Assembly (NCBI RefSeq): GCF_056746865.1 | Contig: NZ_CM163382.1 | Reading direction: 5' to 3' (one strand) | Length of the DNA: 64,000 nt | Shown: positions 1 through 64,000 of the stretch, piece by piece | Layout: each line of letters starts with the position of its first letter | How positions within the stretch are numbered: the stretch's first letter is position 1 | Notes under the pieces: generated by a model | The model's input: the letters and a program-made list of their open reading frames with translations, nothing else | Database searches by the model: none | What the model was told of the DNA's origin: nothing | Made by a program: the position numbers and the translations under genes

Positions 1-31
1 GCCCTGAAAGGCATGGTCATTCCGCATTGCA
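1..31 (-). other. Fragment homologous to an internal region of the beta-propeller paralogs; possible truncated fourth copy continuing left of the window
   Basis: 18-nt exact match (gaaaggcatggtcattcc, positions 7-24) to paralog B at about 3118-3135; minus-strand translation gives GMTMPF, a motif shared with paralogs B and C; the adjacent 32-119 is AT-rich non-coding. Confidence 0.3.
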
Positions 32-767
32 TTTTTAAAGTTTTTTATCCATTATTTATTCTGATTAATAATCAAAATTGAAATCCTGTCTTTGAAATGT
101 AATGGCAGTGCAACAATCACTATTCAGAACAGAAATCACCTTTCTCTGCCTGAACACAATTAATCAATATATCCCAGTGACCGTTCTCTAAGCGAGCTAC
201 ACCATAATACCCAGCCAGAACCAGGGTTTTTTCTGTACAACTGATATAACCAGTGCACATTTTTACCTCGCTGGGTAAATCTGGCTGAACAACATCATCC
301 CCGATTATTTGCCACACACCATAATCAGACGTTGCCCAGACACAATTTTCATACCATACCATTTGCCTGAACGGTAAGGTTAACTCCCCCCGATGAATCA
401 TCTTCCATTGATCTTTTCGACCTTTAAATACAGTACCGCTTTGCGCACCGATATAAACATAGCCATCCTGACCACAACAGATAGATTCAATGAGCATGTT
501 GCTGGGAAAATGAATTTGCCTCCATTCATCACCATCGAAATTCCAGACATCTCCTTTACCGCCTGCGGCATAGATATCATTTTCAGAGAAGCCATCCACA
601 CAACTAAAACCAGCAGCATCCAGGAATAGCATCTGTTCACGGATTGTTTTAATTTCATCTTGCGCAGGGAGATGGATACCTTTATTTAGTTTCTCCCAAT
701 TATTTCTATCTATCCTGCGAACAACACTACGTGCGGATCCTACAACATACAATCGATGGATTTGCCC

Positions 768-1673
768 CTATATTTCCAGACACCTGTTATCACTTAACCC
801 ATTACTGGCCCGCTGCCGTAGATATTCCCGTGGCGAGCGATAACCCAGTGCACTATGCGGATGCCATTCGTTATAATGCTCGAACGCCTCTGCAAGGTTC
901 TTTGCTGCCGTTAACCCGTCTGGTTTAGGCATGATACTGATGTAGTCACGCTTTATCGTTTTCACGAAGCTCTCTGCTATGCCGTTACTCTCCGGACTCC
1001 GCACCGCCGTGTTCTTCGGTTCAAGCCCCAACATCCGGGCAAACTGCCGTGTTTCATTAGCCCGGTAGCATGAACCATTATCCGTCAGCCACTCTACTGG
1101 AGACGCCGGAAGCTCGTTGCCGAAGCGGCGTTCCACCGCTCCCAGCATTACGTCCTGTACTGTTTCACTGTCGAAGCCGCCCGTAGTGACTGCCCAGTGC
1201 AGTGCCTCACGGTCACAGCAGTCCAGCGCGAACGTGACTCGCAGTTTTTCTCCGTTATCACAGCGGAACTCGAACCCGTCAGAGCACCATCGTTGATTGC
1301 TTTCTTTCACGGCCACTTTGCCAGTATGTGCCCGTTTCGATGGCGGTACAGCGGTTTTTCGCTCAAGCAACAGCGCATTCTGGCGCATGATCCGGTAAAC
1401 ACGTTTGGCATTGATCGCAGGCATACCATCAAGTTCGGCCTGTCTGCGAAGCAGCGCCCATACCCGACGATAACCATACGTGGGCAGCTCTCCGATAACA
1501 TGGTGTATACGGAGAAGCACATCCGTATCATCTGAGTGACGGCTGCGGCGACCATCTTTCCAGTCATCGGTTCGTCTGAGAATGACGTGCAACTGCGCAC
1601 GCGACACCCGGAGACAACGGCTGACTAAGCTTACTCCCCATCCCCGGGCAATAAGGGCGCGTGCGCTATCCAC
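768..1673 (-). CDS. insD: IS2 transposase OrfB (InsD)
   Basis: 301-aa ORF recognised as IS2 InsD (ends ...[31 protein letters not shown]); integrase catalytic core. Confidence 0.9.
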
Positions 1674-1996
1674 TTTTTTGCACGCCCGTATTCAACGGCT
1701 TCTTTAAGGAGTTCATTTTCCATCGTTTTTTTGCCGAGCAGGCGCTGGAGTTCTTTAATCTGCTTCATGGCAGCAGCAAGTTCAGAGGCAGGAACGACCT
1801 GCTCTCCTGCGGCCACAGCAGTAAGACTTCCCTCCTGGTATTGCTTGCGCCAGAGAAATAACTGGCTGGCTGCCACACCGTGTTGCCGGGCAACAAGGGA
1901 GACCGTCATTCCCGGTTCAAAACTCTGCTGAACAATAGCGATCTTTTCCTGTGTAGTACGCCGTCTGCGTTTCTCCGGTCCTAAGACATCAATCAT
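1631..1996 (-). CDS. insC: IS2 OrfA (InsC), helix-turn-helix protein
   Basis: ORF contains [56 protein letters not shown]; start placed at the internal Met matching the 121-aa InsC; overlaps insD as expected for a frameshift-fused transposase. Confidence 0.85.
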
Positions 1997-2497
1997 CTGC
2001 TCTCCAATGACTAGTCTAAAAACTAGTATTAAGACTATCACTTATTTAAGTGATATTGGTTGTCTGGAGATTCAGGGGGCCAGTCTAATCGACCACCAAT
2101 AGTCCGGGTATTGCTAATGGCAAATTCATATGGGATCGGTTCTTCAAGCCCTTCAAAACCACTACCTATAGCAAAAACCTCATTTTCCATTGTAACGCCC
2201 ACGTACTGACTGAATGGAATACTGGTTGTAGCCGAAAATATCTTGTCCATTCCTTCATAACCGCTGTATCCCCATTGCTCTCCTAATGGTTCATCAAAAA
2301 AAAAGGAAACAAAATTTTTTCTTGCCAGATGTTCTTCCATTACAGGGTCTATATCATCTCGCTTTTCTCGTGTAGTTATATAAATATAACCAGTGTCTCT
2401 TACTGCAACACCATTAATATAAAACCCTTTGAATATTTCATTGTACTCATCTTGAGTAATAATCATGTTTTTAATCTCATATTATTTTCATTTGTTT

Positions 2498-2812
2498 TTA
2501 CTGGAGTAAGAGTATGGACGGGATTGTTTTCCACCCATGCCCTTTCTGGAATCCCGGTGTCGCCGGAACATTCCCTTCACTGGTAGAGAAATACGAGCGA
2601 TCTTTCTGTGCCACCATCGACTTACAGATAAATACGGTAGCTGTTCCGTTCTGCAAATCCCGGGCATACGCCGTGTTGGAATAAGGCACAACGACCGGGC
2701 CTGTGGGCGGAGGAGGAGGGGACCAGCAGGGATCGGGAAATGCGCCAGCAGATTTCCCGTCAGACGCTCTGGAGCAGGCTTCCCGCCCGTTGATATAAAC
2801 GTTAGTTTCCAT
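2498..2812 (-). CDS. Hypothetical small ORF (104 aa, proline-rich) between paralog B and paralog A
   Basis: ORF ends 31 bp upstream of the paralog A start; its first codons (METNVY) lie in the conserved repeat downstream of B and C; the remainder is a GC-rich segment absent from the C-to-B spacer; coding status uncertain. Confidence 0.25.
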   Translation of the reverse strand: METNVYINGREACSRASDGKSAGAFPDPCWSPPPPPTGPVVVPYSNTAYARDLQNGTATVFICKSMVAQKDRSYFSTSEGNVPATPGFQKGHGWKTIPSILLLQ

Positions 2813-3365
2813 AATGTGCTATCCGTGTACCCACTTTCCTTTAAATTAACTGCTGGCCCGGGAGGCTATTCAAACGCCATTGAATCAAAGAGGACATTCC
2901 AGGCATTACCATCATAAATAGCAGCTCCTCTGGAGCCACAAACCATCATCACTGTCCCATCGGGGGAAACATCAATTCTTTTACTTAAAACGGCCACTTC
3001 AGGAGGGACGGGTTTATGTTTTGCATGCATGGCGAGCACCAGTTTGTCATCTTCCAGTACCCAGATGCCATAATCACTGGCACACCAGAGACGTCCATCA
3101 AACCATCCCATGTCGAGGAAAGGCATGGTCATTCCACCATGCGTAATTTGTGTCCATTGCTCATTGCGACCCTTCCATATAGCACCGTCAAAATCAGCAA
3201 TATAAACAAATCCGTCACCGGCACAGCAAACTGTGTACAGAAGTTTATTTGTCGGAAAAGGGAGTTTTTTCCATTGCTCACCATTAAAGTGATAAACGGT
3301 TCCCGTTCCACCCACTGCATACATATCTGACTCGGAAAAACCAGATAAATCCTGAAATAAGCTTC
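2796..3365. repeat. Direct repeat copy 1, about 570 bp: 3' half of paralog B plus about 70 bp of its 3' flank
   Basis: Near-identical to 3943..4512 (a handful of mismatches); repeat spacing 1147 bp. Confidence 0.85.
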
Positions 3366-3906
3366 TGGACATCGACTCAGCCTTCCGTTCCAGGAATCCA
3401 TCGGGAACAGGAATAGTTTGTGAAGCATCCAGCCAAACCTGATGATTAATTCGTTTATATATTCTTAACCCTCCCCCAATTGCATAGACACTTGTTCCTA
3501 CTCTGACTACCTTAATTATAGCTGTTCTCATGTCTGAGGATTTAGAAATAGGAATATCCAGATTATTTTCTCGTCCCTTGTATTCTCTGGTTTTGTAGCT
3601 TATGACTTCACAGTCGATATCAACTATAACTAATTCAGTTTGGGAAGGTGACCATCCAGCCGATATCGTTGGATAGCTCAAATTACCGAAAGACATCCCA
3701 AACACCCTGTTTTCAGGAGGGTTGTCAATAACTATTGATACCAGCTTGTGTTTAGGCATGTAATAGTCGTTGCCATATTCGATATGATTTTCATCAATTT
3801 TTTCAATTAATAATAAGCCAACGCGGCCATGTTCAAAGCCATATGTACAATCATATACTTCAAAATTTTTAAAGGTTTTATCCCAACGTTCTTGACTAAT
3901 AATCAT
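2866..3906 (-). CDS. Hypothetical protein, paralog B (346 aa) with beta-propeller-like repeats resembling BNR/Ycf48 or Kelch blades
   Basis: Intact 346-aa ORF; the C-terminal ~155-160 aa (from DLSGFSESDMYAVGG) are identical to paralog C, the N-terminal half about 60 percent identical; repeated blade-like motifs (YAIGGG...W, YAVGGTGTVYHFNGEQW, FDGAIWKGRNEQW, YDGNAW). Confidence 0.75.
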   Translation of the reverse strand: MIISQERWDKTFKNFEVYDCTYGFEHGRVGLLLIEKIDENHIEYGNDYYMPKHKLVSIVIDNPPENRVFGMSFGNLSYPTISAGWSPSQTELVIVDIDCEVISYKTREYKGRENNLDIPISKSSDMRTAIIKVVRVGTSVYAIGGGLRIYKRINHQVWLDASQTIPVPDGFLERKAESMSRSLFQDLSGFSESDMYAVGGTGTVYHFNGEQWKKLPFPTNKLLYTVCCAGDGFVYIADFDGAIWKGRNEQWTQITHGGMTMPFLDMGWFDGRLWCASDYGIWVLEDDKLVLAMHAKHKPVPPEVAVLSKRIDVSPDGTVMMVCGSRGAAIYDGNAWNVLFDSMAFE

Positions 3907-3942
3907 TTCATTTCCTTAGTTATCACAATTATCATCATAGCT

Positions 3943-4512
3943 ATCTATAAACGTTAGTTTCCATAATATGCTATCCGTGTGCCCACTTTCCTTTAAATTA
4001 ACTGCTGGCCCGGGAGGCTATTCAAACGCCATTGAATCAAAGAGGACATTCCAGGCATTACCATCATAAATAGCAGCTCCTCTGGAACCACAAACCATCA
4101 TCACGGTCCCATCGGGTGAAACATCAATTCTTTTACTTAAAACGGCCACTTCAGGAGGGACGGGTTTATGTTTTGCATGCATGGCAAGCACCAGTTTGTC
4201 ATCTTCCAGCACCCAGATGCCATAATCACTGGCACACCAGAGACGTCCATCAAACCATCCCATGTCGAGGAATGGCATGGTCATTCCACCATGCGTAATT
4301 TGTGTCCATTGTTCATTGCGACCCTTCCATATAGCACCGTCAAAATCAGCAATATAAACAAATCCGTCACCGGCACAGCAAACTGTGTACAGAAGTTTAT
4401 TTGTCGGAAAAGGGAGTTGTTTCCATTGCTCACCATTAAAGTGATAAACCGTTCCCGTTCCGCCCACTGCATACATATCCGATTCGGAAAAACCAGATAA
4501 ATCTCGGAATCG
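3943..4512. repeat. Direct repeat copy 2, about 570 bp: 3' half of paralog C plus its 3' flank
   Basis: Near-identical to 2796..3365. Confidence 0.85.
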
Positions 4513-5058
4513 ACTTCTGGTTATTGCTTCTACCTTCCTATCTAACAATCCATCGGGGACAGGCAGGTATGTAGAATGTTCCCGCCAAATTTGGTGATCA
4601 ACACGTTTGTATATTCTGAAACCACTACCGATAGCGTAAACACTGTTTTCAATTCGTACTACTTTTATTATAACGGAAAACATATCGATAGAACCTGGTA
4701 TGAGTATATTTATACTTTCTTCTACTCCTTTGTATACATCTTCTTTATAACTCATAACATCACGGTCCTGACTGACCATAACATATTCGGTCTGAGATGG
4801 GGGCCAACCAGAAGATATAGTCATCAGAGATATCCCTGTTGCGCGACGACCATATATGCGATATTTTTTGGAGAGGGTAAACGTAATGGAAATTAATCTC
4901 TTTTCAGGTGGGTAAAAAGGGTTTTCATATTCGGCATGCTCCTCATCTACCACTTCAATCAATGAAAGACCTACTTTTCCATGCTCGTAACCATAGGTGC
5001 AGTCATATATATAAAAGCCTTTGAGATATTTCTGATACGATTCTATATCTATGATCAT
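4018..5058 (-). CDS. Hypothetical protein, paralog C (346 aa) with beta-propeller-like repeats
   Basis: Intact 346-aa ORF; C-terminal half identical to paralog B, N-terminal half diverged; low GC. Confidence 0.75.
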   Translation of the reverse strand: MIIDIESYQKYLKGFYIYDCTYGYEHGKVGLSLIEVVDEEHAEYENPFYPPEKRLISITFTLSKKYRIYGRRATGISLMTISSGWPPSQTEYVMVSQDRDVMSYKEDVYKGVEESINILIPGSIDMFSVIIKVVRIENSVYAIGSGFRIYKRVDHQIWREHSTYLPVPDGLLDRKVEAITRSRFRDLSGFSESDMYAVGGTGTVYHFNGEQWKQLPFPTNKLLYTVCCAGDGFVYIADFDGAIWKGRNEQWTQITHGGMTMPFLDMGWFDGRLWCASDYGIWVLEDDKLVLAMHAKHKPVPPEVAVLSKRIDVSPDGTVMMVCGSRGAAIYDGNAWNVLFDSMAFE

Positions 5059-5083
5059 TTATCACCTCAAATATCTTCATCGT

Positions 5084-5383
5084 TTATAACACCCCCATCA
5101 CCTGCATTGATTTTTGCAGAGTTAAATCACCACAGGTATAAGCGTCTTGGTAAGCTTTATCCAGTTGCGCTTTCAAACAAGATTTATCACAACCGTACAT
5201 TAATGCAACCTCATCAATTACCATACATCTGGCATCTTTATAACTCATTTCTTTTCCAAAATGCTTTTCTTCTATTAGAGTGCCTGTAGCTGAGTGTAAT
5301 GCACCATGTGAACCAGTACGATTGTCTTTTCCTTCCAGACAAATTGTAGGCGCTTTGCCTTCGGTATATTCCCCCCCCAGCAC
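5084..5383 (-). CDS. Hypothetical small protein (99 aa), tightly coupled upstream of paralog C
   Basis: ORF ends 26 bp before the paralog C start; GTG start codon inferred; a run of 8 G on the coding strand sits at codons 3-5; no recognisable homology. Confidence 0.35.
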   Translation of the reverse strand: MLGGEYTEGKAPTICLEGKDNRTGSHGALHSATGTLIEEKHFGKEMSYKDARCMVIDEVALMYGCDKSCLKAQLDKAYQDAYTCGDLTLQKSMQVMGVL

Positions 5384-5751
5384 TTTCTTGTTGGATATTT
5401 GCTACGGGGCATTCTTTATATTAATTTTTCTTCCTTATGGAGTATCTCTGTTTGACACTTTAAAGTCTCTATGAGAATTATAAGATTTTTTTTAAAATAA
5501 TACGTTTTCAGATTTAGCAACAGGATTTTCACTCATACGATTAATATACGATATTTTAATCTCAAAAATATATTTGGCTGGTGAAGCTATCTGGGGTGTA
5601 TATTCACACCACATATATTATCAAAAGGCAGTTACGCTACCGCCATACCCTGATAAAACTCACCATCTGCACGAAACGGATTTTACGCTTTTTCTTCCGG
5701 CGAAATATCAAATTCTCAATTCAAATAATATCTATTGCGTTATATGACCTA

Positions 5752-7200
5752 TCACTCCCTCTCCGGCAGCACAATCACAAACCTTGTTCCTCGCGCATCT
5801 GACGTTACCGCAACTGTGCCTTTATGCGCGACAACAATCGATTTCACTATCGCCAGCCCAATGCCGCTACCTTCGCCTTTTCGCTGGCGGGAAGGATCAA
5901 CGCGGTAGAAACGGTCAAACAATCGCGGTAAGTGTTCGGGCGCAATGGGCGTACCGGGGTTTTCGACGGTAACTTGCACCTGATGATCGACCGCCTGGCA
6001 GCGTACTACAATAGCCTCTCCGGGTGGCGTATAACGCAGGGCATTAGAAAGCAGGTTGTTTAACGCCCGACGCAGCATCAGCGGATCGCCCGCAACCTGA
6101 CACTCGTCACCAACAAACCGCAACTCCACGCCGCGATCTTCCGCTAACGCCTCGAAAAAATCGAACACTTTGCCGACTTCATCCGCCAGGTTGAGCATTT
6201 TCTTTTCGGGGATTAACTGGTTGTTATCGGCCTGGGCGAGAAACAACATATCGCTGACCATTTTCGCCATTCGCGTCAGCTCTTCGAGATTAGAGTAGAG
6301 CACATCTTCCAGCTCCTTCTGGCTGCGTGACTGGCTGAGGGCGATTTCGGTTTGCGTTATGAGATTCGTAATTGGTGTACGAATTTCGTGAGCGATATCC
6401 GCTGAGAAATTGGACTGGCGAGTAAAGACATCCTCAATACGCTCGATCATATGGTTGAACGACAGTACCAGCTGTTCCAGCTCAATCGGCACGGTCTGCG
6501 GGTCAAGGCGAACGTCGAGATCTTTCGAGGTGATATTCTGGATTTGACGGCTGACGCTGCGGATCGGCGCGTGACCTTTATGTACCGCCAATAGCACGAT
6601 AAAGACGATCAGGATGCTGATGATCGATGCGGTCATAATAAGTTTATTCATCAAATCATTTATGTAATGAAGATGAAAATCGATCGAAAGCGCGATGTAG
6701 AGCGTATAAATCGGTTTGCCGTCCACCAACGGGCCAACCGGCAAGTTAATCATCCGCCAGTTGCTGTGTTCCATATGCCCGTGACCGTGGCCCGGCATCA
6801 TCATTGTCGGGCCGGAAAGGAGATACACCTCGCCGCCCCGCGCGTCTTTATCGGGTATGGCATCACGTGCAAACTCGCGGATATCGGGCGCACCGGGGGA
6901 GTGATATACCGTTTTACCGTGGCTATCTGCCAGGGAGATCAACACATTGGAATAACCACTGACAATATCTTCCAGCGTCATTAAGCGTCGGGCTTGCGTT
7001 TCGTCAGGGTGATTAAGTACCCGTTCAAGTGTGGCGCTAATTTCTTTTAAATCATTAATATCCTGCTCGGCAAAATGCACTTTTACCGAGTGGATCATTA
7101 TCCATGCAAAGGCGAAAAACGCCGCGATGGTGGCGAGGCTGATAAAAAAGGTCAGGCGGGTTGCCAGCGAAAACGGGCGCTGAAATGGCTTACTGACCAT
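5752..7200 (-). CDS. cusS: Copper/silver-sensing histidine kinase CusS
   Basis: Translation matches CusS ([16 protein letters not shown]...; periplasmic sensor, HAMP, HisKA and ATPase regions); start set at the internal Met of the 486-aa ORF. Confidence 0.92.
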
Positions 7201-7873
7201 CCGGCACCTCAAGCATGTAACCCACGCCGCGCACGGTTTGAATCAGCTTCGGCTCAAAGTCGTTGTCGATTTTGCCACGCAGCCGCTTCACCGCCACATC
7301 AATGGCGTTAGTGTCGCTGTCGAAATTCATGTCCCACACCTGCGAGGCGATAAGCGAGCGGGGCAGCACTTCGCCCTGATGGCGAAGGAAAAACTCCAGC
7401 AGAGTAAACTCTTTACTGGTCAGAGTGATGCGCGTACCGCTGCGGGTGACTTTGCGGCTGACGAGATCGACCATCAAATCGGCAACCTGAAACTGACTTT
7501 CGATAATCACCGCCGCCCCGCGCCGCAGTAATGTGCGCACCCGCGCCAGCAGTTCAGCAAAAGCGAATGGCTTCACCAGGTAGTCATCTGCCCCCAACTC
7601 CAGCCCCTTGACGCGATGTTCAATGGTGCCAAGCGCGGTAAGCAACAGAATCGGCATCCCTTTATTGGCGGAACGCAACATACGCACGATATCCCAGCCG
7701 TTCACGTCTGGCAGCATAATATCGAGGATTATCAGGTCATAATCACCGGTCATCGCCAGATGGTAGCCATTCAGCCCGTTGTCGGCCAAATCGACCACAA
7801 AACCGGCTTCGGTTAACCCTTTGGTCAAGTATTCTCCGGTTTTCTTTTCATCTTCGACAATCAACAGTTTCAT
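7190..7873 (-). CDS. cusR: Copper-responsive response regulator CusR (OmpR family)
   Basis: 227-aa [23 protein letters not shown]...; receiver plus winged-helix domains; overlaps the cusS start by 11 bp. Confidence 0.95.
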
Positions 7874-7938
7874 ATTTCCTCCGCATGTTGCCCGGGCAAT
7901 TCTAGAGTAGCGGGATCAGATGGCAATCGCTTATTGGC

Positions 7939-7960
7939 AAAATGACAATTTTGTCATTTT
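7939..7960. promoter_or_regulatory. CusR box palindrome in the cusR-cusC divergent promoter region
   Basis: Perfect inverted repeat aaaatgacaa-tt-ttgtcatttt between divergent cusR and cusC. Confidence 0.7.
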
Positions 7961-8029
7961 CCTGTCACCGGAAAATCAGAGCCTGGCGGGTAAAGTTGGC
8001 GACATAAAATCACCAGAAATTATGTGCCT

Positions 8030-9412
8030 ATGTCTCCTTGTAAACTTCTGCCATTTTGTGTGGCCCTTGCGCTAACCGGTTGTTCACTGGCACCGGATTA
8101 TCAGCGCCCGGCAATGCCCGTGCCGCAGCAGTTCTCACTCAACCAGAACGGCCTGGTTAACGCAGCAGATAACTACCAGAACGCGGGCTGGCGCACCTTT
8201 TTTGTTGATAATCAGGTGAAGACGCTGATTAGCGAGGCGCTGGTGAATAACCGGGATTTGCGCATGGCGACGCTGAAAGTGCAGGAAGCGCGGGCGCAAT
8301 ATCGTCTGACCGATGCCGACCGCTACCCACAGCTCAATGGCGAGGGCAGCGGCAGCTGGAGCGGCAATCTTAAAGGCGATTCAGCCACGACGCGGGAGTT
8401 CTCGACTGGCCTTAACGCCAGCTTTGATCTCGATTTTTTCGGTCGCTTAAAGAACATGAGCGAAGCCGAGCGACAAAATTATTTAGCCACTGAGGAAGCC
8501 CAGCGCGCGGTGCATATTCTGCTGGTTTCTAATGTCGCGCAAAGCTATTTCAATCAGCAGCTGGCGTATGCGCAATTGCAAATCGCCGAAGAAACGCTGC
8601 GTAATTATCAGCAGTCATATGCGTTTGTCGAAAAACAACTGTTGACCGGTAGCAGCAATGTTCTGGCGCTGGAACAGGCTCGCGGGGTGATTGAAAGTAC
8701 CCGCAGCGACATCGCTAAACGTCAGGGGGAACTGGCGCAGGCGAATAATGCATTGCAACTGTTATTGGGAAGCTACGGCAAGCTGCCGCAAGCGCAGACA
8801 GTAAACAGCCACAGCCTGCAAAGCGTTAAATTACCGGCGGGCTTGTCGTCGCAAATTTTATTGCAGCGCCCGGATATTATGGAAGCTGAACACGCGTTAA
8901 TGGCGGCTAATGCCAATATTGGTGCTGCACGTGCAGCATTTTTCCCGTCTATCAGCCTGACCAGCGGAATATCGACCACCAGCAGCGATCTGTCGTCATT
9001 ATTTAACGCCAGCAGCGGGATGTGGAATTTTATTCCCAAAATTGAGATCCCCATTTTTAATGCCGGACGCAACCAGGCCAATCTGGATATCGCCGAAATT
9101 CGCCAGCAGCAGTCGGTGGTGAATTATGAACAGAAAATCCAGAACGCCTTTAAAGAAGTGGCAGATGCGCTGGCATTACGTCAAAGCCTGAACGATCAAA
9201 TTAGCGCCCAGCAGCGTTATCTGGCGTCGCTGCAAATTACTTTGCAACGGGCGCGGGCATTATATCAGCACGGCGCGGTAAGTTATCTGGAAGTGCTGGA
9301 TGCTGAGCGTTCTTTATTTGCAACCCGACAAACTTTACTTGACCTGAATTATGCCCGTCAGGTTAATGAAATTTCTTTATATACCGCCTTAGGCGGCGGT
9401 TGGCAGCAATAA
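8030..9412 (+). CDS. cusC: Outer-membrane efflux lipoprotein CusC
   Basis: Translation MSPCKLLPFCVALALTGCSLAPDYQRP... with a lipobox; TolC-like channel. Confidence 0.93.
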   Translation: MSPCKLLPFCVALALTGCSLAPDYQRPAMPVPQQFSLNQNGLVNAADNYQNAGWRTFFVDNQVKTLISEALVNNRDLRMATLKVQEARAQYRLTDADRYPQLNGEGSGSWSGNLKGDSATTREFSTGLNASFDLDFFGRLKNMSEAERQNYLATEEAQRAVHILLVSNVAQSYFNQQLAYAQLQIAEETLRNYQQSYAFVEKQLLTGSSNVLALEQARGVIESTRSDIAKRQGELAQANNALQLLLGSYGKLPQAQTVNSHSLQSVKLPAGLSSQILLQRPDIMEAEHALMAANANIGAARAAFFPSISLTSGISTTSSDLSSLFNASSGMWNFIPKIEIPIFNAGRNQANLDIAEIRQQQSVVNYEQKIQNAFKEVADALALRQSLNDQISAQQRYLASLQITLQRARALYQHGAVSYLEVLDAERSLFATRQTLLDLNYARQVNEISLYTALGGGWQQ

Positions 9413-9435
9413 TTTTTAACTCCAGGAGAGAATAA

Positions 9436-9768
9436 ATGAAAAAAGCACTGCAAGTCGCAATGTTCAGTCTGTTTACCGTTATTGGCTTTAATGCCCAGGC
9501 TAACGAACATCATCATGAAACCATGAGCGAGGCACAACCACAGGTCATTAGCGCCACCGGTGTGGTAAAAACCATTGATCTGGAAAGCAAAAAAATCACC
9601 ATCCACCACGATCCAATTACCGCGGTGAACTGGCCGGAGATGACCATGCGCTTTACCATCACCCCGCAGACGAAAATGAGTGAAATTAAAACCGGCGACA
9701 AAGTGGCGTTTAATTTTGTCCAGCAGGGCAACCTTTCTTTATTACAGGATATTAAAGTCAGCCAGTAA
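9436..9768 (+). CDS. cusF: Periplasmic copper chaperone CusF
   Basis: 110-aa ORF MKKALQVAMFSLFTVIGFNAQANEHHHETMSEAQPQ... Confidence 0.95.
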   Translation: MKKALQVAMFSLFTVIGFNAQANEHHHETMSEAQPQVISATGVVKTIDLESKKITIHHDPITAVNWPEMTMRFTITPQTKMSEIKTGDKVAFNFVQQGNLSLLQDIKVSQ

Positions 9769-9783
9769 CCCAGGTTTAATGAG

Positions 9784-11007
9784 ATGAAAAAAATCGCGCT
9801 TATTATCGGCAGCATGATCGCGGGCGGTATTATTTCTGCGGCAGGTTTTACCTGGTTTGCAAAGGCGGAACCGCCCGCAGAAAAAACGTCGACCGCAGAA
9901 CGTAAAATTTTATTCTGGTACGACCCGATGTATCCCAATACGCGGTTCGATAAACCAGGTAAATCGCCGTTTATGGATATGGATCTGGTGCCGAAATATG
10001 CCGATGAAGAGAGTTCTGCGTCTGGTGTGCGCATTGACCCGACTCAGACGCAGAATCTGGGGGTGAAAACGGCTACCGTCACGCGCGGGCCGCTGACTTT
10101 TGCCCAGAGTTTCCCGGCGAATGTCAGTTACAACGAGTATCAGTATGCCATTGTGCAGGCTCGCGCTGCCGGGTTTATCGACAAGGTGTATCCGCTTACC
10201 GTGGGCGATAAAGTGCAAAAGGGCACACCGCTTCTCGACCTGACCATTCCCGACTGGGTGGAAGCGCAGAGTGAGTATTTACTGCTGCGCGAAACCGGCG
10301 GTACGGCGACCCAGACTGAAGGCATTCTTGAGCGGCTGCGACTGGCGGGAATGCCGGAGGCGGATATTCGCCGCCTGATCGCCACGCAAAAAATCCAGAC
10401 TCGCTTTACGCTCAAAGCGCCCATTGATGGCGTGATCACCGCGTTTGATCTGCGCGCGGGAATGAATATCGCCAAAGATAATGTGGTAGCGAAAATTCAG
10501 GGTATGGACCCGGTGTGGATCACTGCCGCGATCCCGGAGTCCATCGCCTGGCTGGTGAAAGATGCCTCGCAGTTTACGCTCACCGTTCCGGCGCGACCTG
10601 ATAAAACACTCACCATTCGCAAATGGACCCTGCTACCCGGCGTGGATGCCGCGACCCGCACGCTGCAGCTGCGTCTGGAAGTCGACAACGCCGACGAGGC
10701 GCTAAAACCGGGAATGAACGCCTGGTTGCAACTCAACACCGCCAGCGAACCGATGCTGCTCATTCCGTCACAGGCGCTGATTGATACCGGCAACGAACAG
10801 CGGGTGATTACCGTTGATGCCGACGGACGCTTTGTACCGAAACGCGTTGCCGTTTTCCAGGCATCGCAAGGCGTCACCGCGTTACGCTCTGGTCTGGCGG
10901 AAGGTGAAAAGGTGGTTTCCAGCGGCCTGTTCCTGATTGATTCCGAAGCCAATATTTCTGGCGCACTGGAGCGGATGCGCTCTGAAAGTGCTACCCATGC
11001 GCATTGA
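9784..11007 (+). CDS. cusB: Membrane fusion protein CusB
   Basis: 407-aa ORF matches CusB. Confidence 0.95.
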   Translation: MKKIALIIGSMIAGGIISAAGFTWFAKAEPPAEKTSTAERKILFWYDPMYPNTRFDKPGKSPFMDMDLVPKYADEESSASGVRIDPTQTQNLGVKTATVTRGPLTFAQSFPANVSYNEYQYAIVQARAAGFIDKVYPLTVGDKVQKGTPLLDLTIPDWVEAQSEYLLLRETGGTATQTEGILERLRLAGMPEADIRRLIATQKIQTRFTLKAPIDGVITAFDLRAGMNIAKDNVVAKIQGMDPVWITAAIPESIAWLVKDASQFTLTVPARPDKTLTIRKWTLLPGVDAATRTLQLRLEVDNADEALKPGMNAWLQLNTASEPMLLIPSQALIDTGNEQRVITVDADGRFVPKRVAVFQASQGVTALRSGLAEGEKVVSSGLFLIDSEANISGALERMRSESATHAH

Positions 11008-11018
11008 GGGAATAGCCA

Positions 11019-14000
11019 ATGATTGAATGGATTATTCGTCGCTCGGTGGCGAACCGTTTTCTGGTGCTGATGGGCGCGTTGTGTCTGAGTATCTGGGGCA
11101 CCTGGACCATCATTAACACGCCAGTGGATGCACTGCCGGATCTCTCTGATGTACAGGTGATTATTAAAACCAGCTATCCCGGTCAGGCACCGCAAATCGT
11201 TGAAAATCAGGTGACTTATCCGCTAACCACCACTATGTTGTCGGTGCCTGGCGCGAAGACTGTGCGCGGTTTCTCGCAGTTTGGCGACTCTTATGTGTAT
11301 GTCATTTTCGAAGATGGCACCGATCCATACTGGGCGCGCTCGCGGGTGCTGGAGTACCTCAACCAGGTACAGGGTAAGCTGCCTGCGGGAGTCAGCGCCG
11401 AGCTGGGGCCAGATGCCACGGGTGTTGGCTGGATCTATGAATATGCACTGGTGGATCGCAGCGGTAAGCACGATCTTGCCGATTTACGCTCATTGCAGGA
11501 CTGGTTTCTCAAATATGAGCTGAAAACCATTCCTGACGTTGCGGAAGTGGCGTCGGTAGGCGGTGTGGTGAAAGAGTATCAGGTGGTTATCGATCCTCAG
11601 CGCCTGGCGCAATATGGCATCAGTCTCGCCGAAGTAAAAAGCGCGCTGGATGCTTCAAACCAGGAAGCGGGCGGTTCGTCGATCGAACTGGCGGAAGCGG
11701 AATATATGGTGCGCGCCAGCGGCTATCTGCAAACGCTCGACGACTTTAATCACATCGTTTTAAAAGCCAGTGAAAATGGCGTGCCCGTTTATCTGCGCGA
11801 TGTTGCGAAGGTCCAGATTGGCCCGGAGATGCGCCGGGGCATTGCCGAACTGAGCGGCGAAGGCGAAGTGGCGGGCGGGGTGGTGATCCTGCGCTCCGGC
11901 AAAAACGCCCGAGAAGTGATCGCCGCCGTGAAAGACAAACTGGAAACGCTGAAAAGTAGTCTGCCGGAAGGCGTGGAGATAGTTACAACATACGATCGCA
12001 GCCAGCTCATTGACCGCGCCATCGACAACCTCAGCGGCAAGTTGCTGGAAGAGTTTATTGTGGTGGCGGTAGTCTGTGCGCTGTTTCTCTGGCATGTGCG
12101 CTCGGCGCTGGTGGCGATTATTTCGTTGCCGCTGGGGTTGTGTATTGCTTTTATTGTCATGCACTTTCAGGGACTGAACGCCAATATTATGTCGCTGGGC
12201 GGCATTGCGATTGCCGTCGGGGCGATGGTCGATGCCGCTATCGTCATGATCGAGAATGCGCATAAACGGCTGGAAGAGTGGCAGCACCAGCATCCTGACG
12301 CCACGCTGGATAATAAAACGCGCTGGCAGGTGATCACCGATGCGTCTGTTGAAGTGGGTCCGGCGTTGTTTATCAGTCTGCTGATTATCACGTTGTCGTT
12401 TATCCCGATCTTCACCCTGGAAGGGCAGGAAGGGCGTCTGTTTGGCCCGCTGGCGTTCACCAAAACGTATGCGATGGCGGGTGCGGCGCTGCTGGCGATC
12501 ATAGTGATCCCTATCCTGATGGGTTACTGGATCCGTGGCAAAATTCCGCCAGAAAGCAGTAACCCGCTCAATCGCTTTTTGATTCGTGCTTATCATCCGC
12601 TGTTGCTGAAAGTACTGCACTGGCCAAAAACCACGCTGCTGGTGGCAGCGCTTTCGGTGCTGACGGTTCTCTGGCCGCTCAATAAAGTTGGCGGGGAATT
12701 TTTACCGCAGATCAATGAAGGCGACTTGTTGTATATGCCATCGACGCTGCCGGGGATTTCCGCAGCAGAGGCGGCGAGTATGCTGCAAAAAACCGACAAG
12801 CTGATTATGAGCGTACCTGAAGTGGCGCGGGTATTTGGCAAAACCGGGAAAGCGGAAACCGCCACCGATTCTGCTCCGCTGGAGATGGTAGAAACGACCA
12901 TCCAGCTTAAGCCACAAGATCAGTGGCGGCCAGGCATGACGATGGACAAAATCATTGAAGAACTGGATAACACCGTGCGTCTGCCGGGGCTGGCGAATCT
13001 GTGGGTGCCGCCAATTCGTAACCGTATCGATATGCTCTCAACCGGCATTAAAAGCCCTATCGGCATTAAAGTTTCCGGCACTGTGCTGGCGGATATCGAC
13101 GCGATGGCGGAGCAAATTGAAGAAGTGGCGCGAACGGTGCCAGGCGTAGCTTCTGCGCTTGCCGAGCGTCTGGAAGGTGGGCGCTATATTAACGTTGAGA
13201 TTAACCGTGAAAAAGCCGCGCGTTACGGTATGACGGTGGCGGATGTGCAATTGTTTGTGACATCTGCGGTGGGCGGGGCGATGGTTGGCGAAACGGTGGA
13301 AGGGATTGCCCGTTATCCAATTAATCTGCGTTATCCGCAAAGCTGGCGCGATAGTCCGCAGGCGCTGCGCCAGTTGCCGATTCTGACGCCGATGAAGCAG
13401 CAAATCACCCTGGCAGACGTGGCTGACGTTAAAGTCTCTACCGGACCGTCGATGCTGAAAACCGAGAATGCGCGCCCGACGAGCTGGATTTATATCGATG
13501 CCCGCGATCGTGACATGGTGTCGGTGGTTCACGATCTGCAAAAAGCGATAGCTGAAAAAGTGCAGTTAAAACCGGGCACCAGCGTGGCATTCTCCGGGCA
13601 GTTCGAGCTACTGGAGCGCGCCAACCATAAGCTGAAACTGATGGTGCCGATGACGTTGATGATCATCTTCGTGCTGTTGTATCTGGCGTTCCGTCGGGTG
13701 GGCGAAGCGTTGCTGATTATCAGCAGCGTACCGTTTGCGCTGGTGGGCGGCATCTGGTTGCTGTGGTGGATGGGCTTTCATCTTTCCGTGGCGACGGGCA
13801 CCGGTTTTATTGCCCTTGCCGGGGTTGCCGCCGAATTTGGCGTGGTGATGCTGATGTATTTACGTCATGCCATAGAGGCCGAGCCGTCGTTGAATAATCC
13901 GCAAACATTCAGCGAGCAGAAGCTGGATGAGGCGTTGTATCACGGCGCTGTCCTGCGCGTGCGCCCGAAAGCGATGACGGTGGCGGTGATTATCGCTGGT

Positions 14001-14162
14001 CTGCTGCCGATTCTGTGGGGAACGGGAGCAGGTTCAGAGGTGATGAGCCGGATTGCCGCGCCGATGATTGGCGGCATGATCACCGCGCCTTTGCTATCGC
14101 TGTTTATTATCCCGGCGGCGTATAAGCTGATGTGGCTGCACCGACATCGGGTACGGAAATAA
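11019..14162 (+). CDS. cusA: RND copper/silver efflux pump CusA
   Basis: 1047-aa [30 protein letters not shown]...; heavy-metal-efflux RND family. Confidence 0.97.
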
Positions 14163-14263
14163 AAGCAGGATACCCGGTTTAACCGTGTGGATTGTGTCTT
14201 GCGACGATGGGCACTAAATGTTAAAAGGTGCCCCTCAACAAAAAAGACACACAGGGGAAAGGC

Positions 14264-15640
14264 GTGAAAAACGCGTCAACCGTATCGGAAGATACTGCGT
14301 CGAATCAAGAGCCGACGCTTCATCGCGGATTACATAACCGTCATATTCAACTGATTGCGCTGGGTGGCGCAATTGGTACTGGTCTGTTTCTAGGCATTGG
14401 CCCGGCGATTCAGATGGCGGGTCCGGCTGTATTGCTGGGCTACGGCGTCGCCGGGATCATCGCTTTCCTGATTATGCGCCAGCTTGGCGAAATGGTGGTT
14501 GAGGAGCCGGTATCCGGTTCATTTGCCCACTTTGCCTATAAATACTGGGGACCGTTTGCGGGCTTCCTCTCTGGCTGGAACTACTGGGTAATGTTCGTGC
14601 TGGTGGGAATGGCAGAGCTGACCGCTGCGGGCATCTATATGCAGTACTGGTTCCCGGATGTTCCAACGTGGATTTGGGCTGCCGCCTTCTTTATTATCAT
14701 CAACGCCGTTAACCTGGTGAACGTGCGCTTATATGGCGAAACCGAGTTCTGGTTTGCGCTGATTAAAGTGCTGGCAATCATCGGTATGATCGGCTTTGGC
14801 CTGTGGCTGCTGTTTTCTGGTCACGGCGGCGAGAAAGCCAGTATCGACAACCTCTGGCGCTACGGTGGTTTCTTTGCCACCGGCTGGAATGGGCTGATTT
14901 TGTCGCTGGCGGTGATTATGTTCTCCTTCGGCGGTCTGGAGCTGATTGGGATTACTGCCGCTGAAGCGCGCGATCCGGAAAAAAGCATTCCGAAAGCGGT
15001 AAATCAGGTAGTGTATCGCATCCTGCTGTTTTATATCGGTTCACTGGTAGTTTTACTGGCACTCTATCCGTGGGTGGAAGTGAAATCCAACAGTAGCCCG
15101 TTTGTGATGATTTTCCATAATCTCGACAGCAACGTGGTAGCTTCTGCGCTGAACTTCGTCATTCTGGTAGCATCGCTGTCAGTGTATAACAGCGGGGTTT
15201 ACTCTAACAGCCGCATGCTGTTTGGCCTTTCTGTGCAGGGTAATGCGCCGAAGTTTTTGACTCGCGTCAGCCGTCGCGGCGTGCCGATTAACTCGCTGAT
15301 GCTTTCCGGAGCGATCACTTCGCTGGTGGTGTTAATCAACTATCTGCTGCCGCAAAAAGCGTTTGGTCTGCTGATGGCGCTGGTGGTAGCAACGCTGCTG
15401 TTGAACTGGATTATGATCTGCCTGGCGCATCTGCGTTTTCGCGCGGCGATGCGACGTCAGGGACGTGAAACACAGTTTAAGGCGCTGCTTTATCCGTTCG
15501 GCAACTATCTTTGTATTGCCTTCCTCGGCATGATTTTGCTGCTGATGTGCACGATGGATGATATGCGCTTGTCAGCGATCCTGCTGCCGGTGTGGATTGT
15601 ATTCCTGTTTGTGGCATTTAAAACGCTGCGTCGGAAATAA
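14264..15640 (+). CDS. pheP: Phenylalanine-specific permease PheP
   Basis: Translation from the GTG start (VKNASTVSEDTASNQEPTLHRGLHNRHIQLIALGGAIGTGLF...) matches PheP; amino-acid permease family. Confidence 0.93.
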   Translation: MKNASTVSEDTASNQEPTLHRGLHNRHIQLIALGGAIGTGLFLGIGPAIQMAGPAVLLGYGVAGIIAFLIMRQLGEMVVEEPVSGSFAHFAYKYWGPFAGFLSGWNYWVMFVLVGMAELTAAGIYMQYWFPDVPTWIWAAAFFIIINAVNLVNVRLYGETEFWFALIKVLAIIGMIGFGLWLLFSGHGGEKASIDNLWRYGGFFATGWNGLILSLAVIMFSFGGLELIGITAAEARDPEKSIPKAVNQVVYRILLFYIGSLVVLLALYPWVEVKSNSSPFVMIFHNLDSNVVASALNFVILVASLSVYNSGVYSNSRMLFGLSVQGNAPKFLTRVSRRGVPINSLMLSGAITSLVVLINYLLPQKAFGLLMALVVATLLLNWIMICLAHLRFRAAMRRQGRETQFKALLYPFGNYLCIAFLGMILLLMCTMDDMRLSAILLPVWIVFLFVAFKTLRRK

Positions 15641-15671
15641 GGCATTCACGCTACATCCGACAAAACGATGT

Positions 15672-15705
15672 CCGCTCTCATCCATTCGATGAGAGCGGTT
15701 TTTTT
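15672..15705. terminator. Rho-independent terminator between convergent pheP and ybdG
   Basis: Hairpin ccgctctcatc/gatgagagcgg followed by a T run (ggttttttt). Confidence 0.75.
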
Positions 15706-15707
15706 AA

Positions 15708-17003
<1,296 letters not shown>

Positions 17004-17062
17004 TTATGCAAATCAGGAGAATCTGAGGGGAAATAGCCGGGCAGATGCCCGGCAAGAGAGAA

Positions 17063-17716
17063 TTACACTTCGGTTAAGGTGATGTTTTGCGGCAGACGAG
17101 ATTTCGGCAGCGTAGCGTTAAAATCTTCAACGCTGTGATGACCCACCGGAACAACTACCAGACTGGTGTAGCCTTTCTCTTTCAGACCAAATTCTGCATC
17201 GAGGATTGCGGCGTCAAAACCTTCGATGGGTACCGCGTCCAGACCCAGCGCCGCCACGCCGAGCAGGAAGTTGCCGACGTTGAGATAAACCTGTTTTGCC
17301 ATCCACTCTGCATCATCATGCAGATCTTTACGGTGCATATCGGCGAAGAACTTGCGACCTTTATCGTTCGCGGCTTTCGCTTCCGGCGTGGCAAAGCGGC
17401 CATCGGCATCTTCCTGGTCAACAACCAGCTTCAGCCAGGCATCGTCCATCGCGGTTTTTGCACAGAACACCACAACGTGCGAGGCATCAAGCATTTTACG
17501 CTCGTTGAACACGTAATTACCGGCAGCGGATTTGGCAACACGCGCTTTACCTTCTTCCGTGCTGGCAACAATAAAATGCCACGGCTGGGAGTTGGTGCTG
17601 GATGGGCTGTATTGCAGGAGAGTTTTGATCTGCTCGGCCTGTTCCGGGGTTAGTTTTTTGCTGGCATCAAATGCCTTAGTGGAATGACGCTTTAAGGCGA
17701 CAGAAATGATATCCAT
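17063..17716 (-). CDS. nfsB: Oxygen-insensitive NAD(P)H nitroreductase NfsB
   Basis: 217-aa [53 protein letters not shown]... matches NfsB. Confidence 0.97.
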
Positions 17717-17794
17717 AAAGACTCCATGTGAAAGTAATTTTGCGTGCCAGCAGATTACAAGGATCGAGATGAAATGGTAAGCGAGAAAAATGCG

Positions 17795-18178
17795 CTATTG
17801 ATTTACGGTTGAGTAAGGACGCAGTCGTTTTTGATCGCGTTTAGCCAGACCATCAACCACCAGATTCCACGAATCGTTGATCAGATCGCGAAGTAACGCT
17901 TCGGAGATTTCCTCGCCGGGATACACCGAAATCCAGTGCTTTTTATTCATGTGATACCCTGGCTTGATGCTTGGGTATATTTGCTGATTTAGCAGGGATT
18001 TTTGTGGATCGGACTTCAGATTGATAAAGGGGACGCCGCGCAGCTCCGACGACAGCATAAAAATCTTGCCGCCAATTTTAAAAACATCGAACTCCGGGCC
18101 AAAAGGCCAGCAAAGCTCGACAAAGGGTAACTCAAGGGCCAGGCGTTTCGTCGTTTCGTGCGGTGATTGCTTATCCAT
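17795..18178 (-). CDS. ybdF: YbdF (DUF419-family protein)
   Basis: Translation from the internal Met ([44 protein letters not shown]...) matches YbdF; the longer upstream ORF extension overlaps ybdJ and is discounted. Confidence 0.85.
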
Positions 18179-18242
18179 AAACGTTCCTTTAGGCGAAGGA
18201 GAATAAGCAAAGTATGCCGCGAAGTTCGGCGATAATCGACGT

Positions 18243-18491
18243 TTAATCCGCCAGCGAGAACCAGCGTCGCCAGATAAAGCGCAGAACAAAATACTCAATA
18301 GCGCCCAGCACTAAAAACCACAGACAAAACAATAAAGTGTAAAGCTGGCTAAGATCCATCAGATGGAACGTGGTCACCAGTTTTTGTGCCAGCGTCAGCC
18401 CCAATGCGGGGGCGGGAAGCAGCAGGCAAGAGAGGAAAGCCATCAGCAAAATGCCTGCTGCGGTGGTCAAGGTTTCTAAAGGGTGTTTCAT
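18243..18491 (-). CDS. ybdJ: Small membrane protein YbdJ
   Basis: 82-aa [85 protein letters not shown]. Confidence 0.9.
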
Positions 18492-18556
18492 AACATTGTT
18501 AAATGTAAGTTAAAACACCATTGTCAGGGATATTCTTCTGTAAGGCAATTCCCGAC

Positions 18557-19684
<1,128 letters not shown>

Positions 19685-20019
19685 TTATGTTGGCGTTTTC
19701 TATTCAGTATAGAAGTCGGAGCGGCTGGGCGAGATGCGGAAGTTCTGGAATGCTTCTTTTTTTTGGTGATGGTGAACTGATTGTGACTGAAGAAGTTTGG
19801 CTACTTTTGCAATGTGACAAGTTATGGCAGAGCTGGCTGGTGGCGAAGAATTTTGACGATTGAGGCATGCAGAAAAATACGGGTTCAGCTTCAGTTGATC
19901 AAATGAGGAGTGAGAAGTCCGAAACAGGACTCACTGTATAAATAAACAGCTATTTTGCTGAAGAAGGGTAAGATAACGGCGGGTGCCTGAAGCTTTCCGG
20001 TTTCAGGTTTACTCTGAGG

Positions 20020-20085
20020 TCTGGAAAGATGAAGCCCCAGGACGATATTTCTATCAACCCTGGGGCTGCCACTCCAAACCCAAAC
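20020..20085 (-). ncRNA. sokE: Putative SokE antisense RNA region
   Basis: Placed by analogy with hok/sok loci, where Sok is antisense to the mok translation-initiation region; no promoter or terminator was resolved, so boundaries are approximate. Confidence 0.3.
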
Positions 20086-20217
20086 AATTTGGATGGTAGT
20101 CCCTTCTTCGCATGGAGGCAATATAAACATGCTGACGAAATATGCCCTTGTGGCTGTCATAGTGCTGTGTTTAACGGTGCTGGGATTTACGCTTCTGGTC
20201 GGAGACTCGCTGTGTGA
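20029..20217 (+). CDS. mokE: MokE, overlapping reading frame needed for hok translation
   Basis: 62-aa ORF starting ATGAAGCCCCAGG upstream of hokE and overlapping it in another frame, as is typical for mok. Confidence 0.55.
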
Positions 20218-20281
20218 GTTTACGGTGAAGGAACGTAATATTGAGTTTAAGGCTGTTCTCGCTTACGAACCGAAGAAGTAG
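20129..20281 (+). CDS. hokE: Hok-family toxin HokE (50 aa), copy 1
   Basis: [50 protein letters not shown], Hok/Gef family. Confidence 0.9.
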
Positions 20282-20302
20282 CCGTTGTGCGGGGAGTAAT
20301 CC

Positions 20303-21641
20303 CATAAGCGCTAACTTAAGGGTTGTGGTATTACGCCTGATATGATTTAACGTGCCGATGAATTACTCTCACGATAACTGGTCAGCAATTCTGGCCCATA
20401 TTGGTAAGCCCGAAGAACTGGATACTTCGGCACGTAATGCCGGGGCTCTAACCCGCCGCCGCGAAATTCGTGATGCTGCAACTCTGCTACGTCTGGGGCT
20501 GGCTTACGGCCCCGGGGGGATGTCATTACGTGAAGTCACTGCATGGGCTCAGCTCCATGACGTTGCAACATTATCTGACGTGGCTCTCCTGAAGCGGCTG
20601 CGGAATGCCGCCGACTGGTTTGGCATACTTGCCGCACAAACACTTGCTGTACGCGCCGCAGTTACGGGTTGTACAAGCGGAAAGAGATTGCGTCTTGTCG
20701 ATGGAACAGCAATCAGTGCGCCCGGGGGCGGCAGCGCTGAATGGCGACTACATATGGGATATGATCCTCATACCTGTCAGTTCACTGATTTTGAGCTAAC
20801 CGACAGCAGAGACGCTGAACGGCTGGACCGATTTGCGCAAACGGCAGACGAGATACGCATTGCTGACCGGGGATTCGGTTCGCGTCCCGAATGTATCCGC
20901 TCACTTGCTTTTGGAGAAGCTGATTATATCGTCCGGGTTCACTGGCGAGGATTGCGCTGGTTAACTGCAGAAGGAATGCGCTTTGACATGATGGGTTTTC
21001 TGCGCGGGCTGGATTGCGGTAAGAACGGTGAAACCACTGTAATGATAGGCAATTCAGGTAATAAAAAAGCCGGAGCTCCTTTTCCGGCACGTCTCATTGC
21101 CGTATCACTTCCTCCCGAAAAAGCATTAATCAGTAAAACCCGACTGCTCAGCGAGAATCGTCGAAAAGGACGAGTAGTTCAGGCGGAAACGCTGGAAGCA
21201 GCGGGCCATGTGCTATTGCTAACATCATTACCGGAAGATGAATATTCAGCAGAGCAAGTGGCTGATTGTTACCGTCTGCGATGGCAAATTGAACTGGCTT
21301 TTAAGCGGCTCAAAAGTTTGCTGCACCTGGATGCTTTGCGTGCAAAGGAACCTGAACTCGCGAAAGCGTGGATATTTGCTAATCTACTCGCCGCATTTTT
21401 AATTGACGACATAATCCAGCCATCGCTGGATTTCCCCCCCAGAAGTGCCGGATCCGAAAAGAAGAACTAACTCGTTGTGGAGAATAACAAAAATGGTCAT
21501 CTGGAGCTTACAGGTGGCCATTCGTGGGACAGTATCCCTGACAGCCTACAAAACGCAATTGAAGAACGCGAGGCATCGTCTTAACGAGGCACCGAGGCGT
21601 CGCATTCTTCAGATGGTTCAACCCTTAAGTTAGCGCTTATG
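20303..21641 (+). mobile_element. IS186 insertion sequence with a 10-bp target site duplication (ggagtaatcc)
   Basis: Terminal inverted repeats cataagcgctaacttaagggttg (20303-) and caacccttaagttagcgcttatg (-21641); flanked by ggagtaatcc at 20293-20302 and 21642-21651; target is the GC-rich palindrome gcggggagtaatccccgc. Confidence 0.9.
20352..21470 (+). CDS. insL: IS186 (IS4-family) transposase
   Basis: 372-aa ORF MPMNYSHDNWSAILAHIGKPEELDTSARNAGALTRRREIRDAATLLRLGLAYGPGGMSLREV... Confidence 0.93.
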   Translation: MPMNYSHDNWSAILAHIGKPEELDTSARNAGALTRRREIRDAATLLRLGLAYGPGGMSLREVTAWAQLHDVATLSDVALLKRLRNAADWFGILAAQTLAVRAAVTGCTSGKRLRLVDGTAISAPGGGSAEWRLHMGYDPHTCQFTDFELTDSRDAERLDRFAQTADEIRIADRGFGSRPECIRSLAFGEADYIVRVHWRGLRWLTAEGMRFDMMGFLRGLDCGKNGETTVMIGNSGNKKAGAPFPARLIAVSLPPEKALISKTRLLSENRRKGRVVQAETLEAAGHVLLLTSLPEDEYSAEQVADCYRLRWQIELAFKRLKSLLHLDALRAKEPELAKAWIFANLLAAFLIDDIIQPSLDFPPRSAGSEKKN

Positions 21642-21765
21642 GGAGTAATCCCCGCATATCCGGTTGTCAGGTCAGGGTGGTAAGGCACCTGCTTTACACT
21701 TTCGCCCGCGGTCAGCAATGGCTGCGGGCGATTTCGTTTTACGAACAATAACGAGCGTTGCCAAC

Positions 21766-22235
21766 AGAAGTCCGAAACAGGACTCGCTGTATAAATAAAC
21801 AGCTATTTTGATAAGGAAGGGTAAGATAACGGCGGGTGCCTGAAGCTTTCCGGTTTCAGGTTTACTCTGAGGTCTGGAAAGATGAAGCCCCAGGAGATAT
21901 TTCTATCAACCCTGGGGCTGCCACTCCAAACCAGACAATTTGGATGGTAGTCCCTTCTTCGCATGGAGGCAATATAAACATGCTGACGAAATATGCCCTT
22001 GTGGCAGTCATAGTGCTGTGTTTAACGGTGCTGGGATTTACGCTTCTGGTCGGAGACTCGCTGTGTGAGTTTACGGTGAAGGAACGTAATATTGAGTTTA
22101 AGGCTGTTCTCGCTTACGAACCGAAGAAGTAGCCGTTGTGCGGGGAGTAATCCCCGCATATCCGGTTGTCAGGTCAGGGTGGTAAGGCACCTGCTTTACA
22201 CTTTCGCCCGCGGTCAGTGATGGCTGCGGGCGAAT
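21766..22235. repeat. hokE locus repeat unit, copy 2 (complete unit between IS186 and entD)
   Basis: Matches copy 1 (19913..20302 plus 21642..21765) apart from a few substitutions and two 1-nt deletions in the mok region; contains an intact copy of the IS186 target palindrome at about 22139-22156. Confidence 0.85.
21980..22132 (+). CDS. hokE: Hok-family toxin HokE, copy 2 (50-aa frame intact; upstream mok frame altered)
   Basis: Identical Hok peptide; in this copy two 1-nt deletions truncate mok to about 22 codons and open an upstream-extended ORF (21836..22132) in the hok frame. Confidence 0.75.
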
Positions 22236-22253
22236 CGTACCAGAAGTTGTCAA

Positions 22254-22874
22254 TTAATCGTGTTGGCACAGCGTTATGACTATCTTTTCTTTTATCTGCC
22301 AGTGCACAGCAAACTGCTCATCCTCTAGTCGAATGATGATCCGCTGTTTATTCCAGCTAATTATCTGATAATCCAGAAAACCTTGAGCGGCCTGTATCTT
22401 GCTTGCCTTAAATGCGCTCTCTTTGGCGGAAAATGCCAGTGTCAGCGCCAGAGAAAAGGTTAAACCGCATTCTGCGAGTCGCTCGTGTTCTGCTGGTGTA
22501 ATAATGTTGTCTGTCAATTCTCTTGCGGTTTGTACAGAGAAAATCTCTTCGATATCAATGCCAATCGGTTGACGAGATACCACGGCTAATGCCGTAGTCC
22601 CGCAGTGGCTAATACTGCCGTATACCTCCGCAGGCCACACAGGTTGGCGTAGCTCGCCGATAGCGGGCACATATTTATAGCCATATTCCCGCAAGGCATA
22701 AACAGCAGCGATTCGTCCAGCTAAATGCTCTGTTTTACGTTTACGTCCAGCGTGTTGCAGTTGTGCGTAGTGTGGCAGCCAGAGTAAATCCTGCTCGCGA
22801 AAACTCGCCGGATCGAACTCAACAAAATGCAGCGTATGTCCGGCAAAGGGGAGGGCGGTATGCGTAGTTTTCAT
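22254..22874 (-). CDS. entD: Phosphopantetheinyl transferase EntD
   Basis: Translation from the internal Met (MKTTHTALPFAGHTLHFVEFDPASFREQDLLWLPHYAQLQHAGRKRKTEHLAGRIAAVYALREYG...) matches EntD; the exact start is ambiguous. Confidence 0.9.
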   Translation of the reverse strand: MKTTHTALPFAGHTLHFVEFDPASFREQDLLWLPHYAQLQHAGRKRKTEHLAGRIAAVYALREYGYKYVPAIGELRQPVWPAEVYGSISHCGTTALAVVSRQPIGIDIEEIFSVQTARELTDNIITPAEHERLAECGLTFSLALTLAFSAKESAFKASKIQAAQGFLDYQIISWNKQRIIIRLEDEQFAVHWQIKEKIVITLCQHD

Positions 22875-23048
22875 ATCGACTATATTCGAGACTGATGACA
22901 AACGCAAAACTGCCTGATGCGCTACGCTTATCAGGCCTACATGGTCCTGCAATATATTGAATTGGCAAGATTTTTGTAGGCCGGATAAGGCGTTCACGCC
23001 GCATCCGGCATGAACGACGCGCACTTTGTCAACAATCTGACGTTAGCA

Positions 23049-25289
23049 TCAGAAGTGAGTATTAATGCTCATATACCACGTACGTCCCGGCTCGTTATAG
23101 GTATACGCCCCGGCACCGGCGATATAGTTGGCTCCTGCCAGATCGCCCGTGGTCTGGGCATTACCCGCACGCCACAAACGTTTGTCGAACAGGTTGTCCA
23201 CGCCGCCGGTCAGACTGACATTCTTCGTTACATCCCAGGTCGCGCTCAGGCCAACAATGCTGTACGGGCTGATTTCTTTGGTTTCCGGTCCAACCGCTGG
23301 CTGACCTTTATAGTTGTACTTCTTCGGCTGCTGCTTGCCGTACCAGGTGAAGGTTGTTTGCATCGACAAATCTTCCCGTGCCTGCCAGCTCAGCGTTGAG
23401 TTCAACGTATACTCCGGGATGATCGACAAACGGTCGCCCGTGGTTTTGTTTTCACTCTTCAGCATATAAGTGATGTTATTGGTCCACATCACCGTTTCGC
23501 TAACCGGTACGTTTAACGATCCTTCCAGACCTTCAACCACCGCTTTCGGTACGTTATCCCACTGATAGAGATCGGTGCCGACTGCGTTTTGCCCTACAGC
23601 CACATAGCCCGCTTCAATCTTATTGCGATAATCGTTACGGAACCAGGTGACGCCCGCCAGCCAGCCGTCGCGTTTGAACTCCAGACCAATCTCCTTGTTG
23701 ATACTGGTTTCCGCTTTCAGGTCATCATTACCTTGCAGATAGCAGCCGCCCGCGCTGGCATAGCAGCCCTGACCTTTACTGTAGAGAATGTAGTTTGGGT
23801 TAGTCTGGTACAGACTCGGCGCTTTATAAGCACGGGCAATGCCCATTTTCAGCGTGAAGTCATCGCCTAAACCTTGCGAGATATTCAGCGCCGGACTCCA
23901 GTTATTGCCAACAATGCTGTGATGATCGAAACGCAGCCCCGGCGTTACGATGGTGCTGTCAGTCAGCTCCATATTGTTTTCGGCAAACAGCGAGAAAATT
24001 TCTGCTTTTGAATATGGGCTACGGTCGGTGGCACTCACGCCATCAATAGCGCCACCGGTATTCGTCCCGGTGAGCGCCTGGGTGTTGGAACTTAAGTCCT
24101 TCATCCGTTGCTGATTCCACTCCGTACCCAGCGTCAGCGTCTGGTTAACGAGGAAATCAATCGGCAGGTTAACTTCGCTATGCAGCATCACGTCATCGAG
24201 ATCGATATCGACGAAATCCTGTGTCGCTTTTTCGTTAAATTTCCCTTCTGTGCCGCCCGCCAGACCTTCCGGGATGCGCGAGTTACGGGTGTGTTCGTAC
24301 TGCACCCAGTTGCTGGTGGTCACGCCGTTATCCCAGCCGCCGTTCCAGGTCAGCGAGTAGTTCTGGCGATACAGACGGTTGGTTTCATCGCCATATTTCG
24401 AGCGGGTATAGGAGTCAGAGTTGGTGTTCTGGGTATCGCCCGCATACAGGTTACCCTGGCGGCTGTAACCCGCTTCCAGTTCCAGCGATTGCAATGGTGC
24501 GAAGTCCCAGCGCACCACGCCATTAATATCTTTGTTGATCACCCCTTCGCGCCCGGCTGGTAACGTCGTGGCATAGGTTCCGGCACGCGCGGACTGATGG
24601 CCCTGGTTGATATCCCACGCGTCAGCCTGGGTTTTGTCGAGGTTGCCATACAAGCGGAAGCTGAATTCGTCGCCCAGCGGACCGGTGAGGCTAAAGTTAG
24701 TGCGTTTGGTGGCACCTTCCTCTTTATGTTCTGGCGCATTGAAATATGCGTCCCAGGAGCCGTGCCACTCACCACTGCCTTTTTTGGTAATGATGTTAAC
24801 CACGCCGCCCGCCGCGCCGTTGCCATAACGCGCAGCTGCCGGACCACGCAGAACTTCAATACGTTCAATCATTTCAGGTGGCACCCAGGAGGTATCACCA
24901 CGGGTATCGCGCTCGCCACGCCAGCCCTGACGCACCGAGTTACGGCTGCTTACCGGCTTGCCGTCAATCAAAATCAGCGTGTTTTCCGGACCCATGCCGC
25001 GAATATCAATTTGTCGGTTATTCCCACGCTGACCACTGGTGGAGTTACCGGTCAGGTTAACGCCTGGCATGGTACGGATGATCTCCGACACATCGCGGGC
25101 AACGGGGTTTTTGCGGATTTCATCTGCGGTGATGGTCGAAACGCCAGGCGCTTGCAAGTTCTGCTCGGCGGCGGTAACGACAATGGTATCGTCGTGTGAA
25201 ACAGGAGTATCGGTTGGCTCTTGTGCCTGTGCTACCCCATAAATCCCCAGATTGACCAACAAGGCCAGGGAATGAATCTTCTTGTTCAT
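23049..25289 (-). CDS. fepA: Ferric enterobactin outer-membrane receptor FepA (TonB-dependent)
   Basis: Translation MNKKIHSLALLVNLGIYGVAQAQEPTDTPVSHDDTIVVTAAEQNLQAPGVSTITADEIRKNPVARDVSEIIRTMPGVNLTG... ending ...TWYMSINTHF. Confidence 0.95.
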   Translation of the reverse strand: MNKKIHSLALLVNLGIYGVAQAQEPTDTPVSHDDTIVVTAAEQNLQAPGVSTITADEIRKNPVARDVSEIIRTMPGVNLTGNSTSGQRGNNRQIDIRGMGPENTLILIDGKPVSSRNSVRQGWRGERDTRGDTSWVPPEMIERIEVLRGPAAARYGNGAAGGVVNIITKKGSGEWHGSWDAYFNAPEHKEEGATKRTNFSLTGPLGDEFSFRLYGNLDKTQADAWDINQGHQSARAGTYATTLPAGREGVINKDINGVVRWDFAPLQSLELEAGYSRQGNLYAGDTQNTNSDSYTRSKYGDETNRLYRQNYSLTWNGGWDNGVTTSNWVQYEHTRNSRIPEGLAGGTEGKFNEKATQDFVDIDLDDVMLHSEVNLPIDFLVNQTLTLGTEWNQQRMKDLSSNTQALTGTNTGGAIDGVSATDRSPYSKAEIFSLFAENNMELTDSTIVTPGLRFDHHSIVGNNWSPALNISQGLGDDFTLKMGIARAYKAPSLYQTNPNYILYSKGQGCYASAGGCYLQGNDDLKAETSINKEIGLEFKRDGWLAGVTWFRNDYRNKIEAGYVAVGQNAVGTDLYQWDNVPKAVVEGLEGSLNVPVSETVMWTNNITYMLKSENKTTGDRLSIIPEYTLNSTLSWQAREDLSMQTTFTWYGKQQPKKYNYKGQPAVGPETKEISPYSIVGLSATWDVTKNVSLTGGVDNLFDKRLWRAGNAQTTGDLAGANYIAGAGAYTYNEPGRTWYMSINTHF

Positions 25290-25454
25290 TGTTTTATTCC
25301 TGCATTTTTGCCACGAATTGCAACTGTCGGGCATGGTCGTCATCAATACGACGCACCCCGCTACCGCGAAAACCTTTGATCCTGAAAGACACGCAGTGCA
25401 GTTGGTTAATTAATGTCCGCGCTTCCCACGGCGCGCCATTACGCTATTGCAAAT

Positions 25455-25490
25455 GCAAATAGTTATCAATAATATTATCAATATATTTCT
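25455..25490. promoter_or_regulatory. Fur box in the divergent fepA / fes-ybdZ-entF promoter region
   Basis: Sequence aaatagttatcaataatattatcaatata resembles the Fur consensus gataatgataatcattatc; lies between divergent iron-regulated operons. Confidence 0.6.
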
Positions 25491-25531
25491 GCAATCAATG
25501 AAAAATTGCACAGTAAACATGGGGTTATGGT

Positions 25532-26734
25532 GTGACGGCGTTAAAAGTAGGAAGTGAGAGCTGGTGGCAGTCGAAACATGGCCCGGAATGGCAGCGTCTG
25601 AATGACGAAATGTTTGAGGTCACTTTCTGGTGGCGTGATCCCCAAGGTTCTGAAGAATACTCGACGATAAAGCGGGTATGGGTCTACGTCACTGGTGTGA
25701 CCGATCACCATCAGAACAGCCAGCCCCAGTCGATGCAGCGAATTGCAGGCACCAACGTCTGGCAGTGGACGACACAACTCAATGCCAACTGGCGCGGCAG
25801 CTACTGTTTTATTCCCACCGAACGCGATGACATTTTTTCTGCACCATCCCCCGATCGCCTCGAATTACGTGAAGGCTGGCGAAAACTATTACCCCAGGCG
25901 ATAGCCGATCCGCTGAATCCACAAAGCTGGAAAGGCGGGCGAGGGCACGCTGTTTCTGCACTCGAAATGCCGCAAGCGCCTCTGCAACCGGGATGGGATT
26001 GTCCGCAAGCGCCAGAAATACCTGTCAAAGAAATTATCTGGAAAAGTGAACAGTTGAAAAATTCACGCCGTGTATGGATTTTTACCACCGGCGATGCAAC
26101 AGCAGAAGAACGCCCGCTGGCAGTTTTGCTTGATGGCGAATTTTGGGCGCAGAGTATGCCCGTCTGGCCTGCGCTGACTTCGCTGACCCATCGTCGGCAA
26201 CTTCCTCCCGCCGTGTATGTGTTGATCGACGCTATCGACACCACGCACCGCGCTCACGAACTGCCGTGTAATGCGGATTTCTGGCTGGCAGTACAGCAAG
26301 AGTTATTACCCCTGGTGAAAGCTATTGCCCCTTTTAGCGATCGCGCCGATCGCACCGTGGTCGCCGGGCAGAGTTTTGGTGGGCTTTCCGCGCTGTATGC
26401 CGGACTGCACTGGCCTGAACGTTTTGGCTGTGTATTAAGCCAGTCAGGATCGTACTGGTGGCCGCATCGGGGCGGGCAGCAAGAAGGTGTTTTACTTGAG
26501 CAACTTAAAGCTGGTGAAGTTAGCGCCGAAGGTCTGCGCATTGTGCTGGAAGCGGGTATTCGCGAGCCGATGATCATGCGGGCCAATCAGGCGCTGTATG
26601 CGCAATTACACCCTATAAAAGAATCCATTTTCTGGCGTCAGGTTGACGGCGGACATGATGCGCTTTGTTGGCGCGGTGGCTTGATGCAGGGGCTAATCGA
26701 CCTCTGGCAACCACTTTTCCATGACAGGAGTTGA
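25532..26734 (+). CDS. fes: Enterochelin esterase Fes
   Basis: 400-aa ORF from a GTG start, MTALKVGSESWWQSKHGPEWQRLNDEMFEVTFWWRDPQGSEEYSTIKRVWVY... Confidence 0.93.
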   Translation: MTALKVGSESWWQSKHGPEWQRLNDEMFEVTFWWRDPQGSEEYSTIKRVWVYVTGVTDHHQNSQPQSMQRIAGTNVWQWTTQLNANWRGSYCFIPTERDDIFSAPSPDRLELREGWRKLLPQAIADPLNPQSWKGGRGHAVSALEMPQAPLQPGWDCPQAPEIPVKEIIWKSEQLKNSRRVWIFTTGDATAEERPLAVLLDGEFWAQSMPVWPALTSLTHRRQLPPAVYVLIDAIDTTHRAHELPCNADFWLAVQQELLPLVKAIAPFSDRADRTVVAGQSFGGLSALYAGLHWPERFGCVLSQSGSYWWPHRGGQQEGVLLEQLKAGEVSAEGLRIVLEAGIREPMIMRANQALYAQLHPIKESIFWRQVDGGHDALCWRGGLMQGLIDLWQPLFHDRS

Positions 26735-26736
26735 AT

Positions 26737-26955
26737 ATGGCATTCAGTAATCCCTTCGATGATCCGCAGGGAGCGTTTTACATTTTGCGCAATGCGCAGG
26801 GGCAATTCAGTCTGTGGCCGCAACAATGCGCCTTACCGGCAGGCTGGGACGTTGTGTGTCAGCCGCAGTCACAGGCGTCCTGCCAGCAGTGGCTGGAAGC
26901 CCACTGGCGTACTCTGACACCGTCGAATTTCACCCAGTTGCAGGAGGCGCAATGA
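26737..26955 (+). CDS. ybdZ: MbtH-like protein YbdZ
   Basis: MAFSNPFDDPQGAFYILRNAQGQFSLWPQQCALPAGWDVVCQPQSQASCQQWLEAHWRTLTPSNFTQLQEAQ; overlaps the fes stop and the entF start. Confidence 0.9.
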   Translation: MAFSNPFDDPQGAFYILRNAQGQFSLWPQQCALPAGWDVVCQPQSQASCQQWLEAHWRTLTPSNFTQLQEAQ

Positions 26956-29900
26956 GCCAGCATTTACCTTTGGTCGCCGCACAGCCCGGCATCTGGATGG
27001 CAGAAAAACTGTCAGATTTACCCTCCGCCTGGAGCGTGGCGCATTACGTTGAGTTAACCGGAGAGGTTGATGCGCCATTACTGGCCCGCGCGGTGGTTGC
27101 CGGATTAGCGCAAGCAGATACGCTGCGGATGCGTTTTACGGAAGATAACGGCGAAGTCTGGCAGTGGGTCGATGATGCGCTGACGTTCGAACTGCCAGAA
27201 ATTATCGACCTGCGAACCAACATTGATCCGCACGGTACTGCGCGGGCATTAATGCAGGCGGATTTGCAACAAGATCTGCGCGTCGATAGCGGTAAACCAC
27301 TGGTCTTTCATCAGTTGATACAGGTGGCGGATAACCGCTGGTACTGGTATCAGCGTTATCACCATTTGCTGGTCGATGGCTTCAGTTTCCCGGCCATTAC
27401 ACGCCAGATCGCCAATATTTACTGCGCATTGCTGCGTGGCGAACCAACGCCTGCTTCGCCGTTTACGTCTTTCGCTGATGTAGTGGAAGAGTATCAGCAG
27501 TACCGCGAAAGTGAAGCCTGGCAGCGTGATGCGGCATTCTGGGCGGAACAGCGTCGTCAACTGCCACCGCCCGCGTCACTTTCTCCGGCACCTTTACCGG
27601 GGCGCAGCGCTTCGGCAGATATTTTGCGCCTGAAACTGGAATTTACCGACGGGGAATTCCGCCAGCTGGCTATGCAACTTTCAGGTGTGCAGCGTACCGA
27701 TTTAGCCCTTGCGCTGGCGGCTTTGTGGCTGGGGCGATTGTGCAATCGCATGGACTACGCCGCCGGATTTATCTTTATGCGTCGACTGGGCTCGGCGGCG
27801 CTGACGGCTACCGGACCCGTGCTCAACGTTTTGCCGTTGGGGATTCACATTGCGGCACAAGAAACGCTGCCGGAACTGGCAACCCGACTGGCAGCACAAC
27901 TGAAAAAAATGCGTCGTCATCAACGTTACGATGCCGAACAAATTGTCCGTGACAGCGGGCGAGCGGCAGGAGAGGAACCGCTGTTCGGTCCGGTACTCAA
28001 TATCAAGGTATTTGATTACCAACTGGATATTCATGGTGTTCAGACGCAAACCCATACCCTGGCAACCGGTCCGGTTAATGACCTTGAACTGGCCCTGTTC
28101 CCAGATGAACACGGTGATTTGAGTATTGAGATCCTCGCCAATAAACAGCGTTACGATGAGCCAACGTTAATTCAACACGCTGAACGCCTGAAAATGCTGA
28201 TTGCCCAGTTCGCCGCGGATCCGGCGCTGTTGTGCGGCGATGTCGATATTATGCTGCCAGGTGAATATGCGCAGCTGGCGCAGATCAACGCCACTCAGGT
28301 TGAGATTCCAGAAACCACGCTGAGCGCGCTAGTGGCAGAACAAGCGGCAAAAACACCGGATGCTCCGGCGCTGGTTGATGCGCGTTACCAGTTTAGCTAT
28401 CGGGAAATGCGCGAACAGGTGGTGGCGCTGGCGAATCTGCTGCGTGAGCGCGGCGTTAAACCAGGCGACAGCGTGGCGGTGGCGCTACCGCGCTCGGTCT
28501 TTTTGACCCTGGCGCTGCATGCAATTGTTGAAGCAGGCGCGGCCTGGCTACCGCTGGATACCGGCTATCCGGACGATCGTCTGAAGATGATGCTGGAAGA
28601 TGCGCGCCCGTCGCTGTTAATCACCACCGACGATCAACTGCCGCGCTTTGCCGATGTTCCAGATTTAACCAGCCTTTGCTATAACGCCCCGCTTAAACCG
28701 CAGGGCAGTGCGCCGCTGCAACTTTCACAACCGCACCACACGGCTTATATCATCTTTACCTCCGGTTCCACCGGCAGACCGAAAGGGGTAATGGTCGGGC
28801 AGACGGCTATCGTCAACCGCCTGTTGTGGATGCAAAACCATTACCCGCTTACAGGCGAAGATGTCGTTGCCCAAAAAACGCCGTGCAGTTTTGATGTCTC
28901 GGTGTGGGAGTTTTTCTGGCCGTTTATTGCCGGGGCGAAACTGGTGATGGCTGAACCGGAAGCGCACCGCGACCCGCTCGCTATGCAGCAATTCTTTGCC
29001 GAATATGGCGTAACGACCACGCACTTTGTGCCCTCTATGCTGGCGGCATTTGTTGCTTCGCTGACGCCGGAAACTGCTCGCCAGAGTTGCGCGACCTTGA
29101 AACAGGTTTTTTGTAGCGGTGAAGCCTTACCGGCCGATTTATGCCGCGAATGGCAACAGTTAACCGGCGTGCCGTTGCATAATCTATATGGCCCGACGGA
29201 AGCGGCGGTAGATGTCAGCTGGTATCCGGCTTTTGGCGAGGAACTGGCACAGGTGCGCGGTAGCAGCGTGCCGATTGGTTATCCAGTGTGGAATACGGGC
29301 CTGCGTATTCTTGATGCGATGTTGCATCCGGTGCCGCCGGGTGTGGCAGGCGATCTCTATCTCACCGGCATCCAACTGGCGCAAGGGTATCTGGGACGAC
29401 CCGATCTGACCGCCAGCCGCTTTATTGCCGATCCTTTTACCCCAGGTGAACGCATGTACCGTACCGGAGATGTTGCCCGCTGGCTGGAAAACGGCGCGGT
29501 GGAGTATCTCGGGCGTAGTGACGATCAGCTAAAAATTCGTGGTCAGCGAATTGAACTGGGCGAAATCGATCGCGTGATGCAGGCGCTGCCGGATGTCGAG
29601 CAAGCTGTTACCCACGCTTGTGTGATTAATCAGGCGACAGCCACCGGGGGGGATGCGCGTCAGCTGGTGGGCTATCTGGTGTCGCAATCAGGTCTGCCGT
29701 TGGATACCAGCGCATTGCAGGCGCAACTGCGCGAAACATTGCCGCCGCATATGGTACCCGTCGTTCTGCTGCAACTTCCACAGTTACCTCTTAGCGCCAA
29801 CGGCAAGCTGGATCGCAAAGCCTTACCGTTGCCTGAACTGAAAGCACAAGCGCCGGGGCGTGCGCCGAAAGCGGGCAGTGAAACGATTATCGCCGCGGCA

Positions 29901-30833
29901 TTCTCGTCGTTGCTGGGTTGTGACGTGCAGGATGCCGATGCTGATTTCTTTGCGCTTGGCGGTCATTCGCTACTGGCAATGAAACTGGCTGCGCAGTTAA
30001 GTCGGCAGTTTGCCCGTCAGGTGACGCCGGGGCAGGTGATGGTCGCGTCAACTGTCGCCAAACTGGCAACGATTATTGATGGTGAAGAAGACAGCTCCCG
30101 GCGCATGGGATTCGAAACCATTCTGCCGTTGCGTGAAGGTAATGGCCCGACGCTGTTTTGTTTCCATCCTGCGTCCGGTTTTGCCTGGCAGTTCAGCGTG
30201 CTCTCGCGTTATCTCGATCCACAATGGTCGATTATCGGCATTCAGTCGCCGCGCCCTCATGGCCCCATGCAGACCGCGGCAAACCTGGATGAAGTCTGCG
30301 AAGCGCATCTGGCAACGTTACTTGAACAACAACCGCACGGCCCTTATTACCTGCTGGGGTATTCGCTGGGCGGTACGCTGGCGCAGGGCATAGCGGCGCG
30401 ACTGCGTACCCGTGGTGAACAGGTGGCATTTCTTGGCTTGCTGGATACCTGGCCGCCAGAAACGCAAAACTGGCAGAAAAAAGAGGCTAATGGTCTGGAC
30501 CCGGAAGTACTGGCGGAGATTAACCGCGAGCGCGAGGCCTTCCTGGCGGCACAGCAGGGAAGTACTTCAACGGAGTTGTTTACCACCATTGAAGGCAACT
30601 ACGCTGATGCTGTGCGCCTGCTGACGACTGCTCATAGTGTACCGTTTGACGGTAAAGCGACGCTGTTTGTTGCTGAACGCACGCTTCAGGAAGGTATGAA
30701 TCCCGAACGCGCCTGGTCGCCGTGGATTGCGGAGCTGGATATCTATCGTCAGGATTGTGCGCATGTGGATATTATCTCTCCGGTGGCGTTTGAAAAAATT
30801 GGGCCGATTATTCGTGCGACGCTAAATAAGTAA
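26952..30833 (+). CDS. entF: Enterobactin synthase component F (NRPS: C-A-PCP-TE, serine-activating)
   Basis: Translation from MSQHLPLVAAQPGIWMAEKLSDLPSAWSVAHYVELTGEVDAPLLARAV... matches EntF; contains the adenylation core FTSGSTGRPKGV, the PCP motif FFALGGHSL and the thioesterase GYSLGG. Confidence 0.95.
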   Translation: MSQHLPLVAAQPGIWMAEKLSDLPSAWSVAHYVELTGEVDAPLLARAVVAGLAQADTLRMRFTEDNGEVWQWVDDALTFELPEIIDLRTNIDPHGTARALMQADLQQDLRVDSGKPLVFHQLIQVADNRWYWYQRYHHLLVDGFSFPAITRQIANIYCALLRGEPTPASPFTSFADVVEEYQQYRESEAWQRDAAFWAEQRRQLPPPASLSPAPLPGRSASADILRLKLEFTDGEFRQLAMQLSGVQRTDLALALAALWLGRLCNRMDYAAGFIFMRRLGSAALTATGPVLNVLPLGIHIAAQETLPELATRLAAQLKKMRRHQRYDAEQIVRDSGRAAGEEPLFGPVLNIKVFDYQLDIHGVQTQTHTLATGPVNDLELALFPDEHGDLSIEILANKQRYDEPTLIQHAERLKMLIAQFAADPALLCGDVDIMLPGEYAQLAQINATQVEIPETTLSALVAEQAAKTPDAPALVDARYQFSYREMREQVVALANLLRERGVKPGDSVAVALPRSVFLTLALHAIVEAGAAWLPLDTGYPDDRLKMMLEDARPSLLITTDDQLPRFADVPDLTSLCYNAPLKPQGSAPLQLSQPHHTAYIIFTSGSTGRPKGVMVGQTAIVNRLLWMQNHYPLTGEDVVAQKTPCSFDVSVWEFFWPFIAGAKLVMAEPEAHRDPLAMQQFFAEYGVTTTHFVPSMLAAFVASLTPETARQSCATLKQVFCSGEALPADLCREWQQLTGVPLHNLYGPTEAAVDVSWYPAFGEELAQVRGSSVPIGYPVWNTGLRILDAMLHPVPPGVAGDLYLTGIQLAQGYLGRPDLTASRFIADPFTPGERMYRTGDVARWLENGAVEYLGRSDDQLKIRGQRIELGEIDRVMQALPDVEQAVTHACVINQATATGGDARQLVGYLVSQSGLPLDTSALQAQLRETLPPHMVPVVLLQLPQLPLSANGKLDRKALPLPELKAQAPGRAPKAGSETIIAAAFSSLLGCDVQDADADFFALGGHSLLAMKLAAQLSRQFARQVTPGQVMVASTVAKLATIIDGEEDSSRRMGFETILPLREGNGPTLFCFHPASGFAWQFSVLSRYLDPQWSIIGIQSPRPHGPMQTAANLDEVCEAHLATLLEQQPHGPYYLLGYSLGGTLAQGIAARLRTRGEQVAFLGLLDTWPPETQNWQKKEANGLDPEVLAEINREREAFLAAQQGSTSTELFTTIEGNYADAVRLLTTAHSVPFDGKATLFVAERTLQEGMNPERAWSPWIAELDIYRQDCAHVDIISPVAFEKIGPIIRATLNK

Positions 30834-30848
30834 ATTTATATTATCTAT

Positions 30849-30890
30849 AAACCCATAATTACAGAAAATAATTATGGGTTTATCATTTGT
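30849..30890 (+). terminator. Putative rho-independent terminator after entF
   Basis: Perfect 13-bp inverted repeat aaacccataatta / taattatgggttt with a 7-nt loop, followed by a T-rich stretch. Confidence 0.6.
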
Positions 30891-31048
30891 TTAATTTATA
30901 AATTTGGTGGGTGTTTCTCTGAAATAGAGTGAATGTTGCATTCAGTGGGAGTAATTTACAAACTTCAGCTTCGGATAAATCTCACCAACTGGTAGAGTGG
31001 GGGCCGTGGAGATTTACTCTTATTGGACTCATTTTCAGGTTATACCCC

Positions 31049-32167
31049 ATGTCATCACTGAATATTAAACAGGGAAGTGACACTCATTTTCCCGAGTATC
31101 CTCTGGCGTCGCCCAGTAATAATGAAATTGATTTACTTAATCTAATCGAAGTTTTATGGCGGGCCAAAAAAACGGTCATGGCGGTCGTTTTTGCGTTTGC
31201 CTGCACAGGATTGCTGATCTCTTTCATCCTGCCGCAAAAATGGACCAGCGCGGCGGTTGTCACGCCTCCAGAACCTGTTCAGTGGCAGGCGCTTGAGAAA
31301 ACATTCACTAAGCTTCGTGTGCTGGATCTGGATATCAAAATTGATCGTACAGAAGCATTTAACCTGTTTATCAAGAAGTTTCAGTCGGTTAGCTTGCTGG
31401 AAGAGTACCTGCGCTCAACACCTTATGTGATGGACCAATTAAAAGAGGCGAAAATCGACGAGCTGGATTTGCATCGCGCAATTGTCGCATTGAGCGAAAA
31501 AATGAAAGCGGTTGATGACAATGCCAGTAAGAAAAAAGATGAACCGTCACTGTATAACTCCTGGACGCTAAGTTTTACCGCGCCAACCAGTGAAGAGGCG
31601 CAGACCGTTTTGAGCGGGTATATCGATTATATCTCTGCGTTGGTGGTGAAAGAGTCGATAGAAAACGTCCGTAATAAACTGGAGATCAAAACCCAGTTTG
31701 AAAAAGAAAAACTGGCTCAGGACCGCATTAAAACGAAAAATCAACTTGATGCAAACATTCAGCGCCTCAATTATTCACTCGACATTGCTAACGCGGCAGG
31801 AATTAAAAAGCCCGTTTACAGTAATGGTCAGGCCGTTAAAGATGACCCCGATTTCTCTATTTCTCTCGGCGCAGACGGTATTGAACGCAAACTGGAAATT
31901 GAAAAAGCGGTTACTGACGTTGCGGAACTGAACGGTGAATTACGTAATCGTCAGTATCTTGTTGAGCAGTTAACAAAAGCAAATATCAACGATGTGAATT
32001 TTACGCCGTTTAAATATCAGTTAAGCCCGTCATTGCCAGTGAAAAAAGACGGTCCGGGTAAGGCGATTATTGTGATCCTTTCTGCGATGATCGGCGGGAT
32101 GGTGGCTTGTGGTGGCGTGCTGTTGCGCCATGCGATGGCATCCAGAAAACAGGATGCCGTGATGTAA
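31049..32167 (+). CDS. fepE: FepE, polysaccharide co-polymerase (Wzz-like chain-length regulator)
   Basis: Translation from the internal Met, MSSLNIKQGSDTHFPEYPLASPSNNEIDLLNLIEVLWRAKKTVMAVVFAFACTGLLISFILPQKW... Confidence 0.9.
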   Translation: MSSLNIKQGSDTHFPEYPLASPSNNEIDLLNLIEVLWRAKKTVMAVVFAFACTGLLISFILPQKWTSAAVVTPPEPVQWQALEKTFTKLRVLDLDIKIDRTEAFNLFIKKFQSVSLLEEYLRSTPYVMDQLKEAKIDELDLHRAIVALSEKMKAVDDNASKKKDEPSLYNSWTLSFTAPTSEEAQTVLSGYIDYISALVVKESIENVRNKLEIKTQFEKEKLAQDRIKTKNQLDANIQRLNYSLDIANAAGIKKPVYSNGQAVKDDPDFSISLGADGIERKLEIEKAVTDVAELNGELRNRQYLVEQLTKANINDVNFTPFKYQLSPSLPVKKDGPGKAIIVILSAMIGGMVACGGVLLRHAMASRKQDAVM

Positions 32168-32178
32168 GAGCACTTAGT

Positions 32179-32994
32179 TTAACTATTTGCGGTTGAAGGT
32201 GCCGTTCGTCCGAGCGGCACCACGAGCGGCGTTCCGGCAACCGGGTCGTCAATAATCATGCAGCGCAGACCATAAATGCGCTCGATCAATTCAGCAGTGA
32301 CAATCTCTTTCGGCGCTCCCTGAGCAACAATTTTCCCTTCCCGCAATGCAATCAAATGGCTGGCGTAACGACAGGCCTGATTAAGATCGTGCAGCACCGC
32401 CGCCAGGGTATAGCCTTTCTCGCGGTTCAGTTCGCTTAACAGTTCCAGGAGATCAATCTGATGACTGATATCCAGCCAGGTCGTGGGTTCATCGAGCAGC
32501 ATAATTGCCGTTTCCTGGGCCAGCACCATCGCGATCCACGCTCTCTGGCGTTGCCCACCGGAGAGGGTATCCACGCTTTGATCCGCCAGATGGGTGATTC
32601 CCGTGGCCTGCATCGCTTTTGTGACGGCCTCTTCATCTTCTTTGCGCCAGCGGGTAAACAGCGGTTGATGCGGGTAACGCCCACGCGCCACCAGCTCCTG
32701 CACGGTGATATCTCCCGGCGTGGTGGCGTTTTGCGCCAACAGGCCAATCCGGCGTGCAACCTCTTTACTGGCGTAATGTTGAATGTGCTCACCATCCAGC
32801 CAGACATGCCCGTGAGCAGGCGTCATCAGGCGGCTTAAGGTACGCAGTAACGTGGATTTACCGCAGCCATTTGGCCCGATAATTGCCGTGAAGTGACCAT
32901 CAGGTATTTCTACAGTCAGATTTTCCGCAACGGTATATTTGCCATATCCGAGGGTTAACTGTTCGCCACGCAAACGGGCTACTGATTCGGTCAT
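32179..32994 (-). CDS. fepC: Ferric enterobactin ABC transporter ATPase FepC
   Basis: Translation MTESVARLRGEQLTLGYGKYTVAENLTVEIPDGHFTAIIGPNGCGKSTLLRTL... (Walker A); start at the internal Met of the longer ORF. Confidence 0.93.
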   Translation of the reverse strand: MTESVARLRGEQLTLGYGKYTVAENLTVEIPDGHFTAIIGPNGCGKSTLLRTLSRLMTPAHGHVWLDGEHIQHYASKEVARRIGLLAQNATTPGDITVQELVARGRYPHQPLFTRWRKEDEEAVTKAMQATGITHLADQSVDTLSGGQRQRAWIAMVLAQETAIMLLDEPTTWLDISHQIDLLELLSELNREKGYTLAAVLHDLNQACRYASHLIALREGKIVAQGAPKEIVTAELIERIYGLRCMIIDDPVAGTPLVVPLGRTAPSTANS

Positions 32995-33983
32995 TTTTTG
33001 CGAGACTCCTGAATTAACAAGACGATAAGGTAAATACCGCCGAGGCTGACGGTAACGACGCCAACCGGAAGTTGATACGGCATAAACAGTTGTTGGGCGC
33101 AGAGATCGGCCGCCAGCAGTAACAACGCCCCGCACAGCGCCGCCTGGGTCAGCCCCCAGCGAGCGGTGCCGCTAATGCGTCGGGCAATGTGCGGCGCGAC
33201 TAAAGCAATAAAGGAAATCGGCCCGGCAAGCGCTGTTGCCGCAGCGGTAAGCACCACTGCAACCAGCATCATTAACAGACGCGAACGTTCGACGCTGACG
33301 CCCAGCGCACACGCGGTATCATCGCCCATTTCCAGCAAGCGCATCCGGCGTACCAGTAAGGCGGCGGCAATGAGCATCAATATAATGATGGGTGCGGAAG
33401 GCGAGGTTTTTGCCCACGTCAGGCCGTTGAGCGATCCGGCATTCCACAAACCCGCTGTTAGCGCCGTTTCTAAAGACGCTTTCAGCAACAGCCAGGTATT
33501 AAAGGCCACCAGCATGGCGCGAACGCCGATGCCGATAATAATCAACCGAAAGGTGTCGATGCCGTTACGCCAGGCAAGCAGCCAGACCAACAGCGAAGTG
33601 ATAATGCCCCCCGCCATTGCTGCCAGGGCAATAGCCGTCAGGTCCTGACCAAACAGCACCATCGCCACCAGCACGCCGCTCCACGCCCCGGTGTTAAAGC
33701 CCATTACGTCAGGGCTGCCGAGCGGGTTACGCATCAGCGACTGAAAAATCGCGCCGCTGACGCCCAGTGCCGCGCCAATCAACAGCGCCATCAGCACGCG
33801 TGGTAAACGCCATTCGGTGACCACCATCGTCATACTGCGCGGCGCATCGCCCATCAGCGCGGCGAATATCTGCGAGGTTTCCAGCGTGACGGTACCGCTG
33901 CGTAATCCCCAGATACCTGCAACCACACAGGCGGTAATTAGCAGCAAACAGGTGATGATTAATCGGCGAGAGACGTAAATCAT
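32991..33983 (-). CDS. fepG: Ferric enterobactin ABC transporter permease FepG
   Basis: 330-aa ORF MIYVSRRLIITCLLLITACVVAGIWGLRSGTVTLETSQIFAALMGDAPRSMTMVVTEWRLPRV... Confidence 0.95.
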   Translation of the reverse strand: MIYVSRRLIITCLLLITACVVAGIWGLRSGTVTLETSQIFAALMGDAPRSMTMVVTEWRLPRVLMALLIGAALGVSGAIFQSLMRNPLGSPDVMGFNTGAWSGVLVAMVLFGQDLTAIALAAMAGGIITSLLVWLLAWRNGIDTFRLIIIGIGVRAMLVAFNTWLLLKASLETALTAGLWNAGSLNGLTWAKTSPSAPIIILMLIAAALLVRRMRLLEMGDDTACALGVSVERSRLLMMLVAVVLTAAATALAGPISFIALVAPHIARRISGTARWGLTQAALCGALLLLAADLCAQQLFMPYQLPVGVVTVSLGGIYLIVLLIQESRKK

Positions 33984-34984
33984 GCGCCACCTCGCGTTTT
34001 ACGTCGCACGAGGAAGATCAGCACCGGTGCGCCAATAAAGGCACTGACTACAGAAACGCGCAGTTCGCCGGGCACAATCACCCGCCCGATGATATCGGCA
34101 AACAGCAGCAGGGCAGGGGTGGCAAGTAGTGTGACGGGCAGCGACCAGCGATGATCTGCTCCAACCAACCAACGTGCCATATGCGGCATCATCAGGCCAA
34201 TAAAGGCAATCGGGCCAACTACCGCCGTCGCACTACCACAAAGCACGGTAATCGCCAGCAGACCAATCAACTGTGTGCGCGCCACGCGACTACCCAGCGC
34301 CGTCGCGGTGTCACTGCCGAGGCTTAAACTGTTCAGCGCGCGGCTCAGTAATAGCGCGGTTGCTCCGGCGATCAGCACCGGGATCAGCACCACTTTTAAG
34401 GTATGTAGATTGCGAATATCCAGCGAACCGGCTTGCCAGAAACGCAACTGATCGTAGACGTCAGGATTAAGCAGGGCGATGCCGCTGGTCAGCCCTTCCA
34501 GCACCGCCGCCAGTGCCACGCCCGCCAGGGTTAAACGCACCGGACTTAACTGCCCGCCGCCCTGGCTGCCGGTAAAGGCAACAATCAATGAGGCCACCAG
34601 CGCCCCGGCGAAGGCCATCGCCAGTTGTTCCTGCGCGGATGAGTAACCAAACAGCGCCGCACCCAGCACAATGGCAAAGCTGGCTCCGGCGTTCACACCA
34701 AGCAAGCCGGGGTCGGCAAGTGGGTTTCGGGTGAGGGTTTGCATCAACGCCCCGGCAAGGCCAAGCGCACCGCCGGCCAGTAAACCGGCAAGGGTGCGCG
34801 GCAGTCGCGCGTCGAGCACGATGGTGCAGTCGGCGCTCTGGCAGGTGCCGGAGAAGGCCTCCAGCACTACGGAAGCGGGGAGTGATTTTGCCCCAATGAG
34901 CAGGCTTAATGCCGTCGCGATAATCAGTAATAACAGCAATCCGGGCACGGCAATGGCGCGTGTCACGGCAACAGAACCAGACAT
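33980..34984 (-). CDS. fepD: Ferric enterobactin ABC transporter permease FepD
   Basis: Translation MSGSVAVTRAIAVPGLLLLLIIATALSLLIGAKSLPASVVLEAF... Confidence 0.95.
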   Translation of the reverse strand: MSGSVAVTRAIAVPGLLLLLIIATALSLLIGAKSLPASVVLEAFSGTCQSADCTIVLDARLPRTLAGLLAGGALGLAGALMQTLTRNPLADPGLLGVNAGASFAIVLGAALFGYSSAQEQLAMAFAGALVASLIVAFTGSQGGGQLSPVRLTLAGVALAAVLEGLTSGIALLNPDVYDQLRFWQAGSLDIRNLHTLKVVLIPVLIAGATALLLSRALNSLSLGSDTATALGSRVARTQLIGLLAITVLCGSATAVVGPIAFIGLMMPHMARWLVGADHRWSLPVTLLATPALLLFADIIGRVIVPGELRVSVVSAFIGAPVLIFLVRRKTRGGA

Positions 34985-34995
34985 ACGAACTTCCA

Positions 34996-35024
34996 TGATA
35001 ATGAAATTAATTATCGTTATCGAT
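34996..35024. promoter_or_regulatory. Fur box in the divergent fepDGC / entS promoter region
   Basis: gataatgaaattaattatcgttatcgat resembles the Fur consensus. Confidence 0.6.
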
Positions 35025-35094
35025 CATATTTGGATATGTTAGCATGTGCAGCCTAAGAATAGGTATTTAAAATATTTGATGGCAAGGTATTGTA

Positions 35095-36345
35095 ATGAAT
35101 AAACAATCCTGGCTGCTTAACCTCAGCCTGTTGAAAACGCACCCGGCGTTTCGCGCAGTATTCCTCGCTCGTTTTATCTCAATTGTGTCTCTGGGTTTGC
35201 TCGGCGTCGCGGTACCGGTGCAGATCCAGATGATGACGCATTCTACCTGGCAGGTGGGGCTTTCGGTGACGCTGACCGGCGGCGCGATGTTTGTTGGCCT
35301 GATGGTCGGCGGTGTGCTGGCGGATCGCTATGAACGCAAAAAAGTGATTTTGCTGGCGCGCGGCACCTGTGGCATTGGCTTCATTGGACTGTGCCTTAAT
35401 GCACTGCTGCCGGAGCCATCTCTATTGGCAATCTATTTACTCGGTTTATGGGATGGTTTTTTCGCATCGCTTGGCGTTACGGCGCTACTGGCGGCGACAC
35501 CTGCACTGGTAGGGCGTGAAAACTTAATGCAGGCCGGGGCGATCACCATGTTGACCGTGCGTCTGGGGTCGGTGATTTCGCCTATGATTGGCGGTTTATT
35601 GCTGGCGACCGGCGGCGTAGCCTGGAACTACGGGCTGGCGGCGGCGGGCACGTTTATTACCTTGCTACCGTTGTTAAGCCTTCCGGCGTTGCCACCGCCA
35701 CCGCAGCCGCGTGAGCATCCGTTGAAATCATTACTGGCAGGATTTCGTTTTCTGCTCGCCAGCCCGCTGGTGGGAGGGATTGCGCTGCTGGGTGGTTTAT
35801 TGACGATGGCGAGCGCGGTGCGGGTACTGTATCCGGCGCTGGCTGACAACTGGCAGATGTCGGCGGCACAGATTGGTTTTCTCTATGCGGCGATCCCGCT
35901 CGGTGCGGCTATTGGCGCGTTAACCAGCGGGAAGCTGGCACATAGCGCGCGACCAGGGTTATTGATGCTGCTTTCCACGCTGGGATCGTTCCTCGCCATT
36001 GGTCTGTTTGGCCTGATGCCGATGTGGATTTTAGGCGTGGTTTGTCTGGCGCTGTTCGGCTGGCTGAGCGCGGTTAGTTCGTTGCTGCAATACACAATGC
36101 TGCAAACGCAAACCCCGGAAGCGATGTTAGGGCGGATTAACGGTTTGTGGACGGCGCAAAACGTGACGGGCGATGCCATAGGCGCGGCGCTGCTGGGCGG
36201 TTTGGGCGCGATGATGACACCGGTTGCTTCCGCAAGCGCGAGCGGTTTTGGTTTGTTGATTATCGGCGTGTTGTTATTGCTGGTGCTGGTGGAGTTGCGG
36301 CGTTTTCGCCAGACGCCGCCGCAGGTGACAGCGTCCGACAGTTAA
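35095..36345 (+). CDS. entS: Enterobactin exporter EntS (MFS)
   Basis: 416-aa [72 protein letters not shown]... Confidence 0.95.
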
Positions 36346-36348
36346 TGC

Positions 36349-37305
36349 TTAAAACAGCGCCTTAAGCCGTTCCAGCACTTGCATGGCGCTGTAGTAATCC
36401 AGACGGAACGTCTCGGTTCCCAGCGCATAAACCTGCTTGTTTTGTACTGCAGGCAGGTGCGCGAGCAGCGGATTAGCATAAATCGCATCGGCATCTTTCT
36501 GATCACCGGCGAACAGGAATAGTGACTCGCCATTTAACCCTGAAGCCAGATTTTCCCCACCAAGCTGAATGATGTCATGGCGTTTGCCCTGGCTTTGGCT
36601 GGCGTTTAACCCTGCTGGCAACTTCGCCAGCGTAAAGCCGAGTTGTTCCAGCATCTGCCCTTGTGCTGATTCAGGCGTCCAGAGATTAGCACTGTGTGCA
36701 GCGGCGGTATAGACAATGGCAGTGACCGGCTGCGGAGGTAATTTGATTTGCTCTTTCGCCGCCGCCAGTTGCTTATCAAACTGCGCAATCCGCTCTGCCG
36801 CTTGTTTCTCATGCCCGGTAATTTCGCCAAGCTGCGTTAACAGCGACTGCCAGCTTTTGTCGTCGTAATTGATGATTAATGTTGGGGCGATGGTGGAAAG
36901 CTGATCGTACAGCGCCAGCGCCGAATCGCCGCCGGTTGCGCTAATTAAAATCAGATCCGGCATTTGCGCGGCAACGGCTTCTGCACTTGGTTCGCCGATA
37001 TAGAGCCGTTGCAGTTTGCGTTCTTTCGCCACCTTGCTCCACTGGCGTAAAAAGCCCTGGTCATCCGCGACGCGGTTATTCGGCGTGGTCGCGCCGCTGG
37101 CAATCACCGGAGCATCAATCGCCAGCAGTGAGCCGGTCAGGGTGACGCTGGTGGAAACAATACGCTGCGGCTGGCTTTCCAGGGTATGAGTGCCCCGGCT
37201 GTCAGTAATCTGACGCGGCCAGTCGGCGGCCTGAACTGCGACTATTCCTGAAAGCAAAAGTCCTGTTAATAGAAGGGCGTTGCGGTAGAGCGGGGCGAGT
37301 CTCAC
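36349..37305 (-). CDS. fepB: Periplasmic ferric enterobactin-binding protein FepB
   Basis: 318-aa [70 protein letters not shown]... Confidence 0.95.
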
Positions 37306-37445
37306 AAGTCAGCTTCCTGTTATTAATGAAGTTAATGCTTCTCATTTTCATTGTAACCACAACCAGATGCAACCCCGAGTTGCAGATTGCGTTACCTCAA
37401 GAGTTGACATAGTGCGCGTTTGCTTTTAGGTTAGCGACCGAAAAT

Positions 37446-37464
37446 ATAAATGATAATCATTATT
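37446..37464. promoter_or_regulatory. Fur box in the divergent fepB / entCEBAH promoter region
   Basis: ataaatgataatcattatt is a near-consensus Fur box. Confidence 0.75.
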
Positions 37465-37493
37465 AAAGCCTTTATCATTTTGTGGAGGATGAT

Positions 37494-38669
<1,176 letters not shown>

Positions 38670-38678
38670 GGAGTGAGG

Positions 38679-40289
38679 ATGAGCATTCCATTCACCCGCT
38701 GGCCGGAAGAGTTTTCCCGTCGCTATCGGGAAAAAGGCTACTGGCAGGATTTGCCGCTGACCGACATTCTGACCCGTCATGCCGCAAGCGACAGCATCGC
38801 GGTCATCGACGGCGAGCGGCAGTTGAGTTACCGGGAGCTGAATCAGGCGGCGGATAACCTCGCGTGTAGTTTGCGCCGTCAGGGCATTAAACCTGGTGAA
38901 ACCGCGCTGGTACAACTGGGTAACGTCGCTGAACTTTACATTACCTTTTTCGCGCTGCTGAAACTGGGCGTTGCGCCGGTGCTGGCGCTGTTCAGCCATC
39001 AGCGTAGTGAACTGAACGCCTATGCCAGCCAGATTGAACCGGCGTTACTGATTGCCGATCGCCAGCATGCGCTGTTTAGCGGAGATGATTTCCTCAATAC
39101 ATTTGTTGCAGAGCATTCCTCCATTCGCGTGGTGCAACTGCACAACGACAGCGGTGAGCATAACTTGCAGGATGCGATTAACCATCCGGCTGAGGATTTT
39201 ACTGCCACGCCGTCACCTGCTGATGAAGTGGCCTATTTCCAGCTTTCCGGCGGCACCACCGGCACACCGAAGCTGATCCCGCGCACTCATAACGACTACT
39301 ACTACAGCGTGCGTCGTAGCGTCGAGATTTGTCAGTTCACACAACAGACACGCTACCTGTGCGCGATCCCGGCGGCTCATAACTACGCCATGAGTTCGCC
39401 AGGATCGCTGGGCGTATTTCTCGCTGGCGGCACTGTCGTTCTGGCTGCCGACCCCAGCGCCACGCTCTGCTTCCCATTGATTGAAAAACATCAGGTGAAC
39501 GTCACCGCGCTGGTGCCACCCGCAGTCAGCCTGTGGTTACAGGCGCTGACCGAAGGCGAAAGCCGGGCGCAGCTTGCCTCGCTGAAACTGTTACAGGTCG
39601 GTGGTGCACGTCTTTCTGCCACGCTTGCGGCGCGTATTCCCGCAGAGATTGGCTGCCAGTTACAGCAGGTATTCGGCATGGCGGAAGGGCTGGTGAACTA
39701 CACCCGTCTTGATGATAGCGCGGAGAAAATTATCCATACCCAGGGCTATCCAATGTGTCCGGACGATGAAGTGTGGGTTGCCGATGCTGAAGGAAATCCA
39801 CTACCGCAAGGAGAAGTTGGACGCCTGATGACGCGCGGTCCGTACACCTTCCGTGGCTATTACAAAAGCCCGCAGCACAATGCCAGCGCCTTTGATGCCA
39901 ACGGTTTTTACTGTTCTGGCGATCTGATCTCTATTGATCCAGAGGGGTACATCACCGTGCAGGGGCGCGAGAAAGATCAGATCAACCGTGGCGGCGAGAA
40001 GATCGCTGCCGAAGAGATCGAAAACCTGCTGCTGCGCCATCCGGCGGTGATCTACGCCGCACTGGTGAGCATGGAAGATGAGCTGATGGGCGAAAAAAGC
40101 TGTGCTTATCTGGTGGTAAAAGAGCCTCTACGCGCGGTGCAGGTGCGTCGTTTCCTGCGTGAACAGGGTATTGCCGAATTTAAATTACCGGATCGCGTGG
40201 AGTGTGTGGATTCACTTCCGCTGACGGCGGTCGGGAAAGTCGATAAAAAACAATTACGTCAGTGGCTGGCGTCACGCGCATCAGCCTGA
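38679..40289 (+). CDS. entE: 2,3-dihydroxybenzoate-AMP ligase EntE
   Basis: Translation [74 protein letters not shown]... Confidence 0.95.
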
Positions 40290-40302
40290 AGGAGAGAACA
40301 CG

Positions 40303-41159
40303 ATGGCTATTCCAAAATTACAGGCTTACGCACTGCCGGAGTCTCACGATATTCCGCAGAATAAAGTCGACTGGGCCTTTGAACCGCAACGTGCCGCGTT
40401 GTTAATCCATGATATGCAGGACTATTTTGTCAGCTTCTGGGGCGAGAACTGCCCGATGATGGAGCAGGTGATCGCGAATATTGCGGCACTACGCGACTAC
40501 TGCAAACAGCACAATATCCCGGTTTATTACACCGCCCAGCCGAAAGAGCAGAGCGATGAAGATCGGGCGCTGTTGAATGATATGTGGGGGCCTGGCCTGA
40601 CCCGTTCGCCGGAACAGCAAAAGGTGGTGGATAGCCTGACGCCAGATGCCGACGACACGGTGCTGGTGAAGTGGCGCTACAGCGCGTTTCATCGTTCCCC
40701 GCTGGAGCAAATGCTGAAAGAGAGTGGACGTAACCAGCTGATTATTACCGGGGTATATGCCCACATTGGCTGTATGACCACCGCAACCGACGCATTTATG
40801 CGCGATATTAAACCGTTTATGGTGGCAGATGCGCTGGCCGATTTCAGCCGTGACGAGCATTTGATGTCGCTGAAATATGTGGCCGGACGTTCTGGCCGGG
40901 TGGTGATGACCGAAGAATTACTGCCAGCACCTATCCCCGCCAGCAAAGCGGCGCTGCGTGAGGTGATCCTGCCGTTGCTGGACGAGTCCGATGAACCGTT
41001 CGATGACGACAACCTGAACGACTACGGTCTGGATTCGGTGCGGATGATGGCGCTGGCGGCGCGCTGGCGCAAAGTGCATGGCGATATCGACTTTGTCATG
41101 CTGGCGAAAAACCCGACCATCGACGCCTGGTGGAAGCTACTTTCCCGCGAGGTGAAATA

Positions 41160-41160
<1 letters not shown>
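40303..41160 (+). CDS. entB: Isochorismatase / aryl carrier protein EntB
   Basis: 285-aa ORF MAIPKLQAYALPESHDIPQNKVDWAFEPQRAALLIHDMQDYFVSFWGENCPMMEQVIANIAALRDYC... Confidence 0.95.
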
Positions 41161-42322
<1,162 letters not shown>

Positions 42323-42502
42323 GCCCGACAGAATTAAATGAGATTGCAGGAAAACTCGGTTAACGGAGTGATCGAGTTAACATTGTTAAGTTAAATATTG
42401 GTTTCAACTCCGATTTACATGGTTGCCGTGTTGTTAAATTGTACAAAGATGTTATAGAAACAAAATGTAACATCTCTATGGACACGCACACGGATAACAA
42501 CT

Positions 42503-44608
42503 ATGAACAAATCAGGGAAATACCTCGTCTGGACAGTGCTCTCTGTAATGGGAGCATTTGCTCTGGGATACATTGCTTTAAATCGTGGGGAACAGATCAA
42601 CGCGCTGTGGATTGTGGTGGCGTCGGTCTGTATCTATCTGATCGCTTACCGTTTTTATGGGCTGTATATCGCCAAAAATGTGCTGGCGGTTGACCCGACG
42701 CGTATGACGCCAGCGGTGCGCCATAACGACGGGCTGGACTATGTGCCGACGGACAAAAAAGTGCTGTTCGGTCACCATTTTGCGGCCATTGCCGGAGCAG
42801 GTCCGTTGGTTGGGCCGGTACTGGCGGCGCAAATGGGTTACCTGCCAGGGATGATCTGGCTGCTCGCTGGGGTGGTTCTCGCCGGTGCGGTGCAGGATTT
42901 CATGGTGCTGTTTGTTTCTACGCGCCGCGATGGTCGCTCGCTGGGTGAGCTGGTCAAAGAAGAGATGGGGCCAACCGCCGGGGTGATTGCGCTGGTGGCC
43001 TGCTTTATGATCATGGTCATTATCCTTGCAGTACTGGCGATGATCGTGGTGAAAGCCCTGACCCATAGTCCGTGGGGAACGTATACCGTTGCGTTCACCA
43101 TTCCGCTGGCGCTGTTTATGGGGATCTACCTGCGTTATCTGCGTCCGGGGCGTATTGGCGAAGTGTCGGTGATTGGCCTGGTATTCCTGATTTTCGCCAT
43201 TATCTCTGGCGGCTGGGTGGCAGAAAGTCCGACCTGGGCACCGTACTTTGATTTTACGGGTGTGCAGCTGACCTGGATGCTGGTGGGTTACGGCTTCGTG
43301 GCGGCGGTGCTGCCAGTGTGGTTGCTGCTGGCTCCGCGCGACTACCTCTCAACCTTCCTGAAAATCGGGACTATCGTCGGTCTGGCGGTAGGCATTTTGA
43401 TTATGCGCCCGACGCTGACCATGCCTGCGCTAACTAAATTTGTCGATGGCACAGGCCCGGTATGGACCGGTAACCTGTTCCCGTTCCTGTTTATCACCAT
43501 CGCTTGTGGCGCGGTGTCTGGCTTCCATGCGCTGATCTCTTCCGGTACCACGCCGAAGATGCTGGCGAACGAAGGGCAGGCGTGTTTTATCGGCTACGGC
43601 GGGATGTTAATGGAATCCTTCGTAGCGATTATGGCGCTGGTTTCCGCCTGTATCATCGATCCGGGTGTGTACTTCGCCATGAACAGCCCGATGGCGGTGC
43701 TGGCTCCGGCAGGGACGGCGGATGTGGTTGCTTCTGCCGCGCAGGTGGTGAGTAGCTGGGGCTTTGCGATTACCCCGGATACGCTAAACCAGATTGCCAG
43801 CGAAGTGGGTGAACAGTCGATCATTTCCCGTGCGGGCGGTGCGCCGACCCTGGCGGTGGGGATGGCCTACATTCTGCACGGTGCGCTGGGCGGCATGATG
43901 GATGTGGCGTTCTGGTATCACTTCGCCATTCTGTTTGAAGCACTGTTTATTCTGACGGCGGTGGATGCAGGTACGCGTGCCGCGCGCTTTATGTTGCAGG
44001 ATCTGCTGGGCGTGGTGTCTCCGGGCCTGAAACGGACCGATTCACTGCCTGCTAACCTGCTGGCAACGGCGCTGTGCGTACTGGCGTGGGGCTACTTCCT
44101 CCATCAGGGTGTGGTCGATCCGCTGGGCGGTATTAACACCTTGTGGCCGCTGTTTGGTATTGCCAACCAGATGCTGGCAGGGATGGCGCTGATGCTCTGT
44201 GCTGTGGTGCTGTTCAAAATGAAACGTCAACGTTACGCCTGGGTGGCGCTGGTACCAACGGCCTGGCTGCTGATTTGTACCCTGACCGCAGGCTGGCAGA
44301 AAGCGTTTAGCCCGGATGCGAAAGTCGGCTTCCTGGCGATTGCTAACAAGTTCCAGGCAATGATCGACAGCGGCAATATTCCATCGCAGTATACTGAGTC
44401 ACAACTGGCGCAACTGGTGTTCAACAACCGTCTTGATGCCGGGTTAACCATCTTCTTTATGGTGGTCGTGGTGGTTCTGGCACTGTTCTCGATTAAGACG
44501 GCACTGGCGGCATTGAAAGAGCCGAAGCCAACGGCGAAAGAAACGCCGTATGAGCCAATGCCGGAAAATGTCGAGGAGATCGTGGCGCAGGCGAAAGGCG
44601 CGCACTAA
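42503..44608 (+). CDS. cstA: Carbon starvation protein CstA (peptide/pyruvate transporter family)
   Basis: 701-aa ORF MNKSGKYLVWTVLSVMGAFALGYIALNRGEQINALWIVVASVCIYLIAYRFYGLYIAKNVLAVDPTRMTPAV... Confidence 0.97.
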   Translation: MNKSGKYLVWTVLSVMGAFALGYIALNRGEQINALWIVVASVCIYLIAYRFYGLYIAKNVLAVDPTRMTPAVRHNDGLDYVPTDKKVLFGHHFAAIAGAGPLVGPVLAAQMGYLPGMIWLLAGVVLAGAVQDFMVLFVSTRRDGRSLGELVKEEMGPTAGVIALVACFMIMVIILAVLAMIVVKALTHSPWGTYTVAFTIPLALFMGIYLRYLRPGRIGEVSVIGLVFLIFAIISGGWVAESPTWAPYFDFTGVQLTWMLVGYGFVAAVLPVWLLLAPRDYLSTFLKIGTIVGLAVGILIMRPTLTMPALTKFVDGTGPVWTGNLFPFLFITIACGAVSGFHALISSGTTPKMLANEGQACFIGYGGMLMESFVAIMALVSACIIDPGVYFAMNSPMAVLAPAGTADVVASAAQVVSSWGFAITPDTLNQIASEVGEQSIISRAGGAPTLAVGMAYILHGALGGMMDVAFWYHFAILFEALFILTAVDAGTRAARFMLQDLLGVVSPGLKRTDSLPANLLATALCVLAWGYFLHQGVVDPLGGINTLWPLFGIANQMLAGMALMLCAVVLFKMKRQRYAWVALVPTAWLLICTLTAGWQKAFSPDAKVGFLAIANKFQAMIDSGNIPSQYTESQLAQLVFNNRLDAGLTIFFMVVVVVLALFSIKTALAALKEPKPTAKETPYEPMPENVEEIVAQAKGAH

Positions 44609-44611
44609 AGT

Positions 44612-44700
44612 CAGAGTGAGGGGGGAATGTTGGCGAAAGTTGGCATGGTGCCGAGTGTTCCCCCTCACCCTAACCCTCTCCCCGTTGGGGCGAGGGGACT
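44612..44700. repeat. REP-like palindromic element or terminator between cstA and ybdD
   Basis: Two GC-rich hairpins: gagtgaggggggaa ... ttccccctcac, and ccctctcccc-gttg-gggcgagggg. Confidence 0.5.
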
Positions 44701-44758
44701 GACCGAGCGCGTTGATAGCTATTAATGCACTCTATCAGCAACCTGTTTACCGGAGGTA

Positions 44759-44959
44759 TTGATGTTTGATTCACTGGCAAAAGCCGGAAAATATTTAGGT
44801 CAGGCGGCGAAACTGATGATTGGTATGCCTGATTACGACAACTATGTCGAACATATGCGGGTTAACCATCCCGATCAAACGCCGATGACCTACGAGGAGT
44901 TTTTCCGTGAGCGGCAGGACGCGCGCTACGGTGGAAAAGGCGGCGCGCGCTGCTGCTAA
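44759..44959 (+). CDS. ybdD: Small protein YbdD (DUF466)
   Basis: [65 protein letters not shown]; immediately downstream of cstA. Confidence 0.9.
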
Positions 44960-44968
44960 ATATGTACG

Positions 44969-46057
44969 TCAGGCTTTAAACGATTCCACTTTTTCGAACG
45001 CTGCACGCAACGTATCCGGTGTCAGCGTGACCGGCAGGTAATGAATGGATTCCACCGGACGCAAGGTGTGGGCAATCACTTTGTCGATCTCCGCCTGATT
45101 ATTGATATCCACTTCCAGCTCCGCCAGCGTAGTCGGCAGATGAAAACGCTGATACGCTCCAGTTAATTGCGCCAGCACATCATCCTGACCCAGCAAGGCG
45201 CTTTGCACCAGAATTCCGTAGGCGACTTTGGTGCCGTGGAGAAACTTCTCGGTTTGCGGCAGCACGGTCAGACCGTTATGCACGGCATGAGCTGCTGCCA
45301 CACGCGTAAAACGATCGCCCAGACCACCGACCATTCCACCTCCGGCAATAATCGCATCCACCACATCGCAAAATGATTGCGTTAACTGGTGATTTTGCTG
45401 ATCGGCAAGCGCCTGTTCGCTACTGTTTAACAAGACGTCGCGAATGGCCTGCGCATTATTGATCCCCAGTCGCACGGTTAGCGGCAACGTTTCTGGTTGC
45501 GGGGCCAGCACCACCGCTTCATACCATTTCGCCAGCGTGTCACCGATCCCCGCCAGCAGATATTCTTGCGGCGCATTGAGGATAATCTCTGGCTCCACCA
45601 GCACCATAAAATTGGCGTCGTCGAAAATCTCATAATGCAGCGCCTGTCCGGCATCGTTATACCAGACGGAGAGCGGTGTCCAGGCGGCGCAGGTGGCGGC
45701 GATCGTCGGAACGGCAACAAACGGCAGACCGAGACGGCGGGCGAGGGCTTTCGCGGTGTCGAGCAGTGCGCCGCCGCCGACGCCAATCACCACGCTGCGA
45801 TCGTCACCGGACTCAGCCGCCAGTTGTTGTACATCGCTTTCGCTGCAATGGCCGCGAAACAAAATATGCTTTGCCCCTGGCAGTTCAAACGCTGGCGGAA
45901 GTTTTGTTTGCGCCGCAGCAATGGCGCGTTCGCCGTAGATCCACACCGCGCGAGAAAGTTGTTCATCAGTGAAAAAATCGTGCAGGTGATTGAGACTGCC
46001 GGGATGTGAAAAGTAGTTAGCCGGGCCGACGACCACGCGGATAGGATTGTGAGGCAT
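44969..46057 (-). CDS. ybdH: YbdH, iron-containing alcohol dehydrogenase / glycerol dehydrogenase family oxidoreductase
   Basis: 362-aa ORF MPHNPIRVVVGPANYFSHPGSLNHLHDFFTDEQLSRAVWIYGERAIAAAQTKLPPAFELPGAKHILFRGHC... Confidence 0.93.
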   Translation of the reverse strand: MPHNPIRVVVGPANYFSHPGSLNHLHDFFTDEQLSRAVWIYGERAIAAAQTKLPPAFELPGAKHILFRGHCSESDVQQLAAESGDDRSVVIGVGGGALLDTAKALARRLGLPFVAVPTIAATCAAWTPLSVWYNDAGQALHYEIFDDANFMVLVEPEIILNAPQEYLLAGIGDTLAKWYEAVVLAPQPETLPLTVRLGINNAQAIRDVLLNSSEQALADQQNHQLTQSFCDVVDAIIAGGGMVGGLGDRFTRVAAAHAVHNGLTVLPQTEKFLHGTKVAYGILVQSALLGQDDVLAQLTGAYQRFHLPTTLAELEVDINNQAEIDKVIAHTLRPVESIHYLPVTLTPDTLRAAFEKVESFKA

Positions 46058-46164
46058 GTTGTGTTGTCCTTATTGTTTTATTTAGACATCTAAACGTCTT
46101 GATTGCCAAATACTAGCATCGTGTTATAGTGCCTTCAACACAACTTCGTCAGGCACAATAAAAA

Positions 46165-47325
46165 ATGACAAATAACCCTCTGATTCCACAAAGCAAACTT
46201 CCACAACTTGGCACCACTATTTTCACCCAGATGAGCGCGCTGGCGCAGCAACACCAGGCGATTAACCTTTCGCAAGGCTTTCCTGATTTTGATGGTCCGC
46301 GCTATTTGCAGGAGCGGCTGGCGTACCATGTTGACCAGGGGGCAAACCAATACGCGCCTATGACTGGCGTGCAGGCCTTGCGCGAGGCGATTGCTCAGAA
46401 AACGGAACGTCTGTATGGCTATCAACCGGATGCCGATAGTGATATCACCGTAACGGCAGGGGCGACGGAAGCGTTATATGCAGCGATTACCGCATTGGTG
46501 CGCAATGGTGATGAAGTGATCTGCTTTGATCCCAGCTATGACAGTTACGCGCCCGCCATCGCGCTTTCGGGGGGAATAGTGAAACGTATTGCACTGCAAC
46601 CACCGCATTTTCGCGTGGACTGGCAGGAATTTGCCGCATTGTTAAGCGAGCGCACCCGACTGGTGATCCTCAACACCCCGCATAACCCCAGTGCAACTGT
46701 CTGGCAGCAGGCTGATTTCGCCGCTTTGTGGCAGGCAATTGCCGGGCACGAGATTTTTGTCATTAGCGATGAAGTTTACGAGCACATCAACTTTTCACAA
46801 CAGGGCCATGCCAGCGTGCAGGCGCATCCGCAGCTGCGTGAGCGGGCGGTGGCAGTTTCTTCATTTGGCAAGACCTATCATATGACCGGCTGGAAAGTGG
46901 GTTATTGCGTTGCGCCAGCGCCCATCAGTGCCGAAATTCGCAAGGTACATCAGTATCTGACCTTTTCGGTGAATACCCCGGCACAGCTGGCGCTTGCCGA
47001 TATGCTACGTGCAGAACCTGAGCATTATCTTGCGTTACCGGACTTTTATCGCCAGAAGCGCGATATTCTGGTGAATGCCTTAAATGAAAGCCGGCTGGAG
47101 ATTTTACCGTGCGAAGGTACATACTTTTTGCTGGTGGATTACAGCGCCGTATCTACCCTGGATGACGTTGAGTTTTGCCAGTGGCTGACGCAGGAGCACG
47201 GCGTAGCGGCGATTCCGCTATCGGTGTTTTGCGCCGATCCCTTCCCACATAAACTGATTCGTCTCTGTTTTGCCAAGAAGGAATCGACGTTGCTGGCAGC
47301 AGCTGAACGCCTGCGCCAGCTTTAG
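46165..47325 (+). CDS. ybdL: Methionine aminotransferase YbdL (PLP-dependent)
   Basis: 386-aa ORF MTNNPLIPQSKLPQLGTTIFTQMSALAQQHQAINLSQGFPDFDGPRYLQERLAYHVDQGANQYAPMTGVQALREAIA... Confidence 0.95.
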   Translation: MTNNPLIPQSKLPQLGTTIFTQMSALAQQHQAINLSQGFPDFDGPRYLQERLAYHVDQGANQYAPMTGVQALREAIAQKTERLYGYQPDADSDITVTAGATEALYAAITALVRNGDEVICFDPSYDSYAPAIALSGGIVKRIALQPPHFRVDWQEFAALLSERTRLVILNTPHNPSATVWQQADFAALWQAIAGHEIFVISDEVYEHINFSQQGHASVQAHPQLRERAVAVSSFGKTYHMTGWKVGYCVAPAPISAEIRKVHQYLTFSVNTPAQLALADMLRAEPEHYLALPDFYRQKRDILVNALNESRLEILPCEGTYFLLVDYSAVSTLDDVEFCQWLTQEHGVAAIPLSVFCADPFPHKLIRLCFAKKESTLLAAAERLRQL

Positions 47326-47955
47326 CTATTTAACCGTCCAGGCGCGGGAATATTGACGGTCGGCAAACAACTCTTGCAGGCCGTTAATTTGCTTCAGGCG
47401 TAGCACTTCGTCGCTGTCCATTCCCAGCTCTTTGCCAATTTTATTATCGTCCCATCCCAACTGGCTGAGTTCACGGACGATTTCTGACATGGCAGTGATT
47501 TGGTGACGTCCACGAGCGCGGTTATGACGAATAGTCGCGGCGATGCGTTGATTACGCGTACCTTCCAGACAGGTCACCGGCAAATAACCTTTTAAGCGTA
47601 ATTTTAACGATGATGAGCCTTTACCAATTTCATGGCGGTGAAAACCATCCACGATTTCCAGGGCATTTTTATCCGTATGCGTGACCACAATGGGTTGGGT
47701 AAAACCATCTATTTCAATGGATTTTTTCAGCAGTTTTTTTTCGGGTGGTGCCACGTTGTTTGGGTTGTAATCATTAGGCATAAGTTGGCTGTTTTTAACC
47801 CACAGAACGCAATCCACTGGCTCTTCTCGAAAGGGGCTAACCTGATGGATCGCCATGCGGATTTCATTAATCGCTTTGATGCGATCGTCTTCCGGCAAGC
47901 TGGCGAGAAATTGGGTTAAATCCTGCGTTAATCGTTGTTGCATAGTATCCCCCAT
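47326..47955 (-). CDS. ybdM: YbdM, ParB/Srx-like nuclease-domain protein
   Basis: 209-aa ORF MGDTMQQRLTQDLTQFLASLPEDDRIKAINEIRMAIHQVSPFREEPVDCVLWVKNSQLMPNDYNPNNVAPPEKKLLKKSIEIDGFTQPIVV... Confidence 0.9.
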   Translation of the reverse strand: MGDTMQQRLTQDLTQFLASLPEDDRIKAINEIRMAIHQVSPFREEPVDCVLWVKNSQLMPNDYNPNNVAPPEKKLLKKSIEIDGFTQPIVVTHTDKNALEIVDGFHRHEIGKGSSSLKLRLKGYLPVTCLEGTRNQRIAATIRHNRARGRHQITAMSEIVRELSQLGWDDNKIGKELGMDSDEVLRLKQINGLQELFADRQYSRAWTVK

Positions 47956-49148
47956 TCCTGACGTTTTCCTTTTATTCGTTCGTTATAACGCTGATAGTTC
48001 TTCGCTTTGGTCGGGCTAAATGATAATGCCCGACACCAGTAATCGTTATTGAGTAAAACTTTGCATATTCGCCGCCAGGAGGGGATATCTTTCGCGCCAA
48101 TGTCCCCTTGCTGGGTTTGTGGAACCTCGATGCCTTTTTTCTGATACCAGTGCAAATAAATGGCGATTTTATTGCGATAATGCTCAGCTGTTTTCTCCGG
48201 CATGCTGTTGAGTAGCAATAATGCATACTCCTGCCAGTCTAAATGTTCGGGCTTGAGGATTTTCCGATGACCATAAAAATGGTTGTCATGTCCGGCGTAA
48301 ATGCCGCCACTTTTTACCCCGCTGACTCGTGCGCACATAGCAGCCCAGCGATCCGGTTCGATAACGTGATAGAGCCATAATCCTTGCCGTTGTTCCGGAC
48401 CAAAAGGTTCGCAAATTCGCATATGACGTAGAGGAACGCCTGCCTGATACATTATATTATACAGTGGGTTACAGAGGCGTTGATGGCTAGCATACCAGGT
48501 CCAGATATCAGCGACTTTCCAGTCGTAGATGGGGTAAATGTACCAGCTATGACCGCCTGGTGCGGCAGTAGTCCAGGGCTTATCATCGGCAAAACGTTGT
48601 TTATTTAAACTGGCGATGGCGACAAAACGGTTGTAGGACTCATCCGCACGGATGCCGATCATCATCGCCGCCGGACGTTTTTGCGAAAACCATTCGGCAA
48701 ACTCACGCACAAATTGTTCGAAGGTCATGCCAGGCTGGTAAAAGGAGAAAAAGTCAGGATCGGTTATCGCATCTTGCGGGGGCTGACGTACCCATTCGAC
48801 ATCAGGTTCCCAGCACTGCCATTCGGGTTGGTATTGTGATAGGGAATTTTGCGTTGTAAGCGGGAGCGCAATCCAGTAAAACTCTTCGATGACATCGGTG
48901 TACAACTCGCGCAGAGACTGAACATAGTTAATGGTGCAAGAGAACTGAGCTTCCCAGTCGATAAATAAAACACAAATTTTTTTGCCCATTTGTCGGGCAA
49001 GTTCGGCGGTCAGATGCAGCATTAATCCGGAATCTTTACCACCCGAAAAAGAAACGCAGACGCGGGGTAGGGTGTTAAGTGTCCAGGTAATACGTTCTTT
49101 TGCAGCTTCCAGAATATTCAGTGGAAGCGGGATTTTATAAATAGACAT
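47928..49148 (-). CDS. ybdN: YbdN, PAPS reductase-like (adenine nucleotide alpha hydrolase) domain protein
   Basis: 406-aa ORF MSIYKIPLPLNILEAAKERITWTLNTLPRVCVSFSGGKDSGLMLHLTAELARQMGKKICVLFIDWEAQF... with the PP-loop motif SFSGGKDS; 3' end overlaps the ybdM start by 28 bp. Confidence 0.9.
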   Translation of the reverse strand: MSIYKIPLPLNILEAAKERITWTLNTLPRVCVSFSGGKDSGLMLHLTAELARQMGKKICVLFIDWEAQFSCTINYVQSLRELYTDVIEEFYWIALPLTTQNSLSQYQPEWQCWEPDVEWVRQPPQDAITDPDFFSFYQPGMTFEQFVREFAEWFSQKRPAAMMIGIRADESYNRFVAIASLNKQRFADDKPWTTAAPGGHSWYIYPIYDWKVADIWTWYASHQRLCNPLYNIMYQAGVPLRHMRICEPFGPEQRQGLWLYHVIEPDRWAAMCARVSGVKSGGIYAGHDNHFYGHRKILKPEHLDWQEYALLLLNSMPEKTAEHYRNKIAIYLHWYQKKGIEVPQTQQGDIGAKDIPSWRRICKVLLNNDYWCRALSFSPTKAKNYQRYNERIKGKRQEWGILCNND

Positions 49149-49294
49149 CTGAAAACGCTCTCTGAACGTTACGGGGTGACTCGTGAGATGAATCCGTTAA
49201 TTATAGGGTAAACGAAGCAAGATAGAGCACATTATTTTATATTCACACAATGAATTAATTGATGCGTAATATAACATTTATCCGTGGTAATAAA

Positions 49295-50197
49295 TCAGAA
49301 GCTATCATTTAAACGATCTATGAATCGTGAGAAGACAAGGTTGTTCAACGAAGCCTTGTTATAGGAAATATAAAGTTTAACCGCAGGAAGTGGTCGTTCC
49401 AGTTTTATCTCTTGTAACTTCAAAAAATCACGATGTAAATCGTACAGTTCGGTGGGCACAATGCCCAATAAGTCAGTAACAGAAATACTATTAATTATCG
49501 TCAACAAAGAAGAACTGCGAAATGAAACTTTACGGTTCATAAAACGTTCATCTATGTCCATTTGAATTTCGTCAATCCCTGCTGATTTAGATATCAACAA
49601 GGTGAATTCTTCGGCGATAATTTGTTCATAGTTACTGGTATCGGTAATACGAGGATGTTTGTTGCTACATATAAGAGAATTGCGAATAGTATGTAACGGC
49701 ATGCAGATGACAGAGCGGCTAATTACTGGTTGTAGTGTAATTGCCAGGTCAGTTTTGCGTTGAACCAACAGTTCTTCGGCATTTTCAGCTGAAAGCAGTA
49801 TGTCATGGCATTCTATATCGATTGAAGTATCTTGTCTAAGACAGCGGATTAGCATGTTGTTATTAGTACAAGAAATAAGCTGAGGACCGTAGATAATAAA
49901 ATTTTTCTTTAGCTCAGACTTATTAACAATATTGATCGTTTGTTCAATGCCTCTGAGATTTTTCTCAAGATGATGATGCAGATTTAACCCTGTCGTAGTC
50001 GGCGCGATACCTTTCCCTGAGCGAATGAATAACGGGTCATTAAATTGCGCACGTAAACGTTGTAACGACTGACTAACAGCAGAGGGCGTTATATATAATG
50101 ATTCTGCCGCTTTACTAATGCTGAGATGTTGATAAATACACTCAAATATGACCAGTAAATTCAGATCAAATTTTTTTAGGTCATAAAGATTCGCCAT
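49295..50197 (-). CDS. ybdO: LysR-family transcriptional regulator YbdO
   Basis: Translation MANLYDLKKFDLNLLVIFECIYQHLSISKAAESLYITPSAVSQSLQRLRAQFNDPLFIRSGKGIAPTTTG... (HTH plus LysR substrate-binding domain); AT-rich gene. Confidence 0.9.
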   Translation of the reverse strand: MANLYDLKKFDLNLLVIFECIYQHLSISKAAESLYITPSAVSQSLQRLRAQFNDPLFIRSGKGIAPTTTGLNLHHHLEKNLRGIEQTINIVNKSELKKNFIIYGPQLISCTNNNMLIRCLRQDTSIDIECHDILLSAENAEELLVQRKTDLAITLQPVISRSVICMPLHTIRNSLICSNKHPRITDTSNYEQIIAEEFTLLISKSAGIDEIQMDIDERFMNRKVSFRSSSLLTIINSISVTDLLGIVPTELYDLHRDFLKLQEIKLERPLPAVKLYISYNKASLNNLVFSRFIDRLNDSF

Positions 50198-50404
50198 AAC
50201 ATACTCCGTTATATTATCTCTTCTATAAATCATTCATTTGTTCAATAATGTTGCTGTTGTATTTATTTGTATTATGTTTTTTTGCTTAACTCAGAATTAA
50301 GTTTTTCTAAAATAGCACAGCCACTTAGGGCAGAGCGAGCAATTCATGCTTTTTTAGGATGGTTGAAAAATAGGGATATATTTCAACCATCCATGAATTA
50401 TCTT

Positions 50405-51151
50405 TTATTTATTCCCCATAATGATATTAAGCGTTTTCTGATCGGGCAACCCCACGGCCTGTTGCAGTGTATTTTCCTTACTCATGTAGTAGATAGCTGG
50501 TGTGACATTTGCCCCCAGATCGTCCATCAGTTTCTCGTTGTCGCTTAACACTTTCATTTGCTCTGTACTTACGTTTGCAGGCACGTTTAGCTTAAGCTTG
50601 CCACCAGAGGCTTCATATTCTTGCCAGGTTTTTGCGGGATCTTTGGAGGCAAGAATTGCCGCTGCTGTCGCCGGGCTTTCTGGCTTGATAACGCCAACCA
50701 ACAATGTTCTTAATTGCACTTTGCCAGAATCAACCCACGGGCGAGCCTGCTGCCAGAACTGTTTACAATATGGGCAGAACGGATCGGCGAAGACGTAGAC
50801 AATGACCGGCGCGTCTTTTTTACCGTCGAGGAGCCAGTGGGATTGTTCCATCCGTTGCCACATTTCGCGCCCGGCTGGTGCGTAAATTTCTTTTTCGATA
50901 AGTGTGTTACTCAGGTTTTCACCTTTCTCGTTGTACATGTAACCGGAGATAGCGTGCTTACCATCTGGAGTCAGGTAGATGGTGACGCCCATATCCTGAT
51001 ACTTGCCGAGATAACCTTTCATTCCTCCGGGAGCATCGAACGTTTTGATGATTGTAATGCCCTGTTTTTCAATCGCTTTTACTGGATCAGGAAGTTCCTC
51101 TGCGAAGGCGATTGCAGGAAGCAGAGCCAGTAAAAGTATCTTTTTTAACAT
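50405..51151 (-). CDS. dsbG: Periplasmic thiol:disulfide interchange protein DsbG
   Basis: Translation [75 protein letters not shown]... with the CPYC active site. Confidence 0.95.
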
Positions 51152-51522
51152 TAATTTGTCCTTTTCAGTCAGTGCAAAAGTCGGGTAAAAGGCATAACCT
51201 ATCACTGTCATAGGTAAGAGCTTAGATCAGGTGATTGCCCTTTGTTTATGAGGGTGTTGTAATCCATGTCGTTGTTGCATTTGTAAGGGCAACACCTCAG
51301 CCTGCAGGCAGGCGCTGAAGATACCAAAGGGTAGTTCAGATTACACGGTCACCTGGAAAGGGGGCCATTTTACTTTTTATCGCCGCTGGCGGTGCAAAGT
51401 TCACAAAGTTGTCTTACGAAGGTTGTAAGGTAAAACTTATCGATTTGATAATGGAAACGCATTAGCCGAATCGGCAAAAATTGGTTACCTTACATCTCAT
51501 CGAAAACACGGAGGAAGTATAG

Positions 51523-52086
51523 ATGTCCTTGATTAACACCAAAATTAAACCTTTTAAAAACCAGGCATTCAAAAACGGCGAATTCATCGAAATCACCGAA
51601 AAAGATACCGAAGGCCGCTGGAGCGTCTTCTTCTTCTACCCGGCTGACTTTACTTTCGTATGCCCGACCGAACTGGGTGACGTTGCTGACCACTACGAAG
51701 AACTGCAGAAACTGGGCGTAGACGTATACGCAGTATCTACCGATACTCACTTCACCCACAAAGCATGGCACAGCAGCTCTGAAACCATCGCTAAAATCAA
51801 ATATGCGATGATCGGCGACCCGACTGGCGCCCTGACCCGTAACTTCGACAACATGCGTGAAGATGAAGGTCTGGCTGACCGTGCGACCTTCGTTGTTGAC
51901 CCGCAGGGTATCATCCAGGCAATCGAAGTTACCGCTGAAGGCATTGGCCGTGACGCGTCTGACCTGCTGCGTAAAATCAAAGCAGCACAGTACGTAGCTT
52001 CTCACCCAGGTGAAGTTTGCCCGGCTAAATGGAAAGAAGGTGAAGCAACTCTGGCTCCGTCTCTGGACCTGGTTGGTAAAATCTAA
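51523..52086 (+). CDS. ahpC: Alkyl hydroperoxide reductase peroxiredoxin AhpC
   Basis: 187-aa [86 protein letters not shown]... Confidence 0.98.
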
Positions 52087-52150
52087 ATTTCCTTCGTCTT
52101 TCGCGCTACCAACTCCGGCGCGAAATACTTCGGAAATTCACCTAATTCTT

Positions 52151-52177
52151 CGGGTGCTGCGGCACCCGATTTTCTTC
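52151..52177 (+). terminator. Putative partial terminator or attenuator hairpin between ahpC and ahpF
   Basis: Stem cgggtgc / gcacccg with a 4-nt loop, followed by a T-rich stretch (attttcttcc). Confidence 0.5.
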
Positions 52178-52256
52178 CCCGCACCATGATGCAAGCTGCA
52201 TCCAGGTAGCCGCAGAGGCCGCTTGCATGATGATGTTTAAAGCCCAGGAGATAAAC

Positions 52257-53822
52257 ATGCTCGACACAAATATGAAAACTCAACTCAAGGCTTACCTTGA
52301 GAAATTGACCAAGCCTGTTGAGTTAATTGCCACGCTGGATGACAGCGCTAAATCGGCAGAAATCAAGGAACTGTTGGCTGAAATCGCAGAACTGTCAGAC
52401 AAAGTCACCTTTAAAGAAGATAACAGCTTGCCGGTGCGTAAGCCGTCTTTCCTGATCACTAACCCAGGTTCCAACCAGGGGCCACGTTTTGCAGGTTCCC
52501 CGCTGGGCCACGAGTTTACCTCGCTGGTACTGGCGTTGTTGTGGACCGGTGGTCATCCGTCGAAAGAAGCGCAGTCTCTGCTGGAGCAGATTCGCCATAT
52601 TGACGGTGATTTTGAATTCGAAACCTATTACTCGCTCTCTTGCCACAACTGCCCGGATGTGGTGCAGGCGCTGAATCTGATGAGCGTACTGAACCCGCGC
52701 ATCAAGCACACTGCAATTGACGGCGGCACCTTCCAGAACGAAATCACCGATCGCAACGTGATGGGCGTTCCGGCAGTGTTCGTAAACGGGAAAGAGTTTG
52801 GTCAGGGTCGCATGACGTTGACTGAAATCGTCGCCAAAATTGATACTGGCGCGGAAAAACGTGCGGCAGAAGAGCTGAACAAGCGTGATGCTTATGACGT
52901 ATTAATCGTCGGTTCCGGCCCGGCGGGTGCAGCGGCAGCAATTTACTCCGCACGTAAAGGCATCCGTACCGGTCTGATGGGCGAACGTTTTGGTGGTCAG
53001 ATCCTCGATACCGTTGATATCGAAAACTACATTTCTGTACCGAAGACCGAAGGCCAGAAACTGGCAGGTGCGCTGAAAGTTCACGTTGATGAATACGACG
53101 TTGATGTGATCGACAGCCAGAGCGCCAGCAAACTGATCCCGGCAGCGGTTGAAGGTGGCCTGCATCAGATTGAAACAGCTTCTGGCGCGGTACTGAAAGC
53201 ACGCAGCATTATCGTGGCGACCGGTGCAAAATGGCGCAACATGAACGTTCCGGGCGAAGATCAGTATCGCACCAAAGGCGTGACCTACTGCCCGCACTGC
53301 GACGGCCCGCTGTTTAAAGGTAAACGCGTAGCGGTTATCGGCGGCGGTAACTCCGGCGTGGAAGCGGCAATTGACCTGGCGGGTATCGTTGAGCACGTAA
53401 CGCTGCTGGAATTTGCGCCAGAAATGAAAGCCGACCAGGTTCTGCAGGACAAACTGCGCAGCCTGAAAAACGTCGAAATTATTCTGAATGCGCAAACCAC
53501 GGAAGTGAAAGGCGACGGCAGCAAAGTCGTTGGTCTGGAATATCGCGATCGTGTCAGCGGCGATATTCACAACATCGAACTGGCCGGTATTTTCGTGCAG
53601 ATTGGTCTGCTGCCGAACACCAACTGGCTCGAAGGCGCAGTCGAACGTAACCGCATGGGCGAGATTATCATTGATGCGAAATGCGAAACCAACGTGAAAG
53701 GCGTGTTCGCAGCGGGTGACTGTACAACGGTTCCGTACAAGCAGATCATCATCGCCACTGGCGAAGGTGCCAAAGCCTCTCTGAGTGCTTTTGACTACCT
53801 GATTCGCACCAAAACAGCATAA
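52257..53822 (+). CDS. ahpF: Alkyl hydroperoxide reductase flavoprotein AhpF
   Basis: Translation [71 protein letters not shown]...; redox-active CHNC and CPHC motifs. Confidence 0.97.
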
Positions 53823-53851
53823 GAAGAAGTAAGATTCACCTGCAATTGCTT

Positions 53852-53882
53852 AGCCGCCGGGGTCAAACCTGGCGGCTTTTTT
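53852..53882 (+). terminator. Rho-independent terminator of ahpF
   Basis: Hairpin agccgccgg...ccggcggct followed by tttttt. Confidence 0.75.
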
Positions 53883-53887
53883 ATGGC

Positions 53888-53933
53888 AATAAAAAGCCCC
53901 GCCGGGATGGCTCCGGGCAGGGCGGGATATTTA
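53888..53933 (-). terminator. Putative rho-independent terminator of uspG
   Basis: GC-rich hairpin (gccccgccgggatggctccgggcagggcggg) with an A run on the plus strand, giving a U run on the minus-strand transcript, just downstream of the uspG stop. Confidence 0.55.
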
Positions 53934-53942
53934 TTCTGGCAA

Positions 53943-54371
53943 TTAACGCACAACCAGCACCGGCAGATTGGCGTGGCGGATCACGCTCGAGGCGTTAGAA
54001 CCTAACAGATGGGTCGAAATCGATGGGTTGCGAGAACCGATAACTACAACATCAGCCCCCAGTTCTTCTGCCAACTCATTGACTTCATCCCGCACGCTAC
54101 CAAAACGGACATGTTGCTTAATGCGGGAAGGATCGATGGTGAAGTGGCTGACCATCGTTTGCAGACGTTCTTCTGCTTCATGTTGCAGATGCTCTTCAAA
54201 ACGACGCACATCAGCGGCAAAACGGTGCAGGCTCAGGCTGGCTGACCCGGGTAGTACGTGAAGTAGATGAATAACTCCGTCATCCTGGGCGAGGAATTCA
54301 GCGTGGCGAACAGCTTTGTCGCTCAATTCCATTTCGAAAACATCCACTGGCATGATGATTGTCTTGTACAT
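53943..54371 (-). CDS. uspG: Universal stress protein UspG (YbdQ)
   Basis: Translation [81 protein letters not shown]... ; start at the internal Met. Confidence 0.93.
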
Positions 54372-54494
54372 AAGCATTCTCTCCTTGTTTTTGCATGTAT
54401 ACATAACAGCACATTATTGGTTATGAATCTATGATTTGCGAGGCTGATTTGATCTGAATTTGCTATTGAGCTGGAAAATAAATAAAACCAGGCG

Positions 54495-54584
54495 CTACCA
54501 GCGTTGTTCAAGGTATAGCACTGCAGCAACAATAATCGCGGCTATGAATATATAAAATGCAGTGATACCGAGAGCTTCGCTCAT
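54495..54584 (-). CDS. Candidate small hydrophobic protein (29 aa), not in the supplied ORF track
   Basis: ATG-initiated minus-strand ORF MSEALGITAFYIFIAAIIVAAVLYLEQRW: one predicted transmembrane helix and a charged C-terminal tail; weak Shine-Dalgarno sequence; sits in the uspG-rnk intergenic region. Confidence 0.25.
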   Translation of the reverse strand: MSEALGITAFYIFIAAIIVAAVLYLEQRW

Positions 54585-54726
54585 ATGAGGTTCCGCAGAT
54601 GAATAACCAGTTCAGATTAGAATGCTGCGCTTAAGAGCAAAATGATAAATCTGGTTGATATTTGAGCGAAAAGAGGATGCGAGTGCATCCTCTGGGCAAA
54701 GCGAGTTATCGCTTGTGCAGATGGGA

Positions 54727-55137
54727 TTAAAGCAGGTAGTCGCCAGCAGCTTCTGGCTGGTATTCGAGTTCCAGCACTTCAAGGTGGGTTGCAACGCCGC
54801 CCGGAAGTTCCCAGTGAATGGAATCGCCAACGCGCAGCCCCAGCAGTGCGGCACCTACCGGAGCCATAACGGAAAGCTGAGTATTGCTGTCGGTCATTTT
54901 TGCCGGATACACCAGCGTGCGCACACGCACTTCGCCATCGCTAAGATTGCGGAATTTAACCCGGCTGTTCATTGTCACCACGTCGTGTGGCATCTCTTCT
55001 GGCGAACACATTTGGGCGCGATCCAACTCTGCGTTTAACGCGTCGGCGATTGGCAAACCAGCATAGGCGGGTTGCTCCAGCAGAATATCGATGCGTTCGG
55101 CATCCAGGTCGTTAATGATGATAGTTGGTCTGGACAT
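54727..55137 (-). CDS. rnk: Regulator of nucleoside diphosphate kinase Rnk (GreA/GreB-like)
   Basis: 136-aa [83 protein letters not shown]... Confidence 0.95.
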
Positions 55138-55366
55138 TTTTACTCCATGTCGTCGGTACTGCGAGTGTCGCAGATAAACATACCCAAAAGAAAACCCTCA
55201 CCGTCAGGCGGCGAGGGTTTAACTCACATGATGATACTGACTGTTGCTCACTCTTTGAAGTGATTTGCGTCACATTCAGGGAATTCCTCAATGTAGCGCA
55301 TTATGTATAAATCTTAATCGTCATGGTTTATGGAAGACGAATTAGCGTGTTTTGTAAATCAGAGGA

Positions 55367-56173
55367 TTAATAACCTGCTTTATCAATCACAAAGGTTTTG
55401 CCACAGTTGCCTGGGTGTGGTTGTGGCAAGAATGAGTTGGCAGAAAGCGGAGCGTTGATGGCGTCAGCTTTGATCGAGATCTGAATTTCAGTCAAATACG
55501 CAGGGTTACCCTGGCACGTTAGCTTAACTGCTTTCACGTTCTCTTTTCCCCAGCTTTTGGCAAAGGCGGCATCAAAGTCACGGCGGCTCACTGTGTTACC
55601 GTAGTTATCCGCAAGGAATTTTCCGGCTTCGCTCTCTTTAATTTCTTGATTCAGGCGTACCATCGTGCCGAAGTATGCGTCTGGATCAAAACCAAAGCAG
55701 GCACCGTGTTTGGCATATTCGTAGCGTTCCAGGCAGGAACGTCCGCCAGCTCCTGGCATGACTTCACTTAGTTTAGCGGCCGTTTCCAGCGATAACCCGG
55801 TTTCCGGCGATGAACACATTCGGCTGGCGCGCGCTTCTGGTAGATTCGGGATTGGGCGAGTAGCGCAACCGAAGCGCATCCAGCGGCGTTCATCAACACC
55901 ACGGGCAGCAACCGATTTAGGCAATCCTGGCCATAGACCATGTACGGTCAGAAAATCAGCTTTGTTGGTCGTTTCGGTTTGCAGGCGACATTCATCTCGT
56001 TCGTTACGATTTCGATCGTGTTGACTCTGGCAAAATCCGGTTTGCCAGGAGAGGGCCAGGACATAGCGATCAAAATCGCCATACTGTTTTGCCTGCAACG
56101 CCACGGCGTTGGCAGAAGAGAAGGGAAGCAGAGAAACCGCGAGCAACGCGGCGTTACGCCAGAATGCTTTCAT
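55367..56173 (-). CDS. rna: Periplasmic ribonuclease I (RNase T2 family)
   Basis: Translation MKAFWRNAALLAVSLLPFSSANAVALQAKQYGDFDRYVLALSWQTGFCQSQHDRNRNERDECRLQTE... Confidence 0.95.
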   Translation of the reverse strand: MKAFWRNAALLAVSLLPFSSANAVALQAKQYGDFDRYVLALSWQTGFCQSQHDRNRNERDECRLQTETTNKADFLTVHGLWPGLPKSVAARGVDERRWMRFGCATRPIPNLPEARASRMCSSPETGLSLETAAKLSEVMPGAGGRSCLERYEYAKHGACFGFDPDAYFGTMVRLNQEIKESEAGKFLADNYGNTVSRRDFDAAFAKSWGKENVKAVKLTCQGNPAYLTEIQISIKADAINAPLSANSFLPQPHPGNCGKTFVIDKAGY

Positions 56174-56221
56174 AATGGGTGTGGAACTCATACATACACT
56201 GAATACTATCTATTAAATCAT

Positions 56222-56255
56222 AAAAAAGCCCGCCAGGTGGGCTTACCTGGCGGGC
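56222..56255 (-). terminator. Rho-independent terminator of citT
   Basis: Hairpin gcccgccaggt / acctggcgggc preceded on the plus strand by aaaaaa (a U run on the minus-strand transcript), 30 bp downstream of the citT stop. Confidence 0.7.
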
Positions 56256-56286
56256 GTGATGATTTATTCAGCGTTTGGCGAACGTA

Positions 56287-57750
56287 TTAGTTCCACATGG
56301 CGAGAATCGGCCAGCCAACCAACAGCAGCATAGAGATGTAAATCACCCCGAAGATTGCACCAAGTCGCCAGTAATCTTTTGATTTCACATAGCCACAGCC
56401 GTAAATAATCACCCCAGGACCGGTTGCATACGGCGTCAGACAGCCCATGATACCGATAGACAGCACCAGCAGGATACACAGTTGTTCCATTGGTACGCCC
56501 GGAATACCTTTACCGACGGCCAGAATAACCGGCAGCATGGTTGCGGTGTGCGCAGACAGGCTGGCAAACAGGTAGTGCGCAAAGTAGAACACCAGAACCA
56601 GTACAATCACCGTTGCGTTTGGTGAGAATCCTTCCAGGTGCGTACTCATGGTACCGGCGAACCAGTCAATAAAACCAGAACGAGTCAGGCCATTAGCCAT
56701 CACAACCAGAGTTGCCAGGTTGACCAGTGTGTTCCATGCGCTGTTATAGCGGGTAATGTCTTTCCACGGCACAACGTGCAGGGCCAGCATTAGCGAAACT
56801 GCCAGCAGACCTACCGCAGTAGCATTAATGACTTCACTGCCAAATACCCACAAACCTAAGCTGAGCAATACAAGACCAATCAGCGTCCACTCTCTGCGTG
56901 TCAGCGCACCCATGGTTTTTAGTTCATCACCCGCCCAGGTTGCCACTTCTTCACTGTGTGTGATTTCCGGTTTGTACAGCACGTAGGAAAGCCACGGCGC
57001 AATGATAAGCAAGATAACCCCAACCGGCAGGAAGCAGAGGAACCACTGCAACCAGCTAATCTGGATACCGGCAATTTTGCTGACGAACTCCAGACCCAGT
57101 ACGTTTGGTGCCGCACCGGTGACAAACATGGACGAACTCAGACTGGTACTAATGACCATCATCCACATCAAATAGCCGCCAATACGACGCGCGGACGGAT
57201 CGTTCGGGAATGATTTAAACAGCGGCGGCAGGTTTTTAATGACCGGAAAAACCGTACCCCCGGTACGCGCGGTGTTGGACGGTGTAAACGGTGCCAGCAG
57301 AATGTCGATAATGACAATCGCATAACCCAACGTCAGCGTGCGTTTGCCCATGAATTTCACCAGGAAAAGGGCAATGCGACGACCTAACCCGGAAACTTCA
57401 TACCCTAATGCAAAAATAAATGCGCCAAATACCAGCCATACCGTGGTGCTGGAAAAACCAGCCAGACCCCATTTCAGCGCCTGTTTTTGCGCATTAAACG
57501 CTGGGTCAGCTAATTCTTTGGCATCAAAGAGCAGGTAATTACTGCCAATAACGCAAATAGTAACCGCAATAAAACTGATCGCCGTTGCCGGAATTGGCTC
57601 GAGGATCATGCCGACAATCATTGCCACAAACACTGCAAAGTAATGCCACGCCTGCGGCGGCATACCGTCAGGTACAGGGATAAGAAACATGACACCCATC
57701 ACCACCAGGGGCGCCAATAATTTCCATATATTATCTTTTGCTAAAGACAT
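56287..57750 (-). CDS. citT: Citrate:succinate antiporter CitT
   Basis: 487-aa ORF MSLAKDNIWKLLAPLVVMGVMFLIPVPDGMPPQAWHYFAVFVAMIVGMILEPIPATAISFIAVTICVIG... Confidence 0.95.
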   Translation of the reverse strand: MSLAKDNIWKLLAPLVVMGVMFLIPVPDGMPPQAWHYFAVFVAMIVGMILEPIPATAISFIAVTICVIGSNYLLFDAKELADPAFNAQKQALKWGLAGFSSTTVWLVFGAFIFALGYEVSGLGRRIALFLVKFMGKRTLTLGYAIVIIDILLAPFTPSNTARTGGTVFPVIKNLPPLFKSFPNDPSARRIGGYLMWMMVISTSLSSSMFVTGAAPNVLGLEFVSKIAGIQISWLQWFLCFLPVGVILLIIAPWLSYVLYKPEITHSEEVATWAGDELKTMGALTRREWTLIGLVLLSLGLWVFGSEVINATAVGLLAVSLMLALHVVPWKDITRYNSAWNTLVNLATLVVMANGLTRSGFIDWFAGTMSTHLEGFSPNATVIVLVLVFYFAHYLFASLSAHTATMLPVILAVGKGIPGVPMEQLCILLVLSIGIMGCLTPYATGPGVIIYGCGYVKSKDYWRLGAIFGVIYISMLLLVGWPILAMWN

Positions 57751-57799
57751 ACGGGTTCTCCGACAATTAATATTCCAATTTTATCAAGTGCTTAAATAA

Positions 57800-59204
<1,405 letters not shown>

Positions 59205-59207
59205 GGC

Positions 59208-60740
59208 TTATTCCTTCACCTGATGCACAACATCGATCACCGAGCCATCGCGGTAACGCACAACGGCAACGACGCGGTCGGTGAATTCAATCGGCTGTGG
59301 TTCACCGGTCAGCAGACGCGCACGTTCACGCAGCCACTCAATAGAAACCACTTTGATCCCCGCTTCCTGCAGACGTTCTGCCAGTTCCGGACGTGCCGGG
59401 TTAACTGCGATACCGTGGTCTGTGACCAGAATATCGACACTGGAGCCCGGGGTGATGCAGGTCAGCACGTTATCCACCAGAGTCGGAATACGACCGCGTA
59501 CCAGCGGTGCGACGATGATGGAAAGTGCAGAGGCAATCGCGGTATCGCAGTGACCACCGGAAGCGCCACGCAGTACGCCGTCAGAGCCGGTCAGCACGTT
59601 AACGTTGAACTGGGTGTCAATTTCCAGCGCGCTCAGTACCACCACGTCGAGACGATCAACCGATGCACCTTTTGAACCCCAGTTAGCGTACTGGTTGGCG
59701 CTGATTTCGATGTGATTGGGGTTACGGGCCAGCGATTGTGCAGCGTGGCTGTCAAAGCTCTGTACATCCAGCAGTTTGCGGATCAGACCTTTTTCGTGCA
59801 GATCAACCATCGTTGCGGTAATACCGCCAAGGGCGAAGTCGGCGCGAATATCGCGGCTACGCATTTTGTCTTCCAGGAAACGGGTTACCGCCAGCGATGC
59901 GCCGCCGGTGCCGGTTTGCATGGAGAAACCTTCTTTAAAGTAGCCTGAGTTGAAAATCACATCCGCAGCGCTACGGGCAATAAGCAGTTCGCGCGGGTTA
60001 GTGGTCATACGGGTCGCGCCAGCGCCGATTTTCGCGGCATCGCCAACGCGATCAACTTTGACGATCAGATCAACCTGATCTTGCTCAATGCTTGCCGGAT
60101 TATGAGGATAAGGCAGCAGTTCTTCAGTGAGCATCACAACCTGTTTCGCGTTGTCTGCATCAACCATTGCATAGCCGAGGGAGCCGCAGCAGGCTTTACC
60201 GGTGTAGCCGTTGGCATTACCGAATTCATCACAGGACGGGACGCCGAGGAAAGCCACGTCTATATTCAGTTCGCCGCTCTGTACCAGATGCACACGTCCG
60301 CCGTGAGAGTGGATTTGCACCGGTTCCGCCAGCAGACCACGGGAGATTTCTTCCGCCAGTGGACCGCGCAGGCCAGAGGTATAAATGCGGGTAACCACGC
60401 CCTGGCGAATGTGTTCTACCAGCGGCGCATGGCAATCACTCAGGGAGCTGGAGGCCAGAGTCAGGTTTTTAAAGCCCATCTTCGCGATGACGTCCATCAC
60501 CATATTGACGGTCAGGTCACCGCCACGGAAAGCGTGATGGAAGGAAACCGTCATACCGTCCTGTAAACCCGAGCGACGAATCGCTTCTTCCAGGTTGGCG
60601 CACAGTTTGCGATCGCGCGCTTTTTCAGCCTGGTAGGTTTGCTTTGGCGAGTTCTGGAAAGCGGCAAGATCGCATTCAGCGCGACGATTCCAGGCCGCTA
60701 CCCGTTCTTGTCGTTGAGATTGTTCAATTTTCTGCGTCAT
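59208..60740 (-). CDS. citF: Citrate lyase alpha subunit CitF
   Basis: Translation from the internal Met, MTQKIEQSQRQERVAAWNRRAECDLAAFQNSPKQTYQAEKARDRKLCANLEEAIRRSGLQDGMTVSFHHAF... Confidence 0.93.
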   Translation of the reverse strand: MTQKIEQSQRQERVAAWNRRAECDLAAFQNSPKQTYQAEKARDRKLCANLEEAIRRSGLQDGMTVSFHHAFRGGDLTVNMVMDVIAKMGFKNLTLASSSLSDCHAPLVEHIRQGVVTRIYTSGLRGPLAEEISRGLLAEPVQIHSHGGRVHLVQSGELNIDVAFLGVPSCDEFGNANGYTGKACCGSLGYAMVDADNAKQVVMLTEELLPYPHNPASIEQDQVDLIVKVDRVGDAAKIGAGATRMTTNPRELLIARSAADVIFNSGYFKEGFSMQTGTGGASLAVTRFLEDKMRSRDIRADFALGGITATMVDLHEKGLIRKLLDVQSFDSHAAQSLARNPNHIEISANQYANWGSKGASVDRLDVVVLSALEIDTQFNVNVLTGSDGVLRGASGGHCDTAIASALSIIVAPLVRGRIPTLVDNVLTCITPGSSVDILVTDHGIAVNPARPELAERLQEAGIKVVSIEWLRERARLLTGEPQPIEFTDRVVAVVRYRDGSVIDVVHQVKE

Positions 60741-60750
60741 TTTGATTGCC

Positions 60751-61659
60751 TTATTCTTCGCGGATGCCGGAAAGTTCTGCGCGGGAGAGCACCAGACGGG
60801 CGCGATCGATAACCGGACCGTCCACCATCTTGCCATTCAGGGAAACCACGCCGAGGCCTTCGCGAGCGGCGGCTTCAGCGGCTTCTACGACGCGGCGGGC
60901 GTGATCCACTTCTTTCTGGGTCGGTGCGTAGAGGTTGTGCAGCAGATCAATCTGACGCGGGTTAATCAGCGATTTGCCGTCAAAGCCCAGCTGTTTGATG
61001 TGGGCGGCTTCTTGCAGGAATCCGGCTTCGTTGTTAGCGTCGGAATAGACGGTATCGAACGCCTGAATACCCGCAGAGCGCGCGGCCTGCAAAATGGAGC
61101 AGCGAGCGAACAGCAGTTCAATTCCTTCCGGGGAGCGTTCTGTACGCAGGTTGCGCACATAGTCTTCTGCACCGAGGGCGATACCGATCAAACGCTCGGA
61201 AGCGTGAGCGATTTCCACTGCGCGGGTAATGCCCAGCGGAGATTCAATCGCCGCCAGCAAGCCGGTACTGCCGGGTTCACGACCACAGGCTTTTTCGATA
61301 CGCAGGATCTCTTTTTCGATATCCAGAACATCCTGAGCGGTATCGGTTTTCGGCAGACGCACAACGTCCGCACCACCGCGAACGACGGCTTCCAGGTCGT
61401 TAACACCCCATTCGGAATCCAGCGCGTTTACACGCACAATGGTTTCAATATCGCGATACAGCGGATGTTGCAGCGCGTGGTAAACCATGCGGCGGGCGGT
61501 GTCTTTTTCACGTAATGCCACGGAGTCTTCGAGGTCAAACATCAGGGCATCAGCCGGGTAGATGAAGGAGTTGCTGACCATCGCGGCATTGGCACCAGGC
61601 ACAAACAACATGCTGCGGCGGGTGCGAGTTTTACGTTGTTGCAGCGAAGCGGAAATCAT
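60751..61659 (-). CDS. citE: Citrate lyase beta subunit CitE
   Basis: Translation [79 protein letters not shown]... Confidence 0.93.
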
Positions 61660-61952
61660 TGGCAATCCTCCCATGGCAGAGCCGGGATACCGCTGGCGCG
61701 TGCCAGCAGGGCTTCCAGTCGTGCACGTAAAATGCAGTCCAGTGCGCCTTTGTCATCGACATTCAGCTGTACGCCGCGCACGTTGTAGCGGGCGAGAACG
61801 TCCAGAATGGTGGTGCGAATTGCATCGCCAAACTGTTTCTCAACGCTGCTGTTGATTTGCAGGTCGATATCCTGCGTATCGAGTGGGGCGATGCGTATCA
61901 TCACATCCCCAGACTCAAGGGTGCCTGCAACGGCGGGCTGGTTTATTTTCAT
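61656..61952 (-). CDS. citD: Citrate lyase acyl carrier protein CitD (gamma subunit)
   Basis: 98-aa [85 protein letters not shown]... Confidence 0.95.
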
Positions 61953-61966
61953 TTTTCACCTGTTTC

Positions 61967-63025
61967 TCATGCGGGGGTCTTTTGACGAGCTGCCGCGTCC
62001 TGGCGGGAGTGCTCAAGCAGGTTCTGCAAATAATGCAGCGTGACTGCAGGGACCAGCGGCGCGATAGCCGTGAGATCGTTTTTCGCCAGCAGTTGACGTA
62101 CCCGGGAAGCGGATATCGGCATCTCCTGGTAACGCAGCCGCTCAATTTCAACCAGTTCGATGGGCGGTGCGGAGATAGTCGGCGTTTCCAGCCAGTAGCG
62201 CATATCCTGGTTGTACTGGGCGGTAACGCGACAAAAGGGTTCAGTACCGACAAAGCGGTGAGTTACACCCAGCGCGGGAGCGAGGTACTGACGGAAAATC
62301 TTCAGATCAATTTCGGTGTAACAATGGTTAATGACGCTCTGTTCTTTAATGAAGTAGCAAGGGAACGTAGCGCGGGAGATGATGTATTCGGAGCCGCGAT
62401 GCACAGTCAGGCGTGGAATATCGGCGGTGCCTTTTAACACCAGATCCAGCCGGTCTTCATAGGGAAAGCGTGAAGAATCTTCTTTAACTAAAAACAGATG
62501 CAACCAGTCGCACTGTGCTGCAGCCTGTTGAATCAGATAACGGTGACCATTCGTAAAGGGATTGGCGTTCATCACAATGCAGCCAATCTTGTTCCCTGGA
62601 TGACGAAATTTTTTCAGCGATTCGGCATAGCGTTTCAGTCGCGTGGCGCTGTTTTCCATCAGCACCATCACGCCGGGTACACTGGTCAGCGTGGAAAAAC
62701 CGCACTGGCGGAACAGCGCCTCGTATTCGGTTTTGGTATAAATAAACAGATGCGTGCTGTGCCGCTCATAGGCGAGGTTAATTAGCTCGGTGGCTAATGT
62801 CAGCGCCAGTCCTTCACCGCGAACGGATTCACTGATAGCAACGCATTTAATAATATTTCCGGCAATTCCACCGCACGCGATAAGCTTTTCATCGCGGGTT
62901 ACGGTAATAAATACTTCGACTGTGGTGTCAACGCTCAAATCATTTTCATGCAGGAATTGGGCGATTTCCGCCATTTTTTTATTTTCTGAACGTTTTACAC
63001 GGGTGCAAATATCATTGCCGAACAT
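61967..63025 (-). CDS. citC: [Citrate (pro-3S)-lyase] ligase CitC
   Basis: Translation from the internal Met, MFGNDICTRVKRSENKKMAEIAQFLHENDLSVDTTVEVFITVTRDEKLIACGGIAGNIIKCVAISESVRGEGLALTLATEL... Confidence 0.92.
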   Translation of the reverse strand: MFGNDICTRVKRSENKKMAEIAQFLHENDLSVDTTVEVFITVTRDEKLIACGGIAGNIIKCVAISESVRGEGLALTLATELINLAYERHSTHLFIYTKTEYEALFRQCGFSTLTSVPGVMVLMENSATRLKRYAESLKKFRHPGNKIGCIVMNANPFTNGHRYLIQQAAAQCDWLHLFLVKEDSSRFPYEDRLDLVLKGTADIPRLTVHRGSEYIISRATFPCYFIKEQSVINHCYTEIDLKIFRQYLAPALGVTHRFVGTEPFCRVTAQYNQDMRYWLETPTISAPPIELVEIERLRYQEMPISASRVRQLLAKNDLTAIAPLVPAVTLHYLQNLLEHSRQDAAARQKTPA

Positions 63026-63404
63026 AATAAATAGTATCCTGAAGGTGCATGTTGTTATCGATTTGCAACGAATGTTGTTCGATGTTGCAAACTGATAACC
63101 TTTTATTTTCACTTGGGAGAAAGGGGGGCGATCGAGGTATATCTTTTTCTCCTTTCGCTATACATCCTAAGGAGTATTGCAGCGTGAAATTTTGATTTAT
63201 TTCACATAGAGTTAGTGGTTTTTTATTTATTTAATGGTTTTAAGTTTTTTAATTAATGTAATTACGAAATGACCCGCAGGTTTAAGTGATTTAATTGATT
63301 TAATGAATAAAATTTGCCACGATTATATTTAATATCTATGTATTTTGATTCAACATTTTAATTACATCCGTCAAAGAGGCTCGGGACAACCCGCAAGGAA
63401 AACA

Positions 63405-64000
63405 ATGTTGCAGCTTAACGAGAATAAACAGTTTGCATTTTTCCAAAGACTGGCATTTCCGCTGCGTATCTTTTTGCTGATTCTGGTGTTCTCAATATTT
63501 GTCATTGCAGCCCTGGCGCAATATTTTACGGCCAGTTTTGAGGACTATTTAACGCTTCATGTGCGCGACATGGCAATGAATCAGGCAAAAATTATTGCTT
63601 CTAATGACAGTATCATCAGCGCAGTGAAAACGCGTGACTACAAGAGGCTGGCGACCATCGCTGACAAATTACAAAGAGATACTGATTTCGATTATGTGGT
63701 GATTGGCGATCGGCACTCGATTCGTCTTTACCATCCTAATCCGGAGAAAATTGGTTATCCTATGCAGTTCACCAAACCGGGCGCGCTGGAGAAAGGGGAG
63801 AGCTACTTCATCACCGGGAAAGGGTCAATTGGCATGGCGATGCGTGCCAAAACGCCAATCTTTGATGACGATGGAAAAGTCATCGGCGTGGTGTCGATTG
63901 GCTACCTGGTGAGTAAAATCGATAGCTGGCGTGCTGAGTTTTTATTACCGATGGCAGGTGTGTTTGTCGTGCTGTTAGGGATTCTGATGTTGCTATCGTG
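63405..64000 (+). CDS. citA: Sensor histidine kinase CitA (DpiB), 5' part; truncated by the window end
   Basis: ATG at 63405 gives MLQLNENKQFAFFQRLAFPLRIFLLILVFSIFVIAALAQYFTASFEDYLTLHVRDMAMNQAKIIASNDSIISAVKTRDYKRLATIADKLQRDTDFDYVVIGDRHSIRLYHPNPEKIGYPMQFTKPGALEKGESYFITGKGSIGMAMRAKTPIFDDDGKVIGVVSIGYLVSKIDSWRAEF...; divergent from citC. Confidence 0.9.
   Translation, partial: MLQLNENKQFAFFQRLAFPLRIFLLILVFSIFVIAALAQYFTASFEDYLTLHVRDMAMNQAKIIASNDSIISAVKTRDYKRLATIADKLQRDTDFDYVVIGDRHSIRLYHPNPEKIGYPMQFTKPGALEKGESYFITGKGSIGMAMRAKTPIFDDDGKVIGVVSIGYLVSKIDSWRAEFLLPMAGVFVVLLGILMLLS

What the first reader, a model, noticed from the sequence alone, without database searches (positions are those of the whole stretch)
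26731..26955. ybdZ overlaps both the fes stop and the entF start
The 72-aa MbtH-like ORF begins within the fes stop codon (ATGA) and its stop overlaps the entF start by 4 bp. This compact arrangement is consistent with translational coupling of the NRPS with its MbtH-like partner.
Basis: seen in the sequence. Interest (0 to 1): 0.2.

Follow-up and report, generated by a model that had tools for sequence, protein, structure and literature searches.

The report
Known fes–ybdZ–entF operon gene junctions
This is the well-known E. coli enterobactin operon, where the small helper gene ybdZ ends in a 4-base ATGA overlap with the start of the synthetase gene entF; that layout is ordinary, and the claimed overlap with the upstream gene fes is a misreading.

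Summary
The window from about 21.6 kb onward is essentially identical to E. coli chromosomes. The region is the annotated fes–ybdZ–entF(–fepE) enterobactin operon.

The ybdZ stop (TGA, 26953-26955) does overlap the entF start (ATG, 26952-26954) as ATGA, with a strong Shine-Dalgarno (SD) ribosome-binding motif, AGGAGG, 4 nt upstream. The first junction is misdescribed:
- The 72-aa ybdZ starts at ATG 26737, 2 nt after the fes stop (TGA, 26732-26734).
- Position 26731 is an in-frame TTG (sequence TTGA, not ATGA) that would give 74 aa.
- That TTG has no usable SD spacing. It occurs in only 8 of 40 Enterobacteriaceae loci, whereas the ATG and its GGAG are in 40 of 40.

ATGA overlaps are commonplace: 4 of 25 co-directional gene junctions in this window have one. 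Across 40 species, ybdZ and entF are always within 10 nt, but the geometry varies (−4, −8, +1, +9/+10).

Translational coupling by termination–reinitiation is plausible. It fits the 1:1 YbdZ:EntF complex, but it is untested here. The strong SD and the lack of an occluding RNA structure suggest entF can also initiate independently.

Already known; low interest.

The parts
25532..26734 (+). fes (enterochelin esterase), 400 aa, GTG start, TGA stop at 26732-26734
   Evidence: ORF and translation. Pfam Enterochelin_N 143 bits plus Esterase 75.7 bits. RefSeq annotation of a 100%-identical strain.
26726..26730 (+). Shine-Dalgarno AGGAG for ybdZ. It lies in the last sense codons of fes (Arg-Ser), 6 nt upstream of ATG 26737.
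   Evidence: Read directly from the sequence. GGAG at the same offset in 40 of 40 Enterobacteriaceae loci; anti-SD duplex energies −5.8 to −8.4 kcal/mol.
26731..26733 (+). In-frame TTG overlapping the fes stop (TTGA).
   Evidence: It abuts the SD with 0-nt spacing. It is present in only 8 of 40 loci (Escherichia and 2 Citrobacter). It is not the annotated start. The crystallised YbdZ begins at MAFS after a two-residue extension that I take to be a tag remnant.
26737..26955 (+). ybdZ, 72-aa MbtH-like protein, ATG start, TGA stop
   Evidence: Translation. PF03621 77.1 bits against a cut-off of 27. PDB 5JA1 chain B, E = 7e-47. RefSeq and K-12 annotation.
26942..26947 (+). Shine-Dalgarno AGGAGG for entF. 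It lies inside the ybdZ 3' end (codons Gln-Glu-Ala), 4 nt upstream of the entF ATG.
   Evidence: Sequence. Duplex energy −10.3 kcal/mol.
26952..26955 (+). ATGA: the entF start ATG (26952-26954) overlapping the ybdZ stop TGA (26953-26955)
   Evidence: Same in K-12. A −4 overlap in 24 of 40 related loci.
26952..30833 (+). entF, 1293-aa NRPS termination module (C-A-PCP-TE)
   Evidence: Translation. Pfam Condensation, AMP-binding, PP-binding and Thioesterase. RefSeq annotation.

Best explanation
These are the two internal cistron junctions of the Fur-regulated E. coli fes–ybdZ–entF(–fepE) enterobactin operon.

Anatomy:
- ybdZ encodes the 72-aa MbtH-like partner of the EntF adenylation domain.
- It starts at ATG 26737, 2 nt after the fes stop. 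Its SD (AGGAG) is embedded in the last fes codons.
- It ends in TGA 26953-26955, which overlaps the entF ATG (ATGA). The entF SD (AGGAGG) is embedded in the ybdZ tail.

Proposed mechanism (inferred, not shown): all three genes are read from one polycistronic mRNA. A ribosome terminating at the fes or ybdZ stop sits directly on the next initiation site and can reinitiate there (termination–reinitiation). Free 30S subunits can also load at the strong, largely unstructured SD sites. The expected result is partial rather than obligatory translational coupling. That would help keep YbdZ synthesis at or above EntF synthesis for their 1:1 complex.

The gene identities, coordinates and junction geometry are shown here. 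The coupling is inference.
For: Identity and coordinates:
- 100% identity to E. coli chromosomes; 5413 of 5426 complete genomes carry the segment.
- RefSeq and K-12 annotate fes 25532-26734, ybdZ 26737-26955 and entF 26952-30833.
- Pfam assignments and PDB 5JA1_B agree.

Start codon: the ATG and GGAG are conserved in 40 of 40 loci, the TTG in 8 of 40.

Linkage: gene order is ybdZ then entF, with a junction of 10 nt or less, in 40 of 40 species. 31 of 40 overlap (−4 in 24, −8 in 7).

Single transcript: no promoter-like site on the + strand between 26000 and 27000. The literature treats fes-ybdZ-entF-fepE as one Fur-regulated unit (PMC8910356).

Coupling precedent: 4 of 5 native E. coli ATGA pairs were strictly coupled, and a 10-nt-gap pair in Haloferax volcanii was also coupled (PMC6728339).

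Rationale: 1:1 MLP:A-domain stoichiometry, and YbdZ is needed for enterobactin production (PMC7593251). An EntF–YbdZ co-crystal exists (PMC10510592).
Against: - No experiment or expression data specific to this junction could be retrieved. The primary papers were not held. The two supplementary data sets searched had no ybdZ entries.
- The entF initiation region has a strong SD. In the −99..+30 minimum-free-energy fold the SD and AUG are mostly unpaired. The 66-101-nt junction segments fold less stably than shuffled controls (z = +1.6 to +1.8 in three of four segments, 0.0 in the fourth). The opening energy of 7.6 kcal/mol is unremarkable, rank 24 of 36 genes in the window.
- By the criterion of PMC6728339 this resembles bioBF, which initiated de novo without coupling.
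- Junction geometry varies among relatives, so ATGA itself is not required.
- YbdZ function can be provided by other MLPs in a ΔybdZ strain, and EntF is made in soluble form without YbdZ. Cis-coupling is therefore not essential for function.
Confidence: 0.7

Rival explanations
1. Neutral operon compaction. The ATGA overlap and the 2-nt gap are by-products of mutational drift at cistron boundaries. Each gene is translated independently from its own SD, and there is no functionally significant coupling.
For: - ATGA is the commonest overlap type and is frequent in this very window, 4 of 25 co-directional pairs (PMC6728339).
- Geometry drifts among species: −4, −8, +1, +9/+10 for ybdZ/entF, and 2 to 30 nt for fes/ybdZ.
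- Every locus keeps some SD-like match before entF, though it is weak in some, and Escherichia has a strong one.
- The initiation regions are not occluded, like the uncoupled bioBF pair.
- ybdZ loss can be complemented by other MLPs.
Against: - Linkage of 10 nt or less with fixed gene order holds in 40 of 40 species. That is tighter than neutrality alone would predict, though purifying selection on operon integrity could also explain it.
- Leclercia and Silvania loci keep ATGA with only a weak SD (−3.8 kcal/mol). This suggests reinitiation contributes there.
- 4 of 5 tested E. coli ATGA pairs were coupled.
Confidence: 0.3
2. ybdZ initiates at 26731 within the fes stop (a 4-nt overlap), so ybdZ is physically overlapped, and coupled, at both ends.
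For: A TTG at 26731 is in frame and overlaps the fes TGA as TTGA. TTG is a permitted bacterial start codon.
Against: - The motif is TTGA, not ATGA, and the product would be 74 aa, not 72.
- The SD AGGAG ends at 26730, so the spacing to the TTG is 0 nt, against 6 nt to the ATG.
- The TTG is absent in 32 of 40 related loci, while the ATG and SD are invariant.
- In non-Escherichia relatives fes ends 10-30 nt upstream.
- RefSeq and K-12 annotate the ATG.
- The crystallised YbdZ starts at MAFS.
Confidence: 0.03

Closest known systems
E. coli K-12 fes–ybdZ–entF–fepE operon (b0585, b4511, b0586, b0587)
   Same: Same genes, same order and same junction geometry: a 2-nt gap, then a 4-nt ATGA overlap. 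Across the 276 nt spanning both junctions there are only 6 differences from K-12. One of them falls in the spacer between the entF SD and ATG (GGCGCAATGA versus GGCACAATGA); the start codons, stop codons and SD motifs are unchanged.
   Different: Nothing of substance. YbdZ differs from the K-12/5JA1 protein at 3 residues (V→A, I→V, T→S).
ATGA-type overlapping gene pairs coupled by termination–reinitiation (Huber et al. 2019, PMC6728339: hyfHI, astDB, ydbH/ynbE, menDH)
   Same: Co-directional pair, 4-nt AUGA overlap, SD inside the 3' end of the upstream gene.
   Different: Coupling is untested for ybdZ/entF. The coupled examples had a stable predicted structure at the initiation region, whereas the entF region is largely open, like the uncoupled bioBF pair.
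MbtH-like domains fused to NRPS adenylation domains (SlgN1, PDB 4GR4/4GR5; ObiF1, PDB 6N8E)
   Same: The MLP is made in fixed 1:1 ratio and in cis with its A domain. In SlgN1 the MLP is N-terminal, matching the ybdZ→entF gene order.
   Different: Here the two are separate polypeptides in different reading frames. Any 1:1 ratio would have to come from translation, not from covalent fusion.

Membership tests
MbtH-like protein (Pfam PF03621) | Profile match above the curated threshold | tested here: met
   77.1 bits against a cut-off of 27, E = 6.8e-22, profile positions 2-52 of 53.
MbtH-like protein (Pfam PF03621) | Small (about 70 aa) stand-alone protein encoded next to an NRPS with an adenylation domain | tested here: met
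   72 aa, immediately upstream of entF, which has the C-A-PCP-TE architecture.
MbtH-like protein (Pfam PF03621) | Physical and functional partnership with the A domain | not testable with these tools
   Supported only by near-identity to the YbdZ chain co-crystallised with EntF (5JA1_B, E = 7e-47) and by the literature.
E. coli fes–ybdZ–entF operon | Orthologous sequence and synteny (fepA divergent; fes, ybdZ, entF, fepE co-directional) | tested here: met
   100% identity to several E. coli chromosomes. Present in 5413 of 5426 complete genomes. Annotation matches.
Stop/start-overlapping gene pair (ATGA class) | Stop codon and downstream start codon share nucleotides | tested here: met
   ybdZ/entF: ATGA at 26952-26955.
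Stop/start-overlapping gene pair (ATGA class) | The same feature for the fes/ybdZ junction | tested here: not met
   There is a 2-nt gap with the conserved, annotated ATG start. Only the unconserved TTG at 26731 overlaps, as TTGA.
Translationally coupled pair (termination–reinitiation) | SD motif in the 3' end of the upstream gene | tested here: met
   AGGAG at 26726-26730 and AGGAGG at 26942-26947.
Translationally coupled pair (termination–reinitiation) | Local structure that suppresses de novo initiation at the downstream gene (proposed for E. coli in PMC6728339) | tested here: inconclusive
   SD and AUG are mostly unpaired in the −99..+30 minimum-free-energy fold. Three of the four junction segments fold less stably than shuffles, z = +1.6 to +1.8. 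Opening energies of 7.6 (entF) and 6.2 (ybdZ) kcal/mol lie mid-range for the window's genes.
Translationally coupled pair (termination–reinitiation) | Downstream translation depends on upstream translation reaching the junction | not testable with these tools
   Needs reporter or ribosome-profiling experiments. No such data were retrievable.

The most novel reading that the evidence does not exclude
ybdZ precedes entF, with a junction of 10 nt or less, in all 40 Enterobacteriaceae species sampled. This invariant order could be selected not merely for stoichiometry but for cis, co-translational assembly. Newly finished YbdZ would be released next to the same mRNA. It could then capture the EntF adenylation domain as that domain emerges from the coupled ribosome. 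On this reading, chromosomally cis-encoded YbdZ would outperform the same amount supplied in trans.
Probability: 0.12. Interest if true: 0.4.

Novelty: already known. Interest (0 to 1): 0.07.

Why it matters
It matters little beyond correct annotation. The gene arrangement is already in every E. coli annotation, and ATGA overlaps are a routine operon feature.

Two modest points come out of it:
- Mechanical ORF callers extend ybdZ to an upstream TTG. That creates a spurious overlap with fes.
- The ybdZ–entF pair would be a convenient natural test of whether translational coupling sets the ratio of an MbtH-like protein to its NRPS. Relatives offer −4, −8, +1 and +10 junction geometries and both strong and weak SDs. 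The answer is of practical interest for heterologous NRPS expression.

Tried and rejected
1. TTG 26731 as the real ybdZ start. Rejected on SD spacing, conservation (8 of 40 loci), annotation and the crystallised protein.
2. A hairpin sequestering the entF or ybdZ initiation region, which would indicate structure-mediated coupling. None was found. The junction segments fold no better, and mostly worse, than shuffled controls, and opening energies are mid-range.
3. An internal promoter in front of ybdZ or entF. There is no consensus-like + strand site between 26000 and 27000, though the scan is crude.
4. A structured RNA element at the junctions. The nearest Rfam match at gathering threshold lies about 3.8 kb away, at 22933-22974.
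5. Expression data for a Fes:YbdZ:EntF ratio. The proteome supplements list entF but not ybdZ. The ribosome-profiling supplements had no hits. PMC4006352, which I recalled as a ribosome-profiling paper, was not held.
6. Primary papers on fes/entF 'coupled expression' (Pettis & McIntosh 1987) and on YbdZ biochemistry (Felnagle 2010; Schomer 2017 and 2018). None is held in the library. Only their titles and secondary summaries could be used.
7. Exact conservation of ATGA as evidence of selection. Rejected because the geometry varies across species.

Full report
**What is in the sequence**

Reading 26600-27100 directly gives ...CAT GAC AGG AGT TGA at the end of the fes frame. The fes stop is TGA 26732-26734. 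It is followed by A-T and then ATG GCA TTC AGT..., with the ATG at 26737-26739.

The mechanical ORF list reports 26731..26955 as a 74-aa ORF starting at TTG. Its translation is L-N-M-A-F-S....

The 72-aa ORF is the one starting at ATG 26737, and it does not overlap fes: there is a 2-nt gap.

At the other end the sequence is ...CAG GAG GCG CAA TGA. The ATG at 26952-26954 is staggered one base before the TGA at 26953-26955. This is a genuine ATGA 4-nt overlap with the entF start, whose product begins MSQHLPLVAAQPGIWMAEKL.

**Identity**

- The 2-kb segment around the finding is 100% identical to several E. coli chromosomes and is present in 5413-5414 of 5426 complete E. coli genomes.
- From about 21.64 kb to 64 kb the window differs from strain 118UI at a single position. 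That strain's RefSeq annotation therefore transfers directly: fes 25532-26734, ybdZ 26737-26955, entF 26952-30833, fepE 31049-32167.
- K-12 MG1655 has the same geometry: fes, a 2-nt gap, ybdZ, a 4-nt overlap, entF. Across the 276 nt spanning both junctions it differs at 6 positions. One lies in the spacer between the entF SD and ATG; the start codons, stop codons and SD motifs are unchanged.
- Pfam confirms MbtH (PF03621, 77.1 bits) for the 72-aa protein. It confirms Enterochelin_N plus Esterase for Fes, and Condensation, AMP-binding, PP-binding and Thioesterase for EntF.
- The 72-aa protein matches PDB 5JA1 chain B (YbdZ co-crystallised with EntF) at E = 7e-47 with three substitutions. That chain begins xH-MAFS, so the construct starts at the ATG-encoded Met after a two-residue extension that I take to be a tag remnant.

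**Which start codon?**

The SD AGGAG (26726-26730) abuts the TTG with 0-nt spacing but lies 6 nt before the ATG.

I fetched loci encoding YbdZ relatives from one genome per species and analysed 39 usable loci plus the window:
- The ATG and a GGAG at the same offset are present in 40 of 40.
- A TTG at −6 is present in only 8 (six Escherichia, including the window, and two Citrobacter).
- Outside Escherichia, fes ends 10-30 nt before ybdZ.

The TTG/TGA coincidence is therefore an Escherichia-specific accident, not the ybdZ start.

**Is the ATGA overlap special?**

No. Among the 25 co-directional adjacent gene pairs annotated in window 22-64 kb, four are ATGA −4 overlaps: ybdZ/entF, fepD/fepG, fepG/fepC and citD/citE. 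One is a −1 overlap (entB/entA), and entA/entH has the same 2-nt gap as fes/ybdZ.

Huber et al. (PMC6728339) report that about 15% of co-directional pairs overlap in most prokaryotic groups. They call the 4-nt overlap the most common type.

**Conservation of the junction**

Gene order fes-ybdZ-entF holds in all 40 loci. The ybdZ/entF junction is:

| Junction geometry | Loci |
|---|---|
| −4 (ATGA, once GTGA) | 24 |
| −8 (ATGAnTGA/TAA) | 7 |
| +1 | 1 |
| +9/+10 (stop codon forms part of the SD, TAAGGAG…ATG) | 8 |

Tight juxtaposition of 10 nt or less is universal, but the particular ATGA geometry is not. SD strength also varies. It is −10.3 kcal/mol in Escherichia, but only −3.8 kcal/mol in the Leclercia and Silvania loci that retain ATGA. 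In those loci reinitiation would be expected to matter more.

**Mechanism**

The arrangement is the textbook substrate for termination–reinitiation coupling. Huber et al. showed strict coupling for 4 of 5 native E. coli ATGA pairs using −99..+30 fragments. They attributed the exception (bioBF) to the absence of RNA structure at the initiation region, which allows de novo initiation.

I applied the same in-silico criterion:
- In the −99..+30 minimum-free-energy fold around the entF start, the SD and AUG are essentially unpaired.
- Three of the four 66-101-nt segments spanning the junctions fold less stably than dinucleotide shuffles (z = +1.6 to +1.8). The fourth is no different from shuffles (z = 0.0).
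- The energy to open −15..+5 is 7.6 kcal/mol for entF and 6.2 kcal/mol for ybdZ. These rank 24th and 15th of 36 genes in the window, which is unremarkable.

Together with the strong SDs, this predicts that both genes can initiate independently and that any coupling is partial. This is inference; nothing here measures translation.

No promoter-like site lies on the + strand in 26000-27000, and no Rfam family matches near the junctions. Both are consistent with simple polycistronic expression. The literature treats the unit as a Fur-regulated fes-ybdZ-entF-fepE operon (PMC8910356).

**Why coupling would make sense, and why it is not required**

MbtH-like proteins act at 1:1 stoichiometry with adenylation domains. 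YbdZ is required for enterobactin production and enhances EntF solubility and activity. However, EntF is made in soluble form without YbdZ, and non-cognate MLPs can substitute for YbdZ in a ΔybdZ strain (PMC7593251, summarising Felnagle 2010 and Schomer & Thomas 2017). EntF–YbdZ structures exist (PMC10510592).

Some NRPSs carry the MLP as a fused domain. In SlgN1 (4GR4/4GR5) it is N-terminal; in ObiF1 (6N8E) it is C-terminal. This shows that obligate cis 1:1 production is a viable solution.

[quoted passage not shown] Its existence is confirmed from reference lists, but its text is not held, so I cannot say what kind of coupling it showed.

**Comparison with what is known, and verdict**

This is the known E. 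coli operon with its known gene boundaries. The only corrections to the finding are:
- The first junction is a 2-nt gap (TGAatATG), not an ATGA overlap.
- 26731 is a spurious TTG start.
- The ATGA overlap with entF is real but ordinary.

Translational coupling is a reasonable but untested inference, and probably partial. Novelty: already known. Interest: low.

**Limitations**

- The species sample was retrieved with peptide patterns derived from the query. It covers only fairly close Enterobacteriaceae; Salmonella and Klebsiella, for example, were not returned.
- entF start codons in relatives were assigned by homology to the PLVAAQ motif plus best SD, not from annotation.
- RNA folds are thermodynamic predictions of isolated fragments.

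Noticed in passing
window 19981-22132: There are two copies of the hokE/sok type I toxin–antitoxin locus. The Rfam sok matches are at 19981-20137 and 21834-21988. The hokE CDSs are at about 20129-20281 and 21980-22132. They flank an IS4-family (IS421/IS186-like) transposase gene at about 20358-21470. Strain 118UI has the two hokE copies without the IS, so the window carries about 1.35 kb extra here.
   Followed up: partly
window 30847-30883: A 15-pair, AT-rich inverted repeat (ATAAACCCATAATTA…TAATTATGGGTTTAT) starts 14 nt after the entF stop. It is conserved in K-12, where a longer T-run follows it. It is probably an intrinsic terminator or attenuator between entF and fepE, which would fit the weaker co-regulation of fepE reported in RNA-seq.
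   Followed up: partly
L047 (E. coli Br_178_kylling) 4023-7431; corresponds to window ~26909-27596: One of 5413 E. coli genomes has a deletion of about 690 bp. It removes the ybdZ 3' end, the ATGA junction and the first ~215 codons of entF. This leaves out-of-frame ybdZ' and 'entF pseudogenes, a natural loss of the junction and presumably of enterobactin synthesis.
   Followed up: partly
window ~1-5400: Upstream of cusS there is a cluster annotated in matching strains as an HNH/EndoVII-fold toxin-2 domain protein, two WD40/BNR-repeat proteins, a PAAR-like protein and ISAs1-family transposase remnants. It looks like an orphan polymorphic-toxin (Rhs/PAAR-type) island, and its IS content varies between strains.
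   Followed up: no
window 55183-55291 (− strand); 51285-51378 (+); 22933-22974 (−): Rfam matches above gathering threshold: the rnk leader (124.9 bits), STnc70 sRNA upstream of ahpC (44.1 bits), and ES036/CssrF sRNA between entD and fepA (40.5 bits).
   Followed up: no
L012, L015, L016, L018, L043 (Silvania, Leclercia), ybdZ/entF junction: These relatives keep the ATGA overlap but have only a weak SD-like motif (caGGTGaa, −3.8 kcal/mol) before entF. In Escherichia the value is −10.3. They would be the best natural candidates for obligatory termination–reinitiation coupling.
   Followed up: partly
L009 (223-bp contig labelled Lactobacillus johnsonii ATCC 33200); L029 (contig labelled Chryseobacterium sp. 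18061): ybdZ-encoding contigs of clearly enterobacterial type sit in assemblies labelled as unrelated genera. L009 is 94% identical over residues 8-72. This is most likely contamination or mislabelling in the public assemblies.
   Followed up: no

Follow-up and report, generated by a model that had tools for sequence, protein, structure and literature searches.

The window, i.e. the whole stretch of 64,000 nucleotides of E. coli DNA that was analysed, contains entF followed on the same strand by fepE. A hairpin lies in the spacer between the two genes (Table 1). Gene identities (entF, wzz(fepE)) were taken from the RefSeq annotation of E. coli strain 118UI, which is 100% identical to the window over 351 bp around the site. 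In the 118UI record entF and wzz(fepE) flank the site and nothing is annotated between them. The spacer of K-12 shows 91% identity to that of the window.

Table 1. Positions of the entF-fepE elements and of further elements of the window referred to in the text.
Feature	Position	Strand	Basis or remark
entF coding region	26952..30833	+	ORF end, RefSeq over identical sequence; start predicted from the K-12 entF length (3882 nt)
entF stop codon TAA	30831-30833	+	ORF list
5' arm ATAAACCCATAATTA	30847-30861	+	repeat finder
A tract in 5' arm	30847-30851	+	
CCC clamp in 5' arm	30852-30854	+	
Loop CAGAAAA, 7 nt	30862-30868	+	
3' arm TAATTATGGGTTTAT	30869-30883	+	repeat finder
GGG clamp in 3' arm	30876-30878	+	
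U-rich tail TTTATCATTTGTTTAATTTATAAA	30879..30902	+	interrupted compared to K-12 TTTTTTATTTGTTTG
Imperfect inverted repeat CTGAAATAGAGT / ACTCATTTTCAG	30919-30930 / 31027-31038		83% complementary, 96 nt apart
Conserved block GTTTCrGATAAtTCTnAC..CTGnTAGArT	30968-30998		3573-3601 in locus L045
Candidate fepE promoter: TTCGGA (30970-30975), 17-nt spacer, TGgTAGAGT (-10 hexamer 30993-30998)	30970..30998	+	predicted
fepE / wzz(fepE) coding region, regulator of very long O-antigen chain length	31049..32167	+	
Perfect hairpin, 11 bp, GC-rich	15672-15698		followed by TTTTTTT
Perfect hairpin, 11 bp, GC-rich	56228-56255		no T tail
Best Fur-box match of the window	34997-35021	both	15-16/19, overlapping matches
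Best Fur-box match of the window	37440-37470 (37446)	both	15-16/19, overlapping matches

The stem of the hairpin contains only three G-C pairs and is otherwise composed of A-U pairs. From the position of the entF stop codon it follows that the 15-bp stem begins 13 nt later, and the ATG of fepE is located 165 nt beyond the stem. The last 5 nt of the 3' arm (TTTAT) double as the beginning of the U-rich tail, which reads TTTATCATTTGTTTAATTT when counted from the GGG clamp on. The initial annotation had described a perfect inverted repeat, aaacccataatta-cagaaaa-taattatgggttt, with arms of 13 bp, about 15 bp past the entF stop, about 160 bp before the fepE start and followed by a T-rich stretch. 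The repeat is found at 30849-30881, both distances agree with those measured (the 13-bp version starts at 15 nt) and the T-rich stretch is present. The arms, on the other hand, are 15 nt long.

The RNA of the + strand folds into this hairpin with an energy of -15.3 kcal/mol (z = -5.6), and none of 200 shuffled sequences is equally stable. This calculation had been proposed as a check, and the observation of a hairpin is confirmed. The corresponding fold of the - strand has an energy of -17.8 kcal/mol and is likewise unmatched by any shuffle. The entF hairpin is the longest perfect hairpin of the window, and stems of at least 13 bp occurred in none of 100 first-order Markov-chain simulations of the window. 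A simple terminator scan flagged the hairpin both in the window and in K-12. Over the 301 nt of K-12 that were scanned around the spacer no other terminator-like site was called, and shuffles lead to an expectation of 0.3.

The hairpin sequence is present in one copy within the window. The 56-nt hairpin region was found in 4,888 of 5,426 E. coli genomes; per genome, the median is one place and the maximum two. A Rfam scan of 30300-31500 with E-values up to 10 returned only sub-threshold chance hits (unrelated snoRNA and Staphylococcus families). The single copy per genome and window and the lack of a Rfam match therefore identify the hairpin as a locus-specific element and not a dispersed repeat. 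About 540 of the 5,426 genomes, e.g. S3 and C 237-04, are far more diverged at the 3' end of entF, in the spacer and at the 5' end of fepE.

The 3' end of entF, the spacer and fepE (30790-32167 of the window; also loci L002, L005 and L008) are highly polymorphic in E. coli. The S3-type allele, which is strongly diverged and AT-rich, is present in ~10% of complete E. coli genomes, and its divergence begins within the last ~45 nt of entF. With 45%, the GC content of fepE is lower than that of entF and fepC (55-56%), and this suggests that the O-antigen length regulator was subject to recombination or was exchanged horizontally. In E. coli LR-58-1 (105-161 of locus L094) the K-12-type sequence right after the T run of the putative terminator is replaced by GTGCACAGAAAACCCCCAGCTAGGCTGGGGGTTCCGG..., a segment that resembles one end of an element inserted between the terminator and fepE.

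For comparison, 80 Enterobacteriaceae loci were gathered using the C-terminus of EntF as query and the sequence past each entF stop was read. A homologous hairpin is present in most loci in which fepE follows entF on the same strand. It was found in Escherichia spp., E. albertii, many Citrobacter, Intestinirhabdus and Salmonella enterica subsp. arizonae and diarizonae. The comparison set comprises 28 distinct sequences from E. coli, Escherichia, Citrobacter, Salmonella and Intestinirhabdus. These hairpins share the core (A)AACCCATAAT...ATTATGGGTT(T) with a T-rich run behind it, and they are located 13-39 nt past the stop codon. The loop comprises 3-11 nt and is conserved neither in length nor in sequence. 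The core CCATAAT/ATTATGG, on the other hand, is nearly invariant across genera, so that the sequence is conserved beyond structural need.

In a structure-blind MAFFT alignment of 27 sequences, 97.8% of the cells of the ten inner pairs are paired and five of these ten pairs show both-sided changes. One clamp pair is C-G throughout the 27 sequences, and the remaining two are almost throughout. For covariation a score of 0.346 was obtained, compared to 0.150 ± 0.016 in shuffles and to at most 0.088 with the pairing partners slid. None of 500 shuffles reaches the observed score; as the compared sequences are kin, such shuffle counts are not probabilities, and the slid-partner controls, which retain this kinship, are also far lower. 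A covariance-model alignment (29 hits) gives the same picture with both-sided changes in 8 of 15 pairs. Compensatory changes are C-G to G-C in Escherichia sp. MOD1, C-G to U-A in Escherichia sp. E1V33, U-A to C-G in E. albertii and the S3 type, and A-U to U-A in the MG48 and PK8276 alleles.

The two strands differ in how they tolerate these substitutions. Among the non-Watson-Crick cells of the helix, 36 are G·U in the reading of the + strand, whereas only 3 are A·C, i.e. G·U on the - strand. The O157:H7 allele contributes one further + strand G·U. The region 3' of the GC clamp is conserved in its T-richness (on average 6.5 of 9 positions), compared to an A-richness of 4.3 of 9 on the 5' side. 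A T-rich tail directly past the clamp is present in every genus compared. In Salmonella the upstream A tract consists of just AAA with CGCG before it. The wobble asymmetry, the variable loop and the conserved 3' T-richness indicate that selection acts on a hairpin of the + strand RNA together with a U-rich tail on its 3' side. This is how an intrinsic terminator is built. The hairpin is real and non-random, and as a structure of the + strand RNA it is, with its U-rich tail, under purifying selection.

Intrinsic terminators carry a run of ~7-9 U immediately 3' of the stem. The U tract of the window, UUUAUCAUU (6 of 9 T), is broken after three U, whereas K-12 has UUUUUUAUU; the tails read GGGTTTATCATTT and GGGTTTTTTATTT, respectively. 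As a consequence of the change in the window tail, TTTAT pairs with the upstream ATAAA and the stem becomes perfect at 15 bp. In the tail, strain 789 and K-12 carry UUUUUUU, the window UUUAUC and other E. coli alleles UGAAUC or CUUAUC.

Terminator strength was expressed as d score, a classical discriminant that combines hairpin energy and T tract, calculated with the formula of d'Aubenton-Carafa et al. (1990) and with ViennaRNA energies; owing to the modern energy parameters, the score provides a relative ranking only and is not a calibrated prediction. Background windows of 83 nt have a median of -76 and a 95th percentile of -46, and none is above 0. The scores are +20.3 for E. coli strain 789, +13.6 for K-12, +10.9 for E. 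albertii and +7.1 for the S3 type. Most Citrobacter and both Salmonella range from about -4 to +10, with positive values for both Salmonella and for several Citrobacter, and C. braakii, C. werkmanii and Citrobacter On2M from -21 to -57. The window allele has a score of -22.8, which is below the threshold because its U tract is broken, and above the 95th percentile of the background. The alleles MG48, 47258 and OkiPb have poor tails and scores of -34 to -60; in these alleles the stem is better conserved than the U tract. Judged from its tail, the window terminator is probably leakier than the K-12 type due to the interruption of the U tract. The next longest perfect hairpins of the window are the two of 11 bp listed in Table 1. 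The one at 15672-15698 has a strong canonical terminator score (d = +42.9).

In several lineages the AT-rich hairpin is replaced. C. amalonaticus-type loci (L010, L013 and L016, ~3418-3480) contain an unrelated GC-rich hairpin in the entF-fepE spacer, with the stem ..CGTAAC / GTTACGGGGG... In L010 the hairpin TCCTCCGTAAC...GTTACGGGGGA is followed by T8 (d = +34.6), in L016 it has a T-rich tail (d = -17.5) and in L013 the stem is imperfect and the tail poor. Pseudocitrobacter, Pseudescherichia vulneris and a few others also have unrelated GC-rich hairpins instead. Where entF faces fepC directly (Enterobacter, Klebsiella, Kluyvera, Kosakonia and others), GC-rich hairpins or REP-like repeats are found at this position. 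The locus of Citrobacter sp. MGH106 (L055, 3403-3600) contains an insertion of ~130 bp between entF and the ancestral AT-rich hairpin. This insertion carries a 15-bp GC-rich hairpin, ACCCCAGTCACTTAT..GTAAGTGACTGGGGT, and coinciding with it the 3' arm of the ancestral hairpin is decayed (TTATTAATTT). What the lineages have in common is some hairpin after entF, of whatever sequence.

In Enterobacter (L067, L072, L080, L081, L085 and others) the entF-fepC gap is filled by long GC-rich palindromic units, CCCTCTCCCC..GGGGAGAGGG, which are often duplicated. In Kluyvera, Kosakonia and Klebsiella it is filled by REP-like GCCGGATAAGGCG units.

The hairpin is quite likely the Rho-independent (intrinsic) terminator of the Fur-regulated fes-ybdZ-entF transcript, acting in the + strand RNA. 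It combines a sense-strand stem-loop, a G-C stem base next to the U tract, covariation and a position after the entF stop. Features that speak against a terminator are the score of the window allele below the threshold, the still lower scores of some E. coli alleles with a better conserved stem than U tract, the low number of G-C pairs, the operon name that includes fepE and the core, whose sequence conservation exceeds structural need. As an element the hairpin is ordinary and its kind is well known; the records examined do not annotate it. According to the proposed mechanism, RNA polymerase would pass the entF stop codon and the nascent RNA would fold into a stem with the conserved CCC/GGG clamp at its base and an A-U rich upper part. 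The clamp directly abuts the U-rich stretch, and completion of the hairpin should therefore destabilise the weak rU:dA hybrid and free the transcript. Both the ending of transcripts at the hairpin and the efficiency of termination are what we infer from these features. In the window allele termination is probably incomplete; it would act as a partial terminator with some iron-regulated read-through reaching fepE. A literature search found neither a paper describing an entF terminator nor published RNA 3'-end mapping for the entF-fepE hairpin.

A second conserved element is located between the hairpin and fepE. This region is otherwise poorly conserved between genera, but the block listed in Table 1, ~50-80 nt upstream of the fepE ATG, is kept from Escherichia to Enterobacter and Pseudescherichia, even with a different terminator. 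It contains the candidate fepE promoter of the window. In Salmonella a promoter scan called TTCAGA-17-TAGAAT with an upstream TG (TGtTAGAAT) within the block. Most of the transcription of fepE would start at this promoter. Perhaps the block also holds a regulator site. The imperfect inverted repeat CTGAAATAGAGT / ACTCATTTTCAG flanks the candidate promoter on both sides.

In papers and databases the unit is named fes-ybdZ-entF-fepE, which implies read-through; the documentation of read-through into fepE is indirect. Published expression data fit partial termination combined with an independent fepE promoter. In a serum transcriptome of ExPEC, iron-poor inactive serum induced fes, ybdZ and entF, whereas fepE answered only active complement (PMC4145685). 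Under pressure-induced iron stress entF, fes and ybdZ were up 3.5- to 13.7-fold and fepE was unlisted (PMC6049941). The log2 changes between microaerobic and aerobic growth were -5.04, -4.96, -3.10 and -1.69 along fes-ybdZ-entF-fepE (PMC8910356). The wzz-fepE transcript was undetected in K-12 in rich medium, and fepE of Salmonella is reportedly activated by PmrA, according to a statement there that cites Pescaretti 2011 (PMC8129183).

The conserved terminator together with the conserved fepE-proximal promoter suggests that fepE forms a largely separate transcription unit; in published transcriptomes it is only partly coupled to entF. The initial annotation had proposed a terminator that separates fepE from the entF transcript. 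Comparative evidence supports the terminator, but "separates" is too strong since fepE partly follows entF. A separate fepE unit would explain why fepE and entF diverge in transcriptomes. fepE is a virulence-related regulator of O-antigen length, and only a leaky coupling to iron starvation would remain. The significance lies mostly in correct annotation. A single operon, fes-ybdZ-entF-fepE, is assumed in databases and papers.

Alternatively, the hairpin could mainly stabilise or process the 3' end of the mRNA, with transcription ending further downstream or entering fepE. The stem-loop would then block 3'-to-5' exonucleases and the entF message would outlive the fepE part, comparable to the REP of malE-malF. 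Several E. coli alleles keep the stem better than the U tract, the tails of MG48, 47258 and OkiPb being poor, and this could point to such a hairpin-only function. The name of the unit and the stepwise decrease of the expression changes along it are also in line with this role. However, every genus has a T-rich tail immediately behind the GC clamp, the d score places most alleles among the terminators and the C. amalonaticus-type substitute is a GC-rich hairpin with a T8 run in L010. A mainly stabilising role is therefore considered unlikely. It is compatible with termination, as the hairpin of a terminator can also protect the released 3' end.

It is still less likely that the hairpin acts as a bidirectional terminator, which would also halt antisense (- strand) transcription from the fepC/fepE side. 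The - strand hairpin is the more stable one and is followed by UUUAUAGAU in E. coli, and the matching A tract and U tract around the stem are typical of this class. However, there is no adjoining convergent gene, since fepE runs in the same direction as entF. Conservation of the upstream A tract is lower than that of the downstream T-richness, as illustrated by Salmonella, and the G·U wobbles of the + strand correspond to A·C mismatches on the - strand.

The initial annotation had also considered the AT-rich palindrome as a protein-binding site. Such a double-stranded DNA operator would bind a dimeric regulator, either Fur or another regulator of fepE. The palindrome is perfect, it belongs to the Fur-regulated ent cluster, its core is nearly invariant across genera and the best match to the Fur consensus (12/19) overlaps the hairpin. 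A match of 12/19 is common in AT-rich DNA, whereas the true Fur boxes of the window reach 15-16/19, and a Fur box at the hairpin was therefore rejected. These Fur boxes (Table 1) presumably correspond to the divergent promoter regions of fepD/entS and fepB/entC. A DNA operator should treat G·T and A·C alike, in disagreement with the strand asymmetry of the wobbles. Furthermore, the both-sided changes preserve pairing and not sequence, the arms are spaced by loops of variable length (3 to 11 nt) and the substitute hairpin of C. amalonaticus-type loci is unrelated. An operator is thus a very improbable explanation. Finally, an origin of the palindrome by chance or from a dispersed repeat family (REP/BIME-like or MITE) can practically be dismissed despite the REP-like repeats after entF in other Enterobacteriaceae, as the simulations did not reach 13 bp, the element is single-copy without Rfam family, which led to the rejection of the repeat families, and its conservation across genera is backed by covariation.

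Three further candidates in this region were set aside. Promoter hexamers over the hairpin (ATTACA-17-TATCAT, 30858-30886) are not found at the same position of K-12 and were taken as a chance match in AT-rich sequence. A leader attenuator served by an entF-internal promoter (TCGTCA-18-TATTAT, 30746-30775) would depend on weak hexamers (9/12) in coding sequence. The entF end of the S3 type diverges, and its alignment begins downstream of these hexamers. Rho-dependent termination in the spacer is unlikely, as its low C content, which is below that of G (14% C, 20% G), makes a Rho utilisation site improbable.

With the hairpin read as an intrinsic terminator, the natural alleles of its U tract supply a simple gradation of terminator strength that lends itself to testing. 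They might set differing levels of read-through from the ent operon into fepE, although this is rather doubtful. If true, some lineages, possibly that of the window, would couple very long O-antigen chains to iron starvation and others would insulate them. The strict conservation of CCAUAAU/AUUAUGG could reflect an RNA-binding factor that modulates read-through.

Among known systems, the Fur box (GATAATGATAATCATTATC) is likewise an AT-rich palindrome of the enterobactin cluster. The entF hairpin differs by its match of 12 out of 19 positions, by its varying arm spacing and by substitutions that keep RNA pairing and not DNA sequence. With the REP stabilisers of malE-malF the hairpin shares the location between two genes of one nominal operon with unequal expression. 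In contrast to these, it is single-copy, is not a REP sequence and has a U-rich tail; elsewhere it is substituted by a GC-rich hairpin (with 8 T in L010). Bidirectional, A-tract-assisted terminators resemble it in the pairing of the upstream AUAAA with the downstream UUUAU and in the ability to fold on both strands. The entF hairpin, however, is located between co-directional genes, and conservation and wobbles favour the + strand only.

In its anatomy the hairpin also resembles canonical terminators of Enterobacteriaceae such as trp t, rrnB T1 and lambda tR2. Common features are a sense-strand stem-loop just past a stop codon, G-C pairs at the stem base by a U-rich tail, and compensatory change. 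The K-12 allele has the textbook tail GGGUUUUUUAUUUGUUU. In contrast to the canonical terminators, the entF hairpin has a long stem of 13-15 bp in which all but three pairs are A-U, and the U tract of the window is broken after three U and partly absorbed into the stem. On account of the long A-U stem and the broken U tract, a lower efficiency than that of canonical terminators is expected.

Follow-up and report, generated by a model that had tools for sequence, protein, structure and literature searches.

The short spacer between entH and cstA in E. coli carries a perfect inverted repeat close to the cstA start codon, and this raises the question of whether the symmetry is a regulatory element in its own right and, if so, whether it would act as DNA or as leader RNA. 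In the 64,000-nucleotide stretch of DNA analyzed here (hereafter the window), the spacer covers the 180 bp from 42323 to 42502, between the entH stop codon (42320-42322) and the cstA ATG at 42503, and is 100% identical to many complete genomes whose annotation gives its neighbors as EntH, a proofreading thioesterase, and CstA, a pyruvate/proton symporter (coding sequence 42503-44608 on the plus strand, 701 aa, pyruvate/H+ symporter, stop codon 44606-44608). A sequence-only reading had described an 8-bp perfect inverted repeat with 13 intervening nucleotides about 40 bp 5' of the cstA ATG, and both its coordinates and its complementarity were verified: The left arm AGATGTTA (42447-42454) and the right arm TAACATCT (42468-42475) are 100% complementary across a 13-nt spacer, and the repeat is centered 42 bp 5' of the start codon. 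The repeat is real, yet statistically unremarkable by itself, given that 7.4% of dinucleotide shuffles of the 180-bp spacer yield a perfect 8-nt inverted repeat with 0 to 20 nt between the arms and that the 64-kb window holds 59 such repeats (27 +/- 6 in shuffles).

The same reading had placed the palindrome in the cstA leader, which does not agree with the mapped transcription start site (TSS). Kim et al. 2012 (PMC3415461), in their supplementary TSS table, have a single entry for cstA, at NC_000913.2 position 629081, supported by 43 reads and giving a 36-nt 5' UTR, and the upstream sequence listed there, ending in GAAACAAAATG, matches the window such that transcription starts at G42467 on the plus strand; the portion of these tables examined holds no K. 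pneumoniae cstA start. Counted from G42467, the repeat spans -20 to +9, with the left arm at -20 to -13, the right arm at +2 to +9, and the -10 element plus discriminator occupying the palindrome “loop.” Consequently, only the right arm is transcribed, and no leader RNA hairpin can form from this start. The core promoter has the layout of a sigma-70 promoter, with a -35 hexamer TTGTTA (42431-42436, plus strand, 98-100% conserved), an 18-bp spacer, a -10 hexamer TAGAAA (42455-42460, plus strand, -12 to -7, positioned by its geometry relative to the mapped start and conserved at a mean of 1.64 bits), and 6 nt to G42467. Both hexamers are conserved, and the distance between them is 18 bp in E. 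coli and 17 bp in most other genera. A scan of the region for strict consensus sigma-70 promoters and terminators gave no match, as is expected for a promoter that depends on CRP or another activator. The inverted repeat is promoter DNA that brackets the -10 element and the start site of the CRP-dependent sigma-70 promoter of cstA and is not leader RNA.

A different start is implied by Table S6 of Park et al. 2013 (PMC3798270), which places an ArcA box (629002-629022) at -44 to -24 from the EcoCyc TSS; this start would correspond to window position 42432 and a 71-nt leader, in conflict with 42467 and its 36-nt leader. We favor 42467 because it was obtained by direct sequencing, because 42432 falls within the conserved -35 hexamer, because no promoter-like hexamers are found 5' of 42432, and because a conserved CRP-like site further upstream is in class I helical phase with 42467 only (-92.5 versus -57.5 for 42432). 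The choice between the two starts bears on the idea that a longer leader, beginning around 42432, would fold the repeat into an RNA hairpin that affects translation or stability, maybe by alternating with a pairing to the spacer between Shine-Dalgarno sequence and AUG. With both arms transcribed, such a hairpin would be stable (-9.5 kcal/mol, z = -5.4), and the left arm could pair with 42494-42510 (82% complementary). However, TSS sequencing found one cstA start, the arms do not covary among orthologues, no Rfam family matches, and the literature places the cstA GGA motifs outside stem-loops. We rejected the hairpin, along with a riboswitch reading, on the position of the start, the absent covariation, and the lack of an Rfam match, and consider it highly improbable.

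Several other features of the sequence around the start were recorded alongside. An inverted repeat of 17 nt (42439-42455 against 42494-42510, 82% complementary) joins the region of the left arm to the spacer between Shine-Dalgarno sequence and AUG plus the start codon, and would be relevant only to a transcript starting 5' of 42439; the right arm UAACAUCU is nearly repeated in the spacer that precedes the AUG, AUAACAACU. The perfect 9-bp palindrome ATGTAACAT (42465-42473) is centered on +3, and an ATG-TAA start-stop there is cut by the mapped start, while ATG-TTA-TAG (42449-42457) lies in the left arm, 5' of the start. At the other end of the gene, Kim et al. 2012 (PMC3415461) list a 5' end at NC_000913.2 position 631232 (44 reads) that is assigned to ybdD with a 173-nt UTR. 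It corresponds to window position ~44618, 10 nt past the cstA stop codon, with a repeat-like, G/C-rich stretch following, and may have arisen by processing of a cstA-ybdD transcript instead of from a promoter.

Upstream regions of 80 cstA loci from different Enterobacteriaceae species were aligned, with column statistics calculated on 81 sequences and pairing analyzed on the 76 distinct orthologue sequences. Four conserved footprints are apparent upstream of cstA: the CRP-like site AGTGATCGAGTTAACA (mean 1.45 bits per position), GTTGTTAAAT at the -35 element (1.69 bits), a 27-bp block TGTTATAGAAACAAAATGTAACATCTC at 42450-42476 (-17 to +10; 1.50 bits, versus 0.93 bits for the whole upstream 150 nt), and the ribosome-binding site ACGGA (1.49 bits). 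The sequence between these footprints varies nearly freely, at 0.23 bits in the spacer between -35 and -10 and 0.43 bits mid-leader. Within the block, the discriminator (1.60 bits) and positions +1 to +9 (1.53 bits) are about as conserved as the -10 hexamer itself, and conservation drops to 0.43 bits over the next 13 nt of the leader. The palindrome does not follow this pattern: The right arm lies inside the strongly conserved block, while the left arm is only partly conserved, with no conservation of its outer 3 nt (0.16 bits) and an innermost base, 42454, that is A in 39 and C in 41 of the 81 sequences opposite a partner T that is 98% conserved. This innermost pair is broken in 38 of 76 sequences, no compensatory changes were found in the inner five arm pairs among the same 76, and the arms are paired in 70.3% of alignment cells compared to 68.4% after shuffling, that is, without covariation. 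Judged by this alignment, the conserved unit is the block from -17 to +10, not the palindrome. The palindrome exists because two separately constrained sequences chance to be complementary in the Escherichia/Citrobacter lineage, and by the same comparison it appears as an incidental, lineage-restricted symmetry in the core promoter rather than a functional unit in itself. Neither the block nor the motif GWWACA-N4-GWWACA has further copies beyond chance in the 64-kb window. The block could be conserved owing to contacts with RNA polymerase, to the mRNA 5' end, or to another regulator that binds TGTTA/GTTACA.

The repeat also varies within E. coli. UPEC-245U and bR_120 carry the right-arm substitution C42474A, which leaves a perfect repeat of only 6 bp, and in strain Z1323HEC0399 a foreign segment joins at ~42453, within the left arm, such that TGTTGATA replaces the left arm and TAGAAACAAAATGTAACATCT is kept. 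Three sampled E. coli strains carry G42425A and T42440C, position 42427 is T in MG1655 but C in the window, and an O157:H7 strain shows no difference from the window over 42400-42520. Of 5418 matching E. coli genomes, 34 lack coverage of the full-length query at this locus. The entH-cstA spacer of Z1323HEC0399 measures 844 bp (L081 1007-1850) compared to 180 bp in the window and contains an extra gene of 140 aa on the opposite strand with a match to Pfam DUF7832 (E = 2.8e-36).

Downstream of the repeat, the leader carries the second element to which the sequence-only reading had drawn attention, a GGA next to the start codon that would fit a CsrA site. The sequence ACGGATAAC indeed lies directly before the start (42490-42498), with the GGA at 42492-42494 (-11 to -9 from the A of the ATG), and the attribution to CsrA is borne out by its context. 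The motif ACGGA (42490-42494, plus strand, +24 to +28) combines the Shine-Dalgarno core with a CsrA motif, its GGA ends 8 nt before the AUG, and it has the A(N)GGA context, the transcribed position in the 36-nt leader, and the overlap with the Shine-Dalgarno sequence that are typical of CsrA sites. Its columns are conserved at 83% (A), 69% plus 26% (C or T), 95% (G), 100% (G), and 91% (A), so that the GGA itself is 91-100% conserved in an A(C/U)GGA context. Neighboring GGA motifs are AUGGA 12 nt upstream (42478-42482, plus strand, +12 to +16) and, in the coding region, AGGGA 24 nt (42514-42518) and CUGGA 39 nt (CTGGA in the DNA, 42529-42533) downstream; counted from the A of the ATG, these motifs lie at -25, +12, and +27, within reach of a CsrA dimer. 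As summarized in PMC7652899 and PMC4066749, Dubey et al. 2003 described up to four CsrA sites in cstA, one of them over the Shine-Dalgarno sequence, with bound CsrA blocking the 30S subunit; in the portions of the CsrA literature consulted, ATGGA is a primary CsrA motif type and CTGGA a secondary site from the cstA study. The cstA ACGGA is therefore not merely similar to the known case of Shine-Dalgarno occlusion by CsrA but is the described system itself, of which the palindrome is no part. The candidate upstream site AUGGA, identified by its sequence, is poorly conserved outside Escherichia and Citrobacter and overlaps the R3 pairing region of GcvB, where pairing was verified by the compensatory mutation G-22C (G-22 corresponds to 42481). 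Folding of the leader plus early coding region was no better than that of shuffled sequences (z = +0.83) and put no GGA into a hairpin loop, which is the high-affinity form, in agreement with the literature placing these motifs outside stem-loops. The GGA before the cstA ATG is a Shine-Dalgarno/CsrA site that was already known.

Which protein, if any, recognizes the promoter DNA around the start? The sequence-only reading had noted that the palindrome does not fit the CRP consensus, and we agree: CRP was rejected as its ligand, the TGTGA-N6-TCACA symmetry not being found there, and the best CRP match of the region is the conserved CRP-like site at 42367-42382. This site matches TGTGA-N6-TCACA at 8 of 10 positions and is centered at -92.5, a class I distance. 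Its center lies at -90.5 to -92.5 in 68 of 73 orthologues, and this distance, constant to within one base pair, ties the block at the start site to the CRP-dependent promoter. The arrangement resembles class I CRP promoters with a distal site in helical phase and weak -10 and -35 elements; the palindrome is not the CRP site, which lies ~87 bp 5' of the palindrome center. Consensus scans for canonical DeoR, GntR, FNR, Lrp, IHF, PhoP, CpxR, and GacA/UvrY sites stayed at chance level, and matches to NsrR (15/22) and TyrR (10/12, 42402-42419) were weak and did not coincide with the palindrome in a suitable geometry, so that we rejected all of these. For these scans, we used strings that we take to be the respective consensus sequences, except for the RstA box, the string of which is confirmed in the literature. 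The TyrR-like sequence TTTCAACTCCGATTTACA (42402-42419) reaches 10/12 against the TyrR box consensus, TGTAAA-N6-TTTACA, as do 2.7% of random stretches, and lies in a weakly conserved region.

CRP and Fis are established regulators of cstA, ArcA is known from one genome-wide study, and a “second regulator” was postulated by Schultz and Matin and later by Gasperotti et al. The literature that we searched for cstA paired with OmpR or SELEX named no further DNA-binding regulator, Hwang et al. 2018 contains no cstA promoter data, and the “cstA-H” genes of the Cpx literature are unrelated CS3 fimbrial genes. In the study of Park et al. 2013 (PMC3798270), cstA belongs to the direct ArcA regulon, is up 21.5-fold in an arcA mutant under anaerobic conditions, and loses sigma-70 occupancy anaerobically; the ArcA site overlaps the RNA polymerase footprint in 52 of 66 repressed promoters, for which promoter occlusion was proposed, and the best box per 200 bp alone is reported. 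For cstA, this is the box AAGTTAAATATTGGTTTCAAC (Tables S1/S4) at 42388-42408 on the plus strand, -79 to -59 from the TSS of Kim et al. 2012. The ArcA ChIP-seq peak at window position ~42385 is weak (2.6-fold, one replicate), lies ~60-90 bp 5' of the palindrome arms, and has a resolution that cannot separate the upstream box, the -35 region, and the arms (PMC3798270). A second ArcA genome-scale data set, Federowicz et al. 2014, has no entry for cstA in the part of its supplements that we consulted.

We rebuilt the 10-bp direct repeat (DR) matrix of ArcA from 65 published two-repeat sites with cstA excluded (site mean 7.6 bits), and this matrix gives 10.0 + 2.8 bits for the published cstA box compared to the published 10.0 + 3.0. 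It also predicts a second canonical ArcA-type box, TGGTTGCCGTGTTGTTAAATT, at 42420-42440 on the plus strand (-47 to -27), which overlaps the -35 element, consists of TGGTTGCCGTG and TTGTTAAATT as an 11-bp direct repeat, scores 12.8 bits in E. coli, and is absent from Park et al. 2013. This predicted box is far better conserved than the published one: Across orthologues its median is 13.9 bits, and 92% of them score 9 bits or more, compared to just 25% for the published upstream box. It was probably dropped from Park et al. 2013 by the rule of one box per 200 bp. Considering its better conservation, this rule, and the location of ArcA sites over the RNA polymerase footprint in repressed promoters, it seems probable that the box predicted at -35, and not the published upstream box, is the conserved ArcA repressor site of cstA.

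Single ArcA-type DR elements are also found in both palindrome arms, as ATGTTATAGA in the left arm (10.1 bits, plus strand) and as ATGTTACATT on the minus strand of the right arm (10.3 bits). Across orthologues, the left arm reaches at least 7 bits in just 30% and, in about half of the genera, reads TGTTC and no longer scores as an ArcA-type element, whereas the right arm has a median of 10.3 bits and at least 7 bits in 85%; conservation among the DR elements is seen for the right arm and for the element over the -35, which has a median of 11.3 bits. These elements cluster at the promoter: The 64-kb window has 25 DR elements that score 9 bits or more, and 6 of them fall within 110 bp of the cstA promoter, whereas 3000 shuffles of the spacer gave 0.32 on average and 3 at most. 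With TGTTA elements of 10-11 bits over the -35, the -10, and +1 of a gene for carbon scavenging, the region resembles the multi-repeat operators of ArcA-P over sigma-70 promoters (PMC3798270). It differs from canonical ArcA-P operators in that the arms are in inverted orientation, with 18 bp between their zero positions, instead of forming an 11-bp direct repeat, in that the adjacent conserved pair has a 10-bp rather than 11-bp period, and in that the published box lies further upstream. This pair is the tandem GAAACA-N4-GTAACA at 42457-42472 (plus strand), read on the minus strand as ATGTTACATT and TTGTTTCTAT with 10.3 + 6.2 bits, and the best 11-bp ArcA box in -25 to +15 has a median of 6.8 bits and reaches at least 9 bits in 3% of orthologues. 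Since the tables of Park et al. 2013 (PMC3798270) include auxiliary repeats, both at 10-bp spacing and on the opposite strand, ArcA-P may nevertheless contact the palindrome arms.

Taken together, the explanation that we favor, with roughly even confidence, is that the repeat is part of a promoter DNA region bound by ArcA-P at the -35 box and the TGTTA elements, while the GGA is the Shine-Dalgarno/CsrA site. Under anaerobic or reducing conditions, ArcA-P would bind the -35 box and would also touch the TGTTA elements that flank the -10 and +1, and its occupancy would shut out RNA polymerase, giving the published 21.5-fold repression. Bound at the GGA of the Shine-Dalgarno sequence, CsrA blocks the ribosome in a separate, post-transcriptional step.

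It is also conceivable, though unlikely, that no dedicated regulator acts at the arms, with RNA polymerase contacts and the mRNA 5' end keeping the block and the palindrome arising as a chance by-product. A repeat that is within chance expectation, lacks covariation, is polymorphic in E. coli, and encloses the -10 and the start site is consistent with this, as is the fact that several sRNAs and CsrA act on the short cstA leader. However, the known sRNA and CsrA contacts map 3' of +12, the discriminator and the first nine transcribed positions match the -10 in conservation before the steep drop over the following 13 nt, and polymerase contacts leave the clustering of TGTTA elements unexplained. 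Being as conserved as the CRP site, the block from -17 to +10 might instead be the operator of the postulated “second regulator,” for example of the OmpR family (10-bp tandem GAAACA/GTAACA) or the DeoR family, which we regard as rather unlikely; if true, such an operator would make pyruvate uptake responsive to a further signal besides cAMP, Fis, and redox state. The OmpR-family version, in which a regulator such as OmpR or RstA represses at the start site through the tandem GAAACA-N4-GTAACA, draws on a likeness to OmpR/RstA tandem sites: The two G-W-W-A-C-A units have a 10-bp period that suits such sites better than the 11 bp of ArcA, and 42456-42469 on the minus strand match the RstA box TACATNTNGTTACA at 10 of 12 positions, as reached by 1.7% of random stretches of the window. 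This match is post hoc and emerged after many consensus sequences had been tried. The level of cstA mRNA is up in an S. Typhi ompR mutant according to the literature, but this effect may be indirect because the OmpR-dependent sRNAs OmrA and OmrB repress cstA. No binding of OmpR or RstA to cstA is reported in the literature searched, and neither protein was captured on the promoter fragment, so that we consider this version quite unlikely.

The palindrome itself would be an operator if a symmetric dimeric or oligomeric repressor of the DeoR family or another kind bound TGTTA...TAACA two helical turns apart, in which case it would be the site of the “second regulator.” The arm centers are 21 bp apart and therefore on the same face of the helix. 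The deo operator, which we take to be TGTTAGAATTCTAACA, shares the outer TGTTA/TAACA letters and an internal AGAA with the arms and likewise lies over a -10. Its half-sites are, however, 6 nt apart instead of the 13 nt at cstA, and no stretch of the fragment matches this 16-bp operator at more than 9 of 16 positions, a score attained by 76% of random stretches, so that the full operator is matched at chance level. Gasperotti et al. found DeoR enriched ~2-fold on a 300-bp fragment of the cstA promoter at each of three time points, and YgbI, another DeoR-family protein, at two of them, but deletions of deoR and ygbI left PcstA-lux unchanged in the same study. With the palindrome unconserved across orthologues and variable within E. 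coli, a symmetric operator appears very unlikely.

The result is a modest refinement of a promoter known to be controlled by CRP, ArcA, Fis, and CsrA, and no general principle is altered. It concerns a textbook carbon starvation gene that encodes one of the pyruvate importers of E. coli and the transcriptional shut-off of which is partly known. The promoter elements of cstA are now placed on the mapped start, and a predicted, conserved ArcA-type box is located over the -35 element. The 27-bp conserved block over the -10 and +1, for which no published regulator accounts, offers a concrete target.

Follow-up and report, generated by a model that had tools for sequence, protein, structure and literature searches.

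A BoxC repeat copy between cstA and ybdD of Escherichia coli and its coincidence with a mapped RNA 3′ end

The spacer between cstA and ybdD of Escherichia coli carries a structured element which is almost certainly a type-A copy of the BoxC repeat, a family also described under the names PIT, TMECO and HPG1. In strain K-12, a mapped RNA 3′ end lies at the base of the structure that the element is predicted to form in the cstA transcript. Both the repeat family and the K-12 copy between cstA and ybdD have already been published, and the element as such is known. We read it as a BoxC repeat that acts on RNA as a barrier and assign this combined reading a probability of roughly 0.55. For its functional half taken separately, namely that the element marks or stabilises the 3′ end of cstA as an exonuclease barrier and is not an intrinsic terminator, the odds appear about even.

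The window, a stretch of 64,000 nucleotides of contig NZ_CM163382.1 (assembly GCF_056746865.1), includes the E. coli ent-cstA-ybdD-hcxA locus, with hcxA located on the minus strand and converging with cstA-ybdD. A preliminary description, made from the sequence alone, had reported two GC-rich palindromes after the cstA stop codon. Both are evident in the sequence and were recovered by an inverted-repeat search with 86-87% complementarity. The arms of the first palindrome are gagtgaggggggaa (44614-44627) and ttccccctcac (44658-44668), those of the second are ccctctcccc (44674-44683) and ggggcgagggg (44687-44697). Within the interval 44609-44758, which had been described as the double hairpin, the structured element occupies only about 44609-44713. 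The remainder, 44714-44758, is made up of flanking sequence, an empty REP site and the ribosome-binding site of ybdD (Table 1). The lack of a trailing T run, also recorded in that description, was borne out: neither stem is followed by T-rich sequence, and a pattern scan of 44400-45100 for a hairpin followed by a T-run yielded no terminator-like site. A pattern scan for promoters at cstA-ybdD, ybdD included, returned no sigma-70-like promoter. In an Rfam scan of 42000-47000 with a permissive threshold no family reached its gathering score; two sub-threshold hits, mir-423 (26 bits versus 71) and an antizyme frameshift element (23 bits versus 40), are considered chance matches.

Table 1. Features of the cstA-ybdD spacer, RNA 3′ ends associated with BoxC copies, and spacer types among E. 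coli genomes. Positions are those of the window unless marked K-12.
Feature	Position	Strand	Basis and remarks
cstA ORF	42503-44608	+	ORF list
cstA stop codon (TAA)	44606-44608	+	ORF end and sequence; the structured element starts 2 nt after
Closing stem, 5′ half (GUCAG)	44610-44614	+	MFE and centroid; partner CUGAC at 44699-44703
Hairpin 1	44616-44668	+	outer stem 44616-44626/44658-44668 (11 bp), inner stem 44630-44635/44649-44654
Two tandem 11-nt units (atgttggcgaa / agttggcatgg)	44627-44648	+	loop of hairpin 1; nine-variant alignment
BoxC/PIT/TMECO core, type A (TTA loop): CCCTCGCCC-CAACG-GGGAGAGGG-TTA-GGGTGAGGG	44662-44696	-	exact consensus match
Hairpin 2 (CCCUC(U)CCCC / GGGG(C)GAGGG)	44674-44696	+	9 bp, one U-C mismatch; fold
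Conserved BoxC flank aacgcgctcggtcagtc	44697-44713	-	holds CUGAC (44699-44703), the 3′ half of the closing stem
Equivalent of the K-12 3′ end	44707	+	hairpin 2 ends 10 nt and the closing stem 4 nt before it; the K-12 ybdD start codon follows 84 nt downstream
Empty REP site	44724-44726		filled by a 29-nt REP, ~28 nt after the BoxC core, in K-12 and the majority of E. coli; pairwise and nine-variant alignments
Likely decayed remnant (gcactctatcagcaac...) of a terminator-like hairpin	44727-44745	+	suggested by alignment; intact in the Nissle type
ybdD ribosome-binding site (GGAGG, 44752-44756) and ATG (44762-44764)	44752-44764	+	sequence; ybdD annotation of a genome identical across the 150-nt interval
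BoxC-associated end, cstA	K-12 632098	+	
BoxC-associated end, fepB 5′ UTR	K-12 624567	-	
BoxC-associated end, lldD	K-12 3781065	+	'primary' lldD end of the authors
BoxC-associated end, hrpB-mrcB	K-12 164636	+	
BoxC-associated end, degenerate copy	K-12 4231270	-	
K-12 spacer type			BoxC plus 29-nt REP near the equivalent of 44725; 3699/5426 genomes
Nissle spacer type			hairpin 1 without hairpin 2, and ahead of the ybdD ribosome-binding site a terminator-like hairpin, GCCCTC..GAGGGC-ATTTGTATT; 1187/5426 genomes
Window spacer type			BoxC without REP; about 401/5426 genomes

The affiliation with BoxC is based on an exact match to the published motif. The TMECO consensus CCCTCNCCC-N3-6-GGGNGAGGG-N3-GGGNGAGGG (Holder et al. 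2015; PMC4666352) occurs once in the window, at the core position on the minus strand, and not at all in shuffles of the window. A second BoxC copy was not found in the window when up to three mismatches were allowed. The HPG1 21-mer GGGAGAGGGTTAGGGTGAGGG, equivalent to a type-A copy with TTA as second loop, is likewise exact at 44662-44682 on the minus strand. Holder et al. equated the TMECO motif with the BoxC repeat of the 1990s (Bachellier et al.) and with the 'PIT element' of Hoyne and Maher (2000), and the 21-mer is the G-quadruplex/hairpin motif of Kaplan et al. (2016; PMC5100583). Table 1 of the latter study contains a row reading cstA >>> 51, 632058, -, 108 >>> ybdD. The K-12 and window spacers align with each other, which identifies this listed copy as the ortholog of the one in the window.

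The similarity extends into the sequences next to the core. Twelve K-12 copies anchored on the core are bordered by a shared gYgCnCgRaCRGTC flank and, at the opposite edge, by GAACAGGCCAGCAC.., and the window copy possesses both (..gctcggtcagtc-core-ggaacactcggcac.., as in the K-12 copies with ..CRGTC 5′ and GAACA.. 3′). A copy from Pseudocitrobacter has a flank similar to window 44697-44713. The size of about 56 bp given for the BoxC unit (PMC2267715) fits a flank extension beyond the 35-nt core. In its exact consensus, its TTA loop, its common flanks, its intergenic location and its multiple copies the element resembles the BoxC family throughout. A blastn search with the 150-nt interval gave hits in 5396 of the 5426 complete E. 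coli genomes, at 15 places each in the median, and 68,865 of the 68,890 places were chromosomal. Further copies in the genome, for which the preliminary description had proposed a search, are hence present, and its view of a repetitive extragenic element, not a simple terminator, was right in kind, in keeping with the absence of a T-run and of terminator activity in PIT reporters. The dispersed repeat was thereby upheld; a REP/BIME nature was not, as BoxC is a separate family, nor does the whole double hairpin constitute the repeat, the core of which comprises hairpin 2 and only the 3′ arm of hairpin 1; the loop and 5′ arm of hairpin 1 belong to an older structure found throughout Escherichia.

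REP/BIME elements stabilise mRNA 3′ ends, for example between malE and malF, by forming a barrier to 3′-to-5′ exonucleases. The BoxC element shares with these palindromic units (PU) the character of a dispersed, extragenic, GC-rich palindrome, the intercistronic position and the same proposed action as an exonuclease barrier favouring the upstream cistron, whereas the sequence families are unrelated. Identity with REP/BIME was rejected: the REP palindrome (~35 nt, GCCGGATAAGGCG...CGCCGCATCCGGC) is absent from the window spacer, and the REP of K-12 is a separate insertion.

The predicted fold was evaluated against 200 dinucleotide-preserving shuffles. For RNA 44597-44707, minimum free energy and centroid structures agreed in a three-way junction composed of the closing stem, hairpin 1, hairpin 2 and a 4-nt 3′ tail. 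Hairpin 2 corresponds to the internal hairpin of the BoxC core, with the C-rich strand in the sense of the cstA mRNA. Hairpin 1 alone reached -29.7 kcal/mol (z = -4.0, 0/200 shuffles as good), hairpin 2 alone -17.2 kcal/mol (z = -2.7, 2/200) and the 166-nt spacer -68.2 kcal/mol (z = -3.4, 2/200). The K-12 allele adopted the same predicted topology as the window allele, but with a shuffle z of -0.05, because a sequence rich in G and C runs folds well even after shuffling. Since folding is driven by composition to this degree, the case against a chance structure rests mainly on family membership and conservation and not on the shuffles by themselves.

Previous work has treated BoxC as a DNA structure of unknown function, and the G-rich strand, here the minus strand, could in principle form a triplex or G-quadruplex which stalls polymerases, drives instability or serves as a topological switch. 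This strand matches a motif that adopted a triplex in vitro according to CD and NMR (PMC4666352) and that takes up either a G-quadruplex or a hairpin form depending on K+ or Mg2+ (PMC5100583), and the locus exhibits small indels of the kind attributed to such motifs by those authors. However, no triplex was indicated by DMS footprinting in vivo, and oligonucleotides in double-stranded form remained duplexes (PMC4666352). At cstA the G-rich strand is the template, so that the C-rich mRNA cannot form a G-quadruplex, and the block that would provide the third strand is already paired in hairpin 1 of the predicted fold. A role at the DNA level is for these reasons considered improbable.

Mapping of the 3′ end of the cstA transcript had been suggested in the preliminary description as well, and published Term-seq data place such an end at the element. 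Adams et al. (2021; PMC7815308) determined the dominant RNA 3′ ends of K-12; the strings in their table comprise 50 nt upstream, the end nucleotide and 10 nt downstream, which was confirmed on the entry of the sgrS terminator. Their Supplementary file 1 contains the end 632098(+), detected in LB at an OD600 of 2.0 with 1686 reads, in the string ...GGGGCGAGGGGACTGACCGAG/CGCGTTGATA, with the junction ...GGGGCGAGGGGACUGACCGAG/CGCG (the slash marks the end). With K-12 cstA located at 629894..631999, the offset converts this end to window position 44707, the Term-seq data being from K-12, in which a REP follows 3′ of the element that the window strain does not carry. The end is modest, was called in one of three conditions and belongs to the 'orphan' class of the authors.

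The end at cstA has counterparts at other BoxC copies. A motif search of the supplement of Adams et al. returned five 3′-end strings with the type-A motif (Table 1). In every one of them the RNA carries the C-rich sequence and ends 3-11 nt beyond the hairpin, and none of the five ends lies in a U-tract. By chance about 0.05 ends were expected (3110 ends per 9.28 million strand positions, multiplied by ~17 copies and 9 positions), a figure which assumes a uniform genome and would still be well under 1 with a ten-fold intergenic enrichment. Mapped ends were present at only about a third of the type-A copies. The Term-seq analysis used uniquely mapping reads only, and ends at repeats are therefore more likely under-called than over-called. 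At BoxC copies in the G-rich sense (adk, fabI, gcvP and alx) the Term-seq data contain no ends at the element. In the case of adk the mapped end is situated at its own terminator, ~55 nt further, which indicates that RNA polymerase reads through BoxC. In the library searched, the motif was treated as a bacterial element only by Holder et al. (2015) and Kaplan et al. (2016), besides one review in which HPGQ is mentioned, and no paper tying the BoxC motif to RNA 3′ ends came up; the coincidence with such ends sets the present observation apart from the treatment of the motif as a DNA structure.

We favour an exonuclease barrier as the underlying mechanism because each end follows a stable structure by a few nucleotides and is outside of U-tracts, because RNA polymerase passes the adk copy, and because PIT elements did not act as terminators in earlier reporter work, as recounted in PMC4666352. 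The role in stabilising cstA mRNA or modulating ybdD expression that the preliminary description had proposed would be in line with the mapped end and with the comparison of orthologous spacers. The cstA transcript would fold into a very stable three-way junction which, without any termination activity of its own, would block the 3′-to-5′ exoribonucleases that trim transcripts ended or cleaved downstream. The result would be a defined and protected cstA 3′ end 4 nt beyond the structure, and the cstA portion of the message would outlast the ybdD portion. In this view, stalling of exonucleases, rather than termination or endonuclease cleavage, would generate the end; its formation may alter the stability of cstA mRNA or the CstA:YbdD ratio, and the barrier effect may have been selected. 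Several considerations weigh against this mechanism. In the same reporter work PIT elements also displayed neither promoter activity nor any blocking of polymerases in vivo. The cstA end is modest, only about a third of the type-A copies have mapped ends, and the K-12 spacer in which the end was mapped has a REP in addition. Hairpin 2 is missing at the locus in ~22% of the E. coli genomes (1187/5426) and is dispensable, and any stable hairpin would act in this manner, so that a mapped end alone does not demonstrate selection. Constitutive pyruvate uptake needs both CstA and YbdD (PMC5847655), and RNA polymerase must therefore either continue into ybdD to some extent or start there from a promoter specific to this gene. 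Information on the operon or promoters of cstA-ybdD was not found in that study (Hwang 2018), nor were cstA or ybdD transcript data in the SMRT-Cappable-seq supplements.

Processed ends of Rho-terminated transcripts offer a related precedent. As cited from Dar and Sorek (2018; PMC6061677) in Adams et al. (PMC7815308), 3′-to-5′ exonucleases shorten transcripts that were terminated or cleaved further downstream until a stable stem is reached. Like those ends, the cstA end follows a stable hairpin at a distance of a few nucleotides, and this hairpin has no U-tract. A further likeness is a Rho termination region on the opposite strand just past the cstA element, 631994(-) in the bicyclomycin experiment, which by coordinate conversion lies ~11 nt past hairpin 1. 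The comparison differs in one respect: the bicyclomycin experiment was performed at an OD of 0.5 only, when the sense end of cstA was not called.

The spacers of related bacteria show which structures occupy this position elsewhere. From species-representative genomes, 77 orthologous cstA-ybdD loci were recovered. The usual spacer had 47-63 nt and one GC-rich hairpin, the family of which varied by lineage. Salmonella and Citrobacter contain the hairpin GCCCTCTCC..GGGGAGGGC-GTTTG, Enterobacter, Lelliottia and Leclercia a REP-like GCCGGGTGGCGCTAGCGCTTACCCGGC, and Kluyvera a different palindrome. Single BoxC copies or inverted pairs were present in Enterobacter hormaechei, Enterobacter asburiae, one Enterobacter cloacae, Lelliottia, Leclercia, Pseudocitrobacter, Phytobacter, Cedecea and Pluralibacter. 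None of these copies is arranged as in E. coli and close relatives are without BoxC, which points to several independent acquisitions of the repeat in cstA-ybdD spacers. Of the orthologous spacers, 74 were long enough to fold, and 67 of these had z < -2 (median -3.4), compared to 2.7% of coding-sequence controls of the same length. The paralogous btsT (yjiY)-yjiX locus has the same gene arrangement and likewise a GC-rich spacer hairpin with a Term-seq 3′ end: in K-12 an 8-bp GC stem is followed by UUUGUUCUU, and the strong 'primary' end 4589097(-), with 59,788 reads, lies in a U-rich (CUUUGU) stretch.

A Rho-independent terminator or attenuator that directly sets transcription into ybdD would conform to some of these observations. 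The btsT-yjiX hairpin has the features of such a terminator, canonical hairpin-plus-T terminators occupy the cstA-ybdD spacer in Atlantibacter, one Citrobacter freundii strain, Kosakonia and Buttiauxella, and the K-12 end follows the structure. Yet the btsT-yjiX signal is a simple 8-bp stem plus U-rich stretch with the end inside, whereas the element behind cstA belongs to a repeat family and has no U-tract, its mapped end being 10 nt past hairpin 2 in GACUGACCGAG and not in a U-tract directly after the stem. The read-through at adk and the inactivity of PIT elements as terminators, in the reporter work as reported in PMC4666352, also argue against direct termination, which we regard as very unlikely for the E. 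coli element.

Hairpin 1 may derive from paired BoxC loci, five of which are described for K-12 by Holder et al. (PMC4666352). It is of composite build. The third block of the BoxC core supplies its 3′ arm, while its 5′ arm, GAGTGAGGGGGG, is at the place that the first block of the inverted type-B partner takes in paired loci. Unlike those loci, the window has one complete unit only, and in place of the inverted type-B partner a single inverted block abuts the cstA stop codon. Hairpin 1 of several Escherichia could be aligned to the middle of four BoxC pairs of K-12 in the pattern GGGTGAGGGG-AACA..C.GCAC...AACATT.CCCTCAC, and on this basis it looks like the relic of a palindromic BoxC pair. 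Such pairs are prone to small deletions which still leave a hairpin (PMC4666352). Hairpin 1 was present in all 13 Escherichia variants examined, including E. albertii, E. whittamii and two unnamed lineages, and its folding energy stayed between -20 and -40 kcal/mol although the loop contains many indels; in E. albertii it carries one A-U to U-G double change. The outgroup Escherichia and the Nissle 1917 form are without hairpin 2, and there the 3′ arm runs on as ..CCCCT(C/T)ACTCTCAGC. The most parsimonious order is that hairpin 1 was ancestral to the genus and the full type-A unit was gained later in most E. coli via the common CCCCTCAC block; alternatively, the full element may have been ancestral and subsequently lost.

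Within E. coli the locus is polymorphic. It was identified in 5419 of 5426 genomes and fell into at least eight length classes, with three principal spacer types (Table 1). Among nine aligned locus variants, the 11-nt loop unit of hairpin 1 ranged from zero to three copies. This indel polymorphism fits the instability published for BoxC/TMECO/HPG1 motifs, and specifically the raised local variability noted by Holder et al. (PMC4666352). It also bears on an ATG-initiated ORF of 32 codons at 44627-44725, which could be taken to encode a small protein. The frame is broken by indels of 8, 10 and 11 nt and larger ones among E. coli strains, the ATG has no evident Shine-Dalgarno-like sequence upstream as read from the sequence, and the region is a dispersed non-coding repeat; as the frame is not conserved among the E. 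coli variants, this reading was rejected.

The same variability suits the main rival to an exonuclease barrier, which partly overlaps with it: a neutral or selfish repeat, that is, a decaying BoxC copy carried passively and with no selected local role, at which the RNA end is a by-product. We consider such neutral carriage possible, although it is the less probable account. Consistent with it are the length variants within E. coli, the genomes devoid of hairpin 2, the variable presence of REP and the changing copy number of the 11-nt unit. In addition, the third block of the K-12 cstA-ybdD copy is mutated, and the ~190-bp paired BoxC of the K-12 fepB-entC spacer is wholly absent from the window, where the shared segment GCGGTAGAGCGGGGCGAGTCTCACAA, read by eye, marks the indel. 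The literature, moreover, reports no function for the repeat and a raised local instability. Against neutral carriage stand the stable hairpins in ~90% of the orthologous Enterobacteriaceae spacers and in the paralogous btsT-yjiX spacer, as well as the retention of hairpin 1 through many indels and the double change in E. albertii. Furthermore, where hairpin 2 is missing in E. coli, another hairpin of terminator-like form has been kept, which resembles that of Salmonella and Citrobacter and has probably decayed in the BoxC/REP lineages. Taken together, the hairpins of orthologs and paralog, the retention of hairpin 1 and the terminator-like hairpin kept where hairpin 2 is missing suggest that a structure is needed at this spacer even if its sequence family is interchangeable.

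A wider interpretation is put forward only tentatively. BoxC/TMECO may act mainly at the RNA level, with hairpins that form or protect 3′ ends in an orientation-dependent manner, as REP elements do. The cstA-ybdD and btsT-yjiX spacers may be under selection to maintain a stable hairpin of one kind or another, which would set how much transporter message there is relative to that of the small partner; for this purpose lineages would use an attenuator, a REP, or BoxC singles or pairs interchangeably. The ancestral terminator-like hairpin would then have decayed after the arrival of BoxC or REP in most E. coli.

With respect to cstA-ybdD alone the finding adds little, since the repeat family and this copy are already in the literature. 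The Term-seq coincidence and the turnover of spacer hairpins provide new angles of modest weight and no surprises. Earlier experiments on BoxC addressed DNA structure, promoter activity and terminator activity. The RNA 3′ ends that closely follow five BoxC copies, each on the C-rich strand, suggest a simple and testable role at the RNA level for a repeat known since the 1990s, to which the literature assigns no function. Hairpin turnover can be observed in compact form in the cstA-ybdD spacer, a natural case in which unrelated families occupy the same position in different Enterobacteriaceae, and this turnover bears on the co-expression of the pyruvate transporter CstA and its small partner YbdD.

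The cstA-ybdD spacer varies considerably within E. coli. In K-12, the third block of the BoxC copy is mutated and reads GGGTGAGAGGG; because of this mutation, the copy fails the strict TMECO pattern and hairpin 1, the older, Escherichia-wide hairpin of the spacer, is weaker. The main text of Holder 2015 (PMC4666352) does not mention cstA, while the K-12 cstA copy is listed by Kaplan 2016 (PMC5100583). Downstream of the BoxC flank and ahead of the ybdD ribosome-binding site, K-12 has a 29-nt REP insertion, as do about 68% of the complete E. coli genomes; its site is empty in the window-type spacer. The loop of hairpin 1 contains an 11-nt unit, ATGTTGGCGAA, present in 0 to 3 copies across E. coli strains, and strain F9792 has lost part of the inner stem by a 10-nt deletion. 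Both kinds of change look like slipped-strand variation.

A terminator-like hairpin, GCCCTCTTAATTCAGGAGGGC followed by ATTTGTATT, is intact in the 1187 genomes which carry neither hairpin 2, the internal hairpin of the BoxC core, nor the REP. This hairpin of the Nissle 1917-type spacer (L010) is similar to that in the cstA-ybdD spacers of Salmonella and Citrobacter. In contrast, its counterpart in the window reads GCACTCTATCAGCAAC and has lost the ability to pair, a difference which may reflect a turnover of structures.

In K-12, a Rho termination region with a Rho score of 4.5 was assigned to antisense RNA (Adams et al. 2021, Supplementary file 2, PMC7815308). It maps just within the cstA 3' end, directly past BoxC and hairpin 1, both of which the antisense transcript has already crossed at this point. 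The crossed stretch is C-rich and G-poor and thus resembles a Rho loading site.

Coordinates of spacer features in the window and in the comparison sequences
Feature	Window	Comparison sequence or K-12 position	Strand
fepB-entC spacer	37306-37481	L003, K-12 624511-624884
Term-seq 3' ends, fepB-entC BoxC pair		K-12 624567 and 624680	-
Antisense Rho termination region	~44603	K-12 631994	-
Hairpin 1 loop with 11-nt units	44627-44648
BoxC copy, cstA-ybdD	44662-44696	L001 3053-3087	- (window)
REP (site empty in window)	~44724-44726	L001 3126-3154
Nissle-type hairpin (counterpart in window can no longer pair)	44727-44745	L010 148-180
btsT-yjiX spacer		L101 2581-2629	-
Term-seq 3' end, btsT-yjiX		K-12 4589097	-

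Compared with the window, the K-12 fepB-entC spacer contains an insertion of about 190 bp. The insertion is an inverted pair of one type-A and one type-B BoxC located in the fepB 5' UTR; the pair is wholly missing from the window, and in K-12 it has two Term-seq 3' ends (PMC7815308). The 49-nt spacer of btsT-yjiX, the paralogous K-12 gene pair for a transporter and a small protein, contains an intrinsic-terminator-like hairpin, and a strong 'primary' Term-seq 3' end with 59,788 reads was reported there (PMC7815308).

In several other genera, single BoxC elements or inverted pairs occur within the cstA-ybdD spacer (L021, L024, L050, L067, L070, L038, L044, L071, L063, L077), in arrangements differing from that of E. 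coli; close relatives have spacers without BoxC. A CCCTCTCC..GGAGAGGG hairpin is already present in many BoxC-free spacers, and homology may carry BoxC into such look-alike hairpins. A YbdD sharing 98% identity with that of E. coli was encoded on a very short (465 bp), low-coverage contig labelled Streptomyces sp. DH24 (L015), almost certainly an enterobacterial contamination of this assembly. In three lineages, Enterobacter sp. Bisph1 (L019), Kosakonia cowanii (L020) and K. quasisacchari (L068), the spacer measures only 14-20 nt, too short for a hairpin; a structured cstA-ybdD spacer is therefore not a universal requirement.

Follow-up and report, generated by a model that had tools for sequence, protein, structure and literature searches.

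A core chromosomal gene pair of Escherichia coli, ybdN-ybdM, with sequence kinship to IbrA/IbrB and a possible action on DNA

Introduction

IbrA and IbrB are described in the literature as required for the expression of prophage-borne eib (immunoglobulin-binding) genes. In such pairs, a gene with PAPS_reduct and DUF3440 domains is followed by an overlapping, co-directional gene for an IbrB-type ParB-like protein, which is also the arrangement of ybdN and ybdM. DndC/DndB, as well as SspD and BrxP, likewise join a PP-loop enzyme of the PAPS-reductase superfamily to a protein of the ParB/Srx superfamily. DndC needs cysteine ligands for a [4Fe-4S] cluster, and its C280 is indispensable (PMC11662687). 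In the DpdA/DpdB system of 7-deazaguanine DNA modification, a ParB-like NTPase partner is needed for the DNA-modifying enzyme to act (PMC12839542). Finally, the CTP-dependent clamps ParB, Noc and KorB have an N-terminal nucleotide-binding domain and a helix-turn-helix (HTH) domain, a fold that YbdM appears to share in its structure model.

The genes ybdN and ybdM are among the conserved genes of E. coli still without a function, and they are silenced in laboratory conditions. Many members of their family now bear the annotation 'PAPS reductase' and are included among the viral genes of sulfur metabolism. The locus citR(ybdO)-ybdN-ybdM is itself known and annotated, and we agree with the original prediction made on this DNA that the role of the pair is not well established.

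Organization and conservation of the locus

We analysed a stretch of 64,000 nucleotides (contig NZ_CM163382.1), hereafter the window, in which the locus has ybdL, citR, dsbG and ahpCF as neighbours. The ybdNM pair is the core chromosomal copy; its place between dsbG and ybdL is constant, and a LysR repressor of its own goes with it. As originally predicted from the letters and their open reading frames, ybdO, ybdN and ybdM are co-directional, all lying on the minus strand, and ybdN and ybdM overlap by 28 bp (Table 1). The description of ybdO as an AT-rich LysR gene was also borne out: GC content in the 49.2-50.4 kb region is 0.34-0.38 vs ~0.5 in the flanks, and the protein matches the Pfam domains HTH_1 and LysR_substrate as well as the NCBIfam CitR equivalog NF047710 (451.9 bits, cut-off 400). 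The longest citR/ybdO reading frame spans 49295-50233, and the RefSeq form of 300 amino acids starts at 50197 (MANLYDL).

Table 1. Coordinates of the features of the citR-ybdN-ybdM locus in the window
Feature	Coordinates	Strand	Size or residues	Basis
ybdM CDS	47326..47955	-	209 aa	ORF list, RefSeq
YbdM helical HTH-type domain, predicted DNA-binding	47368..47556	-	~residues 134-196	AF2, Foldseek, alignment
YbdM ParB-N-like domain, predicted NTP-binding	47563..47820	-	~residues 46-131	77-sequence alignment, profile alignment, Foldseek
YbdM DGFHR motif	47635..47649	-	residues 103-107	alignment, profile, Foldseek
ybdN/ybdM overlap	47928..47955	-	28 nt with annotated ybdM start	
ybdN CDS, IbrA-like PP-loop ATP pyrophosphatase fold, PAPS_reduct and DUF3440	47928..49148	-	406 aa	
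YbdN DUF3440 helical C-terminal half	47949..48440	-	~residues 237-400	
YbdN PP-loop, S33-F-S-G-G-K-D-S40	49029..49052	-	residues 33-40	ORF translation, 81-homologue alignment
citR-ybdN intergenic region	49149..49294	-	146 bp	sequence, terminator scan
citR (ybdO) CDS, LysR-type regulator	49295..50197	-	300 aa	RefSeq, NCBIfam CitR equivalog
dsbG-citR intergenic region, holds citR promoter	50198..50404	-		PMC4720273, sequence

The conserved start of ybdM is probably the Met5 ATG at 47943, giving a protein of 205 amino acids and an overlap with ybdN of only 16 nt (47928-47943). YbdM orthologues in Citrobacter and Intestinirhabdus begin at the Met5 equivalent, a Shine-Dalgarno-like GGGGGA run precedes this codon, and the 16-nt overlap recurs in Klebsiella ybdN/ybdM and in accessory IbrAB-type pairs. 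Gene overlaps among homologous pairs are of -16 and -4, and this overlap of stop and start codons points to translational coupling. On its minus strand, the citR-ybdN intergenic region holds no terminator-like hairpin, so that transcription begun at the citR promoter may run on into ybdNM. An Rfam scan found no RNA family inside the locus, and repeat and promoter/terminator scans gave no signal above chance there.

The locus is present in 5422 of the 5426 complete E. coli genomes, and its synteny is kept in Salmonella and Klebsiella. With dN/dS values of 0.03-0.11, citR, ybdN and ybdM are all under strong purifying selection.

Published regulation by CitR and H-NS was missed by the original prediction. 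The ybdO gene is repressed and bound by H-NS; its transcription start site was mapped ~107 bp ahead of the start codon, at about position 50304 of the window, and part of an H-NS-dependent upstream element lies within the dsbG-citR intergenic region (PMC4720273). In a second study, YbdO is renamed CitR and reported as a repressor of ybdNM, with a ChIP-exo peak upstream of citR and an upregulated cys regulon in the citR mutant, where ybdNM is also de-repressed (PMC9068703). Some of the reported ybdNM de-repression in the mutant (BW25113) may stem from read-through out of the deleted locus, because no terminator parts citR from ybdN.

YbdN, a PP-loop protein with a DUF3440 half

YbdN matches the Pfam domains PAPS_reduct (1.2e-14) and DUF3440 (2.9e-32), as well as phrog_2302 (9.7e-77), in line with the prediction of a PAPS-reductase-like protein with an SFSGGKDS PP-loop. 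S35, G37, K38, D39 and S40 of this loop are invariant among 81 homologues, and eight more catalytic-looking residues are invariant across phyla (D64, E66, E170, S171, R174, D209, D214 and R244). No cysteine is invariant among the same 81 homologues. The four semi-conserved cysteines of E. coli YbdN vary independently of one another among homologues, and a DndC-like Fe-S site built from them was dropped as a family feature for this reason.

A structure model puts YbdN beside APS reductase, FAD synthase and CysD. Its DUF3440 half carries the conserved motif PSWRRxCKxLLxNDYWCKxLGF and has no counterpart among solved structures. Searches of the YbdN and YbdM sequences against PDB chains gave nothing close.

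YbdM, a ParB-like protein with altered boxes

YbdM is named 'IbrB-like domain-containing protein' in RefSeq and matches phrog_2159 (3.9e-69). Its Pfam match to ParB_N (2.7e-5, 24.6 bits) falls just below the gathering score of 26.3 bits. The original description of YbdM as ParB/Srx-like is upheld by its AF2 model (pLDDT 87.5), for which Foldseek finds ParB, Noc and KorB as the nearest solved folds (E 4.9e-8 to 1e-5), with 155-159 columns aligned to truncated forms of ParB, Noc and KorB, across both the N-domain and the DNA-binding domain. A profile search from an alignment of 77 YbdM-family sequences against PDB chains returned N-domains of ParB, Noc and SbnI only.

Two motifs are invariant in these 77 sequences, N61-x-x-N64-P65-N66 and D103-G104-F-H106-R107. 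The second corresponds to box II of ParB (GERR) and to the phosphate-binding 'HR' motif of the Srx/SbnI type. The HTH-type region is modelled as four helices (134-147, 153-165, 170-177 and 181-196), and its invariant residues are T141, N145, A147, G149 and H151 ('TIRHNRARGxH'), followed by G178, E183 and Q189.

YbdM also differs from ParB, Noc and KorB. In the profile alignment to ParB and Noc, NPN stands opposite QPR of box I and DGFHR opposite AGERR, so that GERR becomes GFHR and only the glycine and the last arginine are kept. The C-terminal dimerisation domain of these clamps is missing, the 209-residue model stopping once the HTH helices are complete, and YbdM has an additional helical hairpin at its N terminus. 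Lacking both the box I/II residues and the dimerisation domain, YbdM should not be assumed to work by a ParB-like clamp mechanism. We also considered a sulfiredoxin-type link to the neighbouring ahpC, and rejected it: the shared gene order is simply inherited from an ancestor, and no peroxiredoxin gene lies beside the phage copies.

Kinship with IbrA/IbrB and spread of the pair

By sequence, ybdNM belongs to the IbrA/IbrB family, as originally suggested. Besides the RefSeq name of YbdM, a 73%-identical YbdN orthologue is called 'IbrA family prophage gene co-activator', and accessory copies from E. coli, plasmids and prophages, annotated as IbrB-like pairs, are 57-58% identical to YbdN; these similarities are to publicly named pairs, not to the original ECOR-9 IbrA/IbrB sequences. 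YbdM shares the IbrB-family motifs NxYNPN, DGFHR and TIRHNRARGxH. IbrAB-type copies are accessory, being carried by islands, prophages and plasmids, whereas ybdNM is core chromosomal.

Of the 80 viral contigs that encode a YbdN relative, 71 have an IbrB-like reading frame close by in the same orientation, and in 54 of these 71 cases the two genes are directly adjacent, a pairing far beyond chance. Phages that infect at least four bacterial phyla commonly carry the pair, among them phages of Streptococcus, Pseudoalteromonas, Arthrobacter, Fusobacterium and Mycobacterium, and it is also found in a Listeria chromosome and in Ralstonia. Homologues occur on 854 plasmids, hundreds of virulence plasmids carry the pair, and 39% of E. 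coli genomes have an accessory copy. Accessory copies lie near PerC-like and cah genes in O157, in iuc and iro islands, by an autotransporter, and by radA in Ralstonia.

Neighbours of the pair include SNF2 helicases (18 loci), DNA methyltransferases and terminase genes, as well as an HNH fusion. Further matches of the IbrB-type ParB domain are to domains that occur as fusions with DNA methyltransferases of phages (phrog_498; PADLOC MTase_II). A search for IbrA-IbrB fusion proteins yielded none, apart from one doubtful chimera of an IbrB N-domain and DUF3440 (P0364).

A possible role for YbdN and YbdM, and its alternatives

Our preferred reading, held tentatively and put a little below an even chance, is that ybdNM encodes a silenced, mobile-element-derived complex of a DNA-bound NTP-binding subunit and an adenylating enzyme. 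The citR-ybdN-ybdM module would be an anciently domesticated member of the IbrA/IbrB family, of mobile-element origin and normally off in E. coli, with its AT-rich citR region silenced by H-NS and with CitR, as reported, repressing both its own promoter and ybdNM. Once expressed, the translationally coupled YbdN and YbdM would most likely work together on DNA as a single complex. YbdM may bring DNA binding, through its ParB/Noc/KorB-like N-domain and HTH, and a non-canonical nucleotide pocket in which NPN and DGFHR replace QPR and GERR. YbdN may serve as a PP-loop ATP pyrophosphatase that does not depend on cysteine and that adenylates an acceptor group, most plausibly one carried by DNA or by a ligand bound to DNA. 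This reading draws on the domains of the two proteins, the pairing and overlap of their genes, the DNA-related genes around them, purifying selection and conserved synteny, and the published regulation. Against it, the phenotypes published for ybdM are weak (PMC8764527), YbdM departs from the ParB boxes, ybdNM de-repression may partly be read-through, and the search for fusions gave no IbrA-IbrB protein that would prove physical contact.

Two alternatives invoke sulfur. The RefSeq product name of YbdN would make it a true PAPS/APS reductase with YbdM as an unrelated neighbour, which we consider extremely unlikely: its scores against CysH models are 34.0 (TIGR02057), 33.2 (NF002537) and 23.6 bits (TIGR00434), with cut-offs of 254.2, 154 and 165.1 bits, the C-terminal catalytic cysteine of the CysH type is absent as an invariant residue, leaving none for a thiosulfonate intermediate, the PP-loop is of the canonical ATP type seen in CysD, FAD synthase and DndC, and the tight coupling to a ParB-like partner extends to phages without a sulfur pathway. 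The same holds more widely, YbdN lying far under all curated cut-offs for CysD (which works with CysN), the FAD synthase PAPS domain and APS/PAPS reductases, from which its DUF3440 half and its different partner also set it apart. The other alternative is Dnd-like phosphorothioation, or another DNA-sulfur modification, and here the original analogy to DndC with DndB stands at the superfamily level only. The PP-loop PAPS-reductase fold and the ParB/Srx fold are common to both systems, including the SGGKDS motif of DndC, a feature of the whole superfamily, and the upregulated cys regulon of the citR mutant (PMC9068703) would fit as well. Measured against curated HMM thresholds (NCBIfam, PADLOC), however, YbdN reaches only 21.7 bits with the DndC model TIGR03183 (cut-off 290.4), aligning residues 145-222 alone. 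The PADLOC DndC model also gives 21.7 bits and BrxP a weak match, and YbdM has no match to the DndB models of either collection at E <= 0.1, its fold being closer to ParB, Noc and KorB. Unlike DndC, with its indispensable C280, the YbdN family has no conserved [4Fe-4S] cysteines; the DndA, DndD and DndE partners are missing from the locus, and dndD, dndE and desulfurase genes are found neither there nor among the recurrent neighbours of the 71 viral loci. We conclude that ybdNM is not a DNA phosphorothioation (Dnd) system, and DNA-sulfur chemistry of any kind seems highly improbable for it.

The remaining alternatives take the mobility and the DNA-binding fold of the pair as their starting point. 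The ParB-family protein VirB counter-silences H-NS, and with this precedent ybdNM could be purely a transcription-factor system, with YbdM as DNA-binding regulator or anti-silencer and YbdN as a nucleotide-dependent co-activator without DNA chemistry. The KorB/Noc-like fold with its HTH and the position of accessory copies in virulence or adhesin islands beside regulators agree with this. The PP-loop and catalytic-looking residues of YbdN, invariant across phyla, argue instead for enzymatic turnover, and host-type transcription control is less obvious for virulent-phage pairs beside terminase, methyltransferase and helicase genes; we judge this reading rather unlikely. Quite unlikely, in our view, is a phage-defence, abortive-infection, toxin-antitoxin-like or phage anti-defence module kept in the chromosome. 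The wide occurrence of the pair on phages, plasmids and islands, the SNF2, methyltransferase and HNH genes nearby, silencing of the locus as of other foreign genes (PMC4720273) and the ~10% slower growth on ybdM overexpression (its deletion changes fitness by 1-2%; PMC8764527) would suit such a module, but PADLOC gives marginal matches only and no known defence system, and typical defence islands differ from this core locus, which keeps its synteny across Enterobacteriaceae and is subject to strong purifying selection. A part in phage DNA packaging or partition, with a ParB-like small terminase or partition protein and a chromosomal remnant, is very unlikely. In its favour, the large terminase gene of mycobacteriophage Akoma directly follows the pair, and in Arthrobacter phage Salgado the terminase genes are not far from it. 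Against it, Salgado already encodes a small terminase, many loci belong to modules for replication or recombination, purifying selection acts on the chromosomal copy, and the PP-loop enzyme would be left without a role.

For the preferred reading, a complex of a DNA-bound NTP-binding subunit and an adenylating enzyme, the DpdA/DpdB system offers a likeness of working, not of membership. The partner logic is similar and SNF2-type helicases are often near. The Dpd enzyme is a TGT-family transglycosylase, however, not a PP-loop ATPase like YbdN, and ybdNM has no linked genes for the synthesis of 7-deazaguanine. Extended to the whole family, the reading would be that a PP-loop adenylating enzyme, independent of cysteine, is guided to DNA by a non-canonical ParB-like protein that binds both nucleotide and DNA. 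IbrA/IbrB-type pairs, ybdNM included, would then form a DNA-targeting enzyme system spread very widely among phages, plasmids and the chromosomes of enterobacteria, possibly a novel kind of DNA modification or an epigenetic switch of a new kind. We regard this wider proposal as doubtful, if possible.

The label 'PAPS reductase' is probably wrong for the family, because its members have no catalytic cysteine and travel with a ParB-like partner. Solving the chemistry would assign a function to a large gene family of phages, plasmids and chromosomes, and could also explain how IbrAB turn on prophage and adhesin genes. Pfam found no extra domains on long YbdN homologues, and some phage versions have a third, unannotated domain of ~130 amino acids, which is absent from the window, matches nothing in Pfam, NCBIfam, PHROG or the PDB, and goes unnamed in the sources. 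Others have SNF2, EctC-like cupin or GNAT components, and the last two, as neighbours of the pair, could equally point to small-molecule chemistry.

Organization of the citR-ybdNM locus

Open reading frames, GC content and Pfam domains confirm the original prediction of three co-directional minus-strand genes, with an AT-rich LysR gene (ybdO, GC 0.34-0.38 against ~0.5 in the flanks), an SFSGGKDS motif in YbdN (residues 33-40) and a 28-nt overlap of ybdN with the annotated start of ybdM. The proposed domain logic of a PAPS-reductase-like and a ParB-like partner was also borne out: YbdN carries PAPS_reduct and DUF3440, YbdM matches ParB_N (24.6 bits, slightly under the gathering score of 26.3 bits), and YbdO matches HTH_1 and LysR_substrate. 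The set is flanked by ybdL (plus strand, ending at 47325) on one side and dsbG/ahpCF on the other.

Two start codons deserve comment. The RefSeq protein length of 300 aa places the citR/ybdO start at 50197, versus 50233 for the longest ORF. YbdM orthologues of Citrobacter and Intestinirhabdus start at the equivalent of E. coli Met5, whose ATG (47943) is preceded by a GGGGGA run; a start there gives a 16-nt overlap with ybdN, the same as in Klebsiella and in accessory IbrAB-type pairs.

The convergent ybdL and ybdM meet at 47325/47326 with touching stop codons and nothing between them, which makes overlap of their transcripts unavoidable; ExcludonFinder lists them as a convergent excludon (PMC12288877). 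An inverted repeat lies directly 3' of the dsbG stop codon, near the upstream H-NS-dependent element of ybdO mapped previously (PMC4720273). No Rfam gathering-level match was found inside the ybdONM locus, and five were found elsewhere in the window.

Coordinates of features in the window and in homologous loci (L-numbers label the loci compared)
Feature	Sequence	Position	Strand	Remarks
ybdM	window	47326-47955	-	ORF, 209 aa
ybdN	window	47928-49148	-	ORF, 406 aa
ybdO, longest ORF	window	49295-50233	-	ORF
citR allele segment	window	49000-50320		citR plus the spacer on each side
Inverted repeat	window	50357-50392		16-nt arms, 94% complementary, 4-nt loop
sok antitoxin RNA	window	19981-20137		Rfam gathering-level
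sok antitoxin RNA (second)	window	21834-21988		Rfam gathering-level
ES036 sRNA	window	22933-22974		Rfam gathering-level
STnc70	window	51285-51378		Rfam gathering-level; upstream of ahpC
rnk leader	window	55183-55291		Rfam gathering-level
Five-gene block	L008	4803-9432		Listeria monocytogenes
~130-aa domain	L063	5594-6007		example among L023-L063 and other IMG/VR loci
~130-aa domain	L043	4163-5413		C-terminal part; example from the same set
Accessory enzyme	L085	7290-8189		attached to phage pair
Accessory enzyme	L004	5308-5700		attached to phage pair
Accessory enzyme	L080	7271-8275		attached to phage pair
Accessory enzyme	L009	6203-6640		attached to phage pair

Conserved residues and folds of YbdN and YbdM

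Residues that never vary among 81 YbdN homologues are R19, S35, G37, K38, D39, S40, D64, E66, E170, S171, R174, P206, D209, D214, Y230, R244 and Y284. None of them is a cysteine: the best-conserved one, C372, is present in 72 of the 81, and the remaining cysteines vary independently. With a canonical PP-loop but no catalytic cysteine, YbdN gives little indication of PAPS reduction or of Fe-S-dependent sulfur insertion. By analogy with the PP-loop superfamily, the pattern points to chemistry at the ATP alpha-phosphate, that is, a putative adenylyl transfer with release of PPi.

The AF2 model of YbdM (pLDDT 87.5) has as its top Foldseek matches truncated Noc, ParB-CTP/CDP, KorB and Spo0J (E 5e-8 to 1e-5), aligned over ~155 columns that span the N-domain and the HTH domain; sulfiredoxin, SbnI and a serine kinase align to the N-domain only. 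The signature boxes differ from those of ParB, with the QPR of box I replaced by NPN and the GERR of box II by GFHR. Invariant positions in the 77 IbrB-type sequences are N61, N64, P65, N66, E72, D103, G104, H106, R107, T141, N145, A147, G149, H151, G178, E183 and Q189. The AF2 model lacks a C-terminal dimerisation domain, and enterobacterial members have an extra N-terminal helical hairpin. Homologues in phages of Gram-positive hosts share 36-49% identity with YbdM, which is unusually high for hosts so distant.

Distribution and neighbors of the pair

Relatives of YbdN were detected by tblastn in 224 phage and 854 plasmid records, and the family comprises 217 clusters (50% identity) at E <= 1e-30 and 1682 at E <= 1e-3. 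A ParB-like gene directly follows, or sometimes precedes, the PAPS_reduct/DUF3440 gene in Streptococcus phage 94, Pseudoalteromonas phage XCL1123, Arthrobacter phage Salgado, Fusobacterium phage phiFN37 and mycobacteriophage Akoma, in the Listeria monocytogenes chromosome, in Ralstonia, and on IncF-type virulence plasmids, where the pair adjoins iuc or iro islands. A Flavobacterium columnare phage is a further carrier. HMMs built from our alignments detected a co-directional IbrB-like ORF in 71 of 80 IMG/VR loci with a YbdN relative: directly adjacent with YbdN-like then IbrB-like in 34, directly adjacent in the reverse order in 20, and with a small gap between the two in 17; a contig end truncates two of the nine loci scored without a partner. 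E. coli also carries an accessory pair (~57% identity to YbdN), detected within islands and prophages of 2094 of 5426 genomes, with a maximum of four copies in one genome. The question of what chemistry IbrA/IbrB-type pairs perform concerns a large family of phages, plasmids and chromosomes, and is directly testable.

In 18 viral loci a SNF2-family helicase gene lies immediately 5' of the YbdN-like gene, DNA methyltransferase and terminase genes adjoin the pair in several phages, and GNAT acetyltransferases are nearby in five viral loci. An EctC-like cupin (PF06339, 1.3e-32) is either separate or fused to IbrB, and an HNH/NUMOD homing-endonuclease module is also found fused to it. Together, the SNF2, methyltransferase, terminase and other neighbors point to DNA as the arena of the pair. 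In 40 viral loci the pair is accompanied by a ~130-aa domain, encoded separately or as a C-terminal extension of IbrB, with the motifs W-E-x-Y/H-x-A-G-x-Y and N-R-x-A-W-L-G-Q-A; it has no source name and no match in Pfam, NCBIfam, PHROG or PDB, and is not present in the E. coli window.

The same SNF2 gene as in the viral loci opens a co-directional block in Listeria monocytogenes (deposited as 'plasmid 6', yet chromosomal), ordered SNF2-related, DUF3440, ParB, class I SAM methyltransferase, DUF2785 and adjoining lexA/yneA. The ibrA and ibrB genes of Ralstonia are separated by an ORF with weak GNAT similarity.

Possible function of YbdNM

We tentatively favor, at a little short of an even chance, a silenced two-subunit machine directed at DNA. 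YbdM would bind DNA plus a nucleotide, YbdN would adenylate either an acceptor on the DNA or one on a ligand bound to it, and the outcome would be altered expression or fate of foreign DNA. The nearest functional parallel is DpdB/DpdA, in which a ParB-like NTPase helps a DNA-modifying enzyme (PMC12839542); the likeness concerns how YbdNM may operate and is not one of membership. A purely regulatory pair is the next most likely reading, though clearly less probable. Accessory pairs of cellular genomes sit in virulence or adhesin islands: in O157 beside a PerC-like regulator and cah, on a plasmid beside an autotransporter, and in Ralstonia beside the hemagglutinin RadA, which goes up together with ibrAB when rprR is mutated. 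A defence or anti-defence module seems improbable, and a packaging or partition role more so.

Even slighter is the likelihood of Dnd-like sulfur modification. The likeness to DndC/DndB drawn originally stands at the superfamily level only, and fails on membership by scores, cysteines and operon partners. YbdN reaches 21.7 bits with the DndC model TIGR03183 (cut-off 290.4) and likewise 21.7 bits with PADLOC DndC, and YbdM has no DndB match among the NCBIfam and PADLOC models. The [4Fe-4S] cluster of DndC requires cysteine ligands (C280; PMC11662687), and such conserved cysteines are absent from the YbdN family. Genes for dndD, dndE or a desulfurase were found neither in the locus nor among the recurrent phage neighbors. 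That YbdN is a true PAPS reductase is the least probable reading of all.

RefSeq calls ybdN 'phosphoadenosine phosphosulfate reductase', a name that its scores do not bear out (23.6-34 bits against cut-offs of 154-254), and ybdM 'IbrB-like domain-containing protein'.

Regulation and expression

The locus has been annotated and its regulator studied before. RefSeq names citR 'DNA-binding transcriptional repressor CitR', and YbdO passes the CitR equivalog model (451.9 bits, cut-off 400). ybdO is repressed by H-NS and its TSS lies ~107 bp 5' of the start codon (PMC4720273). According to PMC9068703, ChIP-exo places a YbdO peak upstream of citR-ybdNM, and a ybdO mutant of BW25113 shows ybdN up by log2 5.5 and ybdM by log2 2.5. 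No terminator-like hairpin was seen by sequence scan in the 146-bp citR-ybdN spacer, so part of this rise could be read-through from the disrupted locus. In the same data set, the cys regulon is up ~4- to 7-fold in the ybdO/citR mutant, with cysDNC, cysJI and cysAWU rising together with the flagellar regulon alongside ybdNM (its Table 1). A putative sulfur or ATP-sulfur link of de-repressed YbdN might underlie the cys response.

YbdM protein was 29-fold up when E. coli harboured the Klebsiella plasmid pUUH239.2, a rise linked to blaCTX-M-15; overexpression slowed growth by ~10%, and deletion was near-neutral (PMC8764527). Homologues of YbdN and YbdM are paired on many Klebsiella plasmids, which raises the question of whether plasmid-encoded peptides contributed to this rise.

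Conservation and alleles

The 3.2-kb locus segment is matched in 5422 of 5426 complete E. coli genomes. Klebsiella pneumoniae and Salmonella (YbdN 73% and 82% identical, respectively) share the order ahpCF-dsbG-LysR-ybdN-ybdM-ybdL, so the insertion is old. Comparison between E. coli lineages gives dN/dS values of 0.04-0.11 (ybdM), 0.03-0.06 (ybdN) and 0.03-0.04 (citR); all three are working genes rather than decaying remnants.

Two deeply divergent citR alleles exist within E. coli. The window allele resembles that of ST131 (96.7% nt) and shares only 79.6% nt and 88.4% aa identity with that of a strain that we take to be K-12-like; the other allele (80-90% identity band) is found in ~65% of genomes. 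Between the two, dS is ~2.2, versus 0.09-0.29 for ybdM, ybdN and ybdL, with a citR dN/dS of 0.03 and an identical HTH region. This looks like allele replacement via recombination from a distant lineage, not in-situ drift. High diversity of ybdO was also remarked previously (PMC4720273).

The sole 100%-identical match to the window segment, strain EECO1006 (NZ_CP090319.1), has its ybdN interrupted by an IS5 element, with two aligned pieces around an insert annotated as IS5 transposase. A shortened YbdM of 163-167 aa is common in Shigella.

Follow-up and report, generated by a model that had tools for sequence, protein, structure and literature searches.

The ahpC-ahpF locus and its spacer

In E. 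coli, low levels of hydrogen peroxide are scavenged mainly by the AhpCF enzyme, whose two subunits the cell requires in different quantities. The DNA analyzed here, referred to below as the window, is a stretch of 64,000 nt from contig NZ_CM163382.1 (NCBI RefSeq assembly GCF_056746865.1) and is Escherichia coli DNA. In this window, the peroxiredoxin gene ahpC and its downstream neighbor ahpF are separated by a 170-nt spacer that carries three hairpins, which we term A, B, and C in their order from the ahpC stop codon. The features of the locus are as follows, with positions given in window coordinates.

50405-51211, minus strand: dsbG, flanking gene
51523-52086, plus strand: ahpC, peroxiredoxin coding sequence and upstream gene of the operon (open reading frame and translation; identical E. 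coli records carry the ahpC annotation)
52087-52256, plus strand: ahpC-ahpF spacer, 170 nt
52086-52138, plus strand: hairpin A (outer arms of an ERIC/IRU element; fold z = -4.81)
52150-52179, plus strand: hairpin B, with stem-loop at 52150-52169 and interrupted U-tract at 52170-52179 (terminator scan, fold, covariation, Term-seq)
52181-52236, plus strand: hairpin C (fold, published RNase III site, conservation)
52246-52250, plus strand: ahpF Shine-Dalgarno sequence AGGAG (read off the sequence)
52257, plus strand: ahpF start, ATG codon 52257-52259 (the K-12 RefSeq annotation and the conserved AhpF N-terminus agree)
53943-54404, minus strand: uspG, flanking gene

A 551-nt query over the spacer found a match in 5422 of 5426 complete E. 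coli genomes, with an identity of at least 99% in 5400 cases. The window does not differ from K-12 MG1655 between position 52120 and the ahpF start, and published K-12 data on this segment therefore apply to it directly. Published positions were mapped onto the window by using the ahpC end (639508) and the ahpF start (639753) in NC_000913.3.

When folded, the entire spacer is more stable than expected for its composition (z = -3.80), with none of 200 shuffled sequences folding as well. The first-pass annotation of this DNA, made from the sequence alone, had described two hairpins in the spacer. Both are present at the places given, where they correspond to hairpins B and C, and both fold better than shuffled sequences (0 of 200 and 2 of 200 shuffles, respectively, were as good). 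Hairpin A was absent from that annotation and is as strong as the other two (-19.8 kcal/mol when folded alone).

Two further observations concern the surroundings of the spacer and its sequence records. Between dsbG and ahpC, positions 51285-51378 on the plus strand match the Rfam model for the STnc70 sRNA (RF02069) with 44.1 bits, compared to a gathering score of 40, and an MG1655 Term-seq 3' end at 638796 on the plus strand (window 51374) falls within this match. In E. coli DH5alpha (NZ_CP045741.1), the spacer and the 5' end of ahpF are garbled from the middle of hairpin B onward, which probably reflects assembly errors rather than biology.

A terminator-type hairpin downstream from ahpC

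Hairpin B has the architecture of an intrinsic terminator. Its arms, TCGGGTGC and GCACCCGA (52150-52157 with 52162-52169), form eight perfect base pairs, six of which are G-C, and are closed by the 4-nt loop UGCG. Directly 3' of the stem lies UUUUCUUCC, which is part of a longer T-rich tail, TTTTCTTCCC. This tail carries six T residues in its first 8 nt, just four of them consecutive, which is sufficient to count as a U-tract of the kind found in intrinsic terminators. When folded alone, the hairpin has a predicted free energy of -16.6 kcal/mol (z = -4.55), and it is also detected by a consensus terminator scan.

Transcript ends have been mapped at this position in living cells. The curated Term-seq collection for MG1655 (Adams et al. 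eLife 2021; PMC7815308) includes 3' ends at 639668 and 639670 on the plus strand, printed together with their flanking sequence. These positions correspond to 52172 and 52174 of the window, which lie in the U-tract at 3 and 5 nt past the stem of hairpin B. Term-seq had been suggested in the first-pass annotation as a check on its proposal. The collection (supplementary file 1 of that study) spans three growth conditions, and 6396 appears in it three times. No Rho-termination region is given for the ahpC-ahpF spacer in supplementary file 2 of the same study.

The in vivo 3' ends in K-12, where the sequence is identical, support the assignment of hairpin B as a partial terminator or 3'-end-forming element. 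Other intrinsic terminators that are located within operons and set protein ratios (PMC7815308) likewise combine a GC hairpin with a U-tract, exhibit 3' ends there in vivo, and permit read-through that feeds the downstream gene. Hairpin B differs from these examples in that its U-tract is interrupted, and its ability to terminate independently of RNase III is presumed.

An RNase III processing site upstream of ahpF

Hairpin C is longer and less regular. Its principal arms, catgatgcaagc (52185-52196) and gcttgcatgatg (52221-52232), are complementary at 11 of 12 positions, with a single G.G mismatch. The full structure at 52181-52236 comprises 20 base pairs broken by four 1x1 mismatches, and has a predicted free energy of -23.0 kcal/mol when folded alone (z = -2.52). 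This arrangement yields approximately 24 stacked positions (52181-52202 with 52215-52236), which is at least as long as the roughly two helical turns (about 22 bp or more) that characterize RNase III substrates.

The same hairpin has previously been encountered in experiments on RNase III. Gordon, Cameron, and Pfleger (mBio 2017; PMC5371410) set RNA-seq coverage in wild-type cells against that in an rnc deletion strain, and the second-ranked new RNase III site in their study is MG1655 position 639695 in the ahpC-ahpF spacer. Reads at this position numbered 4 in the wild type and 3,598 in the mutant, which corresponds to an rnc/wild-type ratio of 900. Purified RNase III also cleaves the ahpC-ahpF site in vitro (PMC5371410), on a template that included the K-12 ERIC hairpin that the window lacks. 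Position 639695 is located 58 nt 5' of the ahpF ATG and corresponds to window position 52199, which falls in the 5' strand of the upper stem of hairpin C, just under its apical part. Excision of the hairpin top by RNase III would be expected to produce a loss of reads at this point.

The locus studied in K-12 is the same one, and hairpins B and C are identical in sequence in the window, whereas K-12 carries a full 123-nt ERIC 5' of hairpin B where the window has only a short remnant. Hairpin C is thus an RNase III processing site by virtue of published K-12 experiments on identical sequence. The text of a separate article that maps RNase III cleavage at nucleotide resolution (Altuvia 2018) makes no reference to ahpC.

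Cleavage has different consequences for the two messages. The half-life of ahpC mRNA was reported to be approximately 14 min in the wild type and approximately 6 min in the rnc mutant, and ahpF was unchanged; the authors propose that cleavage leaves a stabilizing 3' hairpin on ahpC (PMC5371410). The pflB transcript, described in the same study, is similar in that RNase III cuts a long imperfect hairpin in an intercistronic or untranslated region, the two halves differ in their fate, and the upstream message is stabilized by a 3' hairpin. A contrasting, activating case is adhE (cited in PMC5371410), where cutting by RNase III unmasks a ribosome-binding site. Unlike in adhE, the ribosome-binding site of ahpF is located outside of hairpin C, and the stability of ahpF mRNA is reported not to change. 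Specifically, the 3' edge of hairpin C falls 20 nt short of the ATG and 9 nt short of AGGAG, and therefore the structure does not mask the ribosome-binding site. The first-pass annotation had placed this inverted repeat over the region just upstream of the ahpF start. Its arms are as described there, although the ribosome-binding site itself remains uncovered.

Several other features near the start of ahpF can be discerned. Three in-frame ATG codons (ATGATGATG) begin at 52227 in the 3' arm of hairpin C, with an SD-like GAGG 8 nt on their 5' side, and the ahpF frame stays open for 10 codons further upstream to give a 531-amino acid open reading frame. We considered an upstream open reading frame or an N-terminal extension of AhpF starting at ATGATGATG and rejected both, because neither the frame nor the stop is conserved; the length of the T-run behind the ATG codons varies among genera (3, 4, or 6 nt). 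In addition, a perfect 7-bp hairpin, ATGTTTA/TAAACAT (52233-52239 with 52252-52258), would hold the ahpF Shine-Dalgarno sequence in its loop and pair the first two bases of the start codon. This hairpin overlaps the base of hairpin C and was seen only in Escherichia.

Hairpins B and C among relatives

Spacers for comparison were obtained from two sources. A genome scan with AhpC yielded at least 23 Enterobacterales spacers, where the type strains of Salmonella and Klebsiella were not among the matches listed. A metagenome scan made good this gap by adding 118 further spacers, 101 of them unique; it relied on a codon pattern of the AhpF N-terminus that passes over most Escherichia sequences. 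Covariation was assessed on a set of 81 distinct enterobacterial spacer tails, each 118 nt long.

Hairpin B is found from Escherichia through Pantoea, Providencia, Brenneria, and Arsenophonus. The spacers of those distant genera measure just 70-80 nt and consist of hairpin B, a run of 6-8 T residues, and then the Shine-Dalgarno sequence. Six of the eight pairs have changed on both sides among the 81 tails, and 96.9% of cells in the alignment are paired. For example, one pair is represented by CG in 38 tails and UA in 35, another by CG in 46, UA in 20, and UG in 13, and a third by GC in 72 and AU in 7. None of 500 shuffles reached the observed covariation score, and slid controls fell to 29%-47% paired. 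All 81 spacers have a T-rich tail 3' of the hairpin. These comparisons identify the terminator hairpin as an ancient element that covaries across the Enterobacterales.

Beyond this order, a strict scan detected a GC hairpin followed by a T-run in 20 of 46 ahpC-ahpF spacers (L026-L084). Several stems from Comamonadaceae carry CCCGGGTGC, which resembles the enterobacterial stem sequence. Within the Enterobacteriaceae, two spacers, L112 and L185, have hairpin C without hairpin B.

The distribution of hairpin C is narrower. Among the spacers compared, it is confined to core Enterobacteriaceae, namely Escherichia, Citrobacter, Enterobacter, Leclercia, and Superficieibacter, together with many metagenome sequences. 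Its lower stem is nearly invariant and its apical part varies freely; the alignment filter required CATGATGA in the 3' arm, and among the spacers that bear hairpin C only one (L198) departs from this 8-mer. In this main clade, 94% of cells are paired, and compensatory changes in the lower stem are observed for zero or one pair. Uncompensated changes occur on both sides, with GATG becoming GATT or GACG in the 5' arm and T becoming C in the 3' arm.

A divergent clade of four spacers (L147, L149, L155, and L162) carries a 20- to 25-bp hairpin of different sequence in the hairpin C slot (z = -4.3 to -7.9). The order of parts is the same as in the main clade, with one or two ERIC copies, CGGGTGC...GCACCCG followed by a run of seven T residues, the long hairpin, and the Shine-Dalgarno sequence. 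Compared to hairpin C of E. coli, this hairpin exhibits double replacements, such as GCAAG/CTTGC changed to TTAAG/CTTAA. The replacement hairpin speaks for selection that maintains a long double-stranded stem here. Within the main clade, the sequence backing for hairpin C comes from conservation; covariation is contributed solely by the divergent clade. The RNase III hairpin was acquired later than hairpin B, in core Enterobacteriaceae. In one further spacer (L139), an ERIC is inserted in the apical loop of the long hairpin that precedes ahpF.

A polymorphic slot for repeat elements after ahpC

Alignment to K-12 reveals that hairpin A consists of the two outer arms of an ERIC/IRU element, ATTTCCTTCGTCTTTCRCGC and CGCGAAATACTTCGGAAAT, with 11 unrelated bases between them. 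In K-12, these arms flank a 123-nt ERIC, an imperfect palindrome whose core, CGCTCACCCCGGTCACTTACTT-GTG-TAAGCTCCCGGGGATTCAC, agrees with the ERIC2 and ERIC1R primers at 21 of 22 and 20 of 22 positions, respectively. This 123-nt element is multicopy in E. coli, with a median of eight places per genome and as many as 15. Hairpin A possesses both terminal arms of the ERIC that occupies this site in K-12, Citrobacter, Enterobacter, and Superficieibacter. However, the ERIC core has no match in the window at up to three mismatches, and hairpin A alone occurs at a median of one place per E. coli genome, in contrast to a multicopy family. Because it lacks the core and is single-copy, we classify hairpin A as an ERIC-derived remnant and not as an ERIC.

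The segment from 52087 to 52149 exists in three main forms among 5426 complete E. coli genomes. The short hairpin A is present in 2545 genomes (∼47%), and the full 123-nt ERIC, as in K-12, in about 1760 (∼32%). Neither palindrome is found in about 1125 genomes (∼21%), including that of O157:H7, whose spacer is 128 nt. In other genera, the slot between the ahpC stop codon and hairpin B also carries ERIC or REP-like palindromes. In L147, for instance, the slot is occupied by a tandem pair of ERIC copies, and L012, L109, L112, and L198 each carry REP/BIME-like palindromes there. Repeats of the ERIC or REP type use the segment just after ahpC as a landing pad, and this segment is polymorphic within E. 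coli. A literature search on ERIC together with ahpC returned nothing relevant.

Weighing alternative explanations

The conserved tail of hairpin B bears on whether the element terminates transcription at all. An alternative is that polymerases read through hairpin B fully, RNase III then cuts in hairpin C, and 3'-to-5' exonucleases trim the product back, leaving hairpin B to serve only as a protective 3' cap. Such an arrangement would accord with the stabilizing 3' hairpin that Gordon et al. propose is left on ahpC (PMC5371410), with the short and interrupted Escherichia U-tract (UUUUCUUCC, four U residues and then C), and with mapped 3' ends that lie just 3-5 nt past the stem, as trimmed ends should. 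The last point is tempered by the fact that trimming is also common for Term-seq ends at true intrinsic terminators. Moreover, a T-rich run follows the hairpin in all 81 spacers, and full runs of 6-8 T residues are found in genera that lack hairpin C altogether (Pantoea, Erwinia, Brenneria, Arsenophonus, and the L019 group), which a pure exonuclease block would not need. A conserved T-run that is strongest where hairpin C is absent favors termination at hairpin B. We therefore regard the cap-only explanation as unlikely, and part of the 3' ends at hairpin B presumably arise from true termination, beyond trimming alone. It is far less probable still that hairpins B and C form a regulated attenuator, in which alternative pairing or a sensed signal would decide whether transcription stops or continues into ahpF; a partial terminator or attenuator had been suggested in the first-pass annotation. 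Seven nucleotides in the loop and 3' arm of hairpin B (52157-52163) are perfectly complementary to the upper 3'-side stem of hairpin C (52209-52215), but this match is specific to Escherichia. Only two of the 81 spacers reach 7 nt, and the longest complementary run between B and C averages 4.2 nt, against 4.3 nt in shuffled sequences. Hairpin C is transcribed after the terminator, and thus it can neither pre-empt hairpin B nor act as an antiterminator, and the predicted fold offers no rival pairing upstream of B. An attenuator or riboswitch would have an exclusive antiterminator pairing that forms before the terminator, plus a sensor, and the spacer contains no such combination. A scan of positions 51000-54500 against Rfam, at E-values up to 10, returned no riboswitch, leader, or other match in the spacer, and no conserved leader open reading frame was found among the compared spacers. 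The attenuator was rejected on these grounds: hairpin C lies downstream from B, the complementarity is not conserved, and neither an Rfam cis-regulator nor a conserved leader open reading frame is present. What survives of the earlier proposal is hairpin B as a terminator-type element with K-12 3' ends in its U-tract; hairpin C, instead of being part of an attenuator, is the RNase III site identified experimentally (PMC5371410).

A different question is why the arms of hairpin C are conserved. They might be retained for a reason unrelated to RNase III, such as an internal promoter or operator for ahpF or a sequence-specific ahpF leader, with cleavage being incidental. This possibility draws on the near-invariance of both arms across genera, where the few changes are uncompensated and CATGATGA is altered in a single spacer, and on the fact that the 3' arm would become the 5' leader of ahpF mRNA after cleavage. 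Yet the divergent clade swaps the sequence and keeps a long hairpin, which argues for structure. The in vivo loss of the hairpin C segment is strongly dependent on rnc, and ahpF mRNA is as stable in the rnc mutant as in the wild type (PMC5371410). An internal promoter was rejected because no sigma-70-like site is present in the spacer at 9 of 12 matches. Taken as a whole, a reason other than RNase III is improbable, somewhat more so than the cap-only role of hairpin B, although the near-invariant 3' arm, laid bare by RNase III cleavage, may serve ahpF as a leader with a sequence-specific role.

A model for the ahpC/ahpF message ratio

The arrangement described above suggests that the ahpC-ahpF spacer would act after transcription initiation to determine how much ahpC message is present relative to ahpF message. 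The slot directly 3' of the ahpC stop codon would accept palindromic repeats, represented here by the short ERIC remnant of hairpin A. Hairpin B would then act as a leaky intrinsic terminator, at which some polymerases stop within the U-tract, releasing an mRNA that contains ahpC alone and has a stable hairpin at its 3' end. Polymerases that read through would produce a bicistronic ahpCF RNA, in which hairpin C is the site of the RNase III cut. Of the two products, the upstream one would be trimmed back to hairpin B and thereby become as stable as the terminated transcript, and the ahpF part would decay at its own rate.

The expected outcome is an excess of ahpC message over ahpF message, which would fit the AhpC10:AhpF2 stoichiometry of the complex (PMC5371410, PMC8998176, PMC9650030). 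An excess in this direction had been predicted in the first-pass annotation, which was broadly right on this point and agrees with the published half-lives (PMC5371410). We consider it likely that leaky termination at hairpin B and RNase III processing at hairpin C together set the ahpC/ahpF message ratio; the size of the effect on the AhpC:AhpF protein ratio is something that we infer. Searches of the literature for ahpC.ahpF in RIL-seq style naming, or for Northern blots of mono- and bicistronic ahp transcripts, returned nothing relevant.

Published experiments in K-12 already characterize this spacer, with RNA 3' ends in the U-tract of hairpin B, rnc-dependent loss of the hairpin C segment, cleavage by RNase III in vitro, and longer-lived ahpC mRNA when the enzyme is present. 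The additions made here are modest, and consist of the comparative picture and the three-allele polymorphism within E. coli. With regard to the latter, we can offer the speculative and rather doubtful idea that palindromes in the slot alter how stable ahpC mRNA is at its 3' end or how often hairpin B is read through, and so give rise to a heritable, lineage-specific AhpC level or AhpC:AhpF ratio. If this were true, the turnover of repeat elements would contribute to natural variation in peroxide defense. More broadly, the locus illustrates how one operon would yield an imbalance between subunits, where a leaky terminator, together with cleavage by RNase III, lets the two messages go separate ways.
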